In this document: piece after piece, positions 1-16,591 of the stretch | Layout of the letters: every line of letters begins with the position of its first letter | How positions within the stretch are numbered: position 1 is the first letter of the stretch | IMG/VR virus record: IMGVR_UViG_2718217897_000003 | Strand: one strand, 5' to 3' | Origin: a virus | Lineage: Duplodnaviria > Heunggongvirae > Uroviricota > Caudoviricetes | DNA: 16,591 nucleotides | Notes under the pieces: model-generated | What the model saw: the letters and a program-made list of their open reading frames with translations, nothing else | Databases searched by the model: none | What the model was told of the DNA's origin: nothing | Program-made: the position numbers and the translations under genes

Positions 1-900
1 TTAACGCAACAGTGGACAATCTGGTGGTAATCGACAACGCAACGCTGCCGGAAGTATTTCAATATGAAAATTTTGCCCACTCAACGGTTCGCCATCAAGA
101 TTAAAGGTGATGTCGTGTGGTGCCTGAATATCAAACCACGACGAAGCGCCTTCGATAATATTCGGGTTATCTTCGTCAGATTTTAAGGTTGATACGAGAG
201 CCGGAAGTATTTCATCGCCGGTAAAAATGCGCAGTTGCAGCAAGCCATCGTTAATTAACGCGTTCGGACACAATTGCTGACCGCCACCGGCCTGACGCCC
301 GTTACCAATACCAATGACCAGGGCGTCACCTTGCCAGTGAAAGTTTTCACCGCGGATTTCACAACGGTCCGGTTGCAGAGTATCCATGCGCATTAAGCCA
401 TGAATGATGTAAGAGACGCCACCCAGCGCGGCTTTTAATTTTTCCGGCGTTTCTGTGGTAATACGCGTCCCAAATCCGCCTGTCGCCATATTAATAAAAC
501 AGGTTTGTTTGTTGACCTGCGCCATATCTATCGCAATGGCGTTACCGGCAATTGCCAGTTTCAGCGCCTTATCCAGTGCCTCAGGAATCCCTACACTGGT
601 GGCAAAATCATTGGCGGTTCCTAATGGCAAAATTCCCAGCGCGGGTATGTCATCCCCCTCACACTGAATCAACGCCGTAGAAACTTCATTAATGGTGCCA
701 TCACCACCACCGGCAATCACCGTTGCGACGCCCAACTTCCGGGCCTCCTCTACATATCGTGCGGCATCGCCTTTCTCCCAGGTGACCCGCACATGGATCG
801 TCATTCCTTCCTCACGCAACAGCATAATTGCTTCGCGCAAGGGTAAATTGTCAGTACTTTTGCCATTAAGAATCAGTAAGCTGGCGGGAAATTCTGCCAT
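1..900 (-). CDS. yegS: Lipid kinase YegS (DAG-kinase-like catalytic domain family), host gene
   Basis: The minus ORF 1..1068 contains a 299-aa protein starting [14 protein letters not shown] at the ATG whose complement is at 898-900, with TAA stop at 1-3. It carries the GGGDGT motif ([13 protein letters not shown]) of this kinase family, and I recognise it as E. coli YegS. The 56 codons upstream in the ORF track are in-frame read-through, not protein. Confidence 0.92.
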
Positions 901-1304
901 GATCGTATGTGCCTTTATGATTGGTCTGTAGATAGTGTAGAGCAGAAAAGAAAAGGTGGAGTCAGAACAGGATGAAAGTCGGAGGATAAAAGTCAGTTCA
1001 AGTATGGAGGATTCAGTGGTTACCACCAGGAGCTTGCAATGGGGACAGCGAATACTAACGGCAGCCACCGATAAATTTCAAAAAAGAGAATATACCTAAT
1101 ATTCAACTAAACGGTGGCATCTTCAATATAATATATTAAAGCCCTCATGGAGTTACCCGGAAGGGCCTCCATGTCCGTAATTCCTACTTATGTAGGAAAT
1201 GTTGTACAGAACATTTATTATAATCCTATTCAATTATAATAATCATGCCATTATTATATTTAAACACTAGAGAGTGTCGTTGGTATTTAATGGGGGAAGG
1301 TGAG

Positions 1305-1622
1305 ATGAAAAAGATAGCTGCTATATCATTAATTAGTATTTTTATTATGTCTGGTTGTGCTGTGCATAATGATGAGACAAGTATCGGTAAATTTGGTCTT
1401 GCATATAAAAGTAATATTCAGCGTAAACTCGATAACCAATACTACACCGAAGCCGAAGCTTCTTTAGCCAGGGGTAGAATATCTGGTGCAGAAAATATAG
1501 TAAAAAATGATGCAACTCATTTCTGTGTTACTCAGGGCAAAAAAATGCAAATAGTTGAGCTGAAGACAGAAGGTGTAGGATTACATGGTGTCGCTCGTCT
1601 GACATTCAAATGTGGAGAGTGA
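1305..1622 (+). CDS. yegR: Small predicted lipoprotein YegR (105 aa), host gene divergent from yegS
   Basis: ATG at 1305 is preceded by GAAGGTGAG. The N-terminus MKKIAAISLISIFIMSGC looks like a signal peptide with a lipobox cysteine. I recall this as E. coli YegR. The ORF-track start at 1245 is an upstream in-frame extension. Confidence 0.8.
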   Translation: MKKIAAISLISIFIMSGCAVHNDETSIGKFGLAYKSNIQRKLDNQYYTEAEASLARGRISGAENIVKNDATHFCVTQGKKMQIVELKTEGVGLHGVARLTFKCGE

Positions 1623-1781
1623 GAATATTTTTTGGTAAGCGTCAAATATGCGCGTTCTGGCTGTGCGTAGCCGGAACCTGTGGGAGCACGATGCCGATAA
1701 GTGAAAGGCATCGTGCTATGAAGGAGGATTCTATCGATGTGGTCAATGGAAGACGGTTACCAGAGATAGGGCTTATGCATA

Positions 1782-1808
1782 AAAAAATAAGCCCGTGTAA
1801 GGGATATT
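1782..1808. other. Prophage attL core (P2-type att core; identical to the 3' terminator end of the cyaR sRNA gene)
   Basis: AAAAAATAAGCCCGTGTAAGGGA matches the P2 att core as I recall it and the reverse complement of the cyaR 3' end. Sequence to the right diverges from cyaR and leads into int, so this is the phage-derived duplicate, not a complete cyaR. Confidence 0.7.
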
Positions 1809-1887
1809 TAGGGTGTCACCAGTAGGGGCTTTCAACGGTACAATGCGGGTTTGAGCGGCATAAATTACCACTGAAAGCCCTTAAACG

Positions 1888-2901
1888 TTACTCTACTGTG
1901 GACACTGTGTGGACACTCTCGGCCTCAGTACCACCTCTTAGCGGATTAAGAGAAATGGCGTCCTGAAGGTACTCTGGCGCAAAATGAGCGTAAACCATAG
2001 TTTGCTCAATCCGCGTGTGACCTAGTATCCGTTGTAGCGTGATAATACTTCCTCCATTAATCATGAAATGAGTGGCAAAGCTGTGCCTTAGTGCATGTGT
2101 GGCTTGCCCCGTTGGCAAATCCGGTTTTATTGCTTTCATTGTTCGTCTGAAGCGAGGGTAATCAGCATCAGGGAATAAAAAACCTCGTTTGTTATCCGCG
2201 ATCATTTTGGCAACAGCCTCTGAGATCGGGACGGTGCGTGGTTTGTTTGTTTTCGTTTTAACAAACGTGACGCGGTTATGGATGATATTTTCTGCTTTCA
2301 AACGAGCTGCTTCTCCCCAACGTGCTCCTGTACTCAGGCAAAGAATCGCAATCTTTTTATTGTCGCCGTCAAGTGCTGCAAGCAGTAAGGCAATTTCTTC
2401 CTGTGTGAGATAGCCTGTTTCTGGTTTTTCCTCCTTAAGCCTCTTTGTCCCTCTGATAGGGTGCTCACCAAAGAATAACTCCGCTTCAATCAGGGCTGTA
2501 AACATGCCGCTAATACATGTTAAATCACGATTGATACTCGAAGGTTTAATACCCTGACTTCTTCGGGTGGCGCAGTACTGGCTGATAAGGGATTTCGTGA
2601 TTTGAAATGCGCATGGGTCATTCGTTATTTTTGTGAAGATTTCAATTTTTCCAAGATTAGATTTCCCATGCTCTTCGTGTTTACCCTTTAAATCCCACCA
2701 GATCTGTGTCAGTTCCGACAGACGTCGTTTGTCTGTTGGTTTTGATAGCCATTCTTTATTGTGGTGGTTGTACAACGTGTATTTTTCGAAAGCGACAGCT
2801 TCGCTTTTCTTATCAAACTTCCTACGGATGCGTTTTCCATTACGTCCAGTAGGGCGGATGTCCACTTCATATCGACCATCATCGAGTTTTTTGATTGCCA
2901 T
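1888..2901 (-). CDS. int: P2-type tyrosine integrase (337 aa)
   Basis: Protein MAIKKLDDGRYEVDIRPTGRNGKRIRRKF ... HALRHSFATHFMINGGSIITLQRILGHTRIEQTMVYAHF carries the R..H-x-x-R..Y tyrosine recombinase motifs. GGAGGG lies upstream of the ATG (complement at 2899-2901); stop complement at 1888-1890. It sits next to the att core. Confidence 0.95.
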   Translation of the reverse strand: MAIKKLDDGRYEVDIRPTGRNGKRIRRKFDKKSEAVAFEKYTLYNHHNKEWLSKPTDKRRLSELTQIWWDLKGKHEEHGKSNLGKIEIFTKITNDPCAFQITKSLISQYCATRRSQGIKPSSINRDLTCISGMFTALIEAELFFGEHPIRGTKRLKEEKPETGYLTQEEIALLLAALDGDNKKIAILCLSTGARWGEAARLKAENIIHNRVTFVKTKTNKPRTVPISEAVAKMIADNKRGFLFPDADYPRFRRTMKAIKPDLPTGQATHALRHSFATHFMINGGSIITLQRILGHTRIEQTMVYAHFAPEYLQDAISLNPLRGGTEAESVHTVSTVE

Positions 2902-3016
2902 CAGAAAACCCTCCGAGTGGTACTTTTTTTTGCTACTACTAATCGCTTTTTTCGTGGTGGCTGAAATTTAGCCACCAATAGTAGGCACTTGTGATGAATA
3001 TATTCACGATAAATTG

Positions 3017-3316
3017 TTAACCAGTCTTTTGACCGGAGTGGGGCGACGTTGTTTCGTTTTGCCCAAAGTGTGCGAGAGCGGGCGCAATTTGCCCGGCTTC
3101 TGGAGCTACCTGATCAGTCATGAACCACAAAGTATATTTAGTAAATCTAGGATGTTGTAAGACCTTCATTATGGCTTCAACTCCAGCGTTTTTTGACCGG
3201 CTCTCATAGCTCGAAAGTGAGCTGTAGGCTACACCAGTTAATTCACTGAATTCTTTACGGTTTAACCTTTCAGATTCACGGATTAGCTTCAACTTCTCCG
3301 AAACGTCTATTGACAT
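3017..3316 (-). CDS. C: Immunity repressor, P2 C-like (99 aa)
   Basis: Protein MSIDVSEKLKLIRESERLNRKEFSELTGVAYSSLSSYE ... FTKYTLWFMTDQVAPEAGQIAPALAHFGQNETTSPHSGQKTG. The C-terminal half resembles P2 repressor C as I recall it, and the N-terminal half is helix-turn-helix-like. It is divergent from cox, as in the P2 switch. The ORF-track start at 3388 is an upstream extension. Confidence 0.85.
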   Translation of the reverse strand: MSIDVSEKLKLIRESERLNRKEFSELTGVAYSSLSSYESRSKNAGVEAIMKVLQHPRFTKYTLWFMTDQVAPEAGQIAPALAHFGQNETTSPHSGQKTG

Positions 3317-3393
3317 AATTACTCCGATTGCGTAATTTCTTGCTGATAGTGTGAAATGTTGTGCTTCTGGAGTTATCCTTTTAGGCAATAATT

Positions 3394-3412
3394 AGCCATT
3401 AGGAGCCATTAG
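3394..3412. promoter_or_regulatory. Candidate repressor operator: tandem direct repeat AGCCATTAG x2 with 10-bp period in the C/cox divergent promoter region
   Basis: AGCCATTAG occurs at 3394-3402 and 3404-3412, between the divergent C and cox starts. P2-type repressors bind direct-repeat operators; the assignment is by position and repeat structure only. Confidence 0.4.
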
Positions 3413-3437
3413 AAGCACTAAGGGAGAATCGTAGCAG

Positions 3438-3713
3438 ATGAATAGACAGCTTGTAAGCGTGACTGATGCCGTGCCTTATCAGGAGTTTGCAAAACTCATT
3501 GGTAAAACTCCAAGAGCTGTAAGGGGCATGATTGAGAAAGGGAAATTACCAGTTATTGAGATTACTGACCCTCAGTCAGTATCGGGGCGTGCTGGTGAAT
3601 ATTGGGTATACCTTCCGGCATGGAATAACGGACTAAAACTGGCTTATGAAAGCCGTCCTAAAGAGATTCGTGACGGCTGGTTGATGTGGTTAGGTCTCGG
3701 TGAACCACGTTAA
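3438..3713 (+). CDS. cox: Cox (early-operon repressor/excisionase, 91 aa)
   Basis: Protein ... PYQEFAKLIGKTPRAVRGMIEKGKLPVIEITDPQSVSGRAGEYWVYLPAWNNGLKLAYESRPKEIRDGWLMWLGLGEPR closely matches P2 Cox as I recall it. First gene of the rightward early operon. Confidence 0.9.
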   Translation: MNRQLVSVTDAVPYQEFAKLIGKTPRAVRGMIEKGKLPVIEITDPQSVSGRAGEYWVYLPAWNNGLKLAYESRPKEIRDGWLMWLGLGEPR

Positions 3714-3723
3714 GGAGAACCGT

Positions 3724-3894
3724 ATGAATGAGCCTCGTTGTATTGCTCAGTTATTGCGTAACGAAAGCCCTAGGGCGATTGACTTCACCATCACCCACGG
3801 TAAGGGGCGTAAGGGAATCATTATCCGCACCAAAAAACAGAGTCCGTTAAAAAAGGCTCTGACCTTTCTGAAAAGCCGGAGGGTCTGGAAATGA
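3724..3894 (+). CDS. Small early protein, P2 orf78 position (56 aa)
   Basis: ATG at 3724 with GGAG 9 nt upstream; stop overlaps the B start (ATGA at 3891-3894). Called by position in the P2 early operon. Confidence 0.55.
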   Translation: MNEPRCIAQLLRNESPRAIDFTITHGKGRKGIIIRTKKQSPLKKALTFLKSRRVWK

Positions 3895-4391
3895 CAGTGA
3901 TGACGCTCAATCTCGTTGAAAAACAGCCAGCAGCTATGCGCCGGATAATTGGTAAGCATCTGGCCGTCCCTCGCTGGCAGGAGACATGCGATTATTATAA
4001 TCAGATGATGGAACGCGAACGGCTAACGGTTTGCTTCCATGCGCAGTTAAAACAGCGTCACGCAACGATGCGTTTTGAAGAAATGAACGACGTCGAACGT
4101 GAACGGCTGGTTTGTGCAATTGATGAATTGCGTGGGGCATTCTCAAAACGCCGTCAGGTTGGCGCAAGTGAGTATGCATATATTAGTTTTTTAACAGTCA
4201 GTCAGCGTCGTACTTTATTTATGCATGCCGGATTGACTGAAAAAGAATTCAACCAGCCATACTGGCGAATTAATGAAGAATCATGTTACTGGCGTGATGC
4301 TTTATTCCGTGCATTACGTGAATTATTCAGCCTGTTTGAGTATGCACCGACAATTCTGACGTCGGTAAAACCAGAGCAATATCTGCATTAA
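3891..4391 (+). CDS. B: Replication protein B (helicase-loader-like, 166 aa)
   Basis: 166-aa product MTVMTLNLVEKQPAAMRRIIGKHLAVPRWQETCDYYNQMMERERL..., matching P2 gpB in size, position and, as I recall it, sequence. Confidence 0.88.
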   Translation: MTVMTLNLVEKQPAAMRRIIGKHLAVPRWQETCDYYNQMMERERLTVCFHAQLKQRHATMRFEEMNDVERERLVCAIDELRGAFSKRRQVGASEYAYISFLTVSQRRTLFMHAGLTEKEFNQPYWRINEESCYWRDALFRALRELFSLFEYAPTILTSVKPEQYLH

Positions 4392-4454
4392 ATAATTAAC
4401 CAGAGTTTTTAATGCACTTAATCGTGCGGGGCTTCTTTTTGCCTGGAGAAAGTC

Positions 4455-4679
4455 ATGCATACAGTTTCTGAAAACAAGTGCGGTAAATACGCATTACTGC
4501 TGCAACAGGCCAGAGCCGAAGCACATGCCGACGCAGCGACACGCTTTTCTTCTCATCTTGACGCCATGATTCGCCATATCACAAAGGCGGAGTTATCCCG
4601 CGTGGAGATAGTCGAGCTGCTCAGTCAGGAGTCGGAAAAATTTCACAATATCGGATTGTCTCGCGGGGAGGTGCTTTGA
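4455..4679 (+). CDS. Hypothetical early protein, P2 orf80 position (74 aa)
   Basis: ATG at 4455; stop overlaps the next start (TGATG). Conserved position between B and A. Confidence 0.6.
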
Positions 4680-4978
4680 TGTCCTGTTCTCATTCAGTTG
4701 TATTACTGAATAACGCCTTAAAAATCGCCGTTATGAAAAATGGCGATTTGTCTCTTATTCAACTTTGCCTTGATAAAGAAAAACGCGACATAACTGAATC
4801 TGTTATCGCGATTTATCAGAATGAATTAAACCTCCTGTCTGATGTGGTCAATTTACTTGTTAAACGCGCTGTATTCCACAAGCAAATTTCCTCAGTGGAT
4901 GAACTGACAAAATTAACGACAGAACTTGCCAGTTATTGCGCTGATGTATCCAGGAAACTTAACGATAAAAGGAGCTGA
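4679..4978 (+). CDS. Hypothetical early protein, P2 orf81 position (99 aa)
   Basis: ATG at 4679 overlaps the upstream stop; the ORF-track start at 4676 is a TTG one codon earlier. AAAAGGAG near its 3' end serves the next gene. Confidence 0.6.
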   Translation: MSCSHSVVLLNNALKIAVMKNGDLSLIQLCLDKEKRDITESVIAIYQNELNLLSDVVNLLVKRAVFHKQISSVDELTKLTTELASYCADVSRKLNDKRS

Positions 4979-4980
4979 TA

Positions 4981-5205
4981 ATGCCGGACAACGTAGATTT
5001 TATTCAGGAACAACAGGCTGAATTACTGGAGCGCCAGATTAACGCGGCAAGGGTAAAACATTGCGGTGCTTCTGCGCTGGTTTGCGAAGAGTGTAACGCG
5101 CCAATACCTGCTGCCCGTCGTGCGGCTTACCCGTCAGCCACGCGTTGTGTTTCCTGTCAGTCAGTCTTTGAAGCAAAAAACAAACATTACCGGAGAACGG
5201 CATGA
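4981..5205 (+). CDS. DksA/TraR-type C4 zinc-finger protein, P2 orf82 position (74 aa)
   Basis: AAAGGAG precedes the ATG at 4981. Four cysteines in CxxC ... CxxC arrangement (HCGASALVCEECNAPIPAARRAAYPSATRCVSCQ). Confidence 0.75.
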   Translation: MPDNVDFIQEQQAELLERQINAARVKHCGASALVCEECNAPIPAARRAAYPSATRCVSCQSVFEAKNKHYRRTA

Positions 5206-5477
5206 GTATTCGTATTGAAATTGGCGAACGTTATGTCGTTACCAGTGACAGCTTTCAGTTTATTCTCCACGAGAAAAAGAGAGCGGAAAGCGGTAAAAAC
5301 GCCGGTCAGGAATGGCTGGCGGTGGTTGGTTATTACCCGAAATTAAGCCAGCTCGTTTCCGGCCTGATGCATCACGATATTCTTACCGGAAGCGCAAAGT
5401 CTTTTGCTGATTTAAACGCGCAGGTTGAGCAACTCAGCAAGCGTTGTTCAGAGGCTTTTGGCTCATATGGCCGTTAA
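5202..5477 (+). CDS. Hypothetical early protein, P2 orf83 position (91 aa)
   Basis: ATGA overlap with the orf82 stop; its 3' end overlaps the A start by 11 nt. Confidence 0.7.
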   Translation: MSIRIEIGERYVVTSDSFQFILHEKKRAESGKNAGQEWLAVVGYYPKLSQLVSGLMHHDILTGSAKSFADLNAQVEQLSKRCSEAFGSYGR

Positions 5478-7749
5478 AGCCTCCGGGCGTTTTGTCCCTC
5501 CGTCAGCATTTGCCGCAGGCACCGGTAAGACGTTTACCGGTGCTTATGCATGGAACGCGCCACGCGAGGCCGTCGGGCGCGAAAGACCCCTTACACGTGA
5601 CGAGATGCGTCAGGTGCAAGGTGTTTTATCCACGATTAACCGCCTGCCTTACTTTTTGCGCTCGCTGTTTACTTCACACTATGACTACATCCGGCGCAAT
5701 AAAAGCCCGGTGCACGGGTTTTATTTCCTCACATCCACTTTTCAGCGTCGTTTATGGCCGCGCATTGAGCGTGTGAATCAGCGCCATGAAATGAACACCG
5801 ACGCGTCGTTGCTGTTTCTGGCAGAGCGTGACCACTATGCGCGCCTGCCGGGAATGAATGACAAGGAGCTGAAAAAGTTTGCCGCCCGTATCTCATCGCA
5901 GCTTTTCATGATGTATGAGGAACTCAGCGATGCCTGGGTGGATGCACATGGCGAAAAAGAATCGCTGTTTACGGATGAGGCGCAGGCTCACCTCTATGGT
6001 CATGTTGCTGGCGCTGCACGTGCTTTCAATATTTCCCCGCTTTACTGGAAAAAATACCGTAAAGGACAGATGACCACGAGGCAGGCATATTCTGCCATTG
6101 CCCGTCTGTTTAACGATGAGTGGTGGACTCATCAGCTCAAAGGCCAGCGTATGCGCTGGCATGAGGCGTTACTGATTGCTGTCGGGGAGGTCAATAAAGA
6201 CCGTTCTCCTTATGCCAGTAAACATGCCATTCGTGATGTGCGTGCACGCCGCCAGGCAAATCTGGAATTTCTTAAATCGTGTGATCTCGAAAACAGGGAA
6301 ACCGGCGAGCGCATCGACCTTATCAGTAAGGTGATGGGCAGTATTTCTAATCCTGAAATTCGCCGGATGGAGCTGATGAACACCATTGCCGGTATTGAGC
6401 GTTACGCCGCAGCAGAGGGTGATGTGGGGATGTTTATCACGCTGACCGCGCCGTCAAAGTATCACCCGACACGTCAGGTTGGAAAAGGCGAAAGTAAAAC
6501 CGTCCAGCTAAATCACGGCTGGAACGATGAGGCATTTAATCCAAAGGATGCGCAGCGTTATCTCTGCCGTATCTGGAGCCTGATGCGCACGGCATTCAAG
6601 GATAATGATTTACAGGTCTACGGTTTGCGTGTCGTCGAGCCACATCACGACGGAACGCCGCACTGGCATATGATGCTTTTTTGTAATCCGCGCCAGCGTA
6701 ACCAGATTATCGAAATCATGCGTCGCTATGCGCTCAAAGAGGATGGCGACGAAAGAGGAGCCGCGCGAAACCGTTTTCAGGCAAAACACCTTAATCGGGG
6801 CGGTGCTGCGGGGTATATCGCGAAATACATCTCAAAAAACATCGACGGCTATGCACTGGATGGTCAGCTCGATAACGATACCGGCAGACCTCTGAAAGAT
6901 ACTGCCGCGGCTGTTACTGCATGGGCGTCAACGTGGCGCATCCCGCAATTTAAAACGGTTGGTCTGCCGACAATGGGGGCTTACCGTGAACTACGCAAAT
7001 TGCCTCGCGGCGTCAGCATTGCTGATGAGTTTGACGAACGCGTCGAGGCTGCACGCGCTGCCGCAGACAGTGGCGATTTTGCGTTGTATATCAGTGCGCA
7101 GGGTGGGGCAAATGTTCCGCGCGATTGCCAGACTGTCAGAGTCGCCCGTAGCCCGTCGGATGAAGTTAACGAGTACGAGGAAGAAGTCGAGAGAGTGGTC
7201 GGCATTTACGCGCCGCATCTCGGCGCGCGTCATATTCATATCACCAGAACGACGGACTGGCGCATTGTGCCGAAAGTTCCGGTCGTGGAGCCTTTGACTT
7301 TAAAAAGCGGCATCGCCGCGCCTCGGAGTCCTGTCAATAACTGTGGAAAGCTCACCGGTGGTGATACTTCGTTATCGGCTCCCACACCGACTGAGCATGC
7401 TGCAGCGGTGTTAAATTTTATAGATGAAGGGATTCTAAGTTGGACCGAGCCAGGCATTATGAAGGTACTTAGAGACTTATTGAGTAATGAACTGAAATGC
7501 AGTAATCGTTCACAGCAGAGCTTTACTCCTTTCAATGGTCGAAGCTACTTTCCTGCCCCATCCGCCCGGTTGACAAGGCAGGAGAGAAAGACTATCCCGA
7601 AAATTAAGGTTCTTCTTGCACAAAGTGACATTCAGGCTAGTTATTGGGAGCTTGAAGCTCTCGCTCGCGGAGCTGTTTTGGATTTTGGGCATAAGCGTTT
7701 TAAATTTGATACCGATATCGACTTTTTTGACAGACAGCGTGAGTGGTAG
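5467..7749 (+). CDS. A: Replication initiation protein A (rolling-circle initiator, 760 aa)
   Basis: Protein starts MAVKASGRFVPPSAFAAGTGKTFTGAYAWNAPREAVGRERPLTRDEMRQ at the ATG at 5467 and carries an HxH-like motif (TPHWHMMLF) and a tyrosine-rich GYIAKYISKN region typical of gpA-family initiators. The ORF-track start at 5425 is an extension. The last 110 codons or so are AT-richer than the rest. Confidence 0.92.
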   Translation: MAVKASGRFVPPSAFAAGTGKTFTGAYAWNAPREAVGRERPLTRDEMRQVQGVLSTINRLPYFLRSLFTSHYDYIRRNKSPVHGFYFLTSTFQRRLWPRIERVNQRHEMNTDASLLFLAERDHYARLPGMNDKELKKFAARISSQLFMMYEELSDAWVDAHGEKESLFTDEAQAHLYGHVAGAARAFNISPLYWKKYRKGQMTTRQAYSAIARLFNDEWWTHQLKGQRMRWHEALLIAVGEVNKDRSPYASKHAIRDVRARRQANLEFLKSCDLENRETGERIDLISKVMGSISNPEIRRMELMNTIAGIERYAAAEGDVGMFITLTAPSKYHPTRQVGKGESKTVQLNHGWNDEAFNPKDAQRYLCRIWSLMRTAFKDNDLQVYGLRVVEPHHDGTPHWHMMLFCNPRQRNQIIEIMRRYALKEDGDERGAARNRFQAKHLNRGGAAGYIAKYISKNIDGYALDGQLDNDTGRPLKDTAAAVTAWASTWRIPQFKTVGLPTMGAYRELRKLPRGVSIADEFDERVEAARAAADSGDFALYISAQGGANVPRDCQTVRVARSPSDEVNEYEEEVERVVGIYAPHLGARHIHITRTTDWRIVPKVPVVEPLTLKSGIAAPRSPVNNCGKLTGGDTSLSAPTPTEHAAAVLNFIDEGILSWTEPGIMKVLRDLLSNELKCSNRSQQSFTPFNGRSYFPAPSARLTRQERKTIPKIKVLLAQSDIQASYWELEALARGAVLDFGHKRFKFDTDIDFFDRQREW

Positions 7750-7784
7750 TTGAAAAAACGGTTGAACGGGGTAACAATATGTTA

Positions 7785-7814
7785 TTGTTGAGGAATTGTT
7801 TGTTATGGTTTAAT
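7785..7814 (+). promoter_or_regulatory. Candidate sigma70-like promoter for the cargo operon (-35 TTGTTG 7785-7790, -10 TTTAAT 7809-7814), overlapping a palindrome
   Basis: Hexamers with 18-bp spacing about 25 bp upstream of the 7838 ATG; palindrome AACAATA-tgt-TATTGTT at 7773-7789. Pattern match only. Confidence 0.3.
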
Positions 7815-7837
7815 TTTTATACACGGCAGAAAAGCAT

Positions 7838-9061
7838 ATGAGCATGGTTGAATGGATAAGCCACGAGAAAAAAGATAGCCTGATACTATTTGTACATGGA
7901 TTAAATGGTGGTTTGGAAACATGGAACTTTAATAAAGAAATTTCATTTCCAAAACTATTAGCAGAAGATGAAGATATTAGCAACGTATTTGATATTGCAT
8001 GTTTCAATTATTTTACTAAATTCACACAAACGTATGCTAAAACGTCAGGATTCTTGGCTCGTATTTTCTTTAAGAAAAATAAGTTAGAGAGAAATTTACC
8101 AACTGATGAAATAGCTGAGTTATTGTATACTGAGATTAGAGTAACACTAAGTGATTACTCTCGAATTATAATAATCGCCCATAGTATGGGGGGGTTAATA
8201 TCAAAAAATCTAATTCTAAAAAAAGTTGAGCATGAGGAACAATCTAATATAATTGGATTCATTTCGTTAGCAGTCCCTCACTTTGGTGCTAAATTAGCGA
8301 ATATAACTTCAATGGTATCTTCAAATGCTCAGTTAGTAGATCTTGGATTGTTAAGTGAAGCGACTGATACATTGAATAGGCGCTGGATAAATTGTAGCAA
8401 AAAACTTCCTATCACTAGATATGTTTATGGATCTCATGACACTATAGTCGATAAAAAAAGCGCATTACCGATGGATAGTGAACGACATAACTCAATTGCA
8501 GTTAATGAAGGGCATAGCTCAATTTGCAAGCCCGAAAATAGCTCGTCTACAGTGTTTGTTGCGGTAAAGCAATTTATTCAGCAGATAAATTTAGAAGCAC
8601 CCAAGAAGATTTGCGTTGAGCGTTTTTCTGATGATAAACAATATGATAATGAGTATTTCGTCTTAAAAATGATTGTCGCAGATATACATCAGGATATCGC
8701 TCTGCATGCAAAGGAATATTATTATAATGCTGAGCTTGCGAGAAATATTTTTACGAGTGATTACGATAGAAAACAACTTGGTCATTTGTATTCTAAAATA
8801 AGGGAGATTTACCAGGAAGAGTATGAGCAATACATTGCAAATTCAATTTCCCCAGATAAATTTATTGCTGCTGTTCATAGACGAATAACCCAGGAGGATA
8901 AGTCGTCGTTAGATTCTCTTATAAAAAGTTTGGAAACGATACATAAGAAAGGAATGTTGCATCAACTGGCTAACAAAAATGACAGGGATATTGTCTGGTC
9001 ATCTGAAACCAGCGTAGAAACTTTGGAGCAATTACGGCGAGGTAATCATGAAGAAAAATAA
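7838..9061 (+). CDS. Cargo protein 1: lipase-like alpha/beta serine hydrolase with C-terminal helical domain (407 aa), candidate defense effector
   Basis: AT-rich ORF. Oxyanion-hole-like HGLNGG (res 20-25), nucleophile elbow AHSMGG (Ser116, the pentapeptide of Bacillus lipase A), candidate acid Asp201 (YGSHDTIVD) and His226 (NEGHSSI), in the canonical order. The C-terminal 150 residues or so are helical and K/E-rich. The stop overlaps the next gene by 14 nt. Confidence 0.75.
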   Translation: MSMVEWISHEKKDSLILFVHGLNGGLETWNFNKEISFPKLLAEDEDISNVFDIACFNYFTKFTQTYAKTSGFLARIFFKKNKLERNLPTDEIAELLYTEIRVTLSDYSRIIIIAHSMGGLISKNLILKKVEHEEQSNIIGFISLAVPHFGAKLANITSMVSSNAQLVDLGLLSEATDTLNRRWINCSKKLPITRYVYGSHDTIVDKKSALPMDSERHNSIAVNEGHSSICKPENSSSTVFVAVKQFIQQINLEAPKKICVERFSDDKQYDNEYFVLKMIVADIHQDIALHAKEYYYNAELARNIFTSDYDRKQLGHLYSKIREIYQEEYEQYIANSISPDKFIAAVHRRITQEDKSSLDSLIKSLETIHKKGMLHQLANKNDRDIVWSSETSVETLEQLRRGNHEEK

Positions 9062-9560
9062 CTTGCCGTATATACCTCTTGATGAAGAGTATAGTTTGAA
9101 TTTTGCTATGCTTGCCATTGCTATATCTATATTATCTCATAGCAAAAAAGGAGTGTTGTCATTAGATATTAATAAAATACAAATTTTTATGTATCTGATA
9201 AAAAATCCATCAAAAATTGATTGTGCTCTTACAGTTTCGGGGAAAAAGCCTGCTTGTGTCGAGTCCCAGTTAACTTATACAATAAAGAGTTTTTCATCAA
9301 ATGTAGATATCTTATTCGACAATTCCAAAGTGAAATATCTTATAAAAATTATGTCATTGCGGGGATTGCTCTCAGCTGAGAAAAAAAATAATGAGAGTGT
9401 TAAATTATTTTTATCTGAAAAAGGTAAGGAATTTGCTAGCTCATTGACTGATGGATATTTTAAAGAAATAAAACGACTAGCCGAAGCATTGTTACCGCTA
9501 CAAGCATTGCCTACCTCTAAGTTAAACTCTGTTATAAACAAAGTCTTCAAGGAGAAATGA
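9048..9560 (+). CDS. Cargo protein 2: small 170-aa protein of unknown function, possible adaptor or kleisin-like middle component
   Basis: ATG at 9048 lies inside the 3' end of gene 1, and ATGA overlaps gene 3 at 9557-9560, indicating translational coupling in one operon. AT-rich; no motif recognised by eye. Confidence 0.7.
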   Translation: MKKNNLPYIPLDEEYSLNFAMLAIAISILSHSKKGVLSLDINKIQIFMYLIKNPSKIDCALTVSGKKPACVESQLTYTIKSFSSNVDILFDNSKVKYLIKIMSLRGLLSAEKKNNESVKLFLSEKGKEFASSLTDGYFKEIKRLAEALLPLQALPTSKLNSVINKVFKEK

Positions 9561-11527
9561 TGAAATCATATCTCAATATCAATAGTTTGATTCTTGTTGG
9601 CGTTCGTAAAAACTACGTCACTACTTTTTATAAAGGTCTCAATGTTATCTACGGAGACTCTGACACAGGTAAGTCAAGTATTCTGGAGTTTATTAATTAT
9701 CTTTTAGGTGCTAGTTCTATAGATTTAGCAGATGAAATAAAAACATCAGTAAACTATGCTGCTCTTGAAGTAGTGATCAATGATACTGTATTCACAATCG
9801 TAAGAGATATCTATGATCATAAAAAATCAATAGAAGTTTATCGTTGTAAGTTTGATGATTTACATAAACACTTTCCGAAAAAATACGCCCCTAATTATAG
9901 CCCCTTATCAAATGTTGATGGCGTTTTTTCGGAGTTTTTACTTGATAGTCTTAATTTTCCAAAAATTGAAATTAAGGTGTCTCCTTCTAAAGCACATTCA
10001 CAGATGCGCAGGTTAAGCTTTAGAAATATATATAAATTTGTTTATGTAAGTCAGGATGATATTGGTAGTAAATCATTCTTACGATTGGAGGATTGGTCCC
10101 GTTACGCATTTACGAAAGAAGTTTTTAAATACATGTTCAATGTGTTGGATGAAAGCATCGCCAGACTCCAAGGTGAAATATCTGCAAAAAGTAGTTTAGT
10201 AACGGAACTAAATAAGAAGTATCAGATAATATCTGAATTTCTTCGCGATACAGACTATGAAACAATTGAATCAATTGATGATGAGATTAATAGGATAGAT
10301 CTTATTTTAGAAGAACTTGTTGCAGGTTTGTCTGCTCTCGATAAAAATATGAAAGCGGATTCCATGCAGTATACAGAATTGAAAGATGCCCACAATTTTA
10401 TTTCGCTTAAATACAAGGAGTGCATATTAAATATTAGCACGCTTGAGGATAAGATTGATAAATATTCGCGGTTAAAAAATGACTATGATAATGATATTGA
10501 AAAACTCAAAGCGATTAAAACAGCAAATTCTCGCATTGGTGTATTGGATAAGGAAGTATTTTCCTGTCCGATCTGTGATAGCCACATTAAAATAGATGAT
10601 TCCGATTTTCCATTTGAAATTTCATCAGAAAAAGATCTTAATGAAGAGTTGAATTCACTTAGTCGACGTAGACGAAATATTAATGACATGATCTCAGAAA
10701 TGTCATTTAAATTAAAAAAAGAATCTGGTTATAAAAAAGAATTAGATGAACAACTTGACGAGTTGAGAGAGTTAATTGACGAAGAAAGCCAGTCAATGAT
10801 TACACCATTCTTGACTCAGAGAGATTTTTATATTAAAGAGATATCAAAAAACGAGAAGGTTAGGGAGCAGTTAGTAAAAGATTTGAAGGTTAGAAACCAG
10901 CAAGAGGAACTGCTTGAAAAGCATCAGGTACTGATAAAAGATATTGAAACATTAACTGAACGCTTGGATGCGTTAAAGAAAAACGCACCTAGTATGGAAG
11001 GCATTTTACAAGGTTTAGGTGATAGATTTAGTCAGTATTTGAAGGGTATTAATATCAAAAACAGAACGGGGATAAAAATCTCTGAAAGATATTACACCCC
11101 TGTTATAAGAGGAAAGGAATATTTTAAAATAACGTCCGGAGGTTTGAGAACTATTTCTTCTATTGGGTATCTTTTGTCTATTCTTGATTATGCAATAGAC
11201 CATAATGTTAACCATCCTTTACTTTTGATATTTGATACGGTTGGTAAATATTTAGGGAAACAGACCAAGGAAAAATACTCAAAAGAAACTCTTGCAGTCG
11301 AGGATGACCTTGAGGGGATGTCAGACCCGATGAAGTATCAAAATATTTATGAGCAACTATTGAATACAGTTCAAAAAGCAGAAAGAAAAAATGTTCCGTG
11401 CCAGATTATATTAGTTGATAATGATTTGCCTAATTCGTTTTCTACTGGTGAACTTTCGAATATTATCGCTCATTATAGCTCGGTTGGTGAGGATGGTTTG
11501 CCTTTAGGTTTAATTGATGACCTTTAA
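9557..11527 (+). CDS. Cargo protein 3: SMC/Rad50/SbcC-like ABC ATPase with coiled coil and CxxC hook (656 aa)
   Basis: N-terminal Walker A GDSDTGKSS (K39), Q-loop-like VSQDD (Q166), a charged heptad-rich segment of about 350 residues with a single CPIC (C337/C340) near its middle, signature-like TSGG (526-529) and Walker B-like LLLIFD (555-560). Confidence 0.8.
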   Translation: MMKSYLNINSLILVGVRKNYVTTFYKGLNVIYGDSDTGKSSILEFINYLLGASSIDLADEIKTSVNYAALEVVINDTVFTIVRDIYDHKKSIEVYRCKFDDLHKHFPKKYAPNYSPLSNVDGVFSEFLLDSLNFPKIEIKVSPSKAHSQMRRLSFRNIYKFVYVSQDDIGSKSFLRLEDWSRYAFTKEVFKYMFNVLDESIARLQGEISAKSSLVTELNKKYQIISEFLRDTDYETIESIDDEINRIDLILEELVAGLSALDKNMKADSMQYTELKDAHNFISLKYKECILNISTLEDKIDKYSRLKNDYDNDIEKLKAIKTANSRIGVLDKEVFSCPICDSHIKIDDSDFPFEISSEKDLNEELNSLSRRRRNINDMISEMSFKLKKESGYKKELDEQLDELRELIDEESQSMITPFLTQRDFYIKEISKNEKVREQLVKDLKVRNQQEELLEKHQVLIKDIETLTERLDALKKNAPSMEGILQGLGDRFSQYLKGINIKNRTGIKISERYYTPVIRGKEYFKITSGGLRTISSIGYLLSILDYAIDHNVNHPLLLIFDTVGKYLGKQTKEKYSKETLAVEDDLEGMSDPMKYQNIYEQLLNTVQKAERKNVPCQIILVDNDLPNSFSTGELSNIIAHYSSVGEDGLPLGLIDDL

Positions 11528-11655
11528 TACTATACATGCATTTTTTTGAATTAGATTGCATGTGGATAATGAGTCTATTTAGTGAAGGGAAGGTTTTGTG
11601 TGACGTGACTTTCGATAAAATTCAACCGCATTAAAACCGCCCCATGAAGCGGGCG

Positions 11656-11674
11656 GGCGAGGCGGGGAAAGCAC
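11656..11674. other. cos site (19-nt cohesive-end sequence GGCGAGGCGGGGAAAGCAC) with flanking G/T-rich repeats
   Basis: The 19-mer matches the P2 cohesive end as I recall it, lying between the end of the rightward operon and the 3' end of Q, where cos sits in a P2 prophage. G/T-rich reiterated motifs follow at about 11700-11815. Confidence 0.65.
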
Positions 11675-11815
11675 TGCGCGCTGGCGGTGGTGCTGATTTT
11701 ATTTTTTAGCGTCTCAGCGCGTCGTGATGGCGTTTAGATTGTGCGCCGGGGCGTTGGTGTGTCTGCGGGGTGTTTTGTGCGGTGGTGAGCGTGTGAGGGC
11801 GTGATGACGGGGTGT

Positions 11816-11837
11816 AAAAAAGCCGCCCGCAGGCGGC
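11816..11837 (-). terminator. Rho-independent terminator downstream of Q (minus strand)
   Basis: GCCGCC-cgca-GGCGGC hairpin at 11822-11837, preceded on the plus strand by AAAAAA (a U-run on the minus strand after the stem), immediately 3' of the Q stop at 11843-11845. Confidence 0.55.
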
Positions 11838-11842
11838 GATGT

Positions 11843-12814
11843 TCAGCCGTTGTCAGTGTCCAGTGAGTAGTTTTTAAAGCGGATGACCTCCTGACCGAGC
11901 CAGCCGTTTATCTCACGGATCCTGTCCTGTAACGGGATAAGCTCATTGCGGACAAAGACCTTTGCCACTTTCTCAATATCACCCAGCGACCCGACGTTCT
12001 CCGGCTTGCCGCCCATCAACTGAAAGGGGATGCGGTGCGCGTCCAGCAGGTCTGCGGCACTGGCTTTTTTGATATTAAAAAAATCGTCCTTCGTCGCCAC
12101 TTCACTGAGCGGGATAATTTTAATGCCGTCGGCTTTTCCCTGTGGGGCATAGAGAAACAGGTTTTTAAAGTTGTTGCGGCCTTTCGACTTCACCATGTTT
12201 TCGCGAAGCATTTCGATATCGTTGCGATCCTGCACGGCATCAGTGACGTACATGATGTATCCGGCATGTGCGCCGTTTTCGTAATACTTGCGGCGGAACA
12301 GCGTGGCCGACTCATTCAGCCAGGCAGAGTTAAGGGCGCTGAGATATTCCGGCAGGCCGTACAGCTCCTGATTAATATCGGGCTCCAGCAGGTGAAACAC
12401 GGAACCGGGCGCGAAGGCTGTCGGTTCGTTGAAGGACGGCACCCACCAGTAAACATCCTCCTCCACGCCACGGCGGGTATATTTTGCCGGTGAGGTTTCC
12501 AGTCTGATGACCTTACCGGTGGTGCTGTAACGCTTTTCCAGAAACGCATTACCGAACACCAGAAAATCCAGCACAAAGCGGCTGAAATCCTGCTGGGAAA
12601 GCCACGGGTGCGGGATAAACGTTGAAGCCAGAATATTACGTTTGACGTAAATCGGTGAGCTGTGATGCACGGCAGCACGCAGACTTTTTGCCAGACCGGT
12701 AAAGCTGACCGGTGGCTCATACCATCTGCCGTTACTGATGCATTCGACGTAATCCAGAATGTCACGGCGGTCGAGTACCGGCACTGGCTCACCATGCTGA
12801 AAAATCAGCTTCAT
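11843..12814 (-). CDS. Q: Portal protein Q (323 aa as encoded here; 5' end abuts a deletion junction, possibly N-terminally truncated)
   Basis: Minus-strand ORF with host-like GC content in the expected place and orientation next to cos. From memory P2 Q is about 344 aa, so about 20 codons may be missing. Sequence directly upstream of its ATG is lysB-derived rather than gene P. Confidence 0.8.
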   Translation of the reverse strand: MKLIFQHGEPVPVLDRRDILDYVECISNGRWYEPPVSFTGLAKSLRAAVHHSSPIYVKRNILASTFIPHPWLSQQDFSRFVLDFLVFGNAFLEKRYSTTGKVIRLETSPAKYTRRGVEEDVYWWVPSFNEPTAFAPGSVFHLLEPDINQELYGLPEYLSALNSAWLNESATLFRRKYYENGAHAGYIMYVTDAVQDRNDIEMLRENMVKSKGRNNFKNLFLYAPQGKADGIKIIPLSEVATKDDFFNIKKASAADLLDAHRIPFQLMGGKPENVGSLGDIEKVAKVFVRNELIPLQDRIREINGWLGQEVIRFKNYSLDTDNG

Positions 12815-13075
12815 GTTGCGCTCACCAGGGCAGACAAAAACGAGCTGGCGCAGGTGGCACTGCGTCAGGAACTGGAAAACGCCGCGAAGCGTGAAGCTCA
12901 GCGCGAGAAAACCATCACGAGATTACTCAATGAAAACGAAGATTTCCGCCGCTGGTATGGCGCTGACCTGCCTGATGCTGTGCGCCGGTTGCACCAGCGC
13001 CCCGCCTGCACCGACGCCAGTGATTGTCCACAACGCCTGCCCGAAAGTGAGTCTTTGCCCGATGCCGGGCAGTGA
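12815..13075 (+). pseudogene. lysB: lysB remnant (Rz-like spanin, 3' portion only)
   Basis: The frame ending at 13075 encodes ...ALTRADKNELAQVALRQELENAAKREAQREKTITRLLNENEDFRRWYGADLPDAVRRLHQRPACTDASDCPQRLPESESLPDAGQ, but upstream of about 12815 the same frame is antisense to Q. There is no lysB start or N-terminal transmembrane region. The 5' boundary is approximate (plus or minus 30 nt). Confidence 0.6.
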
Positions 13076-13220
13076 CCCGCAGACGAACGGCGATTTAAGT
13101 GCCGATATCCGGCAGCTTGAGAACGCGCTGGCACGCTGTGCCAGCCAGGTAAAAATGATTAAACACTGTCAGGACGAAAACGATGCTCAAACCCGACAGC
13201 CTGCGCAGGGCGCTGACTGA
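12930..13220 (+). CDS. lysC: LysC (Rz1-like outer-membrane lipoprotein spanin, 96 aa), embedded in the lysB frame region
   Basis: MKTKISAAGMALTCLMLCAGCTS has a signal peptide and lipobox Cys; the rest is proline-rich. Embedded out of frame in lysB as in P2. Likely non-functional without full LysB. Confidence 0.7.
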   Translation: MKTKISAAGMALTCLMLCAGCTSAPPAPTPVIVHNACPKVSLCPMPGSDPQTNGDLSADIRQLENALARCASQVKMIKHCQDENDAQTRQPAQGAD

Positions 13221-13650
13221 TGCCGTCACGGTGCTGAAAACTAACCCCGATATGCTTCGGATATTCGTGGATAACGGGAGTATTGCCTCCACACTGGCGA
13301 CGTCGCTGTCATTCGAAAAGCGTTACACGCTCAATGTCATTGTGACCGATTTTACCGGTGATTTTGACCTGCTCATCGTGCCGGTGCTGGCGTGGCTGCG
13401 GGAAAATCAGCCCGACATCATGACCACCGACGAAGGCCAGAAAAAAGGCTTCACGTTTTATGCAGACATCAACAATGACAGCAGCTTTGATATCAGTATC
13501 AGCCTGATGCTGACCGAACGCACGCTGGTCAGTGAGGTGGGCGGCGCGCTGCATGTGAAGAATATCCCGGAACCCCCGCCGCCGGAGCCGGTCACCCGCC
13601 CGATGGAGCTTTATATCAATGGCGAACTGGTGAGTAAGTGGGATGAATGA
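13183..13650 (+). CDS. R: Tail completion protein R (155 aa)
   Basis: MLKPDSLRRALTDAVTVLKTNPDMLRIFVDNGS... matches P2 gpR in sequence as I recall it, and in size and position. Confidence 0.9.
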   Translation: MLKPDSLRRALTDAVTVLKTNPDMLRIFVDNGSIASTLATSLSFEKRYTLNVIVTDFTGDFDLLIVPVLAWLRENQPDIMTTDEGQKKGFTFYADINNDSSFDISISLMLTERTLVSEVGGALHVKNIPEPPPPEPVTRPMELYINGELVSKWDE

Positions 13651-14095
13651 GTTTAAGCGTTTTGAAGACCGGCTGACCGGGCTGATTGAATCGCTGTCAC
13701 CGTCAGGGCGTCGGCGACTGAGCGCCGAACTGGCGAAACGTCTGCGTCAGAGTCAGCAGCGTCGGGTGATGGCACAGAAAGCCCCGGACGGCACCCCCTA
13801 CGCGCCACGTCAGCAGCAGAGCGCCAGAAAAAAGACCGGTCGCGTTAAGCGAAAAATGTTTGCGAAACTTATTACCAGTCGTTTTTTGCATATCCGCGCC
13901 AGCCCGGAACAGGCATCAATGGAATTTTACGGCGGGAAGTCGCCGAAAATCGCCAGTGTGCATCAGTTCGGTCTGTCGGAAGAAACCCGGAAAGACGGTA
14001 AGAAAATTGATTATCCGGCGCGTCCTCTGCTCGGCTTTACCGGTGAGGATGTGCAGATGATTGAAGAGATTATCCTGGCTCACCTTGAGCGTTAG
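13643..14095 (+). CDS. S: Tail completion protein S (150 aa)
   Basis: MNEFKRFEDRLTGLIESLSPSGRRRLSAELAKRLRQSQQRRV... matches P2 gpS as I recall it; start overlaps the R stop. Confidence 0.9.
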   Translation: MNEFKRFEDRLTGLIESLSPSGRRRLSAELAKRLRQSQQRRVMAQKAPDGTPYAPRQQQSARKKTGRVKRKMFAKLITSRFLHIRASPEQASMEFYGGKSPKIASVHQFGLSEETRKDGKKIDYPARPLLGFTGEDVQMIEEIILAHLER

Positions 14096-14125
14096 TTTTA
14101 TCCAGGCAGAGGCTGATGCGCAATT

Positions 14126-14160
14126 AAACATTGAGCGGCCATGCTGGTCGCTCAATGTTT
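14126..14160. terminator. Perfect 12-bp-stem hairpin between convergent S and the membrane-protein gene; candidate bidirectional terminator
   Basis: AAACATTGAGCG-(11 nt loop)-CGCTCAATGTTT, 30 nt after the S stop and just before the minus-strand gene's stop. Only a short U-run (the stem's own TTT). Confidence 0.45.
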
Positions 14161-14166
14161 AGAGGC

Positions 14167-14952
14167 TTATGAGTGATTTTTATTTGATGCTTTGTATTCT
14201 ACAACCTTCTTATTGGCGTAAAGGAATTTTGTATATGACAGGAATATAACCAGACCTGAAATGAAATAGATGAGGGATATTATTAATAATGCTTTTTTTT
14301 GGCTGTTATTATCTTTAATTTCCTGACTTAACCATTCCGAGTCCTCCTCGTTTAGCTGTAAGAGCTTATTGCAGGCGATCTCAGGAAGTGTGTCTTTTAT
14401 AAATATGTTTCGTAGCCTCTTGCAATCGGCAAGGCTATAAGTTTTATTGAATTCAACTGTTTTATTGTTGAAGGATAAAAGAACTTTGTCACTATAAACA
14501 TAGTACATCATATTTTTATATGGTATGCCTATGGCATCTCTTACTATAGCGGATTGTTTGTTGTGTATATAACATGCGAAGAGAATATAAATAATGCTGG
14601 ACAGAATTACAATTATTGTTTTAATTATGTGTGGTGGTTTTGTTATGTCACCCCAGAAGCGAGTAAGAAAAAAATACGATGTTTTTAGTTTTCCATCAAT
14701 CAGCCCCTGCTGTATCATTCTCACATCTTCGATGCCTGATACATTGATTCCGTTAATTATTTTAAATAGTTGAATGTCGCGCCATTTTTTGTCGAGCATT
14801 TTTAACTTTCTGTCTGAATACTCAAAATTGAAATGATGTGCAATAAACCTCATAAGATTACTTTTACCAAAGGTAATAAATGTTAATGCTATTAATAAAA
14901 ATAGATACAAAGAGATAAACCACCACGCATTAGTCACATTATCACTGAACAT
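14167..14952 (-). CDS. AT-rich cargo gene: 261-aa integral membrane protein (about 3 predicted TM helices), unknown function, in the S-V slot (P2 orf30 position)
   Basis: ATG complement at 14950-14952 with GAGGAG 8 nt upstream on the minus strand. Hydrophobic segments WWFISLYLFLLIALTFITF, IIVILSSIIYILFACYI and ALLIISLIYFISGLVIFLSY. Opposite strand to the flanking tail genes. Confidence 0.8.
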   Translation of the reverse strand: MFSDNVTNAWWFISLYLFLLIALTFITFGKSNLMRFIAHHFNFEYSDRKLKMLDKKWRDIQLFKIINGINVSGIEDVRMIQQGLIDGKLKTSYFFLTRFWGDITKPPHIIKTIIVILSSIIYILFACYIHNKQSAIVRDAIGIPYKNMMYYVYSDKVLLSFNNKTVEFNKTYSLADCKRLRNIFIKDTLPEIACNKLLQLNEEDSEWLSQEIKDNNSQKKALLIISLIYFISGLVIFLSYTKFLYANKKVVEYKASNKNHS

Positions 14953-15035
14953 TACGCTCTCCTCGAATGTTGTATGGTCGTTCTACAAATGAATCCAGAT
15001 AGCATAACTTTTATATATTGTGCAATCTCACACGC

Positions 15036-15671
15036 ATGAACACTCTCGCAAATATTCAGGAACTCGCGCGCGCACTGCGCAACATGATTCGTACCGGCCT
15101 TGTCGTCGAAACCAACCTTAAAGCCGGTCGCTGCCGTGTGCAGACCGGTGGCATGTGCACTGACTGGCTTCAGTGGCTGACCCATCGTGCCGGACGTTCG
15201 CGCACATGGTGGGCACCTTCCGTGGGGGAACAGGTGCTGATTCTGGCTGTGGGCGGTGAACTCGACACGGCGTTCGTTCTGCCGGGGATTTATTCCGGCG
15301 ATAACCCCGCGCCGTCTGCGTCGGCGGATGCCCTGCATATCCGTTTCCCTGACGGGGCGGTGATTGAGTATGAACCCGAAACCAGTGCACTCACGGTAAG
15401 CGGAATTAAAACGGCCAGCGTGACGGCTTCTGATTCTGTTACTGCCACGGTGCCGGTGGTCATGGTGAAAGCATCAACCCGCGTCACCCTGGACACACCG
15501 GAGGTGGTTTGCACCAACAGGCTGATTACCGGCACGCTGGAAGTGCAGAAGGGCGGGACGATGCGCGGCAACATTGAACACACCGGCGGTGAACTCTCAT
15601 CAAACGGTAAGGTACTGCATACCCATAAACACCCCGGCGACAGCGGCGGCACAACCGGGAGCCCTCTATGA
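15036..15671 (+). CDS. V: Baseplate spike protein V (211 aa)
   Basis: MNTLANIQELARALRNMIRTGLVVETNLKAGRCRVQTGG... matches P2 gpV as I recall it. The ORF-track start at 15018 is a TTG extension; ATG at 15036. Confidence 0.92.
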   Translation: MNTLANIQELARALRNMIRTGLVVETNLKAGRCRVQTGGMCTDWLQWLTHRAGRSRTWWAPSVGEQVLILAVGGELDTAFVLPGIYSGDNPAPSASADALHIRFPDGAVIEYEPETSALTVSGIKTASVTASDSVTATVPVVMVKASTRVTLDTPEVVCTNRLITGTLEVQKGGTMRGNIEHTGGELSSNGKVLHTHKHPGDSGGTTGSPL

Positions 15672-16015
15672 CAGCGCGTTATCTCGGAATGAATTGCAGT
15701 GATGGCCTGACTGTCACTGACCTTGAGCATATCAGCCAGAGTATCGGCGATATCCTGCGCACACCGGTCGGCTCGCGGGTGATGCGTCGTGATTACGGCT
15801 CGTTGCTGGCGTCAATGATTGACCAGCCGCAGACCCCGGCGCTTGAGTTGCAGATTAAGGTCGCCTGTTACATGGCGGTGCTGAAATGGGAACCCCGCGT
15901 CACCCTGTCATCCGTCACCACTGAGCGCAGTTTTGACGGGCGAATGACGGTCACCTTAACCGGCCAGCACAACGACACCGGCCAGCCACTTTCGTTAACC
16001 ATCCCTGTGAGTTGA
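15668..16015 (+). CDS. W: Baseplate wedge protein W (gp25-like, 115 aa)
   Basis: MTARYLGMNCSDGLTVTDLEHISQSIGDILRTPVGSRVMRRDYGS... matches P2 gpW as I recall it; ATGA overlap with the V stop. Confidence 0.92.
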   Translation: MTARYLGMNCSDGLTVTDLEHISQSIGDILRTPVGSRVMRRDYGSLLASMIDQPQTPALELQIKVACYMAVLKWEPRVTLSSVTTERSFDGRMTVTLTGQHNDTGQPLSLTIPVS

Positions 16016-16019
16016 AACC

Positions 16020-16124
16020 ATGCCGATTATCGACCTGAACCAGCTACCCGCACCGGATGTGGTCGAGGAGCTGGACTTTGAAACCATTCTCGCCGAACGC
16101 AAGGCGACACTGATTTCCCTTTAC
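16020..16124 (+). pseudogene. J: Baseplate protein J, 5' fragment (first 35 codons only)
   Basis: MPIIDLNQLPAPDVVEELDFETILAERKATLISLY matches the gpJ N-terminus as I recall it. The frame then reads TPKTRNRKSRR and stops, and downstream sequence belongs to another gene in another frame. Confidence 0.75.
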
Positions 16125-16591
16125 ACACCAAAGACCCGAAACCGCAAAAGCAGAAGGTAAAACTGAAACGCAAAAAGAAAGAGAAACACCTGCGCGCACT
16201 GGAGCACCCGAACGCGAAACCGGTCAGGCAGAAGAAAGCGCCTAAAGTACCGGAAGCGCGTGAAGGTGAATACATGGCCGGTGAGGCTGACAACGTTTTT
16301 GCCCTGACCACGGTATATGCCACGAAAGCGCAGGCCATGCGCGCCGCTCAGGCGAAGTGGGATAAGCTGCAACGGGGCGTTGCGGAGTTCTCCATCAGTC
16401 TGGCTACCGGTCGTGCTGATATTTACACGGAAACACCGGTTAAAGTGTCAGGCTTTAAGCGCGTCATAGACGAGCAGGACTGGACAATCACTAAGGTGAC
16501 ACATTTTCTGAATAATAGCGGCTTCACGACGTCCCTGGAGCTTGAGGTCAGGCTTTCTGATGTGGAGTACGAAACAGAAGATGATGAGTGA
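16125..16591 (+). pseudogene. D: Tail protein D, 3' fragment (about 155 codons, no start), analogous to the K-12 yegZ remnant
   Basis: An open frame from 16082 to the TGA at 16589-16591 encodes ...KAQAMRAAQAKWDKLQRGVAEFSISLATGRADIYTETPVKVSGFKRVIDEQDWTITKVTHFLNNSGFTTSLELEVRLSDVEYETEDDE with no plausible start or RBS. It is the last gene before where ogr and attR would lie. Assignment to D rests on position and partial recollection. Confidence 0.6.

Follow-up and report, generated by a model that had tools for sequence, protein, structure and literature searches.

Positions 1782 to 1808 as the attL of a defective P2-type prophage at the 3' end of the small RNA gene cyaR

The bacterial gene cyaR (ryeE) encodes a CRP-dependent sRNA. 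Barreiro & Haggard-Ljungquist are said to have described in 1992 a P2 site called "locI", and we take the site at cyaR to be this one. Phage P2 Hy dis arose when P2 recombined with a defective prophage in E. coli B, presumably the P2 relative that this strain carries. In E. coli, ryeE was [quoted passage not shown] (Bobay et al., PMC3603311). Like ryeE, other genes for stable or small RNAs carry prophages at their 3' ends, such as tRNA-Ile with phage 186, the tmRNA gene ssrA with Fels-2 and SopE-phi, and the sRNA gene ryeB/sdsR in Salmonella (PMC3448106, PMC3603311, PMC3333887). The attP core of P2, AAAAAATAAGCCCGTGTAAGGGAGATT, is annotated at NC_001895 24356-24382, where it is also given as an Int-binding site (GenBank). 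In E. coli K-12 the locus reads cyaR, cryptic prophage PR-X, ogrK, yegZ, yegR and yegS, and PR-X is annotated as starting inside cyaR.

We analysed a stretch of viral DNA of 16,591 nucleotides (the window), the left 1.8 kb of which is 100% identical to chromosomes of the E. coli B lineage. We conclude with high confidence that positions 1782-1808 are the attL of a defective P2-type prophage, of which about 15 kb is left of roughly 33 kb, in the classical P2 site overlapping the 3' end of cyaR. An earlier note on this DNA had placed the site at the same locus as the cryptic P2 remnant of K-12, and PR-X (ogrK, yegZ) indeed lies between cyaR and yegR in that strain. The features of the locus are shown in Table 1.

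Table 1. Features at and around the attachment site. Locations are window positions unless a contig or locus (L number) is named; L005 is GCA_029516775.1.
Feature	Location	Strand	Remarks
yegS	1..900	-	lipid kinase, conserved host gene, attL side
Putative fossil attL	987..1063	+	degenerate core, 17/27 (987-1013), and P'-arm-like stretch
yegR	1305..1622	+	Escherichia-restricted orphan (PF27694), inside E. coli-specific segment
Relic of P2-type P arm	1734..1781	+	starts TCGATGTGGTCAATG, 15/15 against P2; 16-nt deletion relative to P2
attL core, 27 nt, P2-type	1782..1808	+	AAAAAATAAGCCCGTGTAAGGGATATT; reverse complement of cyaR 3' end
Cox-binding region, P' side, predicted	1825..1898	.	position transferred from P2 annotation (P2 24399-24472)
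int	1888..2901	-	P2-type tyrosine integrase, 337 aa, intact; Pfam Int_N, Phage_integrase; 98.9% nucleotide identity to P2
P' arm Int-binding site, predicted	1896..1922	+	P2 annotation "Int, P' arm" 24470-24496
C-type immunity repressor gene	3017..3316	-	99 aa, intact; beside attL
cox	3438..3713	+	excision directionality factor and Pc repressor, 91 aa, intact; PF10743 Phage_Cox
D' fragment	16274..16591	+	105 aa; last prophage gene in window
yegQ	L005 4290-5651		
cyaR, intact	L005 5734-5819		RF00112, 100.7 bits against a gathering cut-off of 47
Second core copy (attR)	L005 5796-5822		G at position 24
ogr	L005 5924-6142		beyond right end of window
P-arm loci in other species	L017, L049, L062, L075, L076, L084, L091, each about 5533-5640		after cyaR

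The core is single-copy in the window, even when up to three mismatches are allowed. The P2 attP core is identical, as reverse complement, to the final 27 nt of cyaR in K-12 MG1655 (L002 2175-2201; ncRNA cyaR at 2115-2201). The earlier note had reported a 23-nt copy of the sRNA terminator at attL and had proposed aligning the core to P2 attP and to K-12 cyaR; both alignments gave 26/27, 23 nt of which match without interruption, and the core is thus common to the window and an annotated phage attP. The sole mismatch is at core position 24 (window 1805), where the window has T for G. In an alignment of nine attL, attR and attP sequences this position is G in cyaR/attR, in the attP of P2 and of two other phages and in the attL of one other prophage; the T is therefore most likely a later point mutation in an old remnant, and it is uninformative on the crossover point. 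When window 1765-1850 was used as an attL query, only 14 of the 758 matching records (757 genomes) had 100% identity, and the ones listed belong to the B lineage. Another 674 records fell at 95-99%, these bands being identities over the whole query and not readings of position 24.

The two sides of the core differ in origin, as the earlier note had described: yegR and yegS lie to the left and P2 attP-int DNA to the right. From 1782 rightward the window shows 98.9% nucleotide identity to the P2 attP-int region, and the predicted Cox-binding region is identical to that of P2 (alignment A1). The predicted P' arm site overlaps the 3' end of int and contains two direct repeats of TGTGGACA (1897-1904 and 1908-1915); the consensus of arm-type Int repeats is tgTGGaCa (PMC3448106). 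At attR, the P arm reads GATGTGGTCAATGTGTGGAC. Thus int adjoins attL, and arm-type Int sites can be recognized in the sequence of both arms.

Missing from the prophage are the genes for the large and small terminase, scaffold, capsid, head completion and lysis, and the version in the window also lacks the tail fibre, sheath and tube genes. Because the terminase, capsid, head and lysis genes are deleted, it is unable to make phage particles, and the site is a relic and not an active junction. A truncated portal gene (323 aa, window 11843-12814, minus strand) abuts a LysC fragment, and a deletion between the two has removed the genes for terminase, scaffold, capsid, head completion, holin and endolysin. 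After replication gene A there is a three-gene cassette (window 7838-11527, plus strand; ORFs 7838-9061, 9048-9560 and 9557-11527), presumably in the position where the P2 map has tin/old. According to RefSeq, its products are an ABC-three component system protein (407 aa; DUF676/CTD8), a middle component 4 (170 aa) and an AAA ATPase (656 aa). The cassette is likely to be cargo directed against other phages, at a hotspot for P2 accessory genes.

When the truncated portal protein was used for an exact-protein look-up, contigs sharing the architecture of the window were retrieved. One of them, L005, aligns to window 1843-16591 at 100.000% identity, free of mismatches and gaps, and extends past the right end of the window. 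On this contig a second core starts 402 bp past the window end, and ogr, the P arm, the attR core and cyaR all lie within about 430 bp after D'. The earlier note had predicted an intact cyaR at attR beyond the window, to be sought with the second core by extending the contig past ogr; it had named the lack of a second core, or a cyaR located elsewhere, as the observations that would speak against it, and neither was seen on L005. Since the second core lies inside an intact cyaR on an identical contig, the predicted attR has been found. E. coli REL606 also has two cores; they are separated by 22 kb, and cyaR is again found on the side of ogr (second core at L001 20282-20308). In both L005 and REL606 the attR core has the same orientation as attL, so that the two copies form a direct repeat, and in the nine-sequence alignment the flanks switch exactly at the core edges.

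These data bear on the trivial explanation that an A-rich, GC-hairpin-like sequence happens to look like the end of cyaR. Terminator sequences are generally alike, but this is the only point we found in favour of chance. Against it stand the 26/27 match, when 200 dinucleotide-preserving shuffles gave 0 matches at three or fewer mismatches, the position of the core exactly at the boundary of host and phage DNA, and the second copy at the other end of the prophage. The shuffles and the second copy refute it; we regard a chance resemblance as practically out of the question.

Neither REL606 nor any complete B genome is colinear with the window. REL606 was considered as a colinear match and was ruled out by 1332 bp that are extra in the window and 8.3 kb that are missing from it. 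The extra segment (window 12602-13933; LysC', R and S) is absent from the complete B genomes, and a 7-bp repeat is found at the deletion junction of REL606. The 8.3 kb present in REL606 carries tail fibre, glycosyltransferase, sheath and tube genes; in the window, J' is joined to D' at about 16121-16124. The arrangement of the window occurs in no complete RefSeq E. coli genome and in several draft assemblies.

To represent the unoccupied site, the yegR-side flank, the core and the cyaR body were joined in silico into a hypothetical attB. E. coli genomes, among them CT29 and 2017.17.01CC, matched this construct in one piece at 100% identity, so that unoccupied attB sites are present in related genomes. 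It was covered in one place in 4572 of 5426 complete genomes, a count that takes in K-12-type remnants, which match in two pieces. The attL junction (window 1765-1850) was present in 757 of 5426 complete genomes (about 14%, ~1 in 7).

Nothing contradicts the explanation of 1782-1808 as an attL made by integration, yet homologous recombination with a resident remnant would leave identical junctions. An incoming P2 relative could have recombined with a K-12-type remnant (ogr-D') or with the older fossil described below, and the att sites would then have been inherited. Remnants are common at this locus, as seen from PR-X of K-12 and from the two-piece attB matches, the flank carries relics of a P arm and a P' arm, and the literature counts P2 Hy dis among the relatives of P2. 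We nevertheless consider this route unlikely: the junctions are exactly those predicted by a core-by-core exchange, this attL recurs across many lineages, in 757 genomes, and nothing calls for an extra step, although both routes give the same sequence, so that sequence alone cannot separate them.

The two junctions, an unoccupied site, an undamaged cyaR at attR and the identity to P2 attP and its arm sites were all observed. From these, site-specific integration may be pictured as follows, the parts assigned to Int, IHF and Cox being taken from P2 biology and the GenBank annotation of P2 (PMC3448106; PMC3936717). The 27-nt core of attP is identical to the last 27 nt of cyaR. P2 Int, a tyrosine recombinase, would bind the arm sites and the core and exchange strands between the attP core and the cyaR core with the assistance of IHF, and the circular phage would end up inserted between two core copies. 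At attR, the order of ogr side, P arm, core and cyaR body would regenerate a complete cyaR with its terminator hairpin, while attL, with the yegR side, core, P' arm and int, would be left with a non-functional half terminator only. Cox would direct excision. In this way the phage could land on a conserved, hairpin-bearing RNA gene without inactivating cyaR, as other phages do with tRNA genes.

The core spans the loop, the 3' arm and the T-tract of the cyaR terminator, and the 5' arm, GCCTGTGTA, is not part of it but belongs to the bacterial body of cyaR. When folded, the CyaR of attR forms the terminator stem AGCCUGUGUAA / UUACACGGGCU (in RNA letters), followed by a U6 tail. The attL copy folds only into the hairpin GGGCUUAU(N10)AUAAGCCC, which has the U-run inside its loop, and a consensus scan of 1760-1830 found no terminator-like site on either strand; the G+C-rich stem-loop followed by a T/U run that defines an intrinsic terminator is not present. 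An Rfam scan of the whole window at the gathering threshold found no cyaR gene, and a search around 1782-1808 at E<=10 gave no cyaR match either; the scans yielded only three chance matches. No match is expected there because the site holds just a 27-nt fragment; the attL copy stays below the 47 bits of RF00112, which the attR gene far exceeds.

It might be asked whether the 27-mer is itself a functional element, for instance one that terminates int or yegR, or another, partial sRNA gene. In favour of this, the 27-mer corresponds to the 3' half of a genuine intrinsic terminator, int on the minus strand is followed by it, and the hairpin given above can form across the junction. But it lacks the 5' arm of the cyaR stem, the consensus scan found no terminator at it on either strand, it matches no Rfam family even at E<=10, and the U-run of the alternative hairpin is in the loop and not after the stem. 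A functional role of this kind is very improbable. As only the loop, 3' arm and T-tract are present, the attL copy is no terminator; it is a passive, non-functional half.

At attR, according to the earlier note, the terminator of cyaR is supplied by phage DNA. This may hold for the part in the core (loop, 3' arm and T-tract) and does not hold for the 5' arm, which is bacterial. Because the flanking P arm is phage DNA, the part of the attR core distal to the cyaR body can be taken as phage-derived: the T-tract should be, and the 3' arm probably is, the sequence being the same either way. How far the phage-derived part extends depends on the crossover point.

The tract after the CyaR stem differs in length between sites. 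It is T7 in the reconstructed empty site and T6 at attR, including that of K-12 (window 1781-1789 compared with L005 5796-5802), and the host lineage of prophage 720R8 has six T on the attL side. CyaR was characterised in K-12, i.e. in a T6 strain. A change from T7 to T6 upon integration could slightly alter termination or Hfq binding.

The host flank left of the core was found to have a structure of its own. Segment 987-1781 (790 bp) has 39% G+C compared with 50% for yegS. In Escherichia sp. E1V33 and Citrobacter amalonaticus, the upstream region of yegS directly abuts the core and cyaR, without yegR; relative to these outgroups, segment 987-1781 is therefore an insertion located exactly at the att core. 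At its right end is the relic of a P2-type P arm, which has a local alignment score of 38, when shuffles gave 14.8 +/- 2.2 with a maximum of 26 and 0 of 2000 scored as high. The P-arm homology runs on to the core (alignment A1), and the relic is also present in the unoccupied sites and in K-12. At the left end, no other ungapped stretch of the interval matches the core as well as 987-1013, which is located at the homology breakpoint with the yegS-cyaR spacer of E1V33 and Citrobacter. The probability of a match of at least 16/27 within 11 offsets of the breakpoint is about 0.005, and that for the region-wide maximum is about 0.10. A 77-nt colinear alignment to core plus P' arm scored 18 (shuffles 10.96 +/- 1.69; 9 of 2000 as high). 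Both arm relics are thus found in the right order and orientation, the evidence being strong for the P-arm relic and moderate for the core and P'-arm relic.

Phage genes could not be recognized in this segment: tblastn found no coding relics of Int or Ogr in 987-1781, and neither phage-gene remnants nor a phage origin of yegR could be established. Homologues of YegR were found only in E. coli/Shigella or, for the few distant ones, in IS-rich, ordinary chromosomal and other non-P2 contexts. The possibility that yegR is a P2 moron is not supported, as no phage record carries it apart from one prophage-derived record that includes host flank and a 2.4-kb fragment labelled "Phage TP".

We lean, by a narrow margin of confidence, towards the view that the "empty" P2 site of E. 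coli is itself the attR of a fossil P2-type prophage of ~0.8 kb inserted between yegS and cyaR. By the same slight preference, this insertion would have taken place before E. coli diversified, would have left a degenerate attL, yegR and the P-arm relic, and may have delivered yegR. If so, the loop-distal half of the cyaR terminator in yegR-carrying E. coli would trace to phage DNA, and later P2 phages, including the prophage in the window, would have been stacked onto the fossil. The "yegR flank" of the earlier note stands as far as yegR and yegS adjoin the core, and with its P-arm and P'-arm relics it is probably not pristine host DNA. The literature searched contained no mention of such a fossil, which is weak evidence of novelty.

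The end of cyaR was also compared in other Enterobacteriaceae. Among species representatives of the family, cyaR directly follows yegQ in 79 of 80 yegQ loci, and a P2-type P arm (containing GTCCACACATTGACCACATCGA) is found right after the species' own cyaR in at least 7 of 78 scorable representatives. These are Trabulsiella guamensis, Citrobacter youngae, another Citrobacter, an Enterobacter sp., a Scandinavium MAG and two further Enterobacteriaceae. The cyaR terminators of the hosts with a P arm vary, for example TTACGCAGGC in place of TTACACGGGC; since they differ, the phage cores must track the host sequence. The cyaR end is a family-wide P2 target, with cores that follow the sequence of the host.

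A conserved sequence after cyaR in Enterobacter was considered as a mobile element and was rejected, being an ordinary 2-thiouracil desulfurase gene followed by yegS. One record labelled Enterobacter hormaechei B17-3 (CP169086.1, L013) has yegQ and cyaR 100% identical to those of E. coli, and its DNA after cyaR is Enterobacter-like, with the 2-thiouracil desulfurase gene and then yegS at about 70% identity. This mosaic could be a recombinant segment or an oddity of labelling or assembly.

The attL at cyaR is real and far beyond chance, it was correctly interpreted, and its arrangement is already known. GenBank annotations and published work already cover the site, its core and the remnant in K-12, and the biology of P2 and CyaR gains nothing new from it. 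For annotation, attL can be set at 1782-1808, the prophage runs to about 430 bp beyond the window, and cyaR is undisrupted. Three points are mildly new: the flank is apparently what is left of a still older P2-type insertion, which may have brought in yegR, the cyaR end is used by P2-type phages in several other enterobacterial genera, and the CyaR T-tract is one base shorter at occupied sites than in the reconstructed empty-site type.

Like P2 attP and the preferred P2 site of E. coli at cyaR, the locus in the window has a core matching at 26/27, a P' arm with TGTGGACA repeats, a Cox-box region and an int gene of 98.9% nucleotide identity, together with a P arm and an IHF region at the ogr end and the host neighbours yegQ-cyaR and yegR-yegS. 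It differs from P2 in the T at position 24 of the attL core, and exact matches to the attL query occur only in the B lineage among the records listed. It differs also in being a ~15-kb remnant without P, O, N, M, L, X, Y, K and most tail genes, and in carrying the ABC-three-component cassette at the place of tin/old on the P2 map.

Compared with PR-X of K-12, the prophage in the window has the same attR, in which the core closes cyaR and the P arm, ogr and a D fragment come next. PR-X keeps only 629 bp, whereas in the window attL is complete, and int, C, cox, the replication genes and some of the tail module are retained. At the K-12 attL, the first 18-19 nt of the core (AAAAAAATAAGCCCGTGTA; L002 2813-2831, corresponding to about window 1781-1799) are fused directly to D' (yegZ); the deletion in PR-X therefore ended inside the core. 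In a check for microhomology, the exact string on the D-gene side of this junction was absent from the window and from REL606.

Another remnant at this site is found in the type strain of E. albertii, NBRC 107761 (L015 5533-9000), where ~3.3 kb of P2-type sequence carries cdtA, cdtB and cdtC as cargo. Like the prophage in the window, it has an attR core at the 3' end of cyaR followed by P-arm-like sequence, and an attL made of core and P' arm. Unlike that prophage, it is reduced to ~3.3 kb with the cytolethal distending toxin genes, and its attL adjoins the yegS upstream region, with no yegR segment.

Like prophages at the ends of tRNA, tmRNA and other sRNA genes, P2 at cyaR carries a phage copy of the 3' end of an RNA gene, and integration regenerates the gene. 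The cyaR site differs from tRNA sites in that the target is the terminator of an Hfq-dependent sRNA and not a tRNA T-arm, and from other RNA-gene sites in that the duplicated core comprises only the loop, the 3' arm and the T-tract.

Follow-up and report, generated by a model that had tools for sequence, protein, structure and literature searches.

The developmental switch of a defective P2-like prophage beside yegR/yegS probably carries the immunity type of P2 Hy dis and of the Escherichia coli B prophage P2*B

We propose that a defective P2-like (Peduovirus) prophage adjoining yegR/yegS has its developmental switch in the segment around the repressor and cox genes, and that this switch carries the immunity type of P2 Hy dis and of the E. 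coli B prophage P2*B; we give this reading a probability of roughly 0.8. The segment lies in a window, i.e., the whole stretch of DNA analysed, of 16,591 nucleotides. The match to Hy dis is indirect and was made through published descriptions, a published primer and published identity figures. The original prediction, made from the DNA letters alone, had suggested a hetero-immune relative of P2. This held insofar as the C repressor is divergent and the P2 operators are missing, but not in the sense of something new: the divergent core recurs unchanged in 300+ genomes. The immunity type is most probably that of P2 Hy dis and E. coli B, which is already characterised and very common.

The window opens with a host flank (1-1808) containing yegS (minus strand) and yegR (1245-1622). 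The prophage-host junction was located at 1782-1808, where homology to P2 begins at the position of the P2 attP core. In blastn, positions 1782-3146 matched positions 381-1745 of the P2 locus with 98.2% identity, and the P2 attP core is annotated at 381-407. The junction is at the cyaR/ogr-D' site, where E. coli B has P2*B, E. coli W has Wphi2 and K-12 keeps a remnant (PMC3032704). An Rfam scan of the whole window returned no match; cyaR is not in the window and lies at the other end of the prophage.

The first phage gene after the junction encodes a P2-type integrase of 337 aa (1888-2901, minus strand; Pfam Int_N and Phage_integrase) and falls inside the stretch that is 98.2% identical to P2 DNA. 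It is followed by the gene for the repressor C of 99 aa (3017-3316, minus strand, ATG at 3316), identified by a structure match, by Pfam and by annotated homologues. After a C/cox intergenic region of 121 bp between 3316 and 3438 comes cox (3438-3713, plus strand), whose 91-aa product was recognised by Pfam Phage_Cox and is, by family, a repressor of Pc and an excision directionality factor. The gene order of the switch, int (leftward), C (leftward) and cox (rightward), is the one annotated in P2 (AF063097). The C gene, situated between int and cox, is read towards int and is convergent with the early operon, which is the P2-type layout, and downstream of cox come orf78, B and A, the gene for replication.

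C fits the P2-type C repressor family, being a small single-domain HTH protein and a full-length homologue of P2 C. A phmmer search aligned residues 1-99 with the solved structure of P2 C (2XCJ/2L49; E = 2.5e-39), Pfam HTH_3 covers residues 9-54, and the protein is annotated at 99 aa in both REL606 and the phage vB_EcoM-720R8. A 123-aa, TTG-started version of the open reading frame was considered and rejected as an over-extension; the 99-aa ATG start has a GGAG Shine-Dalgarno sequence and fits all annotated homologues.

The repressor is a mosaic, in which a P2-like C-terminal module is joined to a divergent HTH half. In an ungapped alignment, 64 of the 99 residues (64.6%) are identical to P2 C, and they are unevenly distributed: identity amounts to 39/42 over residues 58-99 and to 25/57 (44%) over residues 1-57, the HTH half. 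These values bear out the earlier observation that the C-terminal third is P2-like and that the N-terminal half differs. Alignment to the repressors of P2 and Wphi had been named as a check; with the above 64/99 to P2 C and 49.5% identity to Wphi C, the protein is not identical to P2 C. At the DNA level, the P2-like 3' module of the gene (residues ~59-99; 3017-3141, minus strand) has 83-100% identity to P2. In P2 C, this C-terminal part includes the dimer-interface residues L63/W64, the contact T67 for the P4 anti-repressor E and a disordered tail (PMC2995052). In the HTH half, the recognition helix, with its residues defined from PMC2995052, differs from that of P2 C at positions 30, 32, 33 and 36.

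The divergent part extends beyond the repressor gene. Identity to P2 DNA is 97-100% over 2932-3081 and 83% over 3082-3141, falls to ~50% over 3142-3441, rises to 63-87% over 3442-3591 and is back at 97-100% from ~3592 onwards, within cox; in blastn, homology to P2 was interrupted at 3147-3459. The divergent cassette (3142-3591) thus comprises the HTH half of C, the operators, the two promoters and all of the intergenic region, and it runs on through the N-terminal two thirds of cox. It illustrates how immunity is exchanged among P2 relatives, the unit being a cassette of ~450 bp between the conserved C-terminal module of C and the conserved C-terminal third of cox. The C-terminal module and the P2-like flanks would supply the homology for recombination, by which the entire immunity cassette could be swapped between P2 relatives.

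The half-site of the P2 operators O1 and O2, GTTTAGAT, was not found in 2902-3460, even when one mismatch was allowed. Its absence from the operator region, which the original prediction had proposed to look into, means that the P2 operators are missing, so the element should be heteroimmune to P2. An immunity class is defined by a C protein at least 95% identical to that of the class type (PMC3448106). The P2 class has a C protein at least 95% identical to P2 C and a pair of GTTTAGAT half-sites 22 bp apart at the Pe -10; in the window we found 64.6% and no such half-site.

The published C operator of Hy dis consists of two 8-bp direct half-sites that flank the Pe -35, with a centre-to-centre distance of 26 bp (PMC1904268, PMC2995052). 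The Hy dis O2 carries a natural point mutation (PMC1904268), and binding needs both half-sites (PMC1904268, PMC2995052). In the window, this geometry is fitted by a candidate O1 half-site, TTCTCCGA (3294-3301, plus strand), which lies inside the C codons S6-E7-K8, and by a candidate O2 half-site, TACTCCGA (3320-3327, plus strand), which has one mismatch to O1. Between them is the Pe -35 hexamer TTGACA (3310-3315, plus strand), aligned with the annotated TTGACA of P2 Pe. The probable Pe -10, TAATTT (3333-3338, plus strand), is a weak match and follows the -35 after 17 bp, the same spacing as in the annotated P2 promoter TTGACA-17-TAGTAT. A consensus promoter and terminator scan of 2850-3800 detected no promoter, neither Pe nor Pc, and Pe was therefore placed by homology to the annotated P2 Pe.

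In an exhaustive scan of 3280-3440, TTCTCCGA/TACTCCGA was the only direct pair of 8-mers with at most one mismatch and a spacing of 26 bp, and it flanks TTGACA. The motif TWCTCCGA has only these two sites, 3294-3301 and 3320-3327, on both strands of the 16.6-kb window. Some 9/11 pair at a spacing of 15-40 bp was held by 22% of the shuffles, which makes the 26-bp pair statistically unremarkable by sequence alone; the operator was assigned to it because it fits the published Hy dis experiments, and not by sequence statistics. As a control, the published geometries of P2 and Wphi could likewise be read from their own sequences: half-sites of 8 bp at a distance of 22 bp in P2 and of 10 bp at a distance of 34 bp in Wphi, in both phages around the -10. 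From the published P2 Hy dis experiments together with the sequence, we infer that C dimers bind the direct half-sites TTCTCCGA and TACTCCGA. Both lie to the left of 3350-3437, the fragment that had been chosen for a gel-shift with the purified repressor. Such an experiment would probably probe the wrong DNA: the candidate operator straddles the Pe -35 and extends into the C coding sequence.

The candidate O2 half-site coincides in part with the Shine-Dalgarno GGAG of C (3322-3325), which is on the opposite strand. At O1, the Ser-Glu-Lys encoded by C codons 6-8 is conserved in the C proteins of the window, P2 and the Klebsiella phage discussed below, and Wphi has Phe at the first of these positions. 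With O2 on the Shine-Dalgarno sequence and O1 within C codons, the operator would be partly constrained by the repressor's own expression signals.

The original prediction had also pointed to a tandem repeat in the C/cox intergenic region, and this repeat is real. The two copies of AGCCATTAG occupy 3394-3402 and 3404-3412. Of 2000 dinucleotide shuffles of 3280-3440, 0.2% contained an exact 9-mer repeat with a spacing of 9-12 bp. Both copies are contained in a cox-box-like array with 10-bp phasing (3379-3423, plus strand), which overlaps the expected Pc and consists of the units TTTTAGGCA(A), (T)AATTAGCCA, TTAGGAGCCA, TTAGAAGCA(C) and TAAGG. The published cox-box consensus is TTAAA(G/C)NC(A/C), with at least six boxes 10-11 bp apart that overlap Pc (PMC3936717). 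The four to five phased units of the array match the P2 cox-box consensus at 5-7 of 9 positions, a consensus too loose to score. When it was scanned with at most two mismatches, the genome-wide counts in both the window and P2 were those expected by chance. As the consensus is non-specific, we used positional homology instead.

The array aligns with the P2 cox-box matches TAAAAGGCA, TATAAGACA and TTAAACGCA at positions 1979, 1989 and 1998 of the P2 locus and with the annotated P2 Pc -10. In a three-way alignment, it stands opposite the P2 stretch GGCACTAAAA / GGCATTATAA / GACATTAAAC, where the best P2 cox-box matches and the Pc -10 are located. The array is also the only local peak of identity to P2 (73%) within a cassette of ~50% identity. 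Cox itself, the product of the first gene of the early operon, was assigned to Pfam Phage_Cox (PF10743) with E = 1.7e-42 and is identical to P2 Cox at 76 of 91 residues (84%).

The comparison with other phages indicates which of the two regulators the array goes with. P2 and the Klebsiella phage ST16-OXA48phi5.4 share it; their C recognition helices are different, and their Cox proteins are 84-89% identical to that of the window. Wphi and L-413C, with a Cox identical to the window protein at 39 of 91 residues, have different repeats at the array position. In pro483 and in the "P2SIDE7" record, a different protein occupies the Cox slot, and the repeats at the array position are again different. 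In these alignments, the array goes with the type of Cox rather than with that of C, as one would expect if it were the site of Cox over Pc rather than a C operator specific to the immunity. The repeats thus most likely belong to the Cox/Pc part of the switch. The report that Hy dis Cox cross-complements P2 cox3 (PMC3936717) also fits the array as a Cox site.

Among deposited phages, the Reipivirus phage ST16-OXA48phi5.4 (NC_049450.1, 902-1600) has the closest non-identical C, with 78% identity. Its C-terminal module agrees at 38 of 42 residues. The recognition helix is a different one, the O2 region has not been conserved, and identity in Cox is 89%. The phage apparently represents a further immunity type on the same scaffold. 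Operator footprinting by comparison with it was uninformative on O1 and O2, given the different helix and O2 region, but informative for the Cox array.

Another explanation of the tandem is that it is mere promoter sequence, in which a -10-like hexamer of Pc has been duplicated, or the relic of a 10-bp duplication, with no dedicated binding protein; we regard this as unlikely. The repeat unit does contain -10-like hexamers on the minus strand, and the candidates for the Pc -10 are CCTAAT (3403-3398), aligned with the annotated TATAAT of P2 Pc, and TCTAAT (3413-3408). However, the homologous P2 units are footprinted cox-boxes overlapping Pc (PMC3936717), and helical phasing over 4-5 units has been kept in three phages despite sequence drift. 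Moreover, promoter elements do not exclude a Cox site: Pc elements and Cox sites overlap in P2 too.

Natural variation was surveyed in 15 other copies, comprising the five most divergent complete genomes and ten places taken from an exact-protein index. All nine variable intergenic sites (3330, 3343, 3348, 3351, 3356, 3357, 3358, 3362 and 3363) fell within 3330-3363, a polymorphic spacer between Pe and the array. Among these 15 copies, no variable site was found in O1, the -35, O2, the -10, the array or the ribosome-binding region of cox. This pattern agrees with the functional map. Over 3000-3610, the five most divergent genomes had seven variable positions, six of them within 3348-3363. The ~600 bp of C and cox coding sequence had only a few variable positions in most of the 15 copies; one copy has five changes clustered at 3580-3593.

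The cluster of polymorphisms at 3330-3363 could have arisen from relaxed constraint or from a mutational hotspot where Pe and Pc converge. We also considered that, in this immunity type, the array goes beyond a Cox site passed down from a P2-like ancestor, in that it is a variant box which shifts the specificity of Cox, or that it is contacted by C as well for the autoregulation of Pc, and, separately, that the 3330-3363 cluster reflects selection where transcription from Pe and Pc collides; we think there is only a slim chance of this.

An 8-bp inverted pair, GTGCTTCT at 3361-3368 and AGAAGCAC at 3411-3418, had been noticed together with the tandem repeat. The pair exists at these positions, but it does not stand as a signal and was judged a chance match. 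Inverted pairs of 8 bp were present in 15.6% of 2000 dinucleotide shuffles of 3280-3440, and the RNA fold of the presumed cox leader (3345-3450) was indistinguishable from shuffles (z = -0.89). In addition, the left arm is disrupted in natural copies by 3362 T>C and 3363 G>A, neither of which is compensated.

The tandem repeat and the inverted pair had been taken for the operators of the repressor, an assignment that the analysis did not support. A C operator made of the AGCCATTAG tandem, with or without the GTGCTTCT/AGAAGCAC pair, and defining a new immunity specificity is very improbable, although the tandem is a non-random direct repeat, C-family repressors bind direct repeats (PMC2995052), and the array is invariant among the 15 natural copies compared. 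Being 56-74 bp downstream of the Pe -10, the repeats cannot occlude Pe, and their spacing is 10 bp, whereas it is 22-34 bp in all mapped C operators (PMC1904268). Furthermore, the published Hy dis operator flanks the -35, the array is kept in P2 and the Klebsiella phage, whose C recognition helices are not the same, and varies according to the type of Cox, and the inverted pair is at chance level and broken by natural variants.

The assignment of the switch to the Hy dis type is supported by comparison with published data. The Hy dis-specific primer A3-44 (CCTTTCAGATTCACGG, PMC1904268) matches exactly at 3266-3281, a short way upstream of the candidate operator. It matched the window, REL606 and 720R8 only and is absent from P2 and Wphi, and the published P2- and Wphi-specific primers (PMC1904268) match solely their own phages. 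The C proteins of the window, P2 and Wphi share 38 of 99 positions, and the published three-way identity of the Hy dis, P2 and Wphi repressors is 38% (PMC1904268). In pairwise comparisons, the window C has 64.6% identity to P2 C and 49.5% to Wphi C versus the published Hy dis figures of 63% and 44%, respectively.

The Cox protein of the window has E33, as reported for Hy dis Cox (PMC3936717). It reads T24-P25, whereas T25 is stated for Hy dis Cox in the same paper (PMC3936717). This mismatch is probably a numbering slip of one residue in that paper, the likeliest explanation because the proline of Wphi aligns with residue 24. A new immunity class that resembles P2 Hy dis in layout but differs in specificity, to which the small discrepancies with the published identity figures and the T25 statement might hint, is the least probable of the alternatives, in view of the exact match of the Hy dis primer and the failure of the P2- and Wphi-specific ones, the fitting operator geometry with its natural O2 mismatch, the three-way identity equal to the published figure and a cassette 100% identical to that of E. 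coli B.

The type is widespread. Of 5426 complete E. coli genomes, 348 carried the 311-bp divergent core with an identity of at least 98.7%, and in 338 of the 349 matching records the identity was at least 99%. It was 100% identical in 300+ complete E. coli genomes, E. coli B REL606 included, and the carriers among complete genomes include REL606, E. coli W and many O157:H7 strains. The exact C protein was present on at least 1000 contigs. Escherichia phage vB_EcoM-720R8 matches the region with 99.9% identity, and window positions 1-12601 are 99.95% identical to the REL606 prophage by yegS/yegR. Cohen (Virology, 1959) reportedly described P2 Hy dis as a recombinant between P2 and a defective prophage resident in E. 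coli B. The prophage of E. coli B has been named P2*B and is inserted at the cyaR/yegR site (PMC3032704 Table 2, the E. coli W genome paper). The cassette being common and already studied biochemically, the significance of the present case goes little beyond correct annotation.

The prophage outside the switch is defective (11843-16591). A remnant of the portal gene (11843-12814, minus strand) abuts the lysis-region open reading frames (12813-13220). These are followed by the tail-completion genes R and S, an unrelated open reading frame for a membrane-like protein of 261 aa (14167-14952, minus strand) and the baseplate genes V and W, and W then leads directly into the C-terminus of gene D (16274-16591). 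REL606 is without window positions 12602-13933 but retains J, I and H after W. The right-hand arrangement of the window (5 kb) was found in none of the complete E. coli genomes searched. After the replication gene A, in the slot that holds a moron in P2, there are three genes (7838-11527) encoding proteins of 407 aa and 170 aa and an AAA ATPase of 656 aa. In the 99.95% identical region of REL606, RefSeq labels these genes 'ABC-three component system', and they are candidate anti-phage defence cargo.

Taking the switch as one of the Hy dis type, we suggest the following mode of action. C dimers on O1 and O2, around the Pe -35, would block RNA polymerase at Pe and turn off rightward early transcription (cox, B and A). 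The shut-off of Pe would keep the lysogenic state and confer immunity solely to phages with the same half-sites. P2 C, with its different recognition helix, would have no site in this switch. Immunity is thus predicted against phages of the P2 Hy dis type and not against P2 or Wphi. By homology with P2, Cox made from Pe would polymerise on the array at 3379-3423 over the leftward Pc, which would turn off C synthesis and commit the phage to the lytic pathway.

Among known systems, Wphi (AJ245959) resembles the window in having a C-family repressor that acts on direct repeats and Pe and Pc promoters that are face to face. It differs in C (~50% identity), in Cox (44% identity), in its half-sites, which are of 10 bp, 34 bp apart and flank the -10, and in the repeats on the Cox side. 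P2 (AF063097) is closer: it shares the gene order, the face-to-face promoters, the same Pe -35 hexamer at the aligned position, the near-identical C-terminal 42 residues of C, a Cox with 84% identity and a homologous phased array over Pc. In contrast, identity falls to 44% in the HTH half of C, the two GTTTAGAT operators of P2, which are 22 bp apart and flank the -10, are absent in the window, and the intergenic region is 114 bp in P2 and 121 bp in the window.

The switch of P2 Hy dis (Renberg-Eriksson et al. 2001; Henriksson-Peltola et al. 2007, PMC1904268) has a C of 99 aa with ~63-65% identity to P2 C and an 8-bp half-site pair 26 bp apart around the Pe -35, with a mismatch in O2; the primer match and Cox E33 are further points of agreement. 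Between this switch, known here from descriptions, and that of the window, no difference can be demonstrated; the window copy resides in a deleted, defective prophage, whereas Hy dis is a viable phage. P2*B of REL606 is without ~1.3 kb of the window (12602-13933), and the window diverges from it beyond 16124, having the end of gene D next to W. The two prophages are otherwise alike, with 99.95% identity over window positions 1-12601 and 13934-16124, the same yegS/yegR flanks and the same C and Cox proteins.

Follow-up and report, generated by a model that had tools for sequence, protein, structure and literature searches.

The 3' end of gene A in the window, i.e., the whole stretch of 16,591 nucleotides analyzed here, is very probably a recombination junction at which a 4.2-kb segment from a distantly related P2-like phage has been joined to resident DNA. 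The ancestor would have had a P2-type backbone, and the segment acquired (~7375-11627) would have consisted of the C-terminal module of the donor gpA, an AT-rich Lamassu operon and the DNA up to a point 28 nt short of cos. On the left, the crossover took place in the short variable linker following the ori embedded in A, and the right end of the segment matches the position of the conserved cos region. In the product, a chimeric initiator, a P2-type HUH-type catalytic core, together with the matching P2-type ori, is joined to a foreign homologous module. Homologous recombination between phages or prophages resident in the same host was probably the route of exchange, and since the ori and the catalytic part would have to stay matched, this requirement presumably sets the leftward limit of the exchange. 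What the data establish is the junction, its place with respect to ori and cos, the homology of the exchanged module, the linkage of that module to the cargo, and a like tendency in other P2-like phages.

Gene A (5467-7749, plus strand) encodes a chimeric rolling-circle replication initiator, gpA, of 760 amino acids, which is labeled 'replication endonuclease' in RefSeq and shows 91% identity over its whole length with the gpA of P2 (NP_046795; 761 amino acids), a cis-acting initiator whose gene contains its own ori. The Phage_GPA domain (PF05840; 5863-6852, plus strand) was identified in Pfam with E = 7.1e-124 at aa 134-463, all 321 positions of the profile being covered. The YxxxY tyrosine pair is present in the sequence GAAGYIAKYISK at 6802-6837, which is the same as in P2, and the two active-site residues read from the translation are Tyr450 (6814-6816, plus strand) and Tyr454 (6826-6828, plus strand), as in the P2 protein, whose numbering we take to be that of Odegrip and Haggard-Ljungquist 2001. 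The features of gpA membership found are the Phage_GPA domain, the YxxxY tyrosines, an ori nick within the coding region of the gene itself, the sequence of which is identical to that of P2, and the C-terminal motifs. The two proteins have a common architecture (core, ori-coding motif, linker, C-terminal module), but the module of about 111 codons in the window is only ~43% identical to that of P2 and is AT-richer. The chimeric A ORF is intact in 95 genomes, including that of an apparently complete O157:H7 prophage, an indirect indication that the chimeric gpA may be active in nicking and replication; since the window's own prophage is defective, function is not to be assumed for its copy of A.

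The P2-type part of A (5467-7374, plus strand), which comprises the catalytic core and the ori-coding stretch, shows ~97-98% nucleotide identity with P2. The first ~640-645 amino acids are 98.9% identical to P2 gpA, as against 42.7% in the C-terminal module. In megablast comparisons, an identity of 97-98% to P2 and ~77 other phage records ended at 7414-7430 (P2 coordinate 29982-29997), and beyond this point in A nothing was detectable by blastn against P2 and the phage records. Identity to P2 gpA is therefore not uniform through to the stop codon. In a sliding comparison with 80 related loci, identity fell from ~0.97 to ~0.5 at 7387-7447. The window matches the P2-type consensus through 7374, shows nine mismatches in 7375-7414 and is ~50% identical further on. 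Based on the alignment, the megablast results and the G+C content, the crossover interval was placed at 7375-7414 (plus strand; aa ~637-650), within the variable linker that connects the ori-coding motif with the C-terminal module. Synonymous differences per site from P2 (pS) amounted to 0.072 in the N part and 0.87, i.e., saturation, in the C part, and the corresponding pN values were 0.005 and 0.415 (dS 0.076 and dN 0.005 for the N part). Among 23 species-representative homologues, the N and C identities to P2 run together (98%/93-96%, 76-81%/60-68%, 62-67%/40-52%); with 98.9%/42.7%, the window is an outlier in this relation.

The ori core lies inside A at 7317-7346 (plus strand), where it encodes the invariant peptide APRSPVNNCG, as established from the P2 annotation and the alignment. 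The 'nick site at ori' of P2 (29892) corresponds to window position 7325 in a gap-free P2 alignment, and the stretch from 7291 to 7374 is identical to the P2-type consensus. In 20 distant Enterobacterales homologues, the nucleotides of the ori core, including the synonymous sites, are near-invariant (each position being identical in at least 85% of the loci, and most of them in all), and divergence begins at 7347. No common SNP was found among the P2-like loci in 7288-7350. The ori core is followed by a hypervariable linker, and the junction lies inside this linker, 50-90 nt to the right of the core. Promoter and terminator scans around the junction yielded nothing above chance.

To the right of A, the foreign DNA runs unbroken into the cargo. 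The spacer between A and the cargo (7750-7837, plus strand) is 88 nt long; one weak sigma-70-like match was found in it at 7750-7778, which is no more than expected by chance. Three genes follow on the plus strand. The first (7838-9061) encodes a putative LmuA-type effector composed of an alpha/beta-hydrolase N-terminal part and an ABC-3C CTD8 (Pfam CTD8 9e-36, along with DUF676/PGAP1/Abhydrolase; PADLOC LmuA 1e-108), the second (9048-9560) LmuC, or ABC-3C middle component 4 (Pfam MC4 4.5e-27; PADLOC LmuC 3e-52), and the third (9557-11527) LmuB, an SMC/Rad50-like ABC ATPase (PADLOC LmuB 1e-233; weak SMC/Rad50/RecF matches in Pfam/NCBIfam). Judging from these profiles, 7838-11527 is a Lamassu/ABC-3C operon with a predicted role in anti-phage defence. 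The likeness to Lamassu/ABC-3C systems consists in the LmuA-LmuC-LmuB gene order and in the fact that each of the three components matches its profile strongly, but it is the cargo alone that belongs there, and its effector is of the hydrolase/lipase-type LmuA.

The right junction of the cassette, where homology to other P2-like phages is resumed, is located at 11618-11628: in over 2,000 E. coli genomes, the match begins only at 11618-11628, and the P2 alignment is back at 11628 (P2 33547). The foreign DNA therefore ends at ~11627, 28 nt short of the cos cohesive-end sequence GGCGAGGCGGGGAAAGCAC (11656-11674), which matches P2 cosL/cosR exactly. P2 homology thus flanks the cassette on both sides, at 3460-7430 and 11628-12794. 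The backbone on the right of the hotspot carries a truncated portal gene Q (11843-12794, minus strand; 96% identity to P2), which is P2-like up to P2 coordinate 1138 and is then fused to P2 8061. The window's prophage is defective. In a close relative, CP029371, which shows a different deletion, the equivalent region is annotated as an incomplete portal protein.

The A allele of the window was found in 95 of 5,426 complete E. coli genomes and the cargo likewise in 95 of the 5,426, and all 95 allele carriers have a piece spanning the junction between A and the cargo. The same cassette and allele are present on three or more backbones that differ in their early or immunity regions, and also in the apparently complete O157:H7 prophage. 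The host background consists of the E. coli B lineage and O157:H7, which are well sequenced. The identity break, the continuity with the cargo and the presence of the junction in every carrier support the suggestion made in the sequence-only reading that A has a mosaic C-terminus swapped along with the cargo; the size proposed there for the swap, the last 100 codons or so, can now be refined to ~112-125 codons, with the junction at 7375-7414.

The same tendency occurs in the relatives: in about 100 further P2-like loci, the last ~400 nt of A likewise vary together with the cargo. Cargo content is variable (38 classes in 82 loci and 58 in 106), while the flanks are ~97% identical. In the 82 sequences, the 38 cargo classes pair almost one to one with 36 C-terminal alleles. 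SNPs were associated with the cargo class at P<0.05 in only 3 of the 69 cases in 6300-7199 and 1 of the 55 in 6711-7287, as against 62 of the 83 across 7351-7660, the association beginning with the first SNP to the right of the nick (7351). On the right side, it remains at ~0.9-1.0 up to 11643 and is lost by 11684-11715, which bracket cos; further to the right of cos, 4 of 60 SNPs were associated with the cargo class.

The cargo-linked block is thus bounded by ori and cos, with an association starting at 7351 and gone by 11684-11715, as would be expected if the exchange were site-specific: after two P2-like genomes resident in the same cell had joined through their identical cohesive ends, a rolling circle would start at the ori of one and gpA would terminate at that of the other, releasing a monomer in which the ori-to-cos part came from one parent and everything else from its partner, without any homologous recombination. 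Recombination is documented to concentrate at the origins of ssDNA viruses that replicate by rolling circle, through 'replicational release' (PMC3187698), and a role of the cos ends has already been speculated on by Rousset et al. (PMC9122126). As in the present case, these viruses have an initiator of the Rep type and a conserved nick site, with a recombination boundary nearby (PMC3187698), but P2 is a 33-kb dsDNA phage, and the junctions observed here occur near the nick, no excess having been demonstrated at the nick itself. Such an exchange is nevertheless unlikely. In a larger pooled set, the left-hand association forms a gradient rather than a step (medians of 0.24, 0.33, 0.49, 0.53, and 0.93 from 7200 to 7660). 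The junctions of the relatives are ragged (~7457-7484, ~7560, ~7655 or the last codons), none of them lying to the left of ori or demonstrably at the nick, and that of the window is situated 50-90 nt to the right. Between same-cargo pairs, the shared identical tracts stop mostly at 7417-7759, and since their ends do not pile up at ori, a nick-site hotspot is not claimed. These patterns come from ~100 loci with 74-80 same-cargo pairs, which are not independent of each other, and from a second IMG/VR sample, pooled with the first set, in which the new loci gave just eight same-cargo pairs. Whether the P2 hotspot as a whole may be a cassette held between the gpA nick (ori) and the terminase cut (cos) and swapped by replicational release, or, in a weaker variant, whether the C-terminal module of gpA may be functionally matched to its cargo, is doubtful; if true, a cassette with two cis-acting sites would explain the very fast turnover of the hotspot without homologous recombination.

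Functional coupling, in which the module would be selected together with the cargo, for example because the phage's own replication would then neither trigger Lamassu nor be blocked by it, seems quite unlikely. LmuB, an SMC/Rad50-like protein, senses DNA structures, which would suit a coupling of this kind, as would the full co-occurrence in 95 genomes on at least three backbones and the almost one-to-one correspondence between A ends and cargo classes that other phages show. In addition, the module is more conserved than its surroundings: copies of the B type and the O157 type differ by ~1% in the module, versus ~2.6% in the flanking A or cargo DNA, and three of the four differences in the module are non-synonymous, although four differences do not suffice to demonstrate that the chimera is under purifying selection. 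The association decays with distance, however, as under neutral hitch-hiking, and since the gap between the module and the cargo is only 88 nt, linkage is to be expected without any selection. Eight cargo classes are combined with the common C1 allele, which includes that of P2, and several classes are combined with more than one A end. The tails specific to a cargo differ in length and sequence, as junction debris would, and the core of the module is absent from some relatives. Some relatives have an A truncated within the module, and the latter may therefore be dispensable, or else those prophages may be dead.

In temperate phages, mosaic junctions classically occur at gene or domain boundaries, with relaxed homologous recombination as a mechanism. 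The abrupt passage at a module boundary from ~98% identity to unalignable DNA is the same as in classical mosaicism, from which there is no essential difference, and the junction in the window is otherwise a real but fairly ordinary example of it, in which the limit would be set by a cis-acting origin inside a gene. The 'old/tin' hotspot of P2 (A-to-Q, cos-proximal) is said to have been described by Odegrip in 2006. The P2 A-Q defence hotspot is known from Rousset 2022 (PMC9122126), Vassallo 2022 (PMC9519451) and a 2026 NAR survey (PMC13586616), and the A-to-Q locus of P2-like phages is among the richest known reservoirs of anti-phage systems. The window resembles this hotspot in its position, its AT-rich cargo, its defence content and a right edge situated beside cos. 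These recent surveys delimit the hotspot by whole genes, taking gpA to be a conserved flank (PMC9122126, PMC9519451, PMC13586616), whereas the cargo-linked DNA begins inside A right after ori: from 7375 in the window, and from a point between ~7350 and the stop codon in the relatives. The exchanged unit thus starts inside A immediately after ori and ends at cos. If the hotspot is delimited by whole genes, ~100-400 nt of DNA linked to the cargo are left out, together with a protein module that varies within an essential replication gene. A cheap marker of the cargo type is available in the 3' end of A. The mechanism of hotspot turnover was left open by Rousset 2022 (PMC9122126) and the 2026 NAR survey (PMC13586616), and ori-to-cos provides a concrete, testable geometry for the exchange.

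The foreign, AT-richer C-terminal module (7415-7749, plus strand) consists of 111 codons plus the stop codon and shows 37-48% amino acid identity with every other gpA found. It is homologous up to the stop codon, near-invariant residues are retained in it, and the APSARLT..ER and WELEALARGA motifs are kept, while the DEWPGF-type tail at the end of P2 gpA is replaced by DIDFFDRQREW. The idea that it might be arbitrary cargo sequence read in frame was rejected, since the module, though deeply divergent, is homologous to the C-terminal module of gpA over its full length, and this fact suggests that the donor was another, distant P2-like phage. No model for the C-terminal module was found in Pfam and NCBIfam. 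AlphaFold gave a mean pLDDT of 73 for the last 127 amino acids, with a confident helix-helix-hairpin at aa 704-746 and predicted disorder at aa 678-690; no match with E < 1 was obtained when the module model was compared with the PDB using Foldseek, nor was any match obtained in a PDB sequence search with the whole gpA.

In all the P2-like phages, the module has a higher rate of evolution than the remainder of A (dN/dS 0.31 vs 0.046, dS 0.29 vs 0.10), as it would if it had diverged in place, without any transfer, because selection on it was relaxed or diversifying or because a local mutator was at work. This explanation is highly improbable, however, and is effectively refuted by the fact that the synonymous divergence is saturated and has a sharp edge, being found only on the right-hand side of a boundary that spans less than 40 nt. 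The third-position G+C also shifts, substitutions of all types are present, the divergent block runs straight into non-homologous cargo, no intermediates were found among ~180 loci or 1,606 E. coli genomes, and the window is an outlier in the relation between the N and C identities. Diversity-generating or local hypermutation was also rejected, since all kinds of substitution occur along with small indels, and the cargo is composed of Lamassu components and includes no reverse transcriptase.

We searched for the donor of the module by blastn (distant setting) and tblastn in 50,697 phage records, by scanning 1.84 billion representatives in full with HMMER and by two scans of species-representative genomes, none of which yielded a module closer than 45-50%; in the representative library, a donor would be masked by the P2 cluster if its gpA were over 50% identical overall. 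A cargo search in IMG/VR yielded no donor, and a word-indexed protein search yielded partial P2-type fragments only and missed the query's own cluster. Since no donor lineage was found, we infer both the direction and the source of the transfer. An apparent match of 77-80%, P0020, turned out to be the same gene with C-to-T conversion artefacts.

The base composition along A changes at the same place. From the letters alone, the A frame had been described as AT-richer from about 7400, particularly at 7420-7560, and the 1.9 kb upstream as GC-rich, and both descriptions proved to be accurate: the G+C content is 0.535 in 5467-7414 and 0.436 in 7415-7749, with values of 0.571 at 7000-7414 and 0.426 at 7420-7560; the 88-nt spacer has a G+C content of 0.318, and the cargo (7838-11527) one of 0.33. 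Across the split, the third-codon-position G+C passes from 0.549 to 0.411, and in the upstream part of A every 335-nt stretch has a G+C content of at least 0.484. A two-segment maximum-likelihood scan placed the change point at 7411; its maximum log-likelihood ratio of 6.4 was matched in 3% of 5,000 codon shuffles (P = 0.03), and with the split defined at 7415 by homology, independently of composition, a Fisher test gave P = 0.0009. Taken alone, the shift is real and moderately significant only, and combined with the homology data it is decisive; the drop within A would reflect the lower G+C of the donor. A chance fluctuation in composition without any biological meaning, which the P value of 0.03 for the change-point statistic by itself would leave some room for, is next to impossible, since the change point at 7411 coincides with the independent homology break at 7375-7414, and no such drop occurs in P2 or the other alleles compared. 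Gene A of P2 itself has a G+C content of 0.534 versus 0.521 in the two parts, and in 76 other P2-like A genes the equivalent segment ranges from 0.455 to 0.547, all of these values being higher than the 0.436 of the window.

Alignment of gpA (gene A, 5467-7749; 760 aa, with a Phage_GPA domain and two catalytic tyrosines) to its P2 homologue shows that identity is not uniform: residues 1-640 are 98.9% identical, and the C-terminal module encoded by 7415-7749 is 42.7% identical. In a megablast search of 50,697 phage records, identity of 97-98% ends at 7414 (P2 29982) in nearly all of the approximately 77 records and at 7427-7430 in a few, and a more sensitive blastn search of phages with 7380-7840 yielded no match except 92 nt at 74% identity. 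Base by base, the P2-type consensus is matched through 7374, nine mismatches occur in 7375-7414, and identity then falls to about 50%. Since the proportion of synonymous differences jumps from 0.072 before the junction to 0.87 after it, local divergence in place is excluded. The sequence-only reading had proposed that the C-terminus of A was swapped together with the downstream cargo, giving a mosaic protein, and the arrest of P2 identity at about 7414 bears this out.

The same reading had described A as AT-richer from about 7400, after a GC-rich upstream part, and this also holds: G+C drops from 0.535 (5467-7414) to 0.436 (7415-7749), with 0.426 in the stretch singled out in that reading (7420-7560) and 0.33 in the cargo downstream of A, and third-position G+C from 0.549 to 0.411, whereas P2 gene A shows no drop (0.534 vs 0.521). 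The best two-segment split of A falls at 7411, a fit reached by 3% of codon shuffles, and Fisher's test gives P = 0.0009 when homology sets the split. The same segment has a higher G+C in 76 of the 76 other alleles examined. The shift is real, and what makes it significant is chiefly that it coincides with the homology break.

The replaced module is a full homologue, equal in length to within one residue, which retains the (nearly) invariant residues of all its relatives (APSARLT, ER, and W-E-L..L.RGA). Its structural model shows a confident helix-helix-hairpin core, which matched none of the solved folds; no Pfam or NCBIfam model covers it. One Logan contig, P0020 (913 nt, approximately window 7000-7560), was rejected as a divergent homologue: it is this very A gene, in which C-to-T changes throughout (A>V, P>L/F, T>I, R>C, H>Y) mimic divergence, and its probable source is E. 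coli B-type DNA read after bisulfite or deaminase conversion.

The junction lies next to the replication origin. The annotated P2 nick site at ori (29892) corresponds to window 7325, and every position of 7317-7346 (30 nt), synonymous ones included, is conserved in 20 distant homologues from Enterobacter, Buttiauxella, Rahnella, Serratia, Pectobacterium, Brenneria, and others, the N-terminal parts of which are 62-81% identical to P2; divergence among them begins at 7347. In the protein, the invariant stretch APRSPVNNCG precedes a hypervariable linker, about 20-25 residues long, which leads into the C-terminal module. The crossover in the window occurred within the linker, 50-90 nt past the nick, and the catalytic core and ori therefore come from one parent and the downstream module from the other. 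A terminator scan picked up, on the minus strand, a G+C-rich hairpin (GCGGC-ATC-GCCGC, 7307-7319) inside the nucleotide-conserved ori block, a few bases 5' of the nick.

In E. coli genomes carrying P2-like prophages (more than 2,000), the match to the window resumes only from 11618-11628; P2 homology is back at 11628, with cos following at 11656-11674. Bounded by the A junction and 11618-11628, the foreign segment thus measures about 4.25 kb. Its cargo (7838-11527) consists of the Lamassu/ABC-3C genes LmuA (hydrolase head and CTD8), LmuC/MC4, and LmuB (SMC-like ATPase). Of 5,426 complete E. coli genomes, 95 contain the A allele (7431-7749), 95 the cargo, and 95 a junction-spanning piece, the allele and cargo lists being compared by count. 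The carriers comprise E. coli B derivatives, members of an O157:H7 clade, and a handful of other genomes, and in IMG/VR the same allele and cargo occur on backbones differing in the early/immunity region (loci L004 and L005). The mosaic is older than the approximately 2.6% divergence that separates the B and O157 copies. A preprint of 2026 (bioRxiv 10.64898/2026.09.05.749240) about the silencing of immunity loci by H-NS reportedly names Lamassu, P2-like, and BL21 together and may concern this cassette. No closer relative of the module was detected in the phage records, species-representative genomes, and protein libraries searched, the best being 45-50% identical. Since the divergences of the N and C parts rise together across homologues, and the C module of the window is as distant from P2 as in phages with an N part only 62-67% identical, we infer that the donor was probably a distant, unsampled peduovirus with a lower G+C.

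The analysis was extended to 82 A genes (80 IMG/VR loci, P2, and the window). Over their first 1,950 nt these show about 97% pairwise identity, and the last 335 nt form 36 alleles corresponding nearly one-to-one to 38 cargo classes. In most alleles the P2-type module is retained, with differences lying past WELEALARGA or in the last codons only; locus L175 switches at about 7560, and the deepest junction found is that of the window. In five loci, each with its own cargo (L125, L144, L181, L170, and L136), A leaves the P2-type sequence inside the module (about 7457-7630; about 7457-7484 in the first three) and stops early, deleting the conserved APSARLT...WELEALARGA core. Such prophages are either unable to replicate or can dispense with the module. 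With the window's own allele left out, cargo class is unassociated with common SNPs at 6300-7199 (3/69 at P<0.05); associated SNPs rise from 3/9 (7351-7416) to 14/19 (7417-7500), 19/26 (7501-7600), and 26/29 (7601-7660). On the right, association is strong at sites up to 11643 and absent from 11684 on (4/60). Because the association is absent at 6300-7199 and beyond cos and present between them, the cargo-linked block of P2-like phages extends approximately from ori to cos, with a sharp edge on the right and a graded, ragged one on the left.

Ordinary recombination between co-resident P2-like genomes is the best-supported explanation. The right end would be held at or near cos, and the left crossover would vary, being able to extend into A but not past ori. 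P2 gpA is cis-acting, and this leftward limit may thus reflect the need for ori and the catalytic part to remain matched. Site-specific exchange from ori to cos via replicational release, for which ssDNA viruses offer a precedent (PMC3187698), is an appealing alternative but seems improbable here: these data give it no preference, the left edge being graded and no excess of tract endpoints having been found at the nick. Co-adaptation of the module with its cargo, which might also account for their association, is slightly less probable still; linkage over 88 nt does not need it.

The hotspot is well known. Rousset 2022 (PMC9122126), Vassallo 2022 (PMC9519451), the iLund4u preprint, and the 2026 NAR survey (PMC13586616) bound it by whole genes, with gpA as a conserved flank; in their passages on gpA, replication, flanks, C-termini, and breakpoints, neither an intragenic junction nor the origin is mentioned. 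The A 3' end described here is a new allele that clearly exemplifies a known process acting at a known locus; the modestly new general point is that the hotspot starts inside gene A, just past ori.

The P2-like prophage lies beside yegR/yegS and aligns to P2 in four blocks: 1782-3146 (attachment core and int), 3460-7430 (cox to most of A, 96.4%), 11628-12794 (28 nt before cos, cos, and part of Q), and 12789-13728 (lysB to S). At 12789-12794, P2 1138, inside the portal gene Q, is fused to 8061 in lysB; since this deletion of P2 1139-8060 takes away the Q N-terminus and P, O, N, M, L, X, Y, K, and lysA, the prophage in the window is defective. Another, larger deletion (window 12601 to 13934) is found in the copy of 'strain C' (CP029371, L003). 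The copy in O157:H7 strain F690 is full length and apparently complete, occupies the same chromosomal site, and is 98% identical to window 1-12794. The 7300-7850 region is 100% identical in the E. coli B strains REL606 and ATCC 11303 and in a milk strain labelled 'C'. Between E. coli B and O157:H7 (L084), the foreign module (7415-7749) differs by about 1% (4 nt, 3 non-synonymous) and the rest of A, the cargo, and the right flank by 2.5-3%, the numbers being small.

The immunity region at 3146-3460, comprising the 5' part of the C repressor gene (3017-3316, minus strand; an HTH_3 protein) and the control region between C and cox, shows no DNA similarity to P2 that could be detected, although its two flanks are 96-98% identical; the immunity type is thus indicated to be a different one. 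A second AT-rich island (14167-14952, minus strand; G+C 0.31-0.36), at the P2 orf30 position between S and V, carries a 261-aa ORF with no PADLOC match and, in Pfam, only DUF6535 below the curated cutoff; it may be the cargo of another P2 hotspot. Window 5467, the ATG of A, is base 1 of many complete E. coli chromosomes (RefSeq records CP029371, CP148363, CP124374, CP101222, CP184114, AP040168, CP098904, and JALDNN01), in each of which one and the same piece of A is at record coordinates 1834-1949; it looks as if rotation software picked the prophage 'replication' gene instead of dnaA.

Follow-up and report, generated by a model that had tools for sequence, protein, structure and literature searches.

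A predicted lipase-type Lamassu operon in the gpA-cos-gpQ hotspot of a defective P2-like prophage

Described Lamassu systems and how the locus compares

Structures have been solved for two nuclease-type (type II) Lamassu systems, Vibrio cholerae DdmABC (PDB 9NY5/9NYG) and Salmonella enterica LmuACB (9HQU/9HQX), and a descent of Lamassu from Rad50-Mre11/SbcCD complexes has been proposed in the literature. Forms in which LmuA is a lipase or alpha/beta-hydrolase with a CTD8 or CTD9 domain have also been reported, as has a Lamassu_Lipase class, for which there is an LmuA_Lipase profile. One of these, Lamassu Ec-Lipase of E. coli, defends against lambda-vir (Haudiquet et al., PNAS 2025, PMC12663957). 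Defence is weakened by the substitutions K42A, in the Walker A lysine of LmuB, and H215A, in the catalytic histidine of LmuA, whereas the toxicity seen on overexpression is removed by H215A only (PMC12663957). A study that challenged a similar lipase-type variant, taken from a P4 hotspot, with 28 phages saw no protection. The slot between gpA and gpQ, which houses old and tin in P2, is a defence hotspot (Rousset et al. 2022) in which members of the Lamassu family have previously been noted.

Here we describe a three-gene locus found in a stretch of 16,591 nucleotides (the window). Very probably, it is a complete Lamassu (ABC-3C) system with a zinc hook and a lipase-like effector, probably of the short kind; it is predicted to act against phages and forms the cargo of the gpA-cos-gpQ hotspot in a P2-like prophage that is defective. 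With DdmABC and LmuACB it has in common the three components, an LmuB built of an ABC head and an antiparallel coiled coil with an apex and, likely, the logic of effector sequestration, DNA-sensed release and abortive infection. However, the effector of those systems is a DNA-cutting Cap4 nuclease and that of the locus a serine alpha/beta hydrolase, their LmuA C-terminal domains and LmuC proteins belong to families other than CTD8 and MC4, and the zinc hook that is lost in the Vibrio clade is invariant here as CPIC. The 'ABC-3C CTD8 + MC4' system (PF20284/PF20290) is the same thing as the locus under an older computational name, and RefSeq already annotates the locus genes as an ABC-three component system using the CTD8 and MC4 names. 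The preliminary description of this DNA had left open whether the operon was a new system; lipase-type Lamassu is a described subtype.

Position and layout of the operon

The hotspot and its contents are as follows.

5467..7749, + strand: gpA, the P2-type replication endonuclease gene A and left border of the hotspot (phrog_91, 1112.8 bits; 'replication endonuclease' in RefSeq)
7750..7837, + strand: AT-rich spacer 5' of lmuA, 88 nt, 32% GC
7838..9061, + strand: lmuA, 407 aa, effector (PADLOC LmuA and Pfam matches)
9048..9560, + strand: lmuC, 170 aa, small middle component of MC4 type (PADLOC LmuC and Pfam MC4)
9557..11527, + strand: lmuB, 656 aa, SMC/Rad50-like ABC ATPase (PADLOC LmuB, AF2 model)
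11656..11674, + strand: presumed P2-type cos cohesive-end sequence, marking the right side of the hotspot (exact 19-mer match)
11843..12814, - strand: portal gene Q, right border of the hotspot (phrog_68, 564.8 bits, profile positions 23-343 of 344)

The gpA start at 5467 is that of RefSeq, the mechanical open reading frame beginning at 5425. The 19-mer GGCGAGGCGGGGAAAGCAC, which we take to be the P2 cohesive end (cos), matches exactly at 11656-11674, and none of 200 shuffles gave a match; P2-like phage genomes align here with window positions 11620-11660 only, at or near the ends of their records. Portal gene Q is cut down to 323 aa and adjoins lysB/lysC sequence (LysC is located at 12813-13217), the genes between Q and lysB having been lost. 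Because Q is shortened and abuts lysB/lysC, we regard the prophage as defective. The operon, between gpA (which ends at 7749) and cos plus Q, does occupy the slot of P2 tin and old to which the preliminary description had assigned it, a known defence hotspot (Rousset et al. 2022). Its likeness to old, tin and other gpA-gpQ cargo consists in this position beside cos, a recognised reservoir of anti-phage genes; by contrast, their proteins and mechanisms are unrelated to the Lamassu operon.

All three open reading frames lie on the + strand, lmuA and lmuC overlapping by 14 nt and lmuC and lmuB by 4 nt, exactly the tight coupling originally claimed. The second ATG of lmuB, at 9560, would shorten the latter overlap to 1 nt; this start is used by RefSeq in some genomes and is backed by most homologues. 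Reading frames of such length are far from expected by chance in 33%-GC DNA, and all three have strong family matches. The operon has a GC content of 33.0% (28.5% at third codon positions, GC3), against 52% (GC3 53%) in gpA and 53% in the portal gene, that is, about 52% in the flanks. The proposal that it is horizontally acquired, AT-rich cargo with AT-biased codons held up on testing. Repeats around the cassette were limited to short, chance-level AT-rich matches, with no flanking repeats or insertion sequence ends, and an Rfam search of the whole window returned no RNA families.

Identity of the three proteins

Full-length PADLOC matches to LmuA, LmuC and LmuB, together with Pfam, bore out the suggested architecture of an effector, a small middle protein and a coiled-coil ABC ATPase, and with it Lamassu as the closest family. 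LmuA matched its PADLOC profile over aa 3-406 (1.3e-108) and Pfam ABC-3C CTD8, under the PF20284/PF20290 classification, at 9.2e-36 (123 bits against a gathering threshold of 27.6). Its features, all within lmuA on the + strand, are:

about aa 1-255: alpha/beta-hydrolase (lipase-like) N-terminal domain; Pfam alpha/beta-hydrolase families cover aa 10-208
7895-7900: oxyanion HG, aa 20-21
8183-8185: nucleophile S116, in AHSMGG
8438-8440: D201
8513-8515: H226
8630-9004: CTD8 domain, aa 265-389 (Pfam)

HG20-21, S116, D201 and H226 are invariant across homologues and, in a confident alpha/beta-hydrolase model, take the canonical positions after strands beta3, beta5, beta7 and beta8; model confidence is low in the C-terminal domain. 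Conservation and predicted fold together indicate that the catalytic apparatus is intact. The Ser-Asp-His triad, a feature of the Lamassu-Lipase subtype, is therefore present, and domain, fold and triad agree with the early view of the effector as a lipase-like hydrolase rather than a nuclease. The fold resembles generic esterases, lipases and thioesterases. A profile of LmuA matched only lipases and esterases among PDB sequences, and no sequence match to solved Lamassu chains was found.

LmuC matched PADLOC PDLC03869 over aa 3-169 (2.6e-52) and Pfam MC4 at 4.5e-27 (95 bits against a gathering threshold of 28.1). An MC4 gene lies between lmuA and lmuB in five loci, the relatives being those of Pseudomonas, Methylomonas, Yersinia and O157. 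No sequence link of LmuC to solved LmuC chains was seen, and a five-sequence LmuC profile gave no meaningful match.

LmuB matched PADLOC PDLC03862 over aa 2-656 (1.2e-233); its 656 aa are a length that suits the short class, a published table giving 627 aa for a short and 781 aa for a long LmuB. Its features, within lmuB on the + strand, are:

9653-9676: Walker A, G33-S40, with K39 at 9671-9673
Q166: Q-loop residue
about aa 199-326 and 358-498: coiled-coil arms (AF2 model)
10565-10576: zinc hook C337-P-I-C340, at the coiled-coil apex
11132-11152: signature motif TSGGLRT, aa 526-532
LLLIFD560 followed by T561: Walker B, in a deviant form

Here K39, Q166, the SGG signature, D560 and C337/C340 are invariant among 77-113 homologues, and C337-P-[IVL]-C340 is so in 114 sequences; the residues singled out beforehand for mutation (S116 of LmuA, K39 and C337/C340 of LmuB) are accordingly all present and conserved. 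The AF2 model (pLDDT 86) runs from head through helices 199-326 and 358-498 back to head, and the zinc hook sits at the midpoint between the arms (about residue 348). When this model was searched against the PDB with Foldseek, the eight best matches were solved Lamassu LmuB chains (1.7e-21 to 3e-14; 9uxh, 9hqx, 9hqu, 9nyg and 9ux7 are among the structures matched), at an identity of only about 15%, followed by Rad50, SMC and JetC. At the sequence level, single-sequence searches of LmuA, LmuC and LmuB against the PDB found nothing; a profile of LmuB reached 9hqu_A at 1.7e-11, and also Rad50 chains. The third protein is thus an SMC/Rad50-like coiled-coil ABC ATPase, as had been supposed.

The kinship with Rad50 raises the alternative that an SbcC/Rad50-like repair ATPase has come to lie by chance beside an unrelated lipase and a small regulator, with no role in defence. 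Some databases do label LmuB homologues 'exonuclease SbcC' or 'Rad50', and LmuB has weak NCBIfam and Pfam matches to SMC, Rad50 and RecF. These matches are, however, far under the curated cut-offs: in NCBIfam only sub-threshold hits were seen, those to SMC and Rad50 scoring 14-25 bits against cut-offs of 567-1000. Furthermore, Lamassu LmuB structures rank above Rad50, the families to which the middle protein and the C-terminal domain of LmuA belong are specific to ABC-3C, and the three overlapping genes co-occur across phyla on mobile elements. Together with the PADLOC matches, this effectively refutes the repair reading, which we consider extremely improbable. With the SbcCD and Rad50-Mre11 repair complexes the locus shares an SMC-like ABC ATPase with a CxxC zinc hook, which in those complexes senses DNA ends, and they appear among the secondary structural matches; the locus differs in its much shorter coiled coil, its LmuA and LmuC partners and its place on a mobile element, and the window holds no Mre11/SbcD gene. 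Wadjet (JetABCD) was also rejected: there is only a partial JetC match (0.0016), genes for JetA, JetB and JetD are absent, and JetC structures fall below LmuB and Rad50 in the Foldseek ranking. Gabija, PARIS and Septu-type ABC ATPases gave matches at the level of the P-loop only.

Proposed action, spread and significance

Read as Lamassu, the locus suggests the following mode of action. By analogy with the solved nuclease-type complexes, LmuB would dimerise through its ATPase heads and CxxC zinc hook and, together with LmuC, keep a single LmuA inactive through CTD8. During infection, if published work on Vibrio and Salmonella Lamassu applies, the LmuB/LmuC sensor would meet phage DNA ends or replication intermediates, and an ATP-dependent change would free LmuA. 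Freed LmuA would then self-associate, turning on the Ser116-Asp201-His226 hydrolase, which would cleave an ester substrate, most plausibly a membrane phospholipid; the infected cell would die or stop growing before phage release, that is, by abortive infection. AF3 predictions in the literature have carried this model of sequestration, release and oligomerisation over to lipase LmuA with CTD8/CTD9. Since the fold match of LmuA is generic, the predicted role as a membrane lipase stays tentative, and no paper defining the substrate of lipase-type LmuA was found in the literature.

Ec-Lipase, a short Lamassu, resembles the locus in the CxxC zinc hook of its LmuB, in the presence of an LmuC and in a lipase LmuA with a Ser-Asp-His triad. 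Its residues K42 and H215, compared by numbering alone, do not correspond to K39 (or K38) and H226 of the locus. In an alignment of LmuA with 116 full-length homologues, nearly all sequences have the catalytic histidine at 221-228, and none has it at 215. Because its numbering fits neither the locus nor these closest homologues, Ec-Lipase probably belongs to another lineage of lipase Lamassu. A bolder reading builds on this distinction. Once released by the DNA-sensing LmuB/LmuC, the hydrolase of the CTD8/MC4 lineage could act on one particular ester or thioester target, for instance a lipoprotein, an acylated factor or a lipid carrier, rather than simply dissolve membrane phospholipid. The copy in E. 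coli B, a classical phage host, could moreover be silenced yet functional and influence which phages grow on B strains, REL606 then being a natural knockout of lmuC. We hold this combination to be quite improbable.

Lipase-CTD8, MC4 and SMC-like genes follow one another in this order on a conjugative element of Pseudomonas, in the chromosome of Methylomonas, on a P4-like satellite of Yersinia and in a P2-like prophage of O157:H7 that is intact. Judged by sequence, the operon is co-oriented, tightly linked and conserved as a mobile module. Carriage by prophages, satellites and conjugative elements is also what would be expected if the same machine worked mainly against plasmids or rival P2/P4-type elements, in warfare between elements, and not against lytic phages. 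Lamassu DdmABC works on plasmids as well as phages, and systems in the P2 hotspot are able to exclude related P2-like phages (Rousset et al. 2022). The validated lipase-type system, however, was scored on a phage, lambda-vir, and the sequence features give no distinction between a plasmid and a phage trigger. This reading, which differs from the anti-phage one in emphasis and not in mechanism, is possible but doubtful.

Carriers of the operon include the E. coli B lineage (B, ATCC 11303, AS19 and REL606) and many O157:H7 strains. The spacer contains a weak sigma-70-like match, TTGAAA-17-AACAAT at 7750-7778, and a 7-bp inverted repeat, AACAATA-TGT-TATTGTT at 7773-7789. Because a promoter/terminator scan gave fewer promoter-like sites than shuffled sequence and no convincing promoter, the match is a candidate only, and the host may not transcribe the operon at all. 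It could even be an intact but unexpressed passenger in a decaying prophage, shut down for example by H-NS silencing of 33%-GC DNA and without any host phenotype. The lost genes between Q and lysB and the lack of a strong promoter would fit, as would a 2-bp insertion that splits lmuC by frameshift in REL606 and shows that loss is tolerated in the laboratory; in addition, a preprint reports that AT-rich immunity loci are silenced by H-NS, and mentions Lamassu as well as P2-like elements. Nevertheless, dN/dS values of 0.11-0.21 against the O157:H7 copy, with stop codons absent and motifs fully intact, argue for ongoing selection. Of 12 B-type copies 11 are intact, as are those of O157, and P2/P4 elements that are defective reportedly keep defence genes nearly identical to those of intact ones. 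We hold a mere passenger to be unlikely.

To conclude, the locus is real but ordinary, since its subtype is already on record and a relative from E. coli has proved active; as a discovery it carries little weight, for family, lipase subtype, hotspot and locus annotation were all in place before. Its carriers, on the other hand, are widely used phage hosts, so that the system would be part of their background immunity, and REL606 with its frameshifted lmuC offers a ready-made isogenic control. Being compact, intact and naturally occurring in E. coli, the operon would also lend itself as a model for studying how an SMC-like complex that senses DNA activates a lipase, and what that lipase cleaves.

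Composition and family assignment of the operon

The preliminary description, made from the sequence alone, had recognised three co-oriented, overlapping, AT-rich genes at 7838-11527, and ORF coordinates, overlaps and GC content all bear this out. The genes, named here after the Lamassu components, are as follows:

7838-9061, plus strand: lmuA (effector), ORF of 407 aa
9048-9560, plus strand: lmuC (small middle component), ORF of 170 aa
9557-11527, plus strand: lmuB (SMC/Rad50-like ABC ATPase), ORF of 656 aa

lmuA and lmuC overlap by 14 nt, and lmuC and lmuB meet at ATGATGA, where the overlap is 4 nt if lmuB begins at the first ATG and 1 nt if it begins at the second. The start codons are ambiguous at 7838/7844 (lmuA) and 9557/9560 (lmuB). 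Since Met3 of lmuA is kept in at least 97% of homologues, its start could be Met1 or Met3. The second lmuB ATG, used as the start in some RefSeq records, is favoured by most homologues, as the Walker A lysine lies at position 38 in 94 of 113 of them. The reading is unaffected by these choices and the numbering of mutants moves by 1-2 residues. GC content is 33.0% across the operon (GC3 28.5%) and 52-53% in the flanking gpA (replication endonuclease gene A) and portal genes (gpA GC3 53%), and its fall and rise match the operon ends. The 88-nt gpA-lmuA spacer contains a 7-bp inverted repeat (AACAATA-TGT-TATTGTT, 7773-7789) overlapping a weak -10-like element; the repeat may serve as an operator or may have arisen by chance in AT-rich sequence.

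The earlier guess of a Lamassu system was confirmed by full-length PADLOC matches for all three proteins: LmuA to PDLC03851 along its whole length (1.3e-108), LmuC to PDLC03869 (2.6e-52) and LmuB end-to-end to PDLC03862 (1.2e-233). Ten more LmuB models also match LmuB, and its matches to JetC, GajA, PtuA and AriA in PADLOC are marginal only. In Pfam, the N-terminal part of LmuA is an alpha/beta hydrolase (DUF676, 2.8e-9; also PGAP1, Abhydrolase_1 and LCAT) and its C-terminal part is 'C-terminal domain 8 of ABC-3C systems' (CTD8; aa 265-389, 9.2e-36), while LmuC matches 'ABC-3C middle component 4' (MC4; 4.5e-27). The RefSeq names at the locus are 'ABC-three component system protein', 'ABC-three component system middle component 4' and 'AAA family ATPase' or 'SMC family protein'. 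In the ABC-3C classification, the C-terminal domains of LmuA are numbered CTD1-12 and the middle components MC1-8. Across the extended Lamassu family LmuB and usually LmuC are constant, and the LmuA effector is varied, including nucleases, SIR2, hydrolase, protease and monooxygenase.

Predicted enzymes and comparison with characterised systems

An alignment of LmuA with 95 homologues (42-94% identity) showed that its invariant residues include H20-G21, H115-S116-x-G118-G119, D201 and H226. In the AlphaFold2 model, whose N-terminal domain has a pLDDT of about 90 save in the lid-like insertions 61-85 and 150-171, these residues are placed behind strands beta3, beta5, beta7 and beta8, the canonical oxyanion, nucleophile-elbow, acid and base positions. 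LmuA looks like a competent Ser-Asp-His hydrolase joined to an ABC-3C CTD.

LmuB looks like a competent ABC ATPase and has a zinc hook. Alignments of 77-113 homologues showed invariant Walker A (G33-x4-G38-K39-S40), Q166, signature (S527-G-G-L-R-T) and zinc hook (C337-P-x-C340) residues. Walker B D560 is also invariant and is followed by T561 in place of Glu; a deviant Walker B has likewise been reported for Salmonella LmuB (2025 preprint). In the LmuB model (pLDDT 86), an N-terminal head leads into helices 199-326; a short CxxC hairpin separates these from helices 358-498, and a C-terminal head follows. The model's top eight Foldseek hits in the PDB are Lamassu-type LmuB chains or a close relative (E 1.7e-21 to 3e-14; entries 9uxh, 9hqx, 9hqu, 9a6c, 9nyg and 9ux7), with Rad50, SMC, JetC, condensin, MukB and Smc5/6 ranking below, and an LmuB sequence profile matched the PDB chains 9hqu (1.7e-11), Rad50 (1.8e-4) and 9ny5 (0.013). 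The SMC/Rad50/ABC similarity proposed for the third protein is borne out by its LmuB matches in PADLOC, Foldseek and the profile search, and the proposed lipase-like alpha/beta hydrolase effector is supported by the Pfam hydrolase families and the invariant S116, D201 and H226.

Overall the finding is real and its preliminary interpretation correct; the system is a subtype already described, detectable and partly validated, and the locus is already annotated as ABC-3C. A 2025 preprint describes 'LmuA proteins with predicted lipase effector domains, belonging to CTD8 and CTD9', which it predicts to oligomerise. Lipase is an effector specific to short Lamassu, for which Lamassu_Lipase and LmuA_Lipase detection profiles have been provided, and the E. 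coli system Lamassu Ec-Lipase, which has a zinc hook, conferred protection from lambda-vir when induced at a low level (Haudiquet et al., PNAS 2025, PMC12663957). Defence was impaired by LmuB K42A and by LmuA H215A, the toxicity of overexpression was abolished by H215A only, and seven of nine predicted interface mutants were inactive (PMC12663957). The numbering of K42 and H215 does not fit K39 (or K38) and H226 at our locus. Among 116 full-length LmuA homologues and the query, the catalytic histidine lies, with few exceptions, at 221-228, and it is at 215 in none, so the tested Ec-Lipase is, judged by residue numbering, probably a sister lineage. A P4-hotspot Lamassu variant 'missing a known effector' and described as Ec-Lipase-like gave no protection against 28 phages in one study, so activity can depend on phage or context.

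Solved nuclease-type Lamassu complexes and the genetics of Ec-Lipase suggest, by analogy, how the system may work. LmuB2-LmuC would keep one LmuA inactive via the LmuA CTD until phage DNA ends or replication intermediates, acting with the ATPase cycle, set it free; free LmuA would then oligomerise and become activated, and cell death or arrest would come ahead of phage cycle completion. That its substrate is membrane phospholipid is speculative, and our literature search found no paper defining it.

The prophage setting

Over its full length, the window matches part of the E. coli H1827/12 chromosome (NZ_CP013031.1) at 100% identity. Host yegS and yegR are followed by a P2-type integrase, repressor, cox, early genes and gene A (ending at 7749), then by the operon, the cos region, a shortened portal gene Q, lysB/lysC, and R, S, V and W. 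The portal gene is:

11843-12814, minus strand: Q, shortened to 323 aa, directly abutting lysB/lysC

In P2, terminase, scaffold, capsid, capsid-completion, holin and endolysin genes sit between Q and lysB/lysC. In the gene content of the window these are absent from that interval and, as Q abuts lysB/lysC (11843-13220), they are missing. What occupies the yegR/yegQ site is a defective P2-like prophage. H1827/12 has a truncated tail region as well, and its element ends at ogrK/yegQ.

The 19-nt cohesive-end sequence of P2 occurs exactly once in the window (11656-11674). The query matched P2-like phage genomes at window 11620-11660 only, and in their records this stretch is terminal or nearly so. 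In O157:H7 EC4115 a 97% identical operon lies in the same gpA-gpQ slot, followed by a full-length portal gene and then terminase, scaffold and capsid genes. The gpA-gpQ interval by cos is a hotspot for anti-phage cargo and holds old and tin in P2 (Rousset et al. 2022); prophage hotspots also harbour Lamassu members, according to the authors who extended the family.

A second AT-rich island (33-38% GC; 14167-14952, minus strand) lies between tail genes S and V, at the position of orf30 in P2, and could be another piece of acquired cargo. Its 261-aa product has three long hydrophobic, transmembrane-like stretches and matches phrog_2407 (unknown function); Pfam and PADLOC searches with it gave no match.

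Selection, distribution and E. coli B

In comparison with the O157:H7 copy, lmuA has a dN/dS of 0.13, lmuC of 0.21 and lmuB of 0.11, and dS is 0.05-0.10, similar to that of gpA (0.09). The LmuA/LmuC/LmuB set is complete, intact and under purifying selection and, judged by these substitution rates, has diverged jointly with the prophage backbone. The gene order lipase-CTD8, MC4 and SMC-like protein (about 655-668 aa) recurs in four further settings:

Pseudomonas aeruginosa copy: adjoins TraG- and DtrJ-type conjugation genes
Methylomonas copy: chromosomal
Yersinia copy: integrase on one side, AlpA/DUF3987 genes on the other; P4-like satellite layout
O157:H7 copies: P2-like prophages

A homologue search recovered 372 LmuA sequences (E <= 1e-5). 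The best 120 of the 372, mostly from Gammaproteobacteria, all carry CTD8, nearly all with DUF676 or PGAP1 hydrolase domains.

The operon is present in 96 of 5,426 complete E. coli genomes. The gpA segment next to it is matched in about 1,611 genomes, which puts the share of such P2-like elements with this cargo at roughly 6%. Twelve of the 96 copies are B-type or H1827/12-type at 99% identity or more, and the remainder, mostly O157:H7, are at about 97-98.6%. The twelve comprise E. coli B, ATCC 11303, AS19, REL606, drug-selected B derivatives, 'strain C (cow's milk)' and H1827/12; over the operon region, E. coli B, ATCC 11303 and AS19 show 100% identity and REL606 shows 99.9%. No BL21 record is found among these twelve or in the top gpA-segment matches, so BL21 strains appear to be without this prophage segment.

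REL606 has a 2-bp TG insertion in lmuC (window 9196; L001 10299-10813), giving two ORFs, which RefSeq records as a 50-aa 'hypothetical protein' and a truncated MC4. lmuC is intact in H1827/12 and the other B-lineage genomes. As the insertion splits lmuC in REL606 only, this strain, the ancestor used in the long-term evolution experiment, is probably a Lamassu knockout of natural origin.

AT-rich loci of this kind may be the topic of bioRxiv 10.64898/2026.09.05.749240. The residual interest of the locus lies in the substrate and activation of the lipase, in its presence in the classical phage host E. coli B, and in the natural lmuC frameshift of REL606.

Follow-up and report, generated by a model that had tools for sequence, protein, structure and literature searches.

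Organization and genomic context of the lmuACB operon

The window analysed here, a stretch of 16,591 nucleotides from the IMG/VR virus record IMGVR_UViG_2718217897_000003, contains three overlapping genes in the order lmuA-lmuC-lmuB. The first gene, lmuA (positions 7838–9061, plus strand), was identified by the ORF finder as an ATG-initiated open reading frame whose translation is 407 amino acids long. Its product matches the PADLOC LmuA model PDLC03851 over residues 3–406 (E-value 1.3e-108) and corresponds to the RefSeq entry WP_000063128.1, named 'ABC-three component system protein'. This Lamassu/ABC-3C effector combines an N-terminal alpha/beta-hydrolase (lipase-like) domain (residues about 1–237; positions 7838–8548, plus strand) with CTD8, a helical coupling domain (residues 265–389; positions 8630–9004, plus strand; Pfam PF20284). 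The second gene, lmuC (positions 9048–9560, plus strand), encodes a 170-aa protein of the middle component MC4 type (PADLOC LmuC, 2.6e-52; Pfam MC4 PF20290, 4.5e-27), and it begins within the end of lmuA, with an overlap of 14 nt. The third gene, lmuB (positions 9557–11527, plus strand; RefSeq start at 9560), encodes an SMC/Rad50-like ABC ATPase of 656 amino acids recognized by PADLOC as LmuB; its overlap with lmuC has the form ATGA. The RefSeq names of the lmuC and lmuB products are "ABC-three component system middle component 4" and "AAA family ATPase", respectively.

The operon forms a 33% GC island between flanks of 52–55% GC. On the left it is preceded by a gene for a P2-type, gpA-like replication endonuclease (positions 5425–7749, plus strand; 52% GC), which is annotated in RefSeq and assigned to phrog_91 ('nicking at origin of replication'). 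On the right there is the remnant of a phage portal gene (positions 11843–12814, minus strand; phrog_68, portal), a RefSeq pseudogene described as 'incomplete; missing N-terminus'. The site between the replication endonuclease and the portal gene corresponds to the position that the old/tin cargo genes occupy on the P2 map. The window shows 100% identity to E. coli B strains such as ATCC 11303, in which the locus belongs to a defective P2-like prophage adjoining yegR/yegS. This prophage is devoid of the capsid and packaging block, and its portal and morphogenesis genes are annotated in RefSeq as pseudogenes.

The locus thus possesses an LmuB ATPase, a middle component LmuC, an LmuA in which an enzyme is fused to a CTD, and linkage of the trio in mobile contexts, which are the features of type II Lamassu (ABC-3C) systems. 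We conclude that the open reading frame is very probably the lmuA gene of a short three-gene (type II) Lamassu/ABC-3C system of the lipase subtype CTD8/MC4, and that a defective P2-like prophage carries this system in its old/tin cargo slot.

The scan for promoters around the operon returned fewer promoter-like sites than shuffled sequences did, and the scan for terminators revealed no convincing plus-strand terminator after lmuB. One weak promoter-like site lies at positions 7750–7778, immediately upstream of lmuA.

The hydrolase domain of LmuA

Four alpha/beta-hydrolase families of Pfam exceed their curated cut-offs on residues 10–208 of LmuA, namely DUF676 (score 37.2 vs cut-off 20.3), PGAP1 (30.8 vs 24.3), Abhydrolase_1 (28.2 vs 25.8) and LCAT (22.7 vs 21). 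The original prediction had proposed a lipase-type catalytic triad in this domain, and each of its motifs lies in the translation exactly at the residues claimed. The oxyanion-hole HG motif HGLNGG, located after strand beta3, covers residues 20–25 (positions 7895–7912, plus strand), and the nucleophile elbow AHSMGG covers residues 114–119 (positions 8177–8194, plus strand), with the Ser116 codon at 8183–8185. The catalytic acid Asp201, within the sequence GSHD, is encoded at positions 8438–8440 (plus strand), and the catalytic base His226, within EGHS, at positions 8513–8515 (plus strand).

A search of a 5.8-billion-protein collection yielded 372 homologues of LmuA (E <= 1e-5). We examined residue conservation in an alignment of 47 homologues that share 43–91% identity, with a mean column identity of 60%. 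Residues H20, G21, S116, D201 and H226 are invariant in all 47 sequences, as are H115, S116, M117, G118 and G119 of the elbow, and the two remaining glycines of the HGLNGG motif, G24 and G25, are invariant in the same alignment. It also revealed a second invariant motif downstream of the elbow, S143-L-A-V-P-H148-x-G150. Across LmuA's own family, the catalytic histidine occupies positions 222–227.

The AlphaFold2 (AF2) model of the N-terminal domain has pLDDT values of 80–96 in most ten-residue blocks and of 77–96 in the blocks that contain the catalytic motifs. Ser116 is modelled in the turn between strand 109–115 and helix 117–132, in the manner of a nucleophile elbow, Asp201 follows strand 192–198, His226 follows strand 219–222 (pLDDT about 91), and the HG motif follows strand 14–19. 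The modelled topology and the alignment together thus show the order Ser-Asp-His and the placement of HG after beta3 that characterize alpha/beta hydrolases. Two insertions, residues 63–87 and 151–171, are modelled with low confidence; they fall in the usual place of lipase lids or caps and may play such a role in LmuA.

Profile-based comparison placed LmuA among lipid-acting enzymes. When the LmuA family profile was compared with PDB sequences, the matches were RavL (5e-6), BlEst2, LPLA2/LCAT and the GPI inositol-deacylase Bst1; Asp201 was aligned with the equivalent aspartate of RavL (7x2p), and AHSMGG was aligned with the nucleophile element of lipases of known structure. Lipases of the Bacillus type have this A-H-S-M-G-G elbow. 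The pairwise search of PDB sequences with the N-terminal domain returned a single marginal lipase match, BlEst2 (E 0.1). In the hhalign comparison of the family profile with B. subtilis LipA, 21 columns were aligned around the nucleophile only, and the Asp and His could not be mapped onto this solved lipase.

The nearest sequence families are therefore DUF676, PGAP1 (Bst1), LCAT-LPLA2 and the Legionella protein RavL, which have in common with LmuA the nucleophile elbow and a downstream motif of the 'LAVPHxG' type. These relatives are either lipid-remodelling enzymes of eukaryotes or an effector secreted by a bacterium and, unlike LmuA, all of them lack CTD8 and any coupling with an ABC ATPase. 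Structural comparison gave a broader picture: the top neighbours of the LmuA model include RutD, the thioesterases BorB, YbtT and TesA, peroxidase-like hydrolases and carboxylesterases, all at the same Z as lipases, so that esterases, thioesterases and C-C hydrolases are represented besides lipases. We conclude that the N-terminal domain of LmuA is an alpha/beta hydrolase of the DUF676/PGAP1/LCAT lipase-like group in which the Ser116-Asp201-His226 triad is intact, with the geometry of the triad predicted from the topology of the model and from superposition scores.

The C-terminal domain CTD8

The C-terminal part of LmuA matches Pfam family PF20284, CTD8, almost from end to end (9.2e-36; model positions 1–126 of 127). 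A second PADLOC model of LmuA, PDLC03852, matches residues 290–381 only (1.9e-6), as expected of a coupling module that is common to LmuA subfamilies. The domain is all-helical in both the full-length and the CTD-only models. The charged, helical character that had been predicted for the C-terminal ~170 residues was borne out, as DSSP assigns helices to this region and the residues D, E, K and R make up 31% of it vs 23% of the N-terminal domain. All 120 of the LmuA homologues listed, among the 372 detected, retain CTD8, and lipase-like families were found in nearly all of these 120.

The CTD-only AF2 model, built with 110 sequences, reached a pLDDT of 53. A Foldseek search with this low-confidence model found no fold match in the PDB (best E 2.6), and the pairwise search of PDB sequences with the CTD gave four chance-level matches (best E 0.25), none of them to an LmuA chain. 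Using the CTD alone, we also searched the 5.8-billion-protein database for CTD8 fused to other effectors and recovered only nine short fragments of the same family.

Alpha/beta hydrolases are listed among the effector domains of LmuA proteins (PMC10586767; Millman et al. preprint), and the class of effector C-terminal domains that includes CTD8 has been proposed to be a docking module in a review (PMC10586767). Predicted lipase-domain LmuAs fall in both CTD8 and CTD9, for which AlphaFold3 (AF3) gives dimers and cyclic oligomers (10.1101/2025.03.14.643221). The suggestion that the C-terminal domain attaches the effector to the ATPase complex is therefore upheld at the level of the domain class, and for this particular CTD8 it is the family assignment that speaks for docking. 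Together with the literature, this assignment suggests that CTD8 of LmuA may dock on the coiled coils of LmuB and on LmuC.

The partner proteins LmuC and LmuB

LmuB matches the PADLOC model PDLC03862 over residues 2–656 (1.2e-233), as well as 10 further LmuB models, and the middle part of the protein shows weak similarity to the coiled coils of SMC_N, ASRP, SMC, Rad50 and SbcC. Conservation of its motifs was judged from three homologues with 40–51% identity. The Walker A motif GDSDTGKSS, which includes Lys39 (residues 33–41; positions 9653–9679, plus strand), and the ABC signature-like SGGLRT (residues 527–532; positions 11135–11152, plus strand) are invariant in this set. The Walker B-like motif LLLIFDT (residues 555–561; positions 11219–11239, plus strand) is conserved in these homologues as well and is deviant, with D560 followed by T and not E. 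A CxxC zinc-hook motif, CPIC, is located centrally within the coiled coils (residues 337–340; positions 10565–10576, plus strand), and its residues C337, P338 and C340 are invariant. Both peculiarities have counterparts in published systems: the Walker B motif of LmuB is described as deviant or diversified (PMC12663957; 10.1101/2025.03.14.643221), and short Lamassus of the Ec-Lipase type are described with a Zn hook (PMC12663957).

In agreement with the proposal that the hydrolase has an SMC-like partner, PADLOC, Pfam and the above motifs identify the neighbouring genes as LmuC/MC4 and the SMC/Rad50-like LmuB. The pairwise search of PDB sequences with LmuB and LmuC gave no match; the LmuB, LmuC and CTD chains solved to date in the PDB thus differ from those encoded here in having no pairwise sequence similarity to them.

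Relation to known systems and proposed mechanism

A classification of ABC-3C systems was reportedly given by Krishnan, Burroughs and Aravind in 2020. The architecture and gene order of the locus match exactly those of ABC-3C systems with a CTD8 effector and MC4 (PF20284/PF20290); no difference was detected, and the locus is a member of this group. A functional analogy can be drawn with the CBASS effector CapV, a patatin-like phospholipase whose output in abortive infection is lipid hydrolysis and not nuclease activity. CapV has an unrelated fold with the patatin Ser-Asp dyad and is activated by cyclic nucleotides, in contrast to the alpha/beta triad and the SMC-like sensor of LmuA.

One of the most similar characterized systems is the Lamassu Ec-Lipase of E. 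coli, which protects against Lambda-vir (Haudiquet et al., PNAS 2025; PMC12663957). As in the operon described here, Ec-Lipase is a short three-gene E. coli Lamassu that comprises a lipase-type LmuA, LmuC and an LmuB with a Zn hook. Each of the substitutions LmuB K42A and LmuA H215A abolishes its defence, the toxicity observed upon overexpression is removed by H215A only, and activity is lost in seven of the nine mutants whose interface residues were extrapolated from the structure of the Cap4 system (PMC12663957). The corresponding residues are H215 and K42 in Ec-Lipase vs H226 and K39 here, and the CTD possibly belongs to another family; as the residue numbering differs, Ec-Lipase is a relative and not the same protein.

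The systems DdmABC/Vc-Cap4 and Salmonella LmuACB (9NY5, 9NYG, 9NXX and others) follow the same operon logic of effector, middle component and SMC-like ATPase. They resemble the present system in having an N-terminal enzyme joined to a helical CTD, and the model put forward for them includes sequestration of a monomer followed by its release and oligomerization. They differ in that a Cap4 nuclease, CTD7 and MC3 take the place of the lipase and the CTD8/MC4 pair, and the V. cholerae (Vc) LmuB is without a Zn hook, whereas LmuB here has the CPIC motif. Cryo-EM of the Cap4-type Lamassu revealed a single LmuA monomer whose CTD contacts LmuC and the distal part of the LmuB dimer's coiled coils; the complex binds DNA ends and is enriched at the phage replication origin, and the active state is an LmuA tetramer mediated by the CTD (PMC12663957; 10.1101/2025.03.14.643221). 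Protection by abortive infection that depends on the ATPase LmuB, on LmuC and on the catalytic activity of LmuA has been shown for relatives of the system (Millman 2022 preprint; Ec-Lipase, PMC12663957).

By analogy with these published Lamassu systems, the following scenario may apply to LmuA. At rest, a single LmuA would be held, together with LmuC, on the coiled coils of the LmuB dimer near the hook; its CTD would make the contact, and this sequestration would keep it monomeric and inactive. LmuB would sense the ends of phage or plasmid DNA, or replication intermediates. LmuA would then be released and self-associate through its CTD, which would switch on the hydrolase, and the active enzyme would kill or arrest the infected cell by abortive infection. 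Since the CTD8 model is poor and LmuB and LmuC have no PDB match, this architecture of sequestration and release is carried over from systems with other CTD and MC families.

The original prediction of an abortive mechanism through lipid or ester hydrolysis agrees with the loss of both defence and toxicity in the H215A mutant of the related E. coli lipase Lamassu. Judging from the sequence relatives LCAT/LPLA2, PGAP1, DUF676 and RavL, the substrate of LmuA would most likely be a phospholipid of the membrane or some other acyl ester. The further suggestion of a hydrolase output distinct from DNA cleavage is not new as an idea, as Lamassu lipase effectors are already present in the literature.

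Alternative interpretations

An account that keeps the same Lamassu identity and makes the hydrolase cleave a non-lipid ester, a thioester or an amide, so that a metabolic lesion and not membrane damage would follow, deserves some weight, although we regard it as clearly the less probable one; candidate targets include acyl-carrier or acyl-CoA thioesters, a peptide and a small-molecule ester. Such a substrate is suggested by the presence of RutD, thioesterases, peroxidase-like hydrolases and carboxylesterases among the structural neighbours at the same Z as lipases, by the outcome of our literature search, which found no substrate for any Lamassu lipase, and by the text of PMC12663957, where the words 'phospholipid' and 'membrane' have no occurrences. 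At the sequence level, however, every family match is to a lipid-acting group (the putative serine esterases of DUF676, PGAP1, LCAT/LPLA2 and the 'putative lipase' RavL), and the nucleophile elbow of LmuA is the one found in Bacillus-type lipases, which argues against a non-lipid substrate. A bolder elaboration, in which the lipase branch of Lamassu works differently from the nuclease branch, would have CTD8 drive a cyclic, non-tetrameric LmuA oligomer that acts on a specific target rather than on the bulk membrane and causes growth arrest by a mechanism new to phage defence, and would attribute phage and plasmid differences among B-lineage laboratory strains in part to this system, where the E. 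coli B copy is intact in ATCC 11303 and lmuC is frameshifted in REL606. The specific target might be one distinct pool of phospholipids, a lipoprotein or an ester other than a lipid, and we consider the whole combination rather unlikely.

Two further interpretations question whether the genes work, or work together, at this locus. The operon might be a decaying or silenced relic, in which intact genes are inactive in their host owing to H-NS or to the degradation of the prophage. The prophage has indeed lost its capsid/packaging block and carries portal and morphogenesis pseudogenes around the 33% GC island, so the native copy may be silent, and the 2-bp insertion that splits lmuC in REL606 implies that inactivation is tolerated. 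A 2026 preprint (10.64898/2026.09.05.749240) reports that AT-rich immunity loci of E. coli are silenced by H-NS. Against a relic, all three open reading frames in the window are intact and translationally coupled, several B-lineage strains share the locus at 100% identity, many O157:H7 genomes have it at about 97.4% with intact annotation, and the catalytic residues are invariant among homologues; we therefore hold this interpretation to be improbable, if a little less so than the cyclic oligomer. The idea that LmuA is a catalytically dead scaffold, or else a prophage lipase that acts alone and has nothing to do with the ATPase encoded nearby, can draw on the low confidence of the CTD model and is otherwise a general possibility. 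The triad and the oxyanion-hole residues are invariant in all 47 aligned homologues, and a pseudoenzyme was rejected for the invariance of the triad. CTD8 is itself defined by its association with ABC-3C operons, the three genes overlap and travel together in unrelated genomes, and the retention of CTD8 in 120 of the 120 homologues listed (of 372), nearly all with lipase-like families, is at odds with both variants; a stand-alone lipase was rejected for the conserved CTD8/MC4/LmuB linkage. This last idea is accordingly extremely improbable, and we favour a lipase-type Lamassu effector acting with LmuC and LmuB.

Distribution and significance of the system

Of the 5426 complete E. coli genomes, 96 contain the system, and it was chromosomal in every case. 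Twelve copies are at least 99% identical to the one described here; they belong to ten B-lineage records (ATCC 11303, B, AS19, REL606 and six drug-resistant B derivatives), to H1827/12 and to a strain named C. The remaining 84 copies, about 97.4% identical, are mostly from O157:H7. Outside E. coli, the same trio of a lipase-CTD8 protein, MC4 and an ABC protein of ~660 aa occurs in P. aeruginosa, where its neighbours are TraG and genes for conjugation, and on the chromosome of a Methylomonas. The maintenance of the trio in such unrelated genomes suggests that it moves as a unit.

LmuA, the pairing of a lipase with CTD8, the MC4 and LmuB partners and a non-nuclease Lamassu output are already known from Pfam, PADLOC, RefSeq and the literature, and a related E. 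coli lipase Lamassu has been validated genetically, so the value of the locus as a discovery is small. With 372 detected homologues and good conservation, the LmuA family is a reasonable model for the question of the substrate and activation of Lamassu lipases, given that the literature search returned neither a substrate nor an activation structure for any of them. The system is native to laboratory strains of the E. coli B lineage and to many O157:H7 genomes, and the natural lmuC frameshift of REL606 provides ready-made isogenic material. The tblastn search of INPHARED phage genomes with LmuA gave no match; the system is represented in prophage-derived PHROGs.

Distribution of the Lamassu operon in E. 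coli and a disrupted lmuC in REL606

All 12 E. coli records carrying the Lamassu system at 99% identity or higher are accounted for by ten members of the B lineage, strain H1827/12 and a strain named C. The ten B-lineage records comprise ATCC 11303, B, AS19, REL606 and six drug-resistant B derivatives; BL21 is not among them, and BL21-type genomes therefore appear to lack the system. A copy with 97.4% identity is present in a large set of O157:H7 genomes, e.g., TW14359 and SS17.

Relative to the window, lmuC of the REL606 reference genome differs by two inserted base pairs (TG) and a single substitution (window 9190-9200; positions 1650-1665 of L006, the REL606 sequence). These changes produce a stop, and lmuC is annotated there as two CDS, whereas the system is intact in ATCC 11303 and B. 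The LmuA and LmuB proteins of REL606 are identical to those of the window and share the same WP accessions. In those Lamassu systems that have been tested, lmuC is indispensable; REL606, the ancestor of the long-term evolution experiment, may therefore possess an inactive system.

Conserved motifs in LmuA and LmuB

A second invariant motif of LmuA, S-L-A-V-P-H-x-G, occupies residues 143-150 (window 8264-8287), just after the strand formed by residues 138-144. The 'PHxG'-like segments of BlEst2, RavL and Bst1/PGAP1 align with this motif, and LPLA2 has a related 'P-x-x-G' segment. The motif may be structural or contribute to the substrate pocket. In LmuB, residues 555-561 (LLLIFDT; window 11219-11239) form a deviant Walker B motif, where a threonine follows the aspartate at the position expected for the catalytic glutamate. 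This deviation is kept in homologues and fits published remarks on LmuB proteins as poor ATPases. A further acidic motif, ILVDND (residues 617-623), is also invariant.

Representation in phage databases and prophage context

Over their full length, the products of lmuA, lmuC and lmuB (window 7838-11527) fall into PHROGs families 1846, 1894 and 1637, all labelled 'unknown function'; Pfam and PADLOC classify the same genes as Lamassu/ABC-3C. A tblastn search of deposited phage genomes in INPHARED found no LmuA homologue.

The prophage itself is defective (window 11843-12814 and about 12590-12760): RefSeq marks its portal gene and a virion-morphogenesis gene as partial pseudogenes, and the capsid and terminase block expected between them is missing. 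A 261-aa ORF on the minus strand (14167-14952), with a truncated virion-morphogenesis gene on one side and baseplate gene V on the other, lies in a second low-GC patch, with about 35% GC compared to 55% in the late-gene region. The ORF may be another cargo (moron) slot in this P2-like prophage. It had no match in PADLOC and only a sub-threshold match to DUF6535 in Pfam, and it matches phrog_2407 (unknown function) over its full length.

What the first reader, a model, noticed from the sequence alone, without database searches (positions are those of the whole stretch)
9557..11527. SMC-like ATPase with a CxxC hook and a Walker B apparently lacking the catalytic glutamate
A single CPIC motif (C337/C340) sits near the middle of the predicted coiled coil, as expected for a Rad50/SbcC-type zinc hook that dimerises the arms. 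The Walker B-like segment reads LLLIFD-T instead of the usual hhhhD-E. If my motif assignment is right, ATP hydrolysis may be slow or use another residue, which would suit a sensor or clamp rather than a motor.
Basis: partly seen in the sequence, partly recalled or inferred. Interest (0 to 1): 0.55.

Follow-up and report, generated by a model that had tools for sequence, protein, structure and literature searches.

The report
Lamassu LmuB sensor ATPase, prophage-borne
The gene is LmuB, the Rad50-like sensor ATPase of a three-gene Lamassu anti-phage system carried by a defective P2-like prophage of E. coli B; its zinc hook and glutamate-less Walker B motif are real, but both are published hallmarks of this family, so the finding is correct and ordinary.

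Summary
ORF 9557-11527 (656 aa) has Walker A GDSDTGKS (K39), one CPIC (C337/C340) and the Walker B segment LLLIFD560-T561, with no hhhhD-E anywhere. The CPIC sits in the loop between two long predicted helices (199-326 and 358-476; midpoint 337.5). C337, P338, C340, D560 and T561 are invariant in 113 homologues.

The protein is LmuB (PADLOC E=1e-233). It is the last gene of a lmuA (lipase-like hydrolase plus ABC-3C CTD8), lmuC (MC4), lmuB operon. The operon lies in an AT-rich island between the replication gene A and the portal gene Q of a P2-like prophage, and is 100% identical to E. coli B.

A profile alignment to the solved Salmonella LmuB (9hqu) pairs CPIC with CPMC, S527 with the signature S536, and D560-T561 with the D-Q Walker B. 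Published work already describes short Lamassu Walker B as hhhhD[Q/S/T/E], zero to two CxxC hooks, slow ATP hydrolysis, and a validated E. coli lipase-type Lamassu with a zinc hook.

Verdict: already known; low interest. The ATPase rate of a D-T LmuB has not been measured in anything I could read.

The parts
7838..9061 (+). lmuA: effector, 407 aa. N-terminal lipase-like alpha/beta-hydrolase domain plus C-terminal ABC-3C CTD8 docking domain.
   Evidence: PADLOC LmuA PDLC03851 E=1.3e-108. Pfam DUF676 2.8e-9, PGAP1 3.1e-7, Abhydrolase_1, LCAT and CTD8 PF20284 9.2e-36 at residues 265-389.
8177..8191 (+). LmuA nucleophile elbow A-H-S116-M-G (GxSxG-type).
   Evidence: Read directly from the sequence. 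It lies inside the DUF676/PGAP1/LCAT matches. The catalytic role is inferred.
9048..9560 (+). lmuC: middle component, 170 aa. Overlaps lmuA by 14 nt and lmuB by 1-4 nt.
   Evidence: PADLOC LmuC PDLC03869 E=2.6e-52. Pfam MC4 PF20290 E=4.5e-27.
9557..11527 (+). lmuB: Rad50/SMC-like coiled-coil ABC ATPase, 656 aa (655 aa if it starts at 9560).
   Evidence: PADLOC LmuB PDLC03862 E=1.2e-233 over the full length. The top Foldseek hits in the PDB are all Lamassu LmuB chains: 9uxh_F 4.3e-20, 9hqx_B, 9hqu_A, 9nyg_B.
9653..9676 (+). Walker A / P-loop G33-D-S-D-T-G-K39-S40.
   Evidence: G33, G38 and K39 are 100% conserved in 111 sequences (this LmuB plus 110 representatives). Aligns to GASRTGKS of 9hqu and to the Rad50 and RecF P-loops.
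10052..10054 (+). Candidate Q-loop glutamine Q166.
   Evidence: Invariant in the 53-sequence alignment. Q in 74 of 111 sequences (this LmuB plus 110 representatives). The assignment as Q-loop is inferred.
10151..10534 (+). Ascending coiled-coil arm, residues 199-326, with breaks near 231-236 and 265-269.
   Evidence: AlphaFold2 secondary structure. Heptad periodicity and only 2 Pro+Gly in the arm.
10565..10576 (+). Zinc-hook motif C337-P-I-C340 in the apex loop (residues 327-357).
   Evidence: CPxC is invariant in 113 homologues and C337/C340 are 100% conserved in the 111 aligned sequences. Aligns to the CPMC hook of 9hqu.
10628..10984 (+). Descending coiled-coil arm, residues 358-476.
   Evidence: AlphaFold2 predicts one continuous helix. 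It has the strongest 3.5-residue periodicity of the four segments tested.
11135..11143 (+). Signature (C-loop) motif S527-G-G.
   Evidence: Invariant. Aligns to S536 of the Salmonella LmuB, the residue mutated to block head engagement.
11222..11239 (+). Deviant Walker B L-L-I-F-D560-T561, followed by the invariant V-G-K-Y-L-G-K.
   Evidence: Beta-strand 556-560 in the model. D-T is invariant in 113 homologues. Aligns to ILD-Q of 9hqu. A weak alignment also pairs it with LD-E of SbcC (E=0.24).
11402..11425 (+). Q616-I-I-L-V-D621-N622-D623: the strand and loop where an ABC H-loop histidine would be expected; no His is present.
   Evidence: Strand 616-621 in the model. V-D-N-D is invariant in 113 homologues. 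D621 is 86% and N622 88% conserved in the 111 aligned sequences. The H-loop assignment is inferred from the order of elements in the fold, not from a residue-level structural alignment.

Best explanation
The ORF is LmuB, the SMC/Rad50-like sensor subunit of a short (type II) Lamassu anti-phage system with a lipase-like effector. The operon lmuA-lmuC-lmuB (7838-11527) is AT-rich cargo in the variable slot between the replication gene A and the portal gene Q of a defective P2-like prophage of the E. coli B type.

Likely mechanism, by homology to solved Lamassu complexes:
1. Two LmuB chains pair along their roughly 125-residue coiled-coil arms and through the single CPIC motif at the apex. Four cysteines from two chains would bind one zinc, as in Rad50 and SbcC.
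2. LmuC and the CTD8 domain of LmuA dock on the hook-proximal coiled coils and hold a monomeric LmuA inactive.
3. ATP binding (K39) and head engagement (S527), together with DNA ends or replication intermediates of an invader, release LmuA.
4. Released LmuA oligomerises and becomes active. Here the active enzyme is a Ser-hydrolase/lipase, which presumably attacks membrane lipids and kills the infected cell (abortive infection).
5. The Walker B reads D-T, not D-E, so hydrolysis should be slow. That suits a one-shot sensor or switch rather than a motor.

What is shown here: family membership, operon anatomy, motif placement, conservation, the predicted fold and the genomic context. What is inferred from published homologues: stoichiometry, zinc binding, DNA-end sensing, release and oligomerisation of LmuA, the lipid target, and the slow ATPase.
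For: Family membership: PADLOC LmuA 1.3e-108, LmuC 2.6e-52 and LmuB 1.2e-233. Pfam CTD8, MC4 and DUF676/PGAP1. RefSeq annotates the identical locus as 'ABC-three component system protein / middle component 4 / AAA family ATPase'.

Structure: AlphaFold2 mean pLDDT 85.2, with a head / two-arm / apex-loop layout. The best PDB fold matches are LmuB chains of three independent Lamassu structure sets, followed by Rad50, SMC and JetC.

Motif register: the profile alignment to 9hqu_A (E=1e-11) pairs CPIC with CPMC, S527 with S536 and D-T with D-Q. The signature-to-Walker-B spacing is 33 residues, as in SbcC.

Family-wide pattern: in 110 full-length representatives from a search of 1.84 billion proteins, the Walker B Asp is invariant. 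The next residue is T 54, S 47, G 6, N 2, A 1 (one gapped row, P0244, unscored), and never E or Q, counted over the 111 aligned rows including this LmuB. The CPxC is conserved, with one or two copies.

Literature:
- PMC12663957: short Lamassu Walker B is hhhhD[Q/S/T/E]; 0/1/2 CxxC copies; an E. coli lipase Lamassu with a Zn hook protects against lambda-vir and needs the LmuB Walker A lysine and the lipase histidine.
- bioRxiv 10.1101/2025.03.14.643221: about 1 ATP/min with DNA; zinc hook, ATP binding and head engagement are needed for defence; lipase effectors carry CTD8 or CTD9.
- PMC10586767: a 2023 review already states both features.

Context: integrase, C, cox and gene A lie upstream and the portal downstream. 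GC drops from about 52% to 32-34% across the island.
Against: - No experiment on this exact locus was found. The validated 'Ec-Lipase' system uses different residue numbers (LmuB K42, LmuA H215), and I could not show that it is the same protein.
- Identity to the solved LmuB structures is only about 15%.
- The solved and assayed homologues carry D-Q (short type) or D-D (long type). I found no ATPase measurement for a D-T LmuB.
- Zinc was not resolved even in the published maps.
- The prophage is defective, and in REL606 lmuC is broken by a 2-bp insertion, so the system is not functional in every carrier.
- The lipid target of the effector has not been demonstrated.
Confidence: 0.93

Rival explanations
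1. It is a DNA-repair SbcC/Rad50 orthologue, as many database entries for its homologues are named, working with an Mre11/SbcD nuclease.
For: Sources name several homologues 'exonuclease SbcC' or 'Rad50'. It has a CxxC hook and a coiled-coil ABC fold. There are weak NCBIfam and PDB matches to the Rad50 N-lobe. Lamassu is proposed to descend from SbcCD (PMC12663957).
Against: No SbcD/Mre11 gene is adjacent; the partners are LmuA and LmuC. The genuine sbcCD operon lies elsewhere in the same genome. The protein is 656 aa against 1048 aa for SbcC. It has no D-E Walker B. The C-lobe profile finds no HMMER match to SbcC, and the whole-profile hhalign aligns only the P-loop region. All Rad50 and SbcC NCBIfam scores are far below their cut-offs.
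Confidence: 0.02
2. It is a decaying, non-functional ATPase in a dead prophage, and the missing glutamate is a degenerative mutation.
For: The prophage lacks its capsid and terminase genes. REL606 carries a frameshifted lmuC.
Against: D-T is invariant in 113 homologues from many genera, and T or S dominates this position in 110 divergent representatives. All three ORFs are intact in the window. Ninety-five complete E. coli genomes carry at least 80% of the 7700-11700 query, which spans the operon and parts of its flanks. The same deviation is a family trait in functional, tested systems.
Confidence: 0.03
3. It belongs to another coiled-coil or ABC defence ATPase family: Wadjet JetC, Gabija GajA, PARIS AriA or an OLD-type ATPase.
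For: Marginal PADLOC hits to JetC (E=0.0016) and GajA (E=0.0074). Distant fold matches to JetC and AriA.
Against: These scores are more than 200 orders of magnitude weaker than the LmuB match. No JetA/B/D, GajB or AriB partners are present. It has no hinge domain and no TOPRIM domain.
Confidence: 0.01

Closest known systems
Short (type II) Lamassu with lipase effector ('Lamassu Ec-Lipase', clade H of PMC12663957; Lamassu-Lipase subtype; ABC-3C system with CTD8/MC4)
   Same: Same three-gene A-C-B operon. Lipase-like LmuA with an ABC-3C C-terminal domain, a small LmuC, and an LmuB of about 650 aa with a single CxxC hook and an hhhhD[Q/S/T/E] Walker B. The host species is E. coli.
   Different: The residue numbering of the tested system (LmuB K42, LmuA H215) does not fit this protein (K38/39; candidate catalytic His at 226). 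It is probably a different allele or sub-clade, and identity could not be established because the supplementary tables are not held.
Salmonella enterica LmuACB (PDB 9hqu/9hqx) and Vibrio cholerae DdmABC/LmuACB (9ny5/9nyg, 9uxh)
   Same: LmuB fold, signature serine, Walker B lacking Glu, LmuC middle component and operon order; a CPxC hook in the Salmonella LmuB. These are the best sequence-profile and fold matches.
   Different: They share about 15% identity. Their Walker B is D-Q rather than D-T. Their effector is a Cap4 nuclease, not a lipase. The V. cholerae LmuB has no hook.
Rad50 / SbcC (Mre11-Rad50, SbcCD)
   Same: Coiled-coil ABC ATPase with a CxxC zinc hook at the apex. The signature-to-Walker-B spacing is 33 residues in both. 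The sensing logic is DNA-end recognition, which for this LmuB is inferred.
   Different: Rad50 and SbcC have a canonical D-E Walker B and an H-loop His, arms several times longer, and a stably bound Mre11/SbcD nuclease. They act in repair rather than abortive defence.

Membership tests
Lamassu (short / type II; ABC-3C) | LmuB: an SMC/Rad50-like ABC ATPase with an intact Walker A and a coiled-coil insertion. | tested here: met
   PADLOC LmuB E=1.2e-233 over the full length. GDSDTGKS present. AlphaFold2 predicts a head plus two long helices. The top Foldseek hits are LmuB chains.
Lamassu (short / type II; ABC-3C) | LmuA effector with an N-terminal enzymatic domain and an ABC-3C C-terminal docking domain, encoded next to lmuB. 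| tested here: met
   PADLOC LmuA E=1.3e-108. Pfam CTD8 E=9.2e-36 plus DUF676/PGAP1 hydrolase matches.
Lamassu (short / type II; ABC-3C) | Small LmuC middle component between lmuA and lmuB, on the same strand and tightly coupled. | tested here: met
   PADLOC LmuC E=2.6e-52. Pfam MC4 E=4.5e-27. Start and stop codons overlap at 9048-9061 and 9557-9560.
Lamassu (short / type II; ABC-3C) | Deviant Walker B hhhhD[Q/S/T/E], as described for short Lamassu (PMC12663957). | tested here: met
   LLIFD560-T561. Aligned to D-Q of 9hqu. T or S in 101 of the 111 aligned sequences (this LmuB plus 110 representatives).
Lamassu (short / type II; ABC-3C) | Anti-phage or anti-plasmid abortive-infection activity that depends on ATP binding by LmuB and on LmuA catalysis. 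| not testable with these tools
   Shown for homologous systems only.
Rad50/SbcC-type zinc hook | A CxxC at the apex of an antiparallel coiled coil. | tested here: met
   CPIC 337-340 lies in the loop between helices 199-326 and 358-476, whose midpoint is 337.5. It is invariant.
Rad50/SbcC-type zinc hook | Zinc-dependent dimerisation, with four Cys from two chains. | not testable with these tools
   Only single chains can be modelled here. Zinc was not resolved in the published LmuB maps either.
Rad50 / SbcC | Canonical Walker B hhhhD-E. | tested here: not met
   No hhhhDE in the protein. SbcC has FLD985-E986.
Rad50 / SbcC | An adjacent Mre11/SbcD phosphoesterase partner. | tested here: not met
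   The neighbours are LmuA, LmuC, the P2 gene A and the portal gene. sbcCD is a separate locus.
SMC proper (Smc, MukB, JetC) | A hinge dimerisation domain at the coiled-coil apex, with kleisin and KITE partners. | tested here: not met
   The apex is a loop of about 30 residues containing CPIC. There is no hinge Pfam hit, and SMC_N matches only the P-loop region, below its cut-off. JetC scores E=0.0016 only.

The most novel reading that the evidence does not exclude
In this D-T (and D-S) LmuB clade, the catalytic glutamate is missing and no histidine is seen at the inferred H-loop place (invariant V-D-N-D). A G-K-Y-L-G-K segment and a conserved acidic pair (E586, D590) follow the Walker B. The clade might therefore be a pure ATP-binding switch that never hydrolyses ATP. 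Alternatively it might use a relocated carboxylate (E586, D621 or D623) as the catalytic base. Either would be a different active-site solution from the D-Q LmuBs studied so far.
Probability: 0.2. Interest if true: 0.35.

Novelty: already known. Interest (0 to 1): 0.12.

Why it matters
For discovery it matters little. The locus is a textbook Lamassu system that standard defence-finder models recognise at E=1e-233, and both flagged motifs are published family traits.

It has some practical interest. The operon sits intact in a prophage remnant of the E. coli B type. In the laboratory strains listed (B, ATCC 11303 and drug-resistant B derivatives), the queried stretch 7700-11700, which contains it, is 100% identical. 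REL606 carries a frameshifted lmuC. B-lineage strains might therefore differ in a latent abortive-infection system.

The D-T variant would also be a convenient test case for whether LmuB needs ATP hydrolysis at all. The authors of the Salmonella structure state that question is open.

Tried and rejected
- **Direct profile placement against a canonical D-E protein.** hhalign of the 53-sequence LmuB profile against E. coli SbcC aligned only the P-loop region. A HMMER profile of the C-lobe found nothing in SbcC, even with filters off. hhalign of the C-lobe alone gave E=0.24, which is not significant, although its register pairs SGG with SGG and FD-T with LD-E. The placement therefore rests on the significant alignment to the solved LmuB, the equal 33-residue spacing and the predicted beta-strand.
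- **Is this the published 'Ec-Lipase' system?** No supplementary text is held. No homologue in my set has the Walker A lysine at position 42. Unresolved.
- **A 2026 preprint on H-NS silencing of immunity loci.** A full-text search shows that it mentions Lamassu, P2-like and BL21, but it could not be opened. I used it only as a lead.
- **Promoter and terminator scans around the operon.** These gave fewer promoter-like sites than shuffled sequence and nothing convincing.
- **SbcC/Rad50, SMC/JetC, GajA and AriA membership.** Considered and rejected.
- **Distances in the active site.** Model coordinates are not exposed by the tools, so the H-loop and alternative-base ideas remain inference.
Full report
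**Observation.** The window has an uninterrupted ORF at 9557-11527 on the + strand, 656 aa.

A motif scan finds:
- Walker A, G33-DSDTGK39-S40.
- A single CxxC, C337-P-I-C340. The protein has five cysteines in all.
- A signature-like motif, T-S527-G-G.
- A hydrophobic strand ending in D560, followed by T561 (LLLIFD-T).

The only other hhhhD is IILVD621-N. No hhhhD-E exists anywhere. Shuffling the protein yields a CxxC in 3.05% of trials, so the motif alone is weak evidence. Position and conservation make the case.

AlphaFold2, run with a 53-sequence alignment (mean pLDDT 85.2), predicts an N-terminal head lobe. It also predicts an ascending helix at 199-326, a loop of about 30 residues, a descending helix at 358-476, and a C-terminal head lobe. 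The CPIC lies in that loop, at the exact midpoint (337.5) of the helical region. Both arms show the 3.5-residue hydrophobic periodicity of coiled coils, and the heads do not.

In 113 full-length homologues at 44-88% identity, C337, P338, C340, D560, T561, G563 and K564 never vary.

One correction concerns numbering. Two ATGs are adjacent (9557 and 9560). RefSeq and most homologues start at the second, so database numbering is one lower.

**What it is.** All three ORFs of the AT-rich block 7838-11527 hit Lamassu models in PADLOC:
- LmuA, E=1.3e-108.
- LmuC, E=2.6e-52.
- LmuB, E=1.2e-233 over the full length.

Pfam shows that LmuA is a DUF676/PGAP1/LCAT-type alpha/beta hydrolase with the nucleophile elbow AHS116MG. 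It is joined to 'C-terminal domain 8 of ABC-three component systems' (E=9.2e-36). LmuC is 'Middle Component 4' (E=4.5e-27). The genes overlap (9048-9061 and 9557-9560), which suggests one operon with translational coupling.

The fold search puts LmuB chains from independent Lamassu cryo-EM studies first: 9uxh_F, 9hqx_B, 9hqu_A, 9nyg_B and 9ux7_A. Rad50, SMC and JetC follow.

**Context.**
- The stretch 7700-11700, which contains the operon, is 100% identical to E. coli B strains, and 95 complete E. coli genomes carry at least 80% of it.
- It sits between the P2-type replication endonuclease gene A (5425-7749) and the portal gene Q (11843-12814, minus strand).
- Upstream are the integrase, C repressor and cox genes. 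Downstream are the spanin, tail-completion and baseplate genes. No capsid or terminase genes are present, so the prophage is defective.
- GC falls from about 52% to 32-34% across the operon.
- From my own knowledge, the A-to-Q slot is where phage P2 itself carries tin and old. Defence hotspots in P2-like phages are described in PMC13586616.

A profile of 53 homologues matches the solved Salmonella LmuB (9hqu_A) at E=1e-11 over residues 4-571. Counting residues in the printed alignment gives these pairs:
- CPIC with its CPMC.
- S527 with S536.
- D560-T561 with D570-Q571.

S536 is the signature-motif serine, and its S536R mutation abolishes head engagement and defence. The authors describe this LmuB's Walker B as a natural E-to-Q variant (bioRxiv 10.1101/2025.03.14.643221).

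Direct alignment to a canonical D-E protein was less informative. The full profile aligned only the P-loop of E. coli SbcC. A C-lobe HMM found no match. A C-lobe hhalign was not significant (E=0.24), although its register paired SGG with SGG and FD-T with LD-E. Independently, the signature Ser to Walker B Asp spacing is 33 residues in both this protein and SbcC (S952 to D985). D560 also ends a predicted beta-strand.

Neither is met.

**Family-wide view.** A profile search of 1.84 billion representative proteins found 3243 relatives at E<=1e-3. I aligned this LmuB with the 110 full-length proteins among the top 150, giving 111 rows:
- The Walker B Asp is invariant.
- The next residue is T 54, S 47, G 6, N 2 and A 1 (one gapped row, P0244, unscored). 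It is never E or Q.
- Both cysteines at the hook position are 100% conserved, and the proline 99%.
- 45 sequences have one CxxC and 66 have a second one 13-24 residues downstream.

This independently reproduces the published description.

**Comparison with what is known.** PMC12663957 (PNAS 2025) states that short Lamassu LmuB has the Walker B hhhhD[Q/S/T/E] and long Lamassu has hhhhDD. It says the CxxC zinc hook occurs in zero, one or two copies. It infers slow hydrolysis from the divergent motif. It also reports that an E. coli 'Ec-Lipase' Lamassu with a Zn hook protects against lambda-vir, and that this requires the LmuB Walker A lysine and the lipase histidine.

The Salmonella study measured about 1 ATP/min with DNA. 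It found the zinc hook, ATP binding and head engagement necessary for defence. It notes that lipase effectors carry CTD8 or CTD9.

A third study reports ATP hydrolysis 'at a moderate rate' despite the 'naturally deviant Walker B', and a canonical hook at the distal end of the coiled coil. A 2023 review already mentions both features (PMC10586767).

**Mechanism (inferred by homology).** An LmuB dimer is joined at the hook and along folded coiled coils. With LmuC, it sequesters one LmuA through the LmuA C-terminal domain. ATP-dependent head engagement and binding of DNA ends or replication intermediates release LmuA. LmuA then oligomerises into its active form. Here the active form is a lipase-like hydrolase, which presumably damages membranes and aborts the infection. 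None of these steps was tested on this locus.

**What remains open.** I found no ATPase measurement or structure for a D-T or D-S LmuB.

In this clade the place where an ABC H-loop histidine is expected reads V-D-N-D and is invariant. Between the Walker B and that strand lies a conserved G-K-Y-L-G-K segment and an acidic pair: position 586 is E or D in 82% of the 111 aligned sequences, and D590 is 86% conserved.

Whether the clade hydrolyses ATP at all, or uses a relocated carboxylate, cannot be decided here. This is the only part with any novelty potential, and it is modest.

**Verdict.** The object is a recognisable, already described kind of system (Lamassu-lipase, ABC-3C CTD8/MC4) in a well-known strain background. 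Novelty: already known. Interest: low.

Noticed in passing
window 9048-9560 (about 9195); L001 9349-9863: In REL606 lmuC carries a 2-bp TG insertion (TATCTGTGATAA against TATCTGATAA) plus one C-to-T change. RefSeq therefore splits it into a 50-aa 'hypothetical protein' and a truncated MC4 protein. The window and the other E. coli B records listed have the intact 170-aa gene. The Lamassu system may therefore be inactive in REL606 but not in other B strains.
   Followed up: yes
window 9557-9562: There are two adjacent ATG start codons. The AGGAG Shine-Dalgarno sequence lies 2-3 nt before the first and 5-6 nt before the second.
   Followed up: yes
window 12602-13933 and 16125-16591: A 1332-bp stretch is absent from REL606. 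It holds the rest of the portal ORF, an Rz-like spanin and tail-completion genes. The last ~470 bases also do not align to the REL606 locus. The best E. coli B records cover the window at 92% in three pieces. The window therefore comes from a prophage variant with different deletions. Capsid and terminase genes are missing in all of them.
   Followed up: partly
window 14167-14952 (-): A second AT-rich ORF (about 35% GC) of 261 aa lies on the opposite strand between the tail-completion and baseplate genes. It matches phrog_2407 (unknown function) at E=1.8e-143, with no PADLOC hit and no Pfam hit above cut-off. It is a possible further cargo or defence gene.
   Followed up: partly
window 11402-11425 and 11240-11330 (LmuB residues 562-591 and 616-623): LmuB has no histidine at the expected H-loop place (invariant V-D-N-D). 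An invariant G-K-Y-L-G-K segment follows the Walker B. A conserved acidic pair (E586, D590) precedes helix 591-610, and D590 may be a displaced D-loop aspartate. I did not find these features discussed in the Lamassu papers I could read.
   Followed up: partly
homologues P0121-P0268: Two-thirds of the divergent LmuB representatives carry a second CxxC 13-24 residues after the conserved CPxC. That would allow a four-cysteine site within one chain. This protein's clade has only one CxxC, as in an inter-chain Rad50-type hook. D-S mostly goes with two copies and D-T mostly with one.
   Followed up: partly
homologue names: Sources name many close homologues 'exonuclease SbcC' or 'double-stranded DNA repair protein Rad50'. 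Given the LmuA/LmuC context and the family scores, these look like mis-annotations of LmuB.
   Followed up: no
window 7838-11527 (32-34% GC island): A 2026 bioRxiv preprint, 'H-NS silences antiviral immunity through 3D chromatin compaction', contains the terms Lamassu, P2-like and BL21 by full-text search. It could not be opened. The AT-rich operon may be H-NS-silenced in B strains.
   Followed up: no

Follow-up and report, generated by a model that had tools for sequence, protein, structure and literature searches.

A probable single deletion between short direct repeats joins the portal gene Q to lysB in a P2-like prophage remnant related to that of Escherichia coli B

Introduction

What brings the portal gene Q of a P2-like prophage directly against the middle of the spanin gene lysB? 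This arrangement is found in a viral DNA record of 16,591 nucleotides (IMG/VR record IMGVR_UViG_2718217897_000003), the whole of which is referred to here as the window. An earlier note on this DNA had read the place as an internal deletion in a P2-like prophage, fusing Q to the middle of lysB somewhere within 12780-12830 and taking away terminase, capsid and lysis genes, and had proposed as a check an alignment to P2 together with a comparison of prophages at the same locus. Here, we report these comparisons. The alignment to P2 places the joint at 12789-12794, the comparison with P2 and with the intact prophage of strain KOr021 bears out the deletion and its gene content, and the two together locate the breakpoints and a 6-bp repeat, TCACCA, that they share. 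The joint very probably goes back to one internal deletion of 6,928 bp between two TCACCA repeats, in a P2-like prophage of an E. coli B-related strain.

Results

The window holds a P2-like prophage at a P2 attachment locus

The window carries a P2-like prophage on its plus strand, in prophage order, together with the host genes yegS and yegR (Table 1). The insertion site, yegS/yegR-yegQ, is a known P2 attachment locus, at which the intact prophages of KOr021 and TOE3 and the K-12 remnant PR-X also lie. All blocks shared with P2 are colinear and 95.6-98.2% identical to it, which places the element among the P2-like (Peduovirus) prophages. P2 and the intact prophages at this locus share with it the att core, int, cos, R, S, orf30, V and W. 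According to RefSeq, the three cargo genes between A and cos encode an ABC-three component (ABC-3C) system with proteins of 407 aa (DUF676/PGAP1-like plus CTD8), 170 aa (MC4) and 655/656 aa (AAA/ABC ATPase). This operon, which is also present in the intact prophages of TOE3 and of O157:H7 strains, is presumably anti-phage cargo in a P2 hot spot. The cos packaging site is kept, just downstream of the stop codon of the truncated portal gene (Q′).

Table 1. Features of the window around the Q′-lysB′ joint, and joints in related P2-like remnants. Positions are those of the window unless another record is named; primes mark truncated genes.
Feature	Position	Strand	Remarks
att core	from 1782		matches P2
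int	1888-2901	minus	
C, cox, B, orf80-83, A	after int; A ends at 7749		
ABC-three component system cargo	7838-11527		three genes; low GC (0.32-0.35); in place of P2 orf91/tin/old, between A and cos
cos	11656-11674		19-nt cohesive-end sequence GGCGAGGCGGGGAAAGCAC, matches P2 cosL/cosR; identical to P2, flanks conserved
Q′ portal-like ORF	11843-12814	minus	native Q part 11843-12794
Q′ native remnant	11843-12794	minus	codons 29-344 and stop; 5′ 28 codons and promoter pP deleted
Upstream extension of lysB′ frame	12662-12788	plus	from GTG 12662; 42 codons of antisense Q
Q′-lysB′ joint (probable deletion joint)	12789-12794		sole remaining copy of 6-bp direct repeat TCACCA
lysB′ (3′ part of Rz-like spanin gene)	12789-13075	plus	residues 48-141 retained; N-terminal 46-47 residues lost
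Junction-made leader of 323-aa ORF	12795-12814	minus	ATG 12814; 7 codons running into the microhomology; antisense lysB
lysC (Rz1-like lipoprotein spanin)	12930-13220	plus	full length, 96 aa; PF23793 LysC
R (tail completion)	13183-13650	plus	full length, 155 aa; PF06891
S (tail completion / virion morphogenesis)	13643-14095	plus	full length, 150 aa
O-operon terminator	14125-14161		after S; inverted repeat I5
orf30-like gene	14167-14952	minus	261 aa; GC ~0.33-0.38; intact between S and V
J′-D′ joint	16121-16124		J codon ~35 fused to last 156 codons of D; 4-bp microhomology TTAC
REL606 Q′-S′ joint			homology AAG, or GGGAA(A)G
REL606 FII′-D′ joint			ATAC within a 13/15 homeologous stretch
ST410-type remnant, Q′-lysA joint	cpxP-fieF; L003 12081-12089 (NZ_CP033401.1, many ST410-like genomes)		9-bp overlap

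Distal to the orf30-like gene follow V, with its upstream promoter pV retained, W, a stub of J and the 3′ end of D. The orf30-like protein has no Pfam match. It is identical in REL606 and KOr021 (WP_000490543.1), and TOE3 has no gene between S and V. At the other end of the element, the C-cox intergenic and immunity region (3147-3459) has no nucleotide match to P2, with flanks that are 96-98% identical, and the element would therefore be heteroimmune to P2; the related remnant of E. coli B we take to be the donor of the immunity region of P2 Hy dis. When the whole window was scanned against Rfam, no RNA family reached its gathering score.

Q runs into lysB through a 6-bp direct repeat

Window 11656-12794 aligns to P2 (NC_001895) 1-1138, where Q is the complement of 187-1221, and window 12789-16124 aligns to P2 8061-11396, where lysB occupies 7922-8347. 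The two alignments overlap by the six bases TCACCA; in a base-by-base three-way display, the window agrees with the Q side as far as ...GGCTCACCA and with the lysB side once TCACCATGCTG... is reached. P2 1139-8060 is absent from the window. The joint is clean, the Q sequence running straight into lysB with no filler bases. At the joint itself we found no IS sequence, target duplication or att-like sequence, and a repeat scan of 11500-14200 returned short chance repeats only, with nothing IS-like and no longer homology that would account for the joint. An adjacent deletion mediated by an IS element was considered and rejected, since neither an IS nor a terminal repeat abuts the joint.

As undeleted reference for the joint we used KOr021, a close relative of the window and not its true ancestor. 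Its intact P2-like prophage, at the same yegQ site, shares 99.66% identity with the window on the Q side and 99.64% from lysB to J, and several of its late proteins recur unchanged in E. coli B. TOE3 was dropped for this purpose because KOr021 is closer (99.6% versus 95.9% on the lysB side). KOr021 carries TCACCA twice (L013 5520-5525 and 12448-12453), in codons 28-30 of Q and codons 47-49 of lysB, and the sequences around the two copies are unrelated. The window equals KOr021 minus exactly 6,928 bp and one repeat copy, and not minus the 8-9 kb that the earlier note had estimated. P2 and the intact prophages at this locus (KOr021, TOE3 and O157:H7) are colinear with the window on both sides of the joint, at 95.6-99.7% nucleotide identity, and hold both repeat copies and the block from 5′ Q to 5′ lysB, whereas the window has one copy and no block.

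The lost block comprises codons 1-28 of Q (83 nt), all of P, O, N, M, L, X, Y, K and lysA, and the first 139 nt of lysB (codons 1-46/47). The divergent late promoters pP/pO with their Ogr site (P2 3016-3127) went with it. The list of lost genes in the earlier note thus stands from P to K and for the 5′ part of lysB, and had left out lysA. Among the products of the lost genes are the large terminase (P), scaffold (O), capsid (N), small terminase (M), holin (Y) and endolysin (K).

The microhomology exceeds what random breakpoints give

Could the six shared bases be a coincidence? Short identities arise by chance, and such a joint might then stem from homology-free joining, or from an IS or site-specific recombinase that has since departed. 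Among 200,000 random breakpoint pairs drawn in the KOr021 prophage, 56% had no microhomology and only 0.19% had six or more bases (P = 0.0019). The Q-side copy in the intact relative TOE3 reads TCGCCA, a synonymous change at one base with which the perfect microhomology would fall to 2-3 bp, and this lends the coincidence some room; the 5′ segment of Q in the window, TCACCA included, is matched at 100% by at least 12 complete genomes. Short homology was present at every scar examined in this prophage family (Table 1), which argues against coincidence, as does the joint's freedom from any IS remnant, target duplication or att-like sequence. To our knowledge, moreover, E. coli has no Ku/LigD end joining, which counts against a homology-free route. 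Taken together, we consider a coincidental identity very unlikely.

The joint thus has the features of a deletion between short direct repeats: the repeat stands at both ends in the undeleted reference, one copy is kept, no filler is present and the length is beyond chance. The two TCACCA repeats in Q and lysB would have been joined with a single copy left behind, and the scar suggests a RecA-independent, short-homology illegitimate recombination, for instance replication slippage or microhomology-mediated joining. The earlier note had also proposed a microhomology-mediated deletion. The repeat at both ends in KOr021 supports that proposal; the reason given for it, that both reading frames stay readable across the junction, is no evidence for it. 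The frames are literally readable, but this is a chance property and is silent on mechanism.

The joint marks a narrow lineage

The exact 323-aa product of the Q′ frame occurs on at least 17 contigs, eight of which we examined (from at least four NCBI draft genomes and three Logan run assemblies). Across these eight independently assembled contigs the 71 nt of the joint show no difference, and the second joint of the element, J′-D′, is present in all seven that reach that far. One of them (L006; DAOETP010000010.1, GCA_029516775.1) matches the window at 100.000% identity over 14.7 kb; GCA_965266795.1 is a further carrier. The joint was not found in any of 5,426 complete RefSeq E. coli genomes, and an exact 32-mer across it has no match in GTDB species representatives or JGI metagenome contigs. 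The joint is a vertically inherited marker of a narrow lineage.

This lineage is known mainly from draft assemblies, which might raise the suspicion of a chimeric contig. However, the same joint recurs in eight contigs from different samples and pipelines, which extend up to 176 kb and reach the chromosomal flanks, the same Q′ protein, residue for residue, is on record for a contig of 4.73 Mb, and no assembler would be misled by a repeat of 6 bp. With the joint identical across independent assemblies, we rejected an assembly artefact, the probability of which is close to nil.

Equally, a distinct P2-like phage might natively carry Q next to lysB, or might have acquired this order by mosaic module exchange. 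P2-like phages are indeed mosaic at cargo hot spots, and in the window tin/old has been replaced by the ABC-3C operon. At the joint, however, both flanking genes are cut within their ORFs and no replacement sequence is present. Among 50,697 phage records searched, 103 match; the two halves are adjacent in none of them and lie as separate places ~6.9 kb apart in all 103. In the intact relatives (KOr021, TOE3 and O157:H7), too, P to lysA stand between the halves. The phage records and the intact block of KOr021 led us to reject a native order, which is hardly conceivable. The earlier note had named two findings that would speak against its reading, namely a native adjacency of Q and lysB in P2-like phages and an intact P-to-K block contiguous with the element elsewhere. 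The former is contradicted by these records, and no such block is present in the window or in two of the contigs examined (L005 and L006).

The best two-piece matches among the complete genomes turned out to be an unrelated P2 remnant of ST410-type strains, located at cpxP-fieF and with a Q′-lysA joint of its own. This is an independent defective P2-like prophage, in which a different 5′-truncated Q lies just upstream of lysA and in which A, V and FI are also truncated.

The joint creates misleading reading frames

The minus-strand ORF of 323 aa opens with seven new residues, MKLIFQH, and continues with residues 29-344 of gpQ, at 99% protein identity to P2 gpQ. The earlier note had let Q begin at 12814. 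This start does not hold, as Q has lost its native start together with codons 1-28, and ATG 12814 is a start codon only by chance, located in the antisense strand of lysB and outside native Q. Going by P2 biology, the 323-aa ‘portal’ ORF would be a non-functional chimera. On the plus strand, lysB′ is identical to P2 LysB at 92 of 95 residues over the aligned residues 47-141. The upstream extension of its frame into antisense Q is spurious and open by chance; no promoter-like site precedes its GTG.

Public records (HBH4581544.1, UniParc UPI000B03EE6F and others) name the 323-aa ORF ‘phage portal protein’ and do not mark it as partial. RefSeq marks the shorter E. coli B version of Q′ as a pseudogene. 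An unmarked chimera of this kind can mislead calls of prophage completeness, as happened in the earlier note.

The element would be unable to form particles or lyse its host

The element is not an intact, self-sufficient P2-like prophage: Q is without codons 1-28, P to lysA and pP/pO are gone, and a further joint runs from J to D. Judged from this locus, it would be unable to build heads, to cut and package DNA or to lyse the cell, because P, M, N, O, L, the N-terminus of Q, Y and K are lost, whose roles follow from established P2 genetics; a second P2-like prophage elsewhere in the same genome might complement these defects. The loss of pP/pO and the Ogr site leaves lysC, R and S without their operon promoter, and these genes are probably transcriptionally orphaned; neither a sigma-70-like promoter nor a TGT-N12-ACA Ogr-type site was found in 11500-13300 above shuffled expectation. 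All early genes, int, the ABC-3C operon, ogr and cos are intact.

The element is a sister of the defective P2 prophage of E. coli B

Of the 5,426 complete E. coli genomes, those of E. coli B strains (REL606, ATCC 11303 and others) match the window best, at 99.95-100% identity in three pieces that cover 92% of it. The element is a sister of the defective P2 prophage of E. coli B, which lies at the same yegS/yegR-yegQ site and carries the same ABC-3C cargo; head, packaging and lysis genes are missing in both. The host sequence agrees, as the yegQ flank is 99.93% identical to REL606, 99.26% to K-12 and 97.3% to KOr021. We found no usable published description of the structure of the E. coli B remnant in the open literature.

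The two sisters differ in their deletions. Over window 1-12601 and 13934-16124 they are 99.95% identical, whereas window 12602-13933, the joint included, is taken out in E. coli B by a larger Q′-S′ deletion that leaves it without lysB′, lysC, R and the 5′ part of S. Conversely, E. coli B keeps J, I, H, a glycosyltransferase gene, FI and FII′, all of which are gone from the window through its J′-D′ joint. That joint took away everything from the remainder of J to the greater part of D. On the right it breaks off only ~20 bp into the stretch that E. coli B retains as D′; the FII′-D′ joint of E. coli B is a different one. The Q′-S′ deletion of E. coli B may have been nested on the joint of the window or may have arisen independently from an intact ancestor; both courses need an equal number of events, and no intermediate genome was found that would order the two.

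Point differences are few. Only four substitutions (2754, 5761, 9143 and 9889) separate the window from REL606 in 12.6 kb, all of them C in the window and T in REL606, and with TOE3 and P2 as outgroup three of the four are C>T changes derived in REL606. In addition, REL606 has a 2-nt insertion (TG) at window 9195 (L001 ~12195-12200) that splits the MC4 gene into ORFs of 153 nt and 366 nt, whereas the window and TOE3 have an intact 170-aa MC4 gene. This frameshift may have left E. coli B with an inactive ABC-3C system.

Discussion

Was the loss of this block selected? A deletion that removes the lethal lysis module and the head genes could be adaptive, leaving ~15.2 kb as a domesticated defence island or as a helper-dependent ‘mini-P2’. 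The intact early genes, int, ABC-3C operon and cos would fit such a course, and three independent P2-like remnants (the window, E. coli B and the ST410 type) have each lost P through K from a point inside 5′ Q. There is also a precedent: Sp13 of E. coli O157:H7 Sakai, a defective P2-like prophage without head and packaging genes, indeed without most morphogenetic genes, proved in experiments able to excise and replicate and to become packaged (Asadulghani et al, 2009; PMC2669165). However, the lineages compared here differ by at most four SNPs in 12.6 kb, too few to test selection, and tail genes have been deleted as well, in patterns that differ among sister lineages, which resembles unselected deletional decay. 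The joint is also rare, being found on 10-17 contigs and in no complete RefSeq genome, and no genes for size determination or helper exploitation (sid, psu, delta, epsilon) were seen. We therefore consider an adaptive deletion unlikely.

A more specific form of this idea is that the remnant, at ~45% of the length of P2, is packaged by a superinfecting P2-like phage and so spreads its defence cargo. If so, it would excise, replicate and be packaged, for instance as a ~30.5-kb dimer, with the help of the cos, int/cox, C, B, A and ogr that it keeps, and the loss of P through lysA would be the step that turned a phage into a satellite-like hitch-hiker. Apart from the ABC-3C cargo, the element contains ordinary P2 genes throughout, with cos intact and no satellite-type genes annotated; in Sp13, by contrast, a P4 epsilon-like gene is present (Asadulghani et al, 2009; PMC2669165). 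On balance, such a helper-dependent existence seems quite unlikely to us.

In K-12, the cryptic prophage PR-X lies at the same attachment site as the element, next to yegQ/cyaR, and is likewise a P2 remnant made by deletion, but it retains only ~0.63 kb, namely ogrK and the 219-bp D′ fragment yegZ (MG1655, L014 4184-4821). The window, unlike PR-X, still has int, the genes for immunity and replication, and cos among the ~15 kb that it retains. PR-X is the end stage and the most decayed member of the series at this site.

In conclusion, the scar is an ordinary case of a known kind of prophage decay, and its value lies mainly in annotation and illustration, as a base-exact example of how such decay proceeds stepwise. 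A single attachment site presents intact prophages (KOr021, TOE3 and O157:H7), the remnant of the window with its two deletions, the differently deleted remnant of E. coli B and the 0.6-kb PR-X stub of K-12. The window and E. coli B have diverged by so few substitutions and yet carry different large deletions, which indicates that deletions outpace point mutation in this cryptic prophage.

What the first reader, a model, noticed from the sequence alone, without database searches (positions are those of the whole stretch)
14167..14952. Second cargo island: opposite-strand AT-rich membrane protein inserted between tail genes S and V
This single gene has its own strong RBS and a composition unlike the surrounding tail genes. 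It sits in the S-V slot where P2 carries the nonessential orf30 moron. Small membrane proteins at such prophage positions often mediate superinfection exclusion or abortive infection, but it has no recognisable enzymatic motif and its function is open.
Basis: partly seen in the sequence, partly recalled or inferred. Interest (0 to 1): 0.7.

Follow-up and report, generated by a model that had tools for sequence, protein, structure and literature searches.

The report
Phage P2 orf30 membrane gene
This is the long-known but never explained gene orf30 of phage P2, an AT-rich add-on encoding a three-pass inner-membrane protein; it sits here in a decayed P2-type prophage of an E. coli B-like strain, and its function remains untested.

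Summary
Window 14167-14952 (-) is an intact 261-aa ORF at 32% GC, set between ~56% GC tail genes S and V. It has a GAGGAG ribosome site and three predicted membrane helices. It is not a different cargo in the orf30 slot; it is orf30 itself. It is 84% identical to P2 Orf30 and has the same length, slot and orientation. The protein is identical in E. coli B REL606.

It is optional: 463 of 5,426 complete E. coli genomes carry it, and most P2-like prophages have an empty slot. It is under purifying selection, with dN/dS of 0.24-0.34 in the soluble parts.

New here: Orf30 belongs to a very divergent family (~20% identity; hhalign 99.4%). In most related loci examined the family keeps the same antisense S-V position, always at 29-36% GC. 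All 26 members show a charge pattern and a conserved cysteine pair that fit an N-out topology, with a cytoplasmic helical domain and a periplasmic beta domain.

No Pfam, PADLOC, PDB or viral-structure match gives a function. My best guess, unproven (~0.35), is a prophage-expressed envelope protein that blocks incoming phage. The gene is already known, so interest is moderate.

The parts
14167..14952 (-). orf30 ortholog: 261-aa predicted three-pass inner-membrane protein, 32% GC
   Evidence: ORF. 84% aa identity to P2 Orf30 and 99.6% to P24A7b. phrog_2407 at E 1.8e-143. TM segments. AF2 pLDDT 86.6. dN/dS 0.46.
14959..14964 (-). Shine-Dalgarno GAGGAG, 6 nt before the ATG
   Evidence: Read directly from the sequence. 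P2 has AAGGAG at the same place.
14124..14162 (.). Hairpin between the convergent S and orf30 genes, likely a two-way terminator (18-bp stem)
   Evidence: RNA fold gives -34.3 kcal/mol, z -5.1, on the + strand and -24.3 kcal/mol, z -3.0, on the - strand. P2 annotates a putative rho-independent terminator of the O operon in the same S-orf30 spacer.
14967..14994 (+). Late-activator (Ogr) binding site of the pV late promoter. It fills most of the 83-bp orf30-V spacer.
   Evidence: Placed by position from the P2 annotation (activator site 10239-10266). The spacer is 95% identical to P2. An ACACAACA-like half-site recurs in the V-to-homologue spacers of distant relatives.
13643..14095 (+). gpS tail completion gene, left flank of the slot
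   Evidence: 99% aa identity to P2 gpS. Annotated as virion morphogenesis protein in RefSeq relatives.
15036..15671 (+). gpV baseplate spike gene, right flank of the slot
   Evidence: 97% aa identity to P2 gpV. RefSeq annotation in relatives.

Best explanation
The feature is the orf30 gene of a P2-type (Peduovirus) prophage.

Shown:
- It is an optional, AT-rich, horizontally acquired single-gene insert between tail genes S and V.
- It is read antisense to the late tail operons.
- It is bounded downstream by a strong hairpin shared with gene S.
- It encodes a protein under purifying selection.

Predicted: a three-pass inner-membrane protein. The N-terminus lies in the periplasm. A ~78-aa helical domain in the cytoplasm carries the most conserved motif, D-x-Q-L-F-[KR]-x3-G-[IV]-N-V-x4-D-A. 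An ~85-aa beta-rich domain in the periplasm carries a conserved cysteine pair. A short basic tail lies in the cytoplasm. The membrane helices seem to act mainly as anchors.

Inferred mechanism:
- Its orientation means the Ogr-driven late operons cannot co-transcribe it, so it is most likely made from the resident prophage. At this AT content, H-NS may damp its expression.
- It most likely acts at the envelope as a lysogenic-conversion factor.
- The specific guess is superinfection exclusion: its periplasmic and cytoplasmic domains interfere with genome delivery by incoming phages across the inner membrane, as HK97 gp15, T4 Imm and P22 SieA do.
For: Identity:
- 84% identity to P2 Orf30, same slot and orientation.
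- full-length match to phrog_2407.
- spacer 95% identical to P2.

Optional and acquired:
- 1582 genomes hold S-V, but only 459-463 hold orf30. Most of the rest have a 66-bp empty slot.
- 32% GC against ~56% in the flanks.

Functional protein:
- dN/dS is 0.46 overall and 0.24-0.34 in the loops and tail. It is 0.65-1.9 in the TM helices.
- All sampled genome copies span 786 bp and are annotated as intact.

Family and synteny:
- The profile search finds 44 clusters.
- hhalign between the orf30 group and a distant subgroup gives 99.4%, E 2.4e-21, at 19% identity.
- 19 of 22 viral-contig homologs, L010 and P0042 lie between V and S on the opposite strand. Gene GC is 0.29-0.36 whatever the flank GC, which ranges 0.42-0.62.

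Topology, across all 26 family members:
- The N-terminus has essentially no K/R.
- Loop 1 has net charge +4.9 and almost no Cys.
- Loop 2 has net charge 0 and exactly 2 Cys.
- The tail has net charge +1.9.
- The AF2 model (pLDDT 86.6, pTM 0.75) has a matching secondary-structure layout.

Independence from the lytic cycle:
- The gene is intact in decayed prophages: this window, REL606, L040 and L031.
- It occurs as a solitary islet in Enterobacter chromosomes.

Context: other cargo in the same slot includes HigBA, lipoproteins, an HNH-like protein and another membrane protein. From my own knowledge, membrane morons inside tail operons such as HK97 gp15 act as exclusion proteins.
Against: - No sigma-70 promoter was found upstream, and the spacer is filled by the pV promoter and Ogr site. 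When the gene is expressed is therefore unknown, and expression in the lysogen is assumed.
- Retention in decayed prophages is weak evidence, because V and W are retained next to it too.
- Most P2-like prophages do without it.
- Two large surveys of P2 defence hotspots I could search do not mention orf30.
Confidence: 0.4

Rival explanations
1. Abortive-infection effector. Orf30 stays silent or inactive in the membrane. When its cytoplasmic domain senses infection, it collapses membrane integrity or the proton motive force and kills the cell before the phage matures.
For: It is a single-gene membrane protein with a conserved cytoplasmic domain. It is AT-rich and so probably tightly repressed. 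It shares the prophage with a Lamassu system. HigBA toxin-antitoxin modules sit in the same slot elsewhere.
Against: Among close alleles the TM helices are the least constrained part (dN/dS 0.65-1.9). TM3 is almost free of charged residues across the family. That is not what a pore or channel would show. No PADLOC model matches. A conserved periplasmic disulfide domain has no obvious role in a suicide effector.
Confidence: 0.15
2. A host-physiology or competition factor unrelated to phage. Examples are an envelope stress or permeability modifier, or immunity against a colicin, CDI or T6SS membrane toxin, carried by the prophage for the benefit of the lysogen.
For: Solitary copies sit in Enterobacter chromosomes outside any prophage. 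Neighbouring slot cargo includes an LprI-like lipoprotein and a DUF7480 lipoprotein next to an HExxH protein, which looks like envelope or toxin-immunity cargo. From my own knowledge, small multi-pass inner-membrane proteins are typical immunity proteins for pore-forming toxins.
Against: In E. coli and P2 the slot holds orf30 alone, with no toxin gene beside it. In most related loci examined the family stays in one position of one phage lineage. That points to a role connected with phage biology.
Confidence: 0.2
3. An accessory of P2's own lytic cycle, for example tuning lysis timing, blocking re-adsorption or re-injection into a lysing cell, or assisting tail or baseplate assembly at the membrane.
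For: Its position is fixed beside the spike gene V and it shares the pV/Ogr regulatory spacer in most related loci examined.
Against: P2 annotates it as nonessential. It is absent from most P2-like prophages and from W-phi and L-413C (PMC2771037). It is antisense to the late operons. It is kept intact where the structural genes are deleted, and in non-phage islets.
Confidence: 0.1
4. Functionless passenger DNA. The ORF persists only through linkage to the prophage.
For: No function is known and no promoter was recognised.
Against: Soluble regions are under purifying selection, with dN/dS 0.24-0.34. ORF length is invariant across alleles with DNA identity as low as ~87%. Motifs and the cysteine pair are conserved at ~20% identity.
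Confidence: 0.03

Closest known systems
Bacteriophage P2 Orf30 (AAD03281.1; phrog_2407)
   Same: 84% aa identity. Identical length of 261 aa. Same slot between S and V and same antisense orientation. Spacer to V 95% identical. A strong hairpin in the S-orf30 spacer, where P2 annotates its terminator.
   Different: Only allelic differences, concentrated in the TM helices. This copy sits in a decayed, non-inducible prophage remnant that also carries Lamassu.
Pfam DUF6216 (PF19723), an uncharacterised family
   Same: 9 of 26 Orf30-family members give weak matches, best E 8.7e-7. Two of the five matches inspected run along most of the 270-position model.
   Different: The window protein gives no hit. 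The matches I inspected individually are below the 27.3-bit cutoff. DUF6216 has no known function, so the link explains nothing.
HK97 gp15 moron (from my own knowledge, not tested here)
   Same: A small inner-membrane protein encoded by an insert within tail genes of a temperate phage. It is expressed from the prophage and blocks DNA entry. Its genomic logic is the closest parallel.
   Different: No sequence or fold similarity was detected. The number of TM helices and the size differ. Expression and phenotype of Orf30 are unknown.
T4 Imm and P22 SieA superinfection exclusion proteins (from my own knowledge)
   Same: Phage-encoded inner-membrane proteins acting on genome delivery.
   Different: Orf30 matches no annotated PHROG family, and it has a larger architecture with domains on both sides of the membrane.

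Membership tests
P2 Orf30 / phrog_2407 | Full-length sequence similarity to P2 Orf30 | tested here: met
   tblastn gives 84% identity over 261/261 aa, E 4e-123. phrog_2407 matches 1-261 of 261 at E 1.8e-143.
P2 Orf30 / phrog_2407 | Located between gpS and gpV, antisense to them | tested here: met
   The same holds for distant family members.
Moron (Hendrix-type autonomous insert in a late operon) | Base composition unlike the flanks, and present or absent among close relatives | tested here: met
   32% GC against ~56%. 459-463 of 1582 S-V-bearing E. coli genomes carry it, and the empty slot is 66 bp.
Moron (Hendrix-type autonomous insert in a late operon) | Own terminator | tested here: met
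   Hairpin at 14124-14162, z -5.1 and -3.0 on the two strands. P2 annotates a terminator in the same spacer.
Moron (Hendrix-type autonomous insert in a late operon) | Own promoter active in the lysogen | tested here: inconclusive
   No sigma-70 consensus site upstream. The spacer is occupied by pV and the Ogr site. Needs RNA-seq or 5' mapping.
Pfam DUF6216 (PF19723) | Score at or above the gathering cutoff of 27.3 bits | tested here: not met
   No hit for the window protein at E <= 1. 9 of 26 relatives hit weakly, and the five inspected individually score 12-17 bits.
Known anti-phage defence systems (PADLOC-DB 2.0) | Match to any defence-protein model | tested here: not met
   0 families at E <= 0.1. 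In the same call the neighbouring Lamassu genes matched strongly.
Superinfection exclusion proteins (HK97 gp15, P22 SieA, T4 Imm) | Sequence or fold similarity to a characterised exclusion protein | tested here: not met
Superinfection exclusion proteins (HK97 gp15, P22 SieA, T4 Imm) | Inner-membrane location | tested here: inconclusive
   Three hydrophobic helices, a family-wide positive-inside pattern and a paired Cys in loop 2 support it. This is prediction only.
Superinfection exclusion proteins (HK97 gp15, P22 SieA, T4 Imm) | Expressed from the prophage and blocks phage DNA entry | not testable with these tools
   Needs transcript mapping, plating assays and DNA-entry assays.

The most novel reading that the evidence does not exclude
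The Orf30 family is an unrecognised, position-locked immunity module of P2-like phages. On this reading it is a two-sided inner-membrane protein that blocks genome delivery by rival contractile-tailed phages. It diversifies in an arms race to ~20% identity while the neighbouring spike gene stays at 65-85%. It is kept AT-rich so that H-NS can gate its expression. That would make the S-V slot a third functional defence locus of P2 and would define a new exclusion protein family.
Probability: 0.25. Interest if true: 0.65.

Novelty: already known. Interest (0 to 1): 0.38.

Why it matters
orf30 is one of the last P2 genes without a function. Its slot is the least studied of the three classic variable regions of P2-like phages; the other two have yielded many defence systems.

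The gene is in about 8.5% of complete E. coli genomes, and an identical protein is encoded in E. coli B REL606. A knockout or a plasmid test would therefore be cheap.

The family-level picture found here gives concrete handles for such tests:
- a locked position in the S-V slot;
- extreme divergence between members;
- constant AT-richness;
- a conserved cytoplasmic motif and a conserved periplasmic cysteine pair.

If the gene proves to be an exclusion or defence protein, it adds a new single-gene membrane family. If not, the slot is simply a moron site of mixed content.

Tried and rejected
- Pfam, NCBIfam and PADLOC scans of the protein gave only noise: DUF6535 at 19.8 bits, which covers just the first hydrophobic helix, and an antiporter-subunit match at E 0.012.
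- A profile search of PDB sequences gave only TM-helix noise, E 0.07.
- The first AF2 model, built from 6 sequences, was mediocre (pLDDT 74). The second, from 26 sequences, was good (pLDDT 86.6).
- Foldseek against BFVD found nothing at E <= 0.001. The AFDB library was not available.
- The word-indexed homolog search found only 5-7 clusters. The exhaustive profile search was needed to reveal the wider family.
With closer sequences it returned only three Enterobacter loci.
- There is no match in plasmids and no Rfam family anywhere in the window.
- A divergent Ogr-activated promoter for orf30 is unlikely. The site centre is only ~28 bp from the ATG, so a start point ~55 bp away would fall inside the ORF.
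- Literature: no paper I could search or read gives orf30 a function. The Christie and Calendar P2 review and the H-NS preprint could not be opened.

Full report
What is in the window

The window is a P2-type prophage next to yegS and yegR. It runs from the integrase, repressor C, cox, B and the replication gene A to an AT-rich three-gene block, then fragments of the late region.

Window 1-12601 and 13934-16124 are 100% identical to E. coli B REL606. Against an intact prophage at the same chromosomal site (NZ_CP098197, L002), the window has two internal deletions. One joins the portal gene to lysB at about 12789-12794. The other joins J to D at about 16121-16124. REL606 carries a different but nested set of deletions. 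None of 5,426 complete E. coli genomes has exactly this arrangement.

Checking the observation

The ORF at 14167-14952 (-) is exactly as described.
- It is 261 aa with an ATG start, and GAGGAG lies 6 nt upstream.
- It is 32% GC, with 0.33 in sliding windows, against 0.55-0.60 in the flanks.
- Three hydrophobic segments lie at about 9-29, 108-130 and 221-241.
- Downstream, an 18-bp-stem hairpin at 14124-14162 folds far better than shuffled sequence on both strands, with z -5.1 and -3.0. P2 annotates a terminator in the same spacer.
- The flanking genes are gpS and gpV, 97-99% identical to those of P2.

Identity

tblastn against 50,697 phage records finds 21 records, all Peduovirus or P2-like.
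- Peduovirus P24A7b is 99.6% identical.
- P2 itself is 84.3% identical over all 261 residues. There the gene is annotated 'orf30: Orf30, nonessential', lying between S and V on the opposite strand.
- The 83-bp spacer between orf30 and V is 95% identical to that of P2. The P2 annotations of the Ogr binding site and the pV promoter therefore carry over.
- The protein matches phrog_2407 (unknown function) end to end at E 1.8e-143.

So this is orf30 itself, not another gene in the orf30 slot. Published descriptions agree. [quoted passage not shown] The orf30 site is named as one of three regions where P2-like phages carry horizontally acquired genes (PMC3091744). Phage R18C has a different 741-bp ORF there (PMC6823313). 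Two large surveys of P2 defence hotspots do not mention orf30.

Optional but functional

Of 5,426 complete E. coli genomes, 1582 contain the S-V region. Only 459-463 contain orf30, always on the chromosome. Most of the rest have S and V 66 bp apart. A few carry unrelated AT-rich cargo: a 247-aa soluble protein, or a 246-aa HNH-like protein.

Eight alleles all keep 786 bp.
- orf30 has dN 0.070, dS 0.152 and dN/dS 0.46.
- R, S, V and W have dN/dS 0.06-0.13.

By region, the two loops and the tail are constrained (0.24-0.34). The three membrane helices vary freely (0.65-1.9). This fits a protein whose soluble domains do the work and whose helices act mainly as anchors.

A wider family

The word-indexed search found only five clusters. 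An exhaustive profile search of 1.84 billion representatives found 44 clusters, about 25 of them full length at 250-270 aa and 17-32% identical.
- hhalign between the orf30 group and one distant subgroup gives 99.4% probability, E 2.4e-21, at 19% identity.
- A distant member finds P2 Orf30 by tblastn at 1e-7 to 4e-11.
- Nine of the 26 aligned members touch Pfam DUF6216 weakly. The window protein does not.

The synteny is the notable result.
- P0042 lies between V and S, antisense, in a different P2-like prophage.
- Of 22 homolog loci recovered from viral contigs, 19 have the gene between V and S on the opposite strand. So does one Enterobacter metagenome locus, L010.
- Gene GC is 0.29-0.36 whether the flanks are 0.42 or 0.62 GC.
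- V stays 65-85% identical to the E. coli P2 or 186-type V query, while the membrane protein falls to about 20%.
- Most of the V-to-homologue spacers I examined in these distant loci carry an ACACAACA-like late-activator half-site.

There are exceptions. One copy lies next to an integrase (L032). One sits at the edge of a remnant (L031). Two Enterobacter chromosomes (L011, L012) each carry a solitary copy in a ~1.4-kb AT-rich islet between an ECF-sigma-like gene and a chemoreceptor gene. The gene is also intact inside decayed remnants L040 and L031.

Architecture

Across all 26 aligned members:
- the short N-terminus has essentially no Lys or Arg;
- loop 1 has net charge +4.9 and almost no Cys;
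- loop 2 has net charge 0 and exactly two Cys in every sequence (C194 invariant; C177 in 23 of 26, with a nearby Cys in the other three);
- the tail has net charge +1.9.

By the positive-inside rule, and because paired cysteines usually mean a disulfide in the periplasm, the N-terminus faces out, loop 1 is cytoplasmic, loop 2 is periplasmic and the C-terminus faces in.

With the 26-sequence alignment, AF2 gives pLDDT 86.6 and pTM 0.75.
- TM1 lies within helix 3-40.
- Loop 1 forms helices 48-67, 74-86 and 91-94.
- TM2 lies within helix 109-134.
- Loop 2 has four strands between 141 and 173, then helices 174-180 and 189-198.
- TM3 lies within the last helix, 202-260.

The most conserved sequence is in loop 1: D-x-Q-L-F-[KR]-x3-G-[IV]-N-V-x4-D-A, with G68 and G87 invariant.

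No function by homology

- PADLOC gave 0 hits, while the neighbouring genes in the same call hit LmuA, LmuC and LmuB at 1e-108, 3e-52 and 1e-233.
- Pfam and NCBIfam gave only noise.
- A profile search of PDB sequences gave only TM noise.
- BFVD gave nothing at E <= 0.001.

Expression

The scan found no sigma-70 consensus promoter on the orf30 strand between the ATG and 15400. The spacer is occupied by the pV promoter and its Ogr site, whose centre is about 28 bp from the orf30 ATG. Ogr therefore cannot drive orf30 divergently from the usual -55 position. The orf30 promoter must overlap pV or lie inside V.

Because the gene is antisense, the late operons cannot transcribe it. I infer that it is expressed independently of late transcription, plausibly in the lysogen. 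From general knowledge of AT-rich foreign DNA in E. coli, H-NS plausibly modulates it.

One lead I could not read: bioRxiv 10.64898/2026.09.05.749240, 'H-NS silences antiviral immunity through 3D chromatin compaction'. It contains 'DUF6216' once, 'transmembrane' once, 'P2-like' 4 times, 'Lamassu' 3 times and 'BL21' 29 times. It may concern this very locus. I make no claim about its content.

Mechanism

Shown: the gene's identity, its optional and acquired nature, purifying selection, the family and its synteny.

Predicted: the topology and fold.

Inferred: the function. The best-supported reading is a lysogenic-conversion protein acting at the envelope, most likely superinfection exclusion at the stage of genome delivery.

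Arguments for:
- It has domains on both faces of the inner membrane.
- It is independent of the lytic programme.
- It persists in dead prophages and in non-phage islets.
- It diverges fast while its neighbours stay conserved.
- Its slot elsewhere carries HigBA, lipoproteins, an HNH-like protein and another membrane protein.

Arguments against:
- There is no phenotype, no expression data and no homology to any known exclusion or defence protein.
- Most P2-like phages lack the gene.

I put about 0.35-0.4 on this reading. The rivals are a host-physiology or toxin-immunity factor (0.2), an abortive-infection effector (0.15), a lytic-cycle accessory (0.1) and functionless DNA (0.03).

Verdict

The finding is real and correctly described, but it is the known P2 orf30. 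Novelty class: already known, with function open. The family-level observations made here add modest new value and make an old open question easy to test in E. coli B REL606. Interest 0.38.

Noticed in passing
window 7838-11527 (+): The first AT-rich island is a complete Lamassu defence system, LmuA (407 aa), LmuC (170 aa) and LmuB (656 aa). PADLOC E-values are 1e-108, 3e-52 and 1e-233. It sits in the classic gpA-portal hotspot of P2.
   Followed up: partly
window ~12789-12794 and ~16121-16124: The prophage is defective. Compared with an intact relative (L002), the portal gene is fused to lysB and J is fused to the 3' end of D, with 6-bp and 4-bp overlaps at the junctions. REL606 has nested but different deletions: it lacks window 12602-13933 and keeps 8.3 kb that the window lacks. 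No complete E. coli genome of 5,426 has the window's exact arrangement.
   Followed up: partly
L005 867-1610; L007 671-1411; L006 671-1400: Other E. coli P2-like prophages fill the S-V slot with unrelated AT-rich genes (32-36% GC). One is a 247-aa soluble protein with no family match. Another is a 246-aa protein with weak HNH/endonuclease I matches, which is split in two in L006.
   Followed up: partly
L038 5269-5936 and the homologous genes in L039; L039 4300-4932; L029 2423-3357; L035 2026-4818: In P2-like phages of other hosts the slot also carries a HigB/HigA toxin-antitoxin pair with an ORF6N protein. Elsewhere it carries an HExxH-motif protein with a DUF7480 lipoprotein, or an LprI-like lipoprotein. 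In L035 an apparent transposase ORF (IS30-like by eye; not scanned against any family library) splits the orf30-like gene.
   Followed up: partly
L010 4945-5766 (-); L033 4519-5313 (-): A second uncharacterised protein family of 264-273 aa has hydrophobic N-terminal segments followed by a long, mostly polar region. The two copies are 27% identical (E 2e-29). It lies convergent with the orf30-like gene in two loci and could be a partner or simply another cargo gene.
   Followed up: no
L011 3962-4753; L012 4001-4789: Solitary orf30-like genes (36-37% identical to the window protein) form ~1.4-kb islets of 36% GC in 56-65% GC Enterobacter chromosomes. In L011 the neighbours are an ECF-sigma-like gene and a chemoreceptor gene, and neither locus shows the phage tail genes R, S, V or W within the 4-kb flanks.
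   Followed up: partly
window 14200-14720, both strands: There are 8 promoter-like hexamer pairs in 13900-15400 against 3.9 expected, and all fall inside the AT-rich ORF. This is typical of AT-rich foreign DNA with spurious internal promoters, and such DNA is usually bound by H-NS.
   Followed up: no
bioRxiv 10.64898/2026.09.05.749240: A preprint on H-NS silencing of immunity loci contains the terms DUF6216, transmembrane, P2-like, Lamassu and BL21. It may already describe this E. coli B locus. It is listed by the search tool but could not be opened.
   Followed up: partly

Follow-up and report, generated by a model that had tools for sequence, protein, structure and literature searches.

The dyad upstream of gene V in a P2-like prophage is most probably the known activator site of the late promoter pV

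The window, meaning the whole 16,591-nucleotide stretch of IMG/VR record IMGVR_UViG_2718217897_000003 that was analysed here, is a P2-like (Peduovirus) prophage, and the region of interest within it is an 83-bp divergent spacer (14953-15035) between a phage structural gene and a cargo gene. The structural gene, V (15036-15671, + strand), encodes the baseplate spike and is the first gene of the pV operon; its product matches Pfam families Phage_spike (4e-28) and Phage_base_V (3e-20) and is identical (100%) to V of Peduovirus P24A7b. The cargo gene on the other side of the spacer (14167-14952, - strand) encodes a protein of 261 amino acids and aligns to orf30 of phage P2 (9439-10224), which is annotated as 'nonessential'. 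This orf30 homologue has a GC content of 32%, compared to 55-59% in its neighbours, and its product contains three hydrophobic segments at approximately residues 9-29, 108-130 and 220-242. The protein matches phrog_2407, a family of unknown function, with an E-value of 1.8e-143 and with the profile covering residues 1-261; searches of Pfam at the cut-off used and of PADLOC returned no match for it, and the papers on P2 hotspots mention neither orf30 nor pV. Its start at 14952, which is also the annotated start in P2, is preceded by a good GAGGAG Shine-Dalgarno sequence.

Within the spacer, the dyad TTGTA-N9-TACAA occupies positions 14970-14988, with the left arm TTGTA at 14970-14974, the spacer tggtcgttc at 14975-14983 and the right arm TACAA at 14984-14988. 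Both the sequence and the coordinates agree with the preliminary description of this DNA, which had reported the dyad in the 83-bp divergent region. Inside the dyad lies TGT-N11-ACA (14971-14987), 49-65 bp 5′ of the V ATG at 15036, and owing to the symmetry of the dyad both strands read TGT-N11-ACA. Relative to the V ATG, the TGT is found at -65 to -63, the ACA at -51 to -49 and the dyad centre at -57, and the same positions are found in P2 pV. As a bare pattern, the dyad is not above chance and carries no statistical weight alone. The window contains two copies of TGT-N11-ACA (4.0 ± 2.1 in shuffled sequences), one copy of TGT-N12-ACA (3.7 expected) and a single 5+5 dyad with at most one mismatch (0.66 expected, with 104 of 200 shuffles reaching one). 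Since these counts are at or below those of the shuffles, the case for a function has to be carried by homology and position.

A megablast search with positions 14100-15700 matched phage P2 along the full query (100%) at 93.7% identity; the same segment is 99.9% identical to Peduovirus P24A7b. Positions 14940-15050 aligned to P2 without gaps, and the 83-bp spacer was identical to that of P24A7b and matched P2 at 79 of its 83 bases, making it orthologous to the P2 intergenic region between S/orf30 and V. In the P2 record AF063097, bases 10239-10266 are annotated as "activator binding site; activation of pV promoter" and correspond to window positions 14967-14994 (+ strand), the predicted binding region of pV for an activator of the Ogr/delta family. 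Base 10308 of the same record, the first base of the V coding sequence, is annotated as "transcription start site for V operon" and corresponds to window position 15036. The preliminary description had tentatively suggested an Ogr-type site of the P2 V late promoter, a suggestion borne out by the 79/83 alignment and by the location of the dyad inside the annotated P2 site. It had also named two findings that would speak against the idea, a region that does not align to the P2 V promoter and a start site incompatible with the dyad; the comparison with the P2 late promoters that it proposed shows an alignment to pV, and with the start annotated at the first base of V the TGT lies at -65 to -63. 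P2 has four late promoters, and homology and position point to the dyad as the upstream activator site of one of them, pV, a reading whose probability we put at roughly 0.93. The site is already known, as it is annotated in P2, and the result is a textbook re-identification with no novelty.

The four P2 late promoters were lined up on their annotated starts in AF063097. The pO site reads TGT-N12-CCA with the TGT at -64 to -62, the pF site also reads TGT-N12-CCA with the TGT at -66 to -64, and pP uses the pO site in reverse, TGG-N12-ACA, such that one site serves the divergent pP and pO promoters with each start 55.5 bp from the site centre. In pV the sequence is TGT-N11-ACA, the same in P2 and in the window, with the TGT beginning at -65. 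The published consensus for the four Ogr-dependent promoters PP, PO, PV and PF is TGT-N12-ACA (PMC3931495); in P2 itself the right arm of this consensus is loosely matched, while the left arm is constant in position. The partial dyad TGT...ACA expected of a P2 late promoter, centred about 55 bp 5′ of the start, is present in the window, with a spacer of N11 rather than N12 both here and in P2 pV. The one-base departure from the consensus that had been pointed out in the preliminary description is real, but it is shared with P2 pV and is therefore no anomaly. By sequence, the orf30-type pV site is a divergent version of the late-promoter site, with TTGTAT or TTGTCT in place of TTGTGYCA.

A position weight matrix was built from ten other late-promoter sites, leaving out the pV site itself. 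With this matrix, the window pV site ranked 25th of 33,134 positions and the P2 pV site ranked 111th of 67,138 positions in P2; the matrix does find pO and pF in P2, but both of these are members of the training set. Given such ranks, the matrix is unusable as a detector for pV of the orf30 type and was rejected for that use.

Sequences upstream of V were collected from 80 IMG/VR loci and seven more distant GenBank phages, and these fell into many unrelated classes. Compared pairwise without gaps, nine class representatives were 9-47% identical in the distal part, and the orf30-type sequence showed 15-40% (distal) and 22-36% (core) ungapped identity to the other classes. TTGT starts at -66 or -65 from the V ATG in 9/9 of these dissimilar upstream classes; the chance of a TTGT at -66/-65 is about 0.009 for one independent sequence. 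The more distant relatives ENT90 and SEN5, in which TTGT is missing from the expected place, were not counted, as they probably have a different activator specificity. A Shine-Dalgarno sequence before V was found in none of the nine classes, and the ACA arm varied among them, at N10, N11, N12 or N15, or was absent. Most classes read GTTGTG(C/T)CA at the left arm, and in the orf30 type the corresponding sequence is TGTTGTATGG in the window and TGTTGTCTGG in P2. Conservation within the orf30 type was assessed with 16 distinct sequences over the 84 columns from -84 to -1, which comprise the spacer and the first base of orf30. Only four of the 84 columns were variable (-72, -62, -57 and -3), whereas variable columns made up 20% of the orf30 coding sequence (binomial P = 5e-5 against the spacer block) and 9.7% of V (P = 0.08). 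The arms TTGT and ACAA of the dyad were invariant in all 16 sequences, and the only variation within the dyad, at -62 and -57, fell in its spacer.

The predicted transcription start of the V operon (15036, + strand), transferred from AF063097 base 10308, is the A of the V ATG itself, and the sequence leading up to this ATG (...caatctcacacgcATG) contains no GGAG-like Shine-Dalgarno sequence. A passage in PMC4633059, citing Christie & Calendar 1985, names P2 as one of a small number of leaderless cases in E. coli. Taken together, the AF063097 annotation and this citation predict that the V mRNA is leaderless, and V would lack a Shine-Dalgarno sequence because its message is leaderless. The lack of a Shine-Dalgarno sequence and the constant spacing of TTGT and ATG in the nine upstream classes lend this predicted start indirect support. 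The missing Shine-Dalgarno sequence, which had been given as a reason for caution in the first account of this DNA, fits such a message. Gene callers and readers should accordingly not take the absence of a ribosome-binding site before V as an anomaly.

The core promoter elements upstream of V are poor. A putative weak -10-like hexamer, CAATCT, is found at 15023-15028 (-13 to -8, + strand) and has no accompanying -35 element; a hexamer of the form CAnnnT recurs at -13/-12 in other upstream classes (CATCCT, CATTAT and CATGCT, as read from the printed sequences). A consensus scan found no sigma-70 promoter upstream of V, and the best hit of a relaxed scan matched 8/12 positions with a 19-bp spacer. 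The region upstream of V thus combines the lack of a -35 element with a poor -10, as expected of a late promoter that depends on its activator. A better -10-like hexamer, TATATT at 15014-15019, would predict a start near 15026, which is discordant with 15036. P2 late promoters depend on the binding of Ogr or delta and on the C-terminal domain of the RNA polymerase alpha subunit. The Ogr dependence of these promoters is summarised in PMC3931495. If the window promoter behaves in the same way, Ogr, a small zinc-finger activator, or the delta protein of a P4-like satellite would bind the partial dyad late in the lytic cycle, with the centre of the bound dyad about 56-57 bp 5′ of the start point. 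The bound activator would contact the C-terminal domain of the alpha subunit and in this way bring host sigma-70 RNA polymerase to a core promoter with no -35 element and only a weak -10, and transcription would begin on the A of the V ATG to give a leaderless V-W-J... message. For this locus, we infer Ogr binding, the contact with the alpha subunit and the exact start point from what is known of P2.

Pattern counts at or below chance are what would be expected if the dyad were a chance palindrome, or it might act as a nucleic-acid hairpin, for example in the leader RNA of orf30, and in either case have no protein-binding role. The folding results do not favour a hairpin, as the dyad has a predicted energy of -1 kcal/mol (z -0.35), RNA transcribed leftward from the spacer is predicted to be no more stably folded than its shuffles (z -0.25) and no Rfam family matches anywhere in the window. 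A chance palindrome cannot explain the identity with an annotated P2 site or the fixed position of TTGT in unrelated sequences, and we regard this whole explanation as extremely improbable. Hardly more probable is that the dyad is bidirectional, in the manner of the pP/pO site, with the orf30 homologue co-activated by Ogr as a late gene. Such an arrangement has a precedent in P2, where the two starts each lie 55.5 bp from the centre of a single site; it is compatible with TGT-N11-ACA being present on both strands, and a search in and around the spacer gave no convincing sigma-70 promoter for orf30, the best candidate again matching 8/12 positions with a 19-bp spacer. The geometry is against it. 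Counting 55.5-57 bp leftward from the dyad centre (14979-14979.5) gives a start at about 14922-14924, 28-30 nt into orf30, whose coding sequence begins at 14952. That beginning is backed by the GAGGAG sequence, by the P2 annotation and by the PHROG profile over residues 1-261, and use of the next in-frame ATG, at codon 34, would drop the first membrane segment. By this geometry, the dyad would not have two starts about 55 bp from its centre with each upstream of its own gene. The preliminary description had noted that the cargo gene starts only 83 bp away and that its expression could be tied to late-gene control; the distance is correct, and the proposed tie does not hold in its simple shared-site form, as the leftward start would be inside the coding sequence.

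A different route to late control of the cargo gene would be an element of its own. The sequence TTGTGCAA (TGT-N12-GCA; 15018-15036, with the TGT from 15019) overlaps the pV core and is treated here as a lead, not as an established part of the locus. It could represent a late-type activator element belonging to orf30, which would make the spacer a pair of interleaved divergent late promoters. When the window was scanned with a left-half-site matrix built from other late promoters, TATTGTGCAA ranked 4th of 33,164 positions, and the true pV site ranked 47th, so that the second element is closer to the family half-site TTGTGYCA than pV itself. The centre of this second element, 15027.5, is 55.5 bp from 14972, and a transcript starting there would have a 20-nt leader containing GAGGAG, in the orientation of pP; a further TTGT in the stretch from the pV site to the ATG occurs only in 3/9 classes, which are those with a leftward cargo gene adjoining V. 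Against this, the idea is post hoc, having been formed after the hit was seen, and the second TTGT is found at -18, -41 and -36 in the three classes, giving inconsistent leaders of about +20, -2 and +53 nt. Cassettes with leftward cargo have AT-rich sequence in which an additional TTGT should turn up fairly frequently, and its presence may be a coincidence. In addition, the -10 for a start at 14972 would be TAGAAC, without the key final T, and polymerases at the interleaved pV and orf30 promoters would exclude each other. We consider a separate orf30 element very unlikely, although less so than a shared dyad. If it were true, Ogr would link cargo expression with the switch to late transcription, either in a positive sense or by competition between the two promoters.

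The interval from the S stop codon, which ends at 14095, to the V ATG (14096-15035) can be described as a swappable cargo cassette with its own copy of pV. Phages without orf30 match the window only from 15036 on, and the right boundary of homology lies exactly at the V ATG, which is also the predicted leaderless +1. Relatives fill the S-V interval in at least six unrelated ways (at loci including L010, L013, L015, L045 and L082), among them 66 bp with no gene, rightward open reading frames of 508 or 251 aa, and leftward open reading frames of 261, 247 or 363 aa. Each cassette carries a non-homologous pV of its own with the same geometry and TTGT at -66/-65, a reading that is better supported than that of a second element for orf30. 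S-V cassettes with a rebuilt promoter may be of interest for phage cargo hotspots, as an observation and not as a new system. For the promoter itself, the finding adds little beyond what is known of P2 pV, and shows that the TGT-N12-ACA consensus is loose on its right arm.

The left end of the cassette contains a hairpin between the convergent S and orf30 genes (14124-14162; -30.5 kcal/mol, z -6.2), which is the equivalent of P2 9397-9433, annotated as 'putative rho-independent terminator for O operon'. It probably terminates transcription both ways and closes the O operon. This hairpin is perfect and long, and it was missed by a simple terminator scan. A separate arrangement was seen in two orf30-less loci, L010 and L084, over positions -69 to -14, where the TTGTG half-site follows directly on TAG, the stop codon of S (cgtTAGTTGTGCC). 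The same loci have a GC-rich inverted repeat, CCGCCGG-tatgac-CCGGCGG, that separates the activator site from the -10 region and is possibly an O-operon terminator embedded in the pV promoter.

Compared to P2, the window carries two large internal deletions. The junction at 12789-12794 connects the portal gene Q (P2 1138) with the middle of lysB (P2 8061), and that at 16122-16124 connects the start of J (P2 11396) with the end of D (P2 23485). The genes missing as a result include those for the capsid, terminase, lysis, tail fibre, sheath and tube, together with pP, pO and pF, leaving pV as the sole late promoter in the prophage. Sequences of 30 bases across both junctions were absent from IMG/VR, and none of the complete E. 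coli genomes spans either deletion junction. The two-deletion structure could be that of a rare defective prophage or an artefact of assembly or stitching, and with these deletions pV might never be used productively in this prophage. The right end of the window is the D stop codon (equivalent to P2 23954), and P2 ogr (24036-24254) is located just beyond this point, so that ogr is outside the window.

Two other parts of the window were noted. Positions 7838-11527, between A and cos/Q at the tin/old cargo hotspot of P2, hold three rightward open reading frames (407, 170 and 656 aa). The RefSeq names of matching genes in E. coli O157 and other genomes are 'ABC-three component system protein', 'ABC-three component system middle component 4' and 'AAA family ATPase/SMC family protein', and the three open reading frames are a candidate defence system. 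Positions 1-1781 do not match P2, homology to which begins at 1782, corresponding to the attP core (P2 24356), and a leftward open reading frame of 355 aa runs off the start of the window. This segment is presumably host flank.

The closest known counterpart of the dyad is the pV promoter of P2: TGT-N11-ACA is the same and lies equally far from the V ATG, orf30 is the divergent neighbour in both, and neither has a Shine-Dalgarno sequence. The two spacers differ by four substitutions, at 14964, 14974, 14979 and 15033, and those at 14974 and 14979 fall within the 28-bp activator region (14967-14994); the change from C to A at 14974 extends the perfect arms from 4 to 5 bp. The sequence described here also sits in a deleted, presumably defective, prophage. 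The other P2 late promoters, pO/pP and pF, and the sites of the Ogr/delta/B/Pag activators have the same TTGT left arm at the same distance to the start and likewise have no -35 element, and their activator family is the same. These sites usually have GYCA after TTGT, whereas the sequence is ATGG here and CTGG in P2 pV, and the ACA arm here is one base nearer than in the N12 consensus.

Phages without orf30, including L-413C, pro483 and most of the IMG/VR relatives, encode V proteins that are 95-100% identical, and their pV promoters resemble the one described here in having TTGT at -66, a CAnnnT -10-like hexamer and no Shine-Dalgarno sequence. Their upstream sequence, in contrast, is unrelated and GC-rich, with ungapped identities of 15% (distal) and 31% (core), and it is only 66 bp long, with the S stop codon adjoining the TTGTG half-site. 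For the predicted leaderless message, counterparts from mobile elements of E. coli are lambda cI transcribed from PRM and tetR of Tn1721, both of which start on the A of the start codon and have no ribosome-binding site. Lambda cI and Tn1721 tetR are repressor genes, whereas the leaderless message of V would come from a late structural operon that is strongly expressed and positively activated.

Follow-up and report, generated by a model that had tools for sequence, protein, structure and literature searches.

Positions 16020-16591 of the window, as we call the whole stretch of 16,591 nt that was analysed, are a deletion scar in a defective P2-like prophage, where the start of gene J is joined to the end of the hub gene D. 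With considerable confidence, we explain it as the product of an illegitimate deletion that arose de novo in a REL606-like ancestor, with its left end at a recurrent breakpoint in J. The scar itself is ordinary prophage decay and a new entry in the known series of P2 remnants, and no function was seen for it, the J' ORF having no family match and 'D no start codon. The part worth following is the recurrence of the junction and of the fixed endpoint in J. A full-text search of the literature found no paper on the J|D junction or on a hot spot in J.

The scar consists of the following features:
16020-16124, plus strand: J' fragment, codons 1-35 (MPIIDLNQLPAPDVVEELDFETILAERKATLISLY), with its ATG at 16020 and 0 mismatches to positions 11290-11394 of the intact phage P2_4A7b and to J of REL606
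16020-16160, plus strand: scar ORF of 46 aa, J codons 1-35 followed by 11 out-of-frame codons from D DNA (TPKTRNRKSRR), stop at 16158-16160
16121-16124, plus strand: junction with a 4-bp microhomology, TTAC, where the BLAST segments overlap by 4 bp (native sequences compared side by side)
16125-16591, plus strand: 'D fragment, the 3' 467 nt of the hub gene D (codons 233-387 and stop), with no start codon of its own

The J frame had previously been read as matching for 35 codons and then turning into unrelated residues and a stop, with a change of frame at about 16125. Alignment bears out both statements, the second one to the base: window 15036-16124 has 0 mismatches to P2_4A7b 10306-11394 (J is located at 11290-12198 there), and the J and D alignments overlap exactly in TTAC. 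This tetranucleotide is common to J (..CTTTAC|CCGG) and D (..GGTTAC|ACACC); native J reads ..TTTCCCTTTAC|CCGGAAG, native D reads ..AAAGTGGTTAC|ACACCAAAG, and the window reads ..TTTCCCTTTAC|ACACCAAAG. No Pfam match was obtained for the 46-aa ORF. The frame of D is open from 16100, with no stop until the TGA at 16589-16591, and window 16121-16591 represents the last 155-156 codons of the gene. The preliminary description placed here a second frame without start codon, in the position of the D gene that precedes ogr, and its homology to gpD holds in alignments to J and D. Specifically, 16121-16591 is 96.4% identical to P2_4A7b D (23303-23771 of a gene at 22610-23773), with entry at codon 232, and 100% identical to the REL606 'phage late control D family protein, missing N-terminus'. 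Pfam family PF05954 (Phage_GPD) is matched over profile positions 215-304 of 305 (E = 9e-7), with a score just under the gathering score because the D protein is truncated. Gene callers report an internal-ATG ORF of 105 aa (16274-16591) within 'D. In relatives with the same junction, ogr is found 46-82 bp 3' of the D stop. The DNA lost at the scar amounts to 11,908 bp relative to the intact phage and to 8,267 bp relative to REL606. The predicted removal of I, H, G, FI, FII, E, T, U and the 5' part of D is correct with respect to an intact P2-like phage, and J after codon 35 and D codons 1-231 are missing as well; its attribution to one deletion most likely does not stand, as the REL606 prophage already lacks FII 3'-E-T-U-D 5' through an FII'|'D junction of its own.

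Concerning the remainder of the window, yegS and yegR occupy positions 1-1800, and a P2-like prophage in prophage order extends from int to the final base, which is the last base of the D stop codon; ogr lies outside. The prophage occupies the P2-type att site that lies between yegR and yegQ, and carries the following landmarks:
1782-1808, plus strand: attL core, matching the P2 att core at 26 of 27 bases
1888-2901, minus strand: int, intact ORF of 337 aa
11657-11675, plus strand: cos cohesive-end sequence GGCGAGGCGGGGAAAGCAC, intact, read directly
12789-12794, plus strand: junction 1, Q'|'lysB, with a 6-bp microhomology; P2_4A7b 1141-8058 is gone
15036-15671 and 15668-16015, plus strand: V and W, intact baseplate genes 5' of the scar (REL606 annotation, Pfam)

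The attR core is located ~410 bp past the window end (10982-11009 in contig L009), which gives an element of ~15.2 kb. Its identity as a P2-like (Peduovirus) prophage is seen in the flanking att cores with int beside attL, and in the gene order C, cox, B, A, cos, Q...V W J...D ogr (collinear BLAST to P2_4A7b at 96-100% identity; REL606 annotation). Retained are int, C, cox, B and A, all of them intact ORFs, as well as cargo, a Q fragment, R, S, V and W, in line with the earlier view that immunity, replication, cargo and a few baseplate genes had been kept. The words 'domesticated remnant' used at that time are half right: a remnant it is, but nothing tested pointed to selection on it. Pfam matches were Phage_base_V and Phage_spike for V and GPW_gp25 for W. 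The cos sequence, presumably identical with the P2 cohesive end, is situated where both ends of the linear P2_4A7b record meet, and the ori motif GCGCCTCGGAGTCCTGTCAA is found at 7317-7338, inside A. No Rfam family for a structured RNA reached its gathering score in the window.

With P2_4A7b (NC_049390), P2 and intact Peduovirus the window shares gene order, cos and late genes that are 96-100% identical where it has them, V-W-J' being 100% identical to P2_4A7b, while its int/C module and cargo differ from those of that phage. The late region corresponds to P2_4A7b in three segments (window 11656-12794 = 1-1140; 12789-16124 = 8059-11394; 16121-16589 = 23303-23771). Between them, P2_4A7b 1141-8058 (P, O, N, M, L, X, Y, K and lysA; 6,918 bp) and 11395-23302 (J 3'-I-H-G-cargo-FI-FII-E-T-U-D 5'; 11,908 bp) are missing, so this is not a complete plaque-forming P2-like prophage. 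Since J beyond codon 35, I, H and the genes for sheath, tube, tape measure and hub are gone, the element cannot build tails, and with junction 1 added it can neither build heads nor lyse. Nor is it an R-type tailocin, as FI, FII, T, U, H, G, holin and endolysin are absent and V, W, R and S alone are left. Mitomycin C would be expected to release neither particles nor tailocins, as sheath, tube, capsid and lysis genes are missing and immunity of the P2 type is not SOS-inducible.

The slot between A and cos (window 7838-11527) is the usual P2 cargo hot spot and differs per relative: in the window and REL606 it holds an ABC-three-component system and an AAA ATPase; L008 has a DUF7380 protein there, L016 one with DUF4238 and L019 an AAA_13 protein. 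A 261-aa ORF without Pfam family lies between S and V on the minus strand (14167-14952); it is kept in P2_4A7b, REL606 and most relatives and is missing from L008.

The J'|'D junction is not private to the window prophage. The exact 46-aa product was read on 23 contigs (33 index blocks) and a one-residue variant on 24 further contigs (41 blocks), which adds up to no fewer than 47 independent contigs with the junction, drawn from assemblies of NCBI, ENA and Logan. Five assemblies (L009-L013) match the window at 99.98-100% identity across the junction, over lengths of up to 10.5 kb. The junction is nevertheless a rare allele, present in none of 5,426 complete RefSeq E. coli genomes, no GTDB representative and none of the IMG/VR contigs searched. 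P2-like W+J sequence occurs in 1,560 of the same 5,426 genomes, and truncated J is rare among them: 1541 of 1563 complete-genome records matching W+J cover at least 80%. Its absence from these collections is what one would predict of an error in assembly or sequencing, such as a chimeric join or collapsed repeat, but we give this explanation practically no weight. The same junction was recovered from at least 47 contigs of different projects and assemblers, a 4-bp overlap cannot produce a de Bruijn misjoin, and the longest contig in the cluster formed by the 46-aa product and three near-identical variants measures 4.73 Mb.

The defective prophage of E. coli B strain REL606 (NC_012967 2,100,4xx-2,122,4xx) has the locus, int, C, cox, B, A and the ABC-three-component cargo in common with the window, as well as the 261-aa ORF, V, W and 'D-ogr, and the shared DNA is 99.95% identical (BLAST segments 1-12601, 99.95%; 13934-16124, one difference at the block edge; 16121-16591, 100%). 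In contrast to the window, REL606 keeps full J, I, H, a glycosyltransferase cargo, FI and FII' (~80 first FII codons). Its FII'|'D junction joins P2_4A7b 18974 to 23282 at a 7-13 nt match (ACCGGCG..AACGG), compared to 11394|23303 in the window, and the two forms do not represent the same deletion event; a shared D boundary was rejected, as the two lie 21 bp apart (that of REL606 upstream) and use different matches. REL606 in turn lacks window 12602-13933 (1,332 bp; the Q' end, the lysB/lysC remnant, R and most of S) via a 7-bp match. Since the two forms are not derivable one from the other, both descend from an ancestor with junction 1 and the FII'|'D junction.

Apart from the deletion, window 13937-16591 shows zero differences from REL606. 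To the right, identity to REL606 is 99.98% over 10 kb in L009, a contig with the same allele, through 'D-ogr-attR-yegQ-yegP-baeRS-mdtD, and a REL606-private SNP is situated 90 bp right of the junction. We regard it as highly probable, from these alignments, that the deletion arose de novo in a B-like clone. An illegitimate deletion in a P2-like prophage would have joined J after codon 35 to D codon 232 via TTAC, in a REL606-like ancestor, with a loss of most likely 8,267 bp in this lineage. It would have left a nonsense-terminated J' ORF of 46 aa and a promoterless, start-less 'D before ogr. With less certainty, the same junction may have formed more than once, and its left end may lie in a breakage- or slippage-prone tract of J, T3C3T3AC3G2, that many rightward deletions would share.

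An identical junction was found on five or more haplotype backgrounds, distributed over three chromosomal loci (yegQ, pflB and cpxP-fieF):
yegQ site: J35|D232 in L020, with the complete head and lysis gene set
beside pflB: J35|D232 in L008, L014 and L015, with a 331-aa integrase and DUF7380 cargo
between cpxP and fieF: J35|D232 in L021, with full head genes, and in the further decayed L019 and L022-L024, with a 326-aa integrase

The cpxP-fieF loci were retrieved with a variant of the 46-aa product (P0005) that is labelled Salmonella enterica serovar Poona. The int regions at pflB and in the window are 66.5% identical (called lengths 331 and 337 aa), and V-W-J'-'D of the copies in other backgrounds is 3-6% different from the window. 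In the other junction haplotypes the nearest differences from the window lie at distances of 33-160 bp on the left side and 18-90 bp on the right side, and the tracts shared around the junction are no longer than those of random intact-phage pairs (medians 33 bp left, 21 bp right). Two SNPs common in intact phages, 33 bp left (C/T) and 18 bp right (A/G), appear in all four combinations among the junction bearers. Neither a junction-specific SNP nor an extended shared haplotype was seen among the bearers compared.

A de novo origin in the B-like clone implies that the junction probably formed at least twice. The competing reading, which we hold to be rather unlikely, is that of a single ancient J|D deletion, whose late region spread by homologous recombination or by helper-assisted transfer with exchange of integrase modules; it is about as doubtful that such a deletion reached three att sites and many haplotypes, with the window allele as one descendant. 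Homology for such exchange would be at hand, as phages that differ in their int modules have late genes of 96-99% identity, and infecting P2 recombines with the defective prophage of E. coli B, giving P2 Hy dis. The J|D allele is also the most widespread J' variant, as an old allele would be, and L008 (pflB) and L019 (cpxP) share both the J|D junction and an S endpoint at P2_4A7b 8946, which hints at their common descent. Against a single ancient deletion, the DNA around the window allele is 99.98-100% identical to REL606 for at least 2.2 kb leftwards and 10 kb rightwards, the REL606-private SNP included, and for the allele to have come from any of the sampled donors, crossovers would have had to fall within 33-160 bp of the junction on its left and within 18-90 bp on its right. 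A junction-specific SNP and an extended shared haplotype are both absent. Outside the B-like lineage, one old junction whose flanks were later gene-converted up to the heterology boundary is possible too, as it also fits the haplotype pattern.

The left end of the junction belongs to a short tract:
16109-16127, plus strand: T3C3T3AC3G2 tract of J (native sequence ACTGATTTCCCTTTACCCGG), recurrent left breakpoint with at least 12 right partners after ..CCCTTTA

J' ORFs were collected by a protein search with the 46-aa ORF, which returned only short targets of 37-79 aa (the properties of this sample being deduced from the output); in-place frameshifts, adapter chimeras and contig-end partials were set aside. 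In this census of short targets, 11 of the ~21 J' ORFs with non-J tails (up to 79 aa) break exactly after Y35. At least 12 different deletions begin on the left at codon 35 of J, and their right partners were identified from DNA or from translated reference DNA (positions in P2_4A7b):
J 3' end, 12156: L016, from DNA
I, 12309: L152, from DNA
H, with no position given: L154, from DNA
H, with no position given: P0018, from the protein tail only
FI, 17895: L150, from DNA
FI, 17951: L132 (IMG/VR), from DNA
FII, 18885: L025 and L026, from DNA
FII, ~18974: P0013, from the protein tail only
T, ~20.9 kb: P0009, from the protein tail only
D, 23303: the junction of the window, from DNA
D, 23457: L149, from DNA
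ogr, 23867: L027 and L028, from DNA

The joints show 1-7 nt of microhomology, and all of them fit a crossover after ..CCCTTT or ..CCCTTTA; a few additional breaks in J lie 1-10 nt from the codon 35 site. The events sit on left-flank haplotypes that differ from each other (5-13 differences per 450 bp) and are therefore independent. We lean, by a narrow preference, towards the 12-nt tract TTTCCCTTTACCC at J codon 35 being a genuine hot spot of mutation in the P2-like prophages that E. coli and Salmonella carry, with J35|D232 (TTAC, 8-12 kb apart) arising independently at least twice. To the same slight degree we favour that rightward tail-gene deletions were seeded there repeatedly, and that J35|D232 formed once in the E. 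coli B-like clone and at least once elsewhere. What counts against recurrence is that a 4-bp match over 8-12 kb offers no known reason for a repeated identical outcome. Deletions from the origin nick of M13 and pC194 and slippage hot spots at short repeats likewise combine one fixed end with many partners and 0-7 nt of microhomology. Unlike in M13 and pC194, no nickase site, origin, IS end or palindrome was found at J codon 35, and a search for a hairpin or repeat at the J site gave just a 4-bp stem (fold z-score -0.1). Should the junction and its left breakpoint really recur, inactivation of prophages in this very common phage family would be no random walk but partly deterministic, through a sequence- or enzyme-specific break. 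E. coli B still carries both partner sites, and a simple PCR assay could then find the cause of the break.

Many public J' ORFs are single-base frameshifts in T3C3T3AC3G2 (P0006, P0012, P0015, P0030, P0038, P0040, P0042 and P0051). These variants could be homopolymer sequencing errors or real slippage, and they fit a slippage-prone or stall-prone sequence without proving it. Two J' truncations that differ from each other, at codons 35 and 45 (P0014 and P0017), both join ogr within 1-3 nt of one position (CCTTTA|TGCCAGC). In L025, a tandem duplication of ~560 bp (6001-6750) holds the J'|FII junction, resulting in two copies of the joint and of FII/E' fragments. Endpoints other than J codon 35 also recur with different elements and partners, at P2_4A7b 277, 8946, 10664/5, 18974 and 23282/23303 (L005, L008, L016, L019, L025 and L132); for ~18 junctions in 33 kb the chance expectation is ~0.1 coincidences, and several of these endpoints have ..TACCGG.. 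motifs.

Several candidate causes of the break at J were set aside. A pseudo-origin for the P2 A nickase was rejected, as the ori motif is unlike the J or D sites, and a termination model would keep CCCGG, which is lost in the junctions. Self-targeting by a type I-E CRISPR system was dismissed by reasoning alone: on the bottom strand, CCCTTT offers an AAG PAM, but the deletion would leave both the protospacer and the PAM in place and so bring no escape. CCGG is the top one of 256 tetramers near the endpoints, which are not independent of each other; 11 of 29 endpoints lie within 8 bp of it, compared to 4.9 expected, an excess that is not significant after correction, and restriction at CCGG was not retained. 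The TTAC at the junction raises another possibility, to which we assign a very low probability, that a TTAC-acting enzyme such as an IS608-type TnpA of the IS200/IS605 family made the joint through two insertions, or one insertion and recombination. Insertion by IS608-type TnpA takes place 3' of TTAC and its excision is precise; the two native sites both have TTAC at their ends, and at the joint TTAC leads directly into the flank from the right. However, an IS end is missing from all 12 J-anchored junctions examined, the other partner sites end in TTAT, GTAT, ACAC, ATAC or ACA instead of TTAC, and no IS200/IS605 element was seen in any locus examined. The window junction is the only one with TTAC, and an IS200/IS605 rearrangement was rejected.

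Judged by sequence, the 15.2-kb remnant keeps every cis site for excision, rolling-circle replication and helper packaging, since cos, the ori motif and the att core are all intact, and it is conceivable that the ~15.2-kb element is excised, replicated and packaged with a helper. It would then be a helper-dependent, mobilisable mini-P2, a satellite-like element that has shed its structural genes and in which the J|D architecture is selected. The intact ORFs of int, C, cox, B and A, both att cores and the retention of ogr agree with this, as do similar Q'..S/V-W-J'..'D-ogr architectures at the three loci and at the IMG/VR locus L132. We find it improbable all the same, because decay has continued along different routes in other carriers of the junction (L019 has lost V and W, L022 has lost A) and L020 and L021 keep the full head set, leaving J'|'D-ogr as the only conserved architecture. 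A monomer of 15.2 kb, moreover, fits neither the P2 head nor the P4 head. As far as the letters go, the element resembles P4-like satellites in having a cos that a P2 helper would recognise and predicted integration and replication functions of its own (cos, int, A, B and the ori motif). It has no homologue of the satellite-specific genes sid, psu and epsilon and no alpha primase; its non-cargo ORFs are all P2 homologues, and its cargo is the ABC-three-component system.

As a scar, the junction matters little beyond the stage that it adds to the decay series known from the yegQ-yegR locus. As the preliminary description had stated, a shorter remnant is present at the same site in E. coli K-12, where the cryptic PR-X (ogrK-yegZ) likewise keeps the D 3' end and ogr. 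A D' boundary common to yegZ and the window was also considered and is rejected: the K-12 match starts at window 16379, compared to 16121 for the D' of the window, and the two are not products of the same deletion event. K-12 retains 213-219 bp of D (window 16379-16591) compared to 467 bp in the window, and its left joint corresponds to window 1799 inside the att core, with everything from int to D codon ~316 gone. In BL21(DE3) the site is empty. The series runs from intact phage through the E. coli B type, the window type, and the J|D2 and J|ogr types to K-12 ogrK-yegZ and the empty site of BL21.

Further-reduced remnants were observed at yegQ-yegR, with the architectures int-C-cox'|W-J'|ogr' (L027/L028), A-P'..V-W-J'|'D-ogr with a second D site (L149) and yegR|V-W-J'|'H-G..FI-FII (L154), and with K-12 and BL21 added, these remnants make up a series of graded decay. 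The K-12 endpoint in the att core (L006 4813-4815) is of another kind than the microhomology joints found elsewhere.
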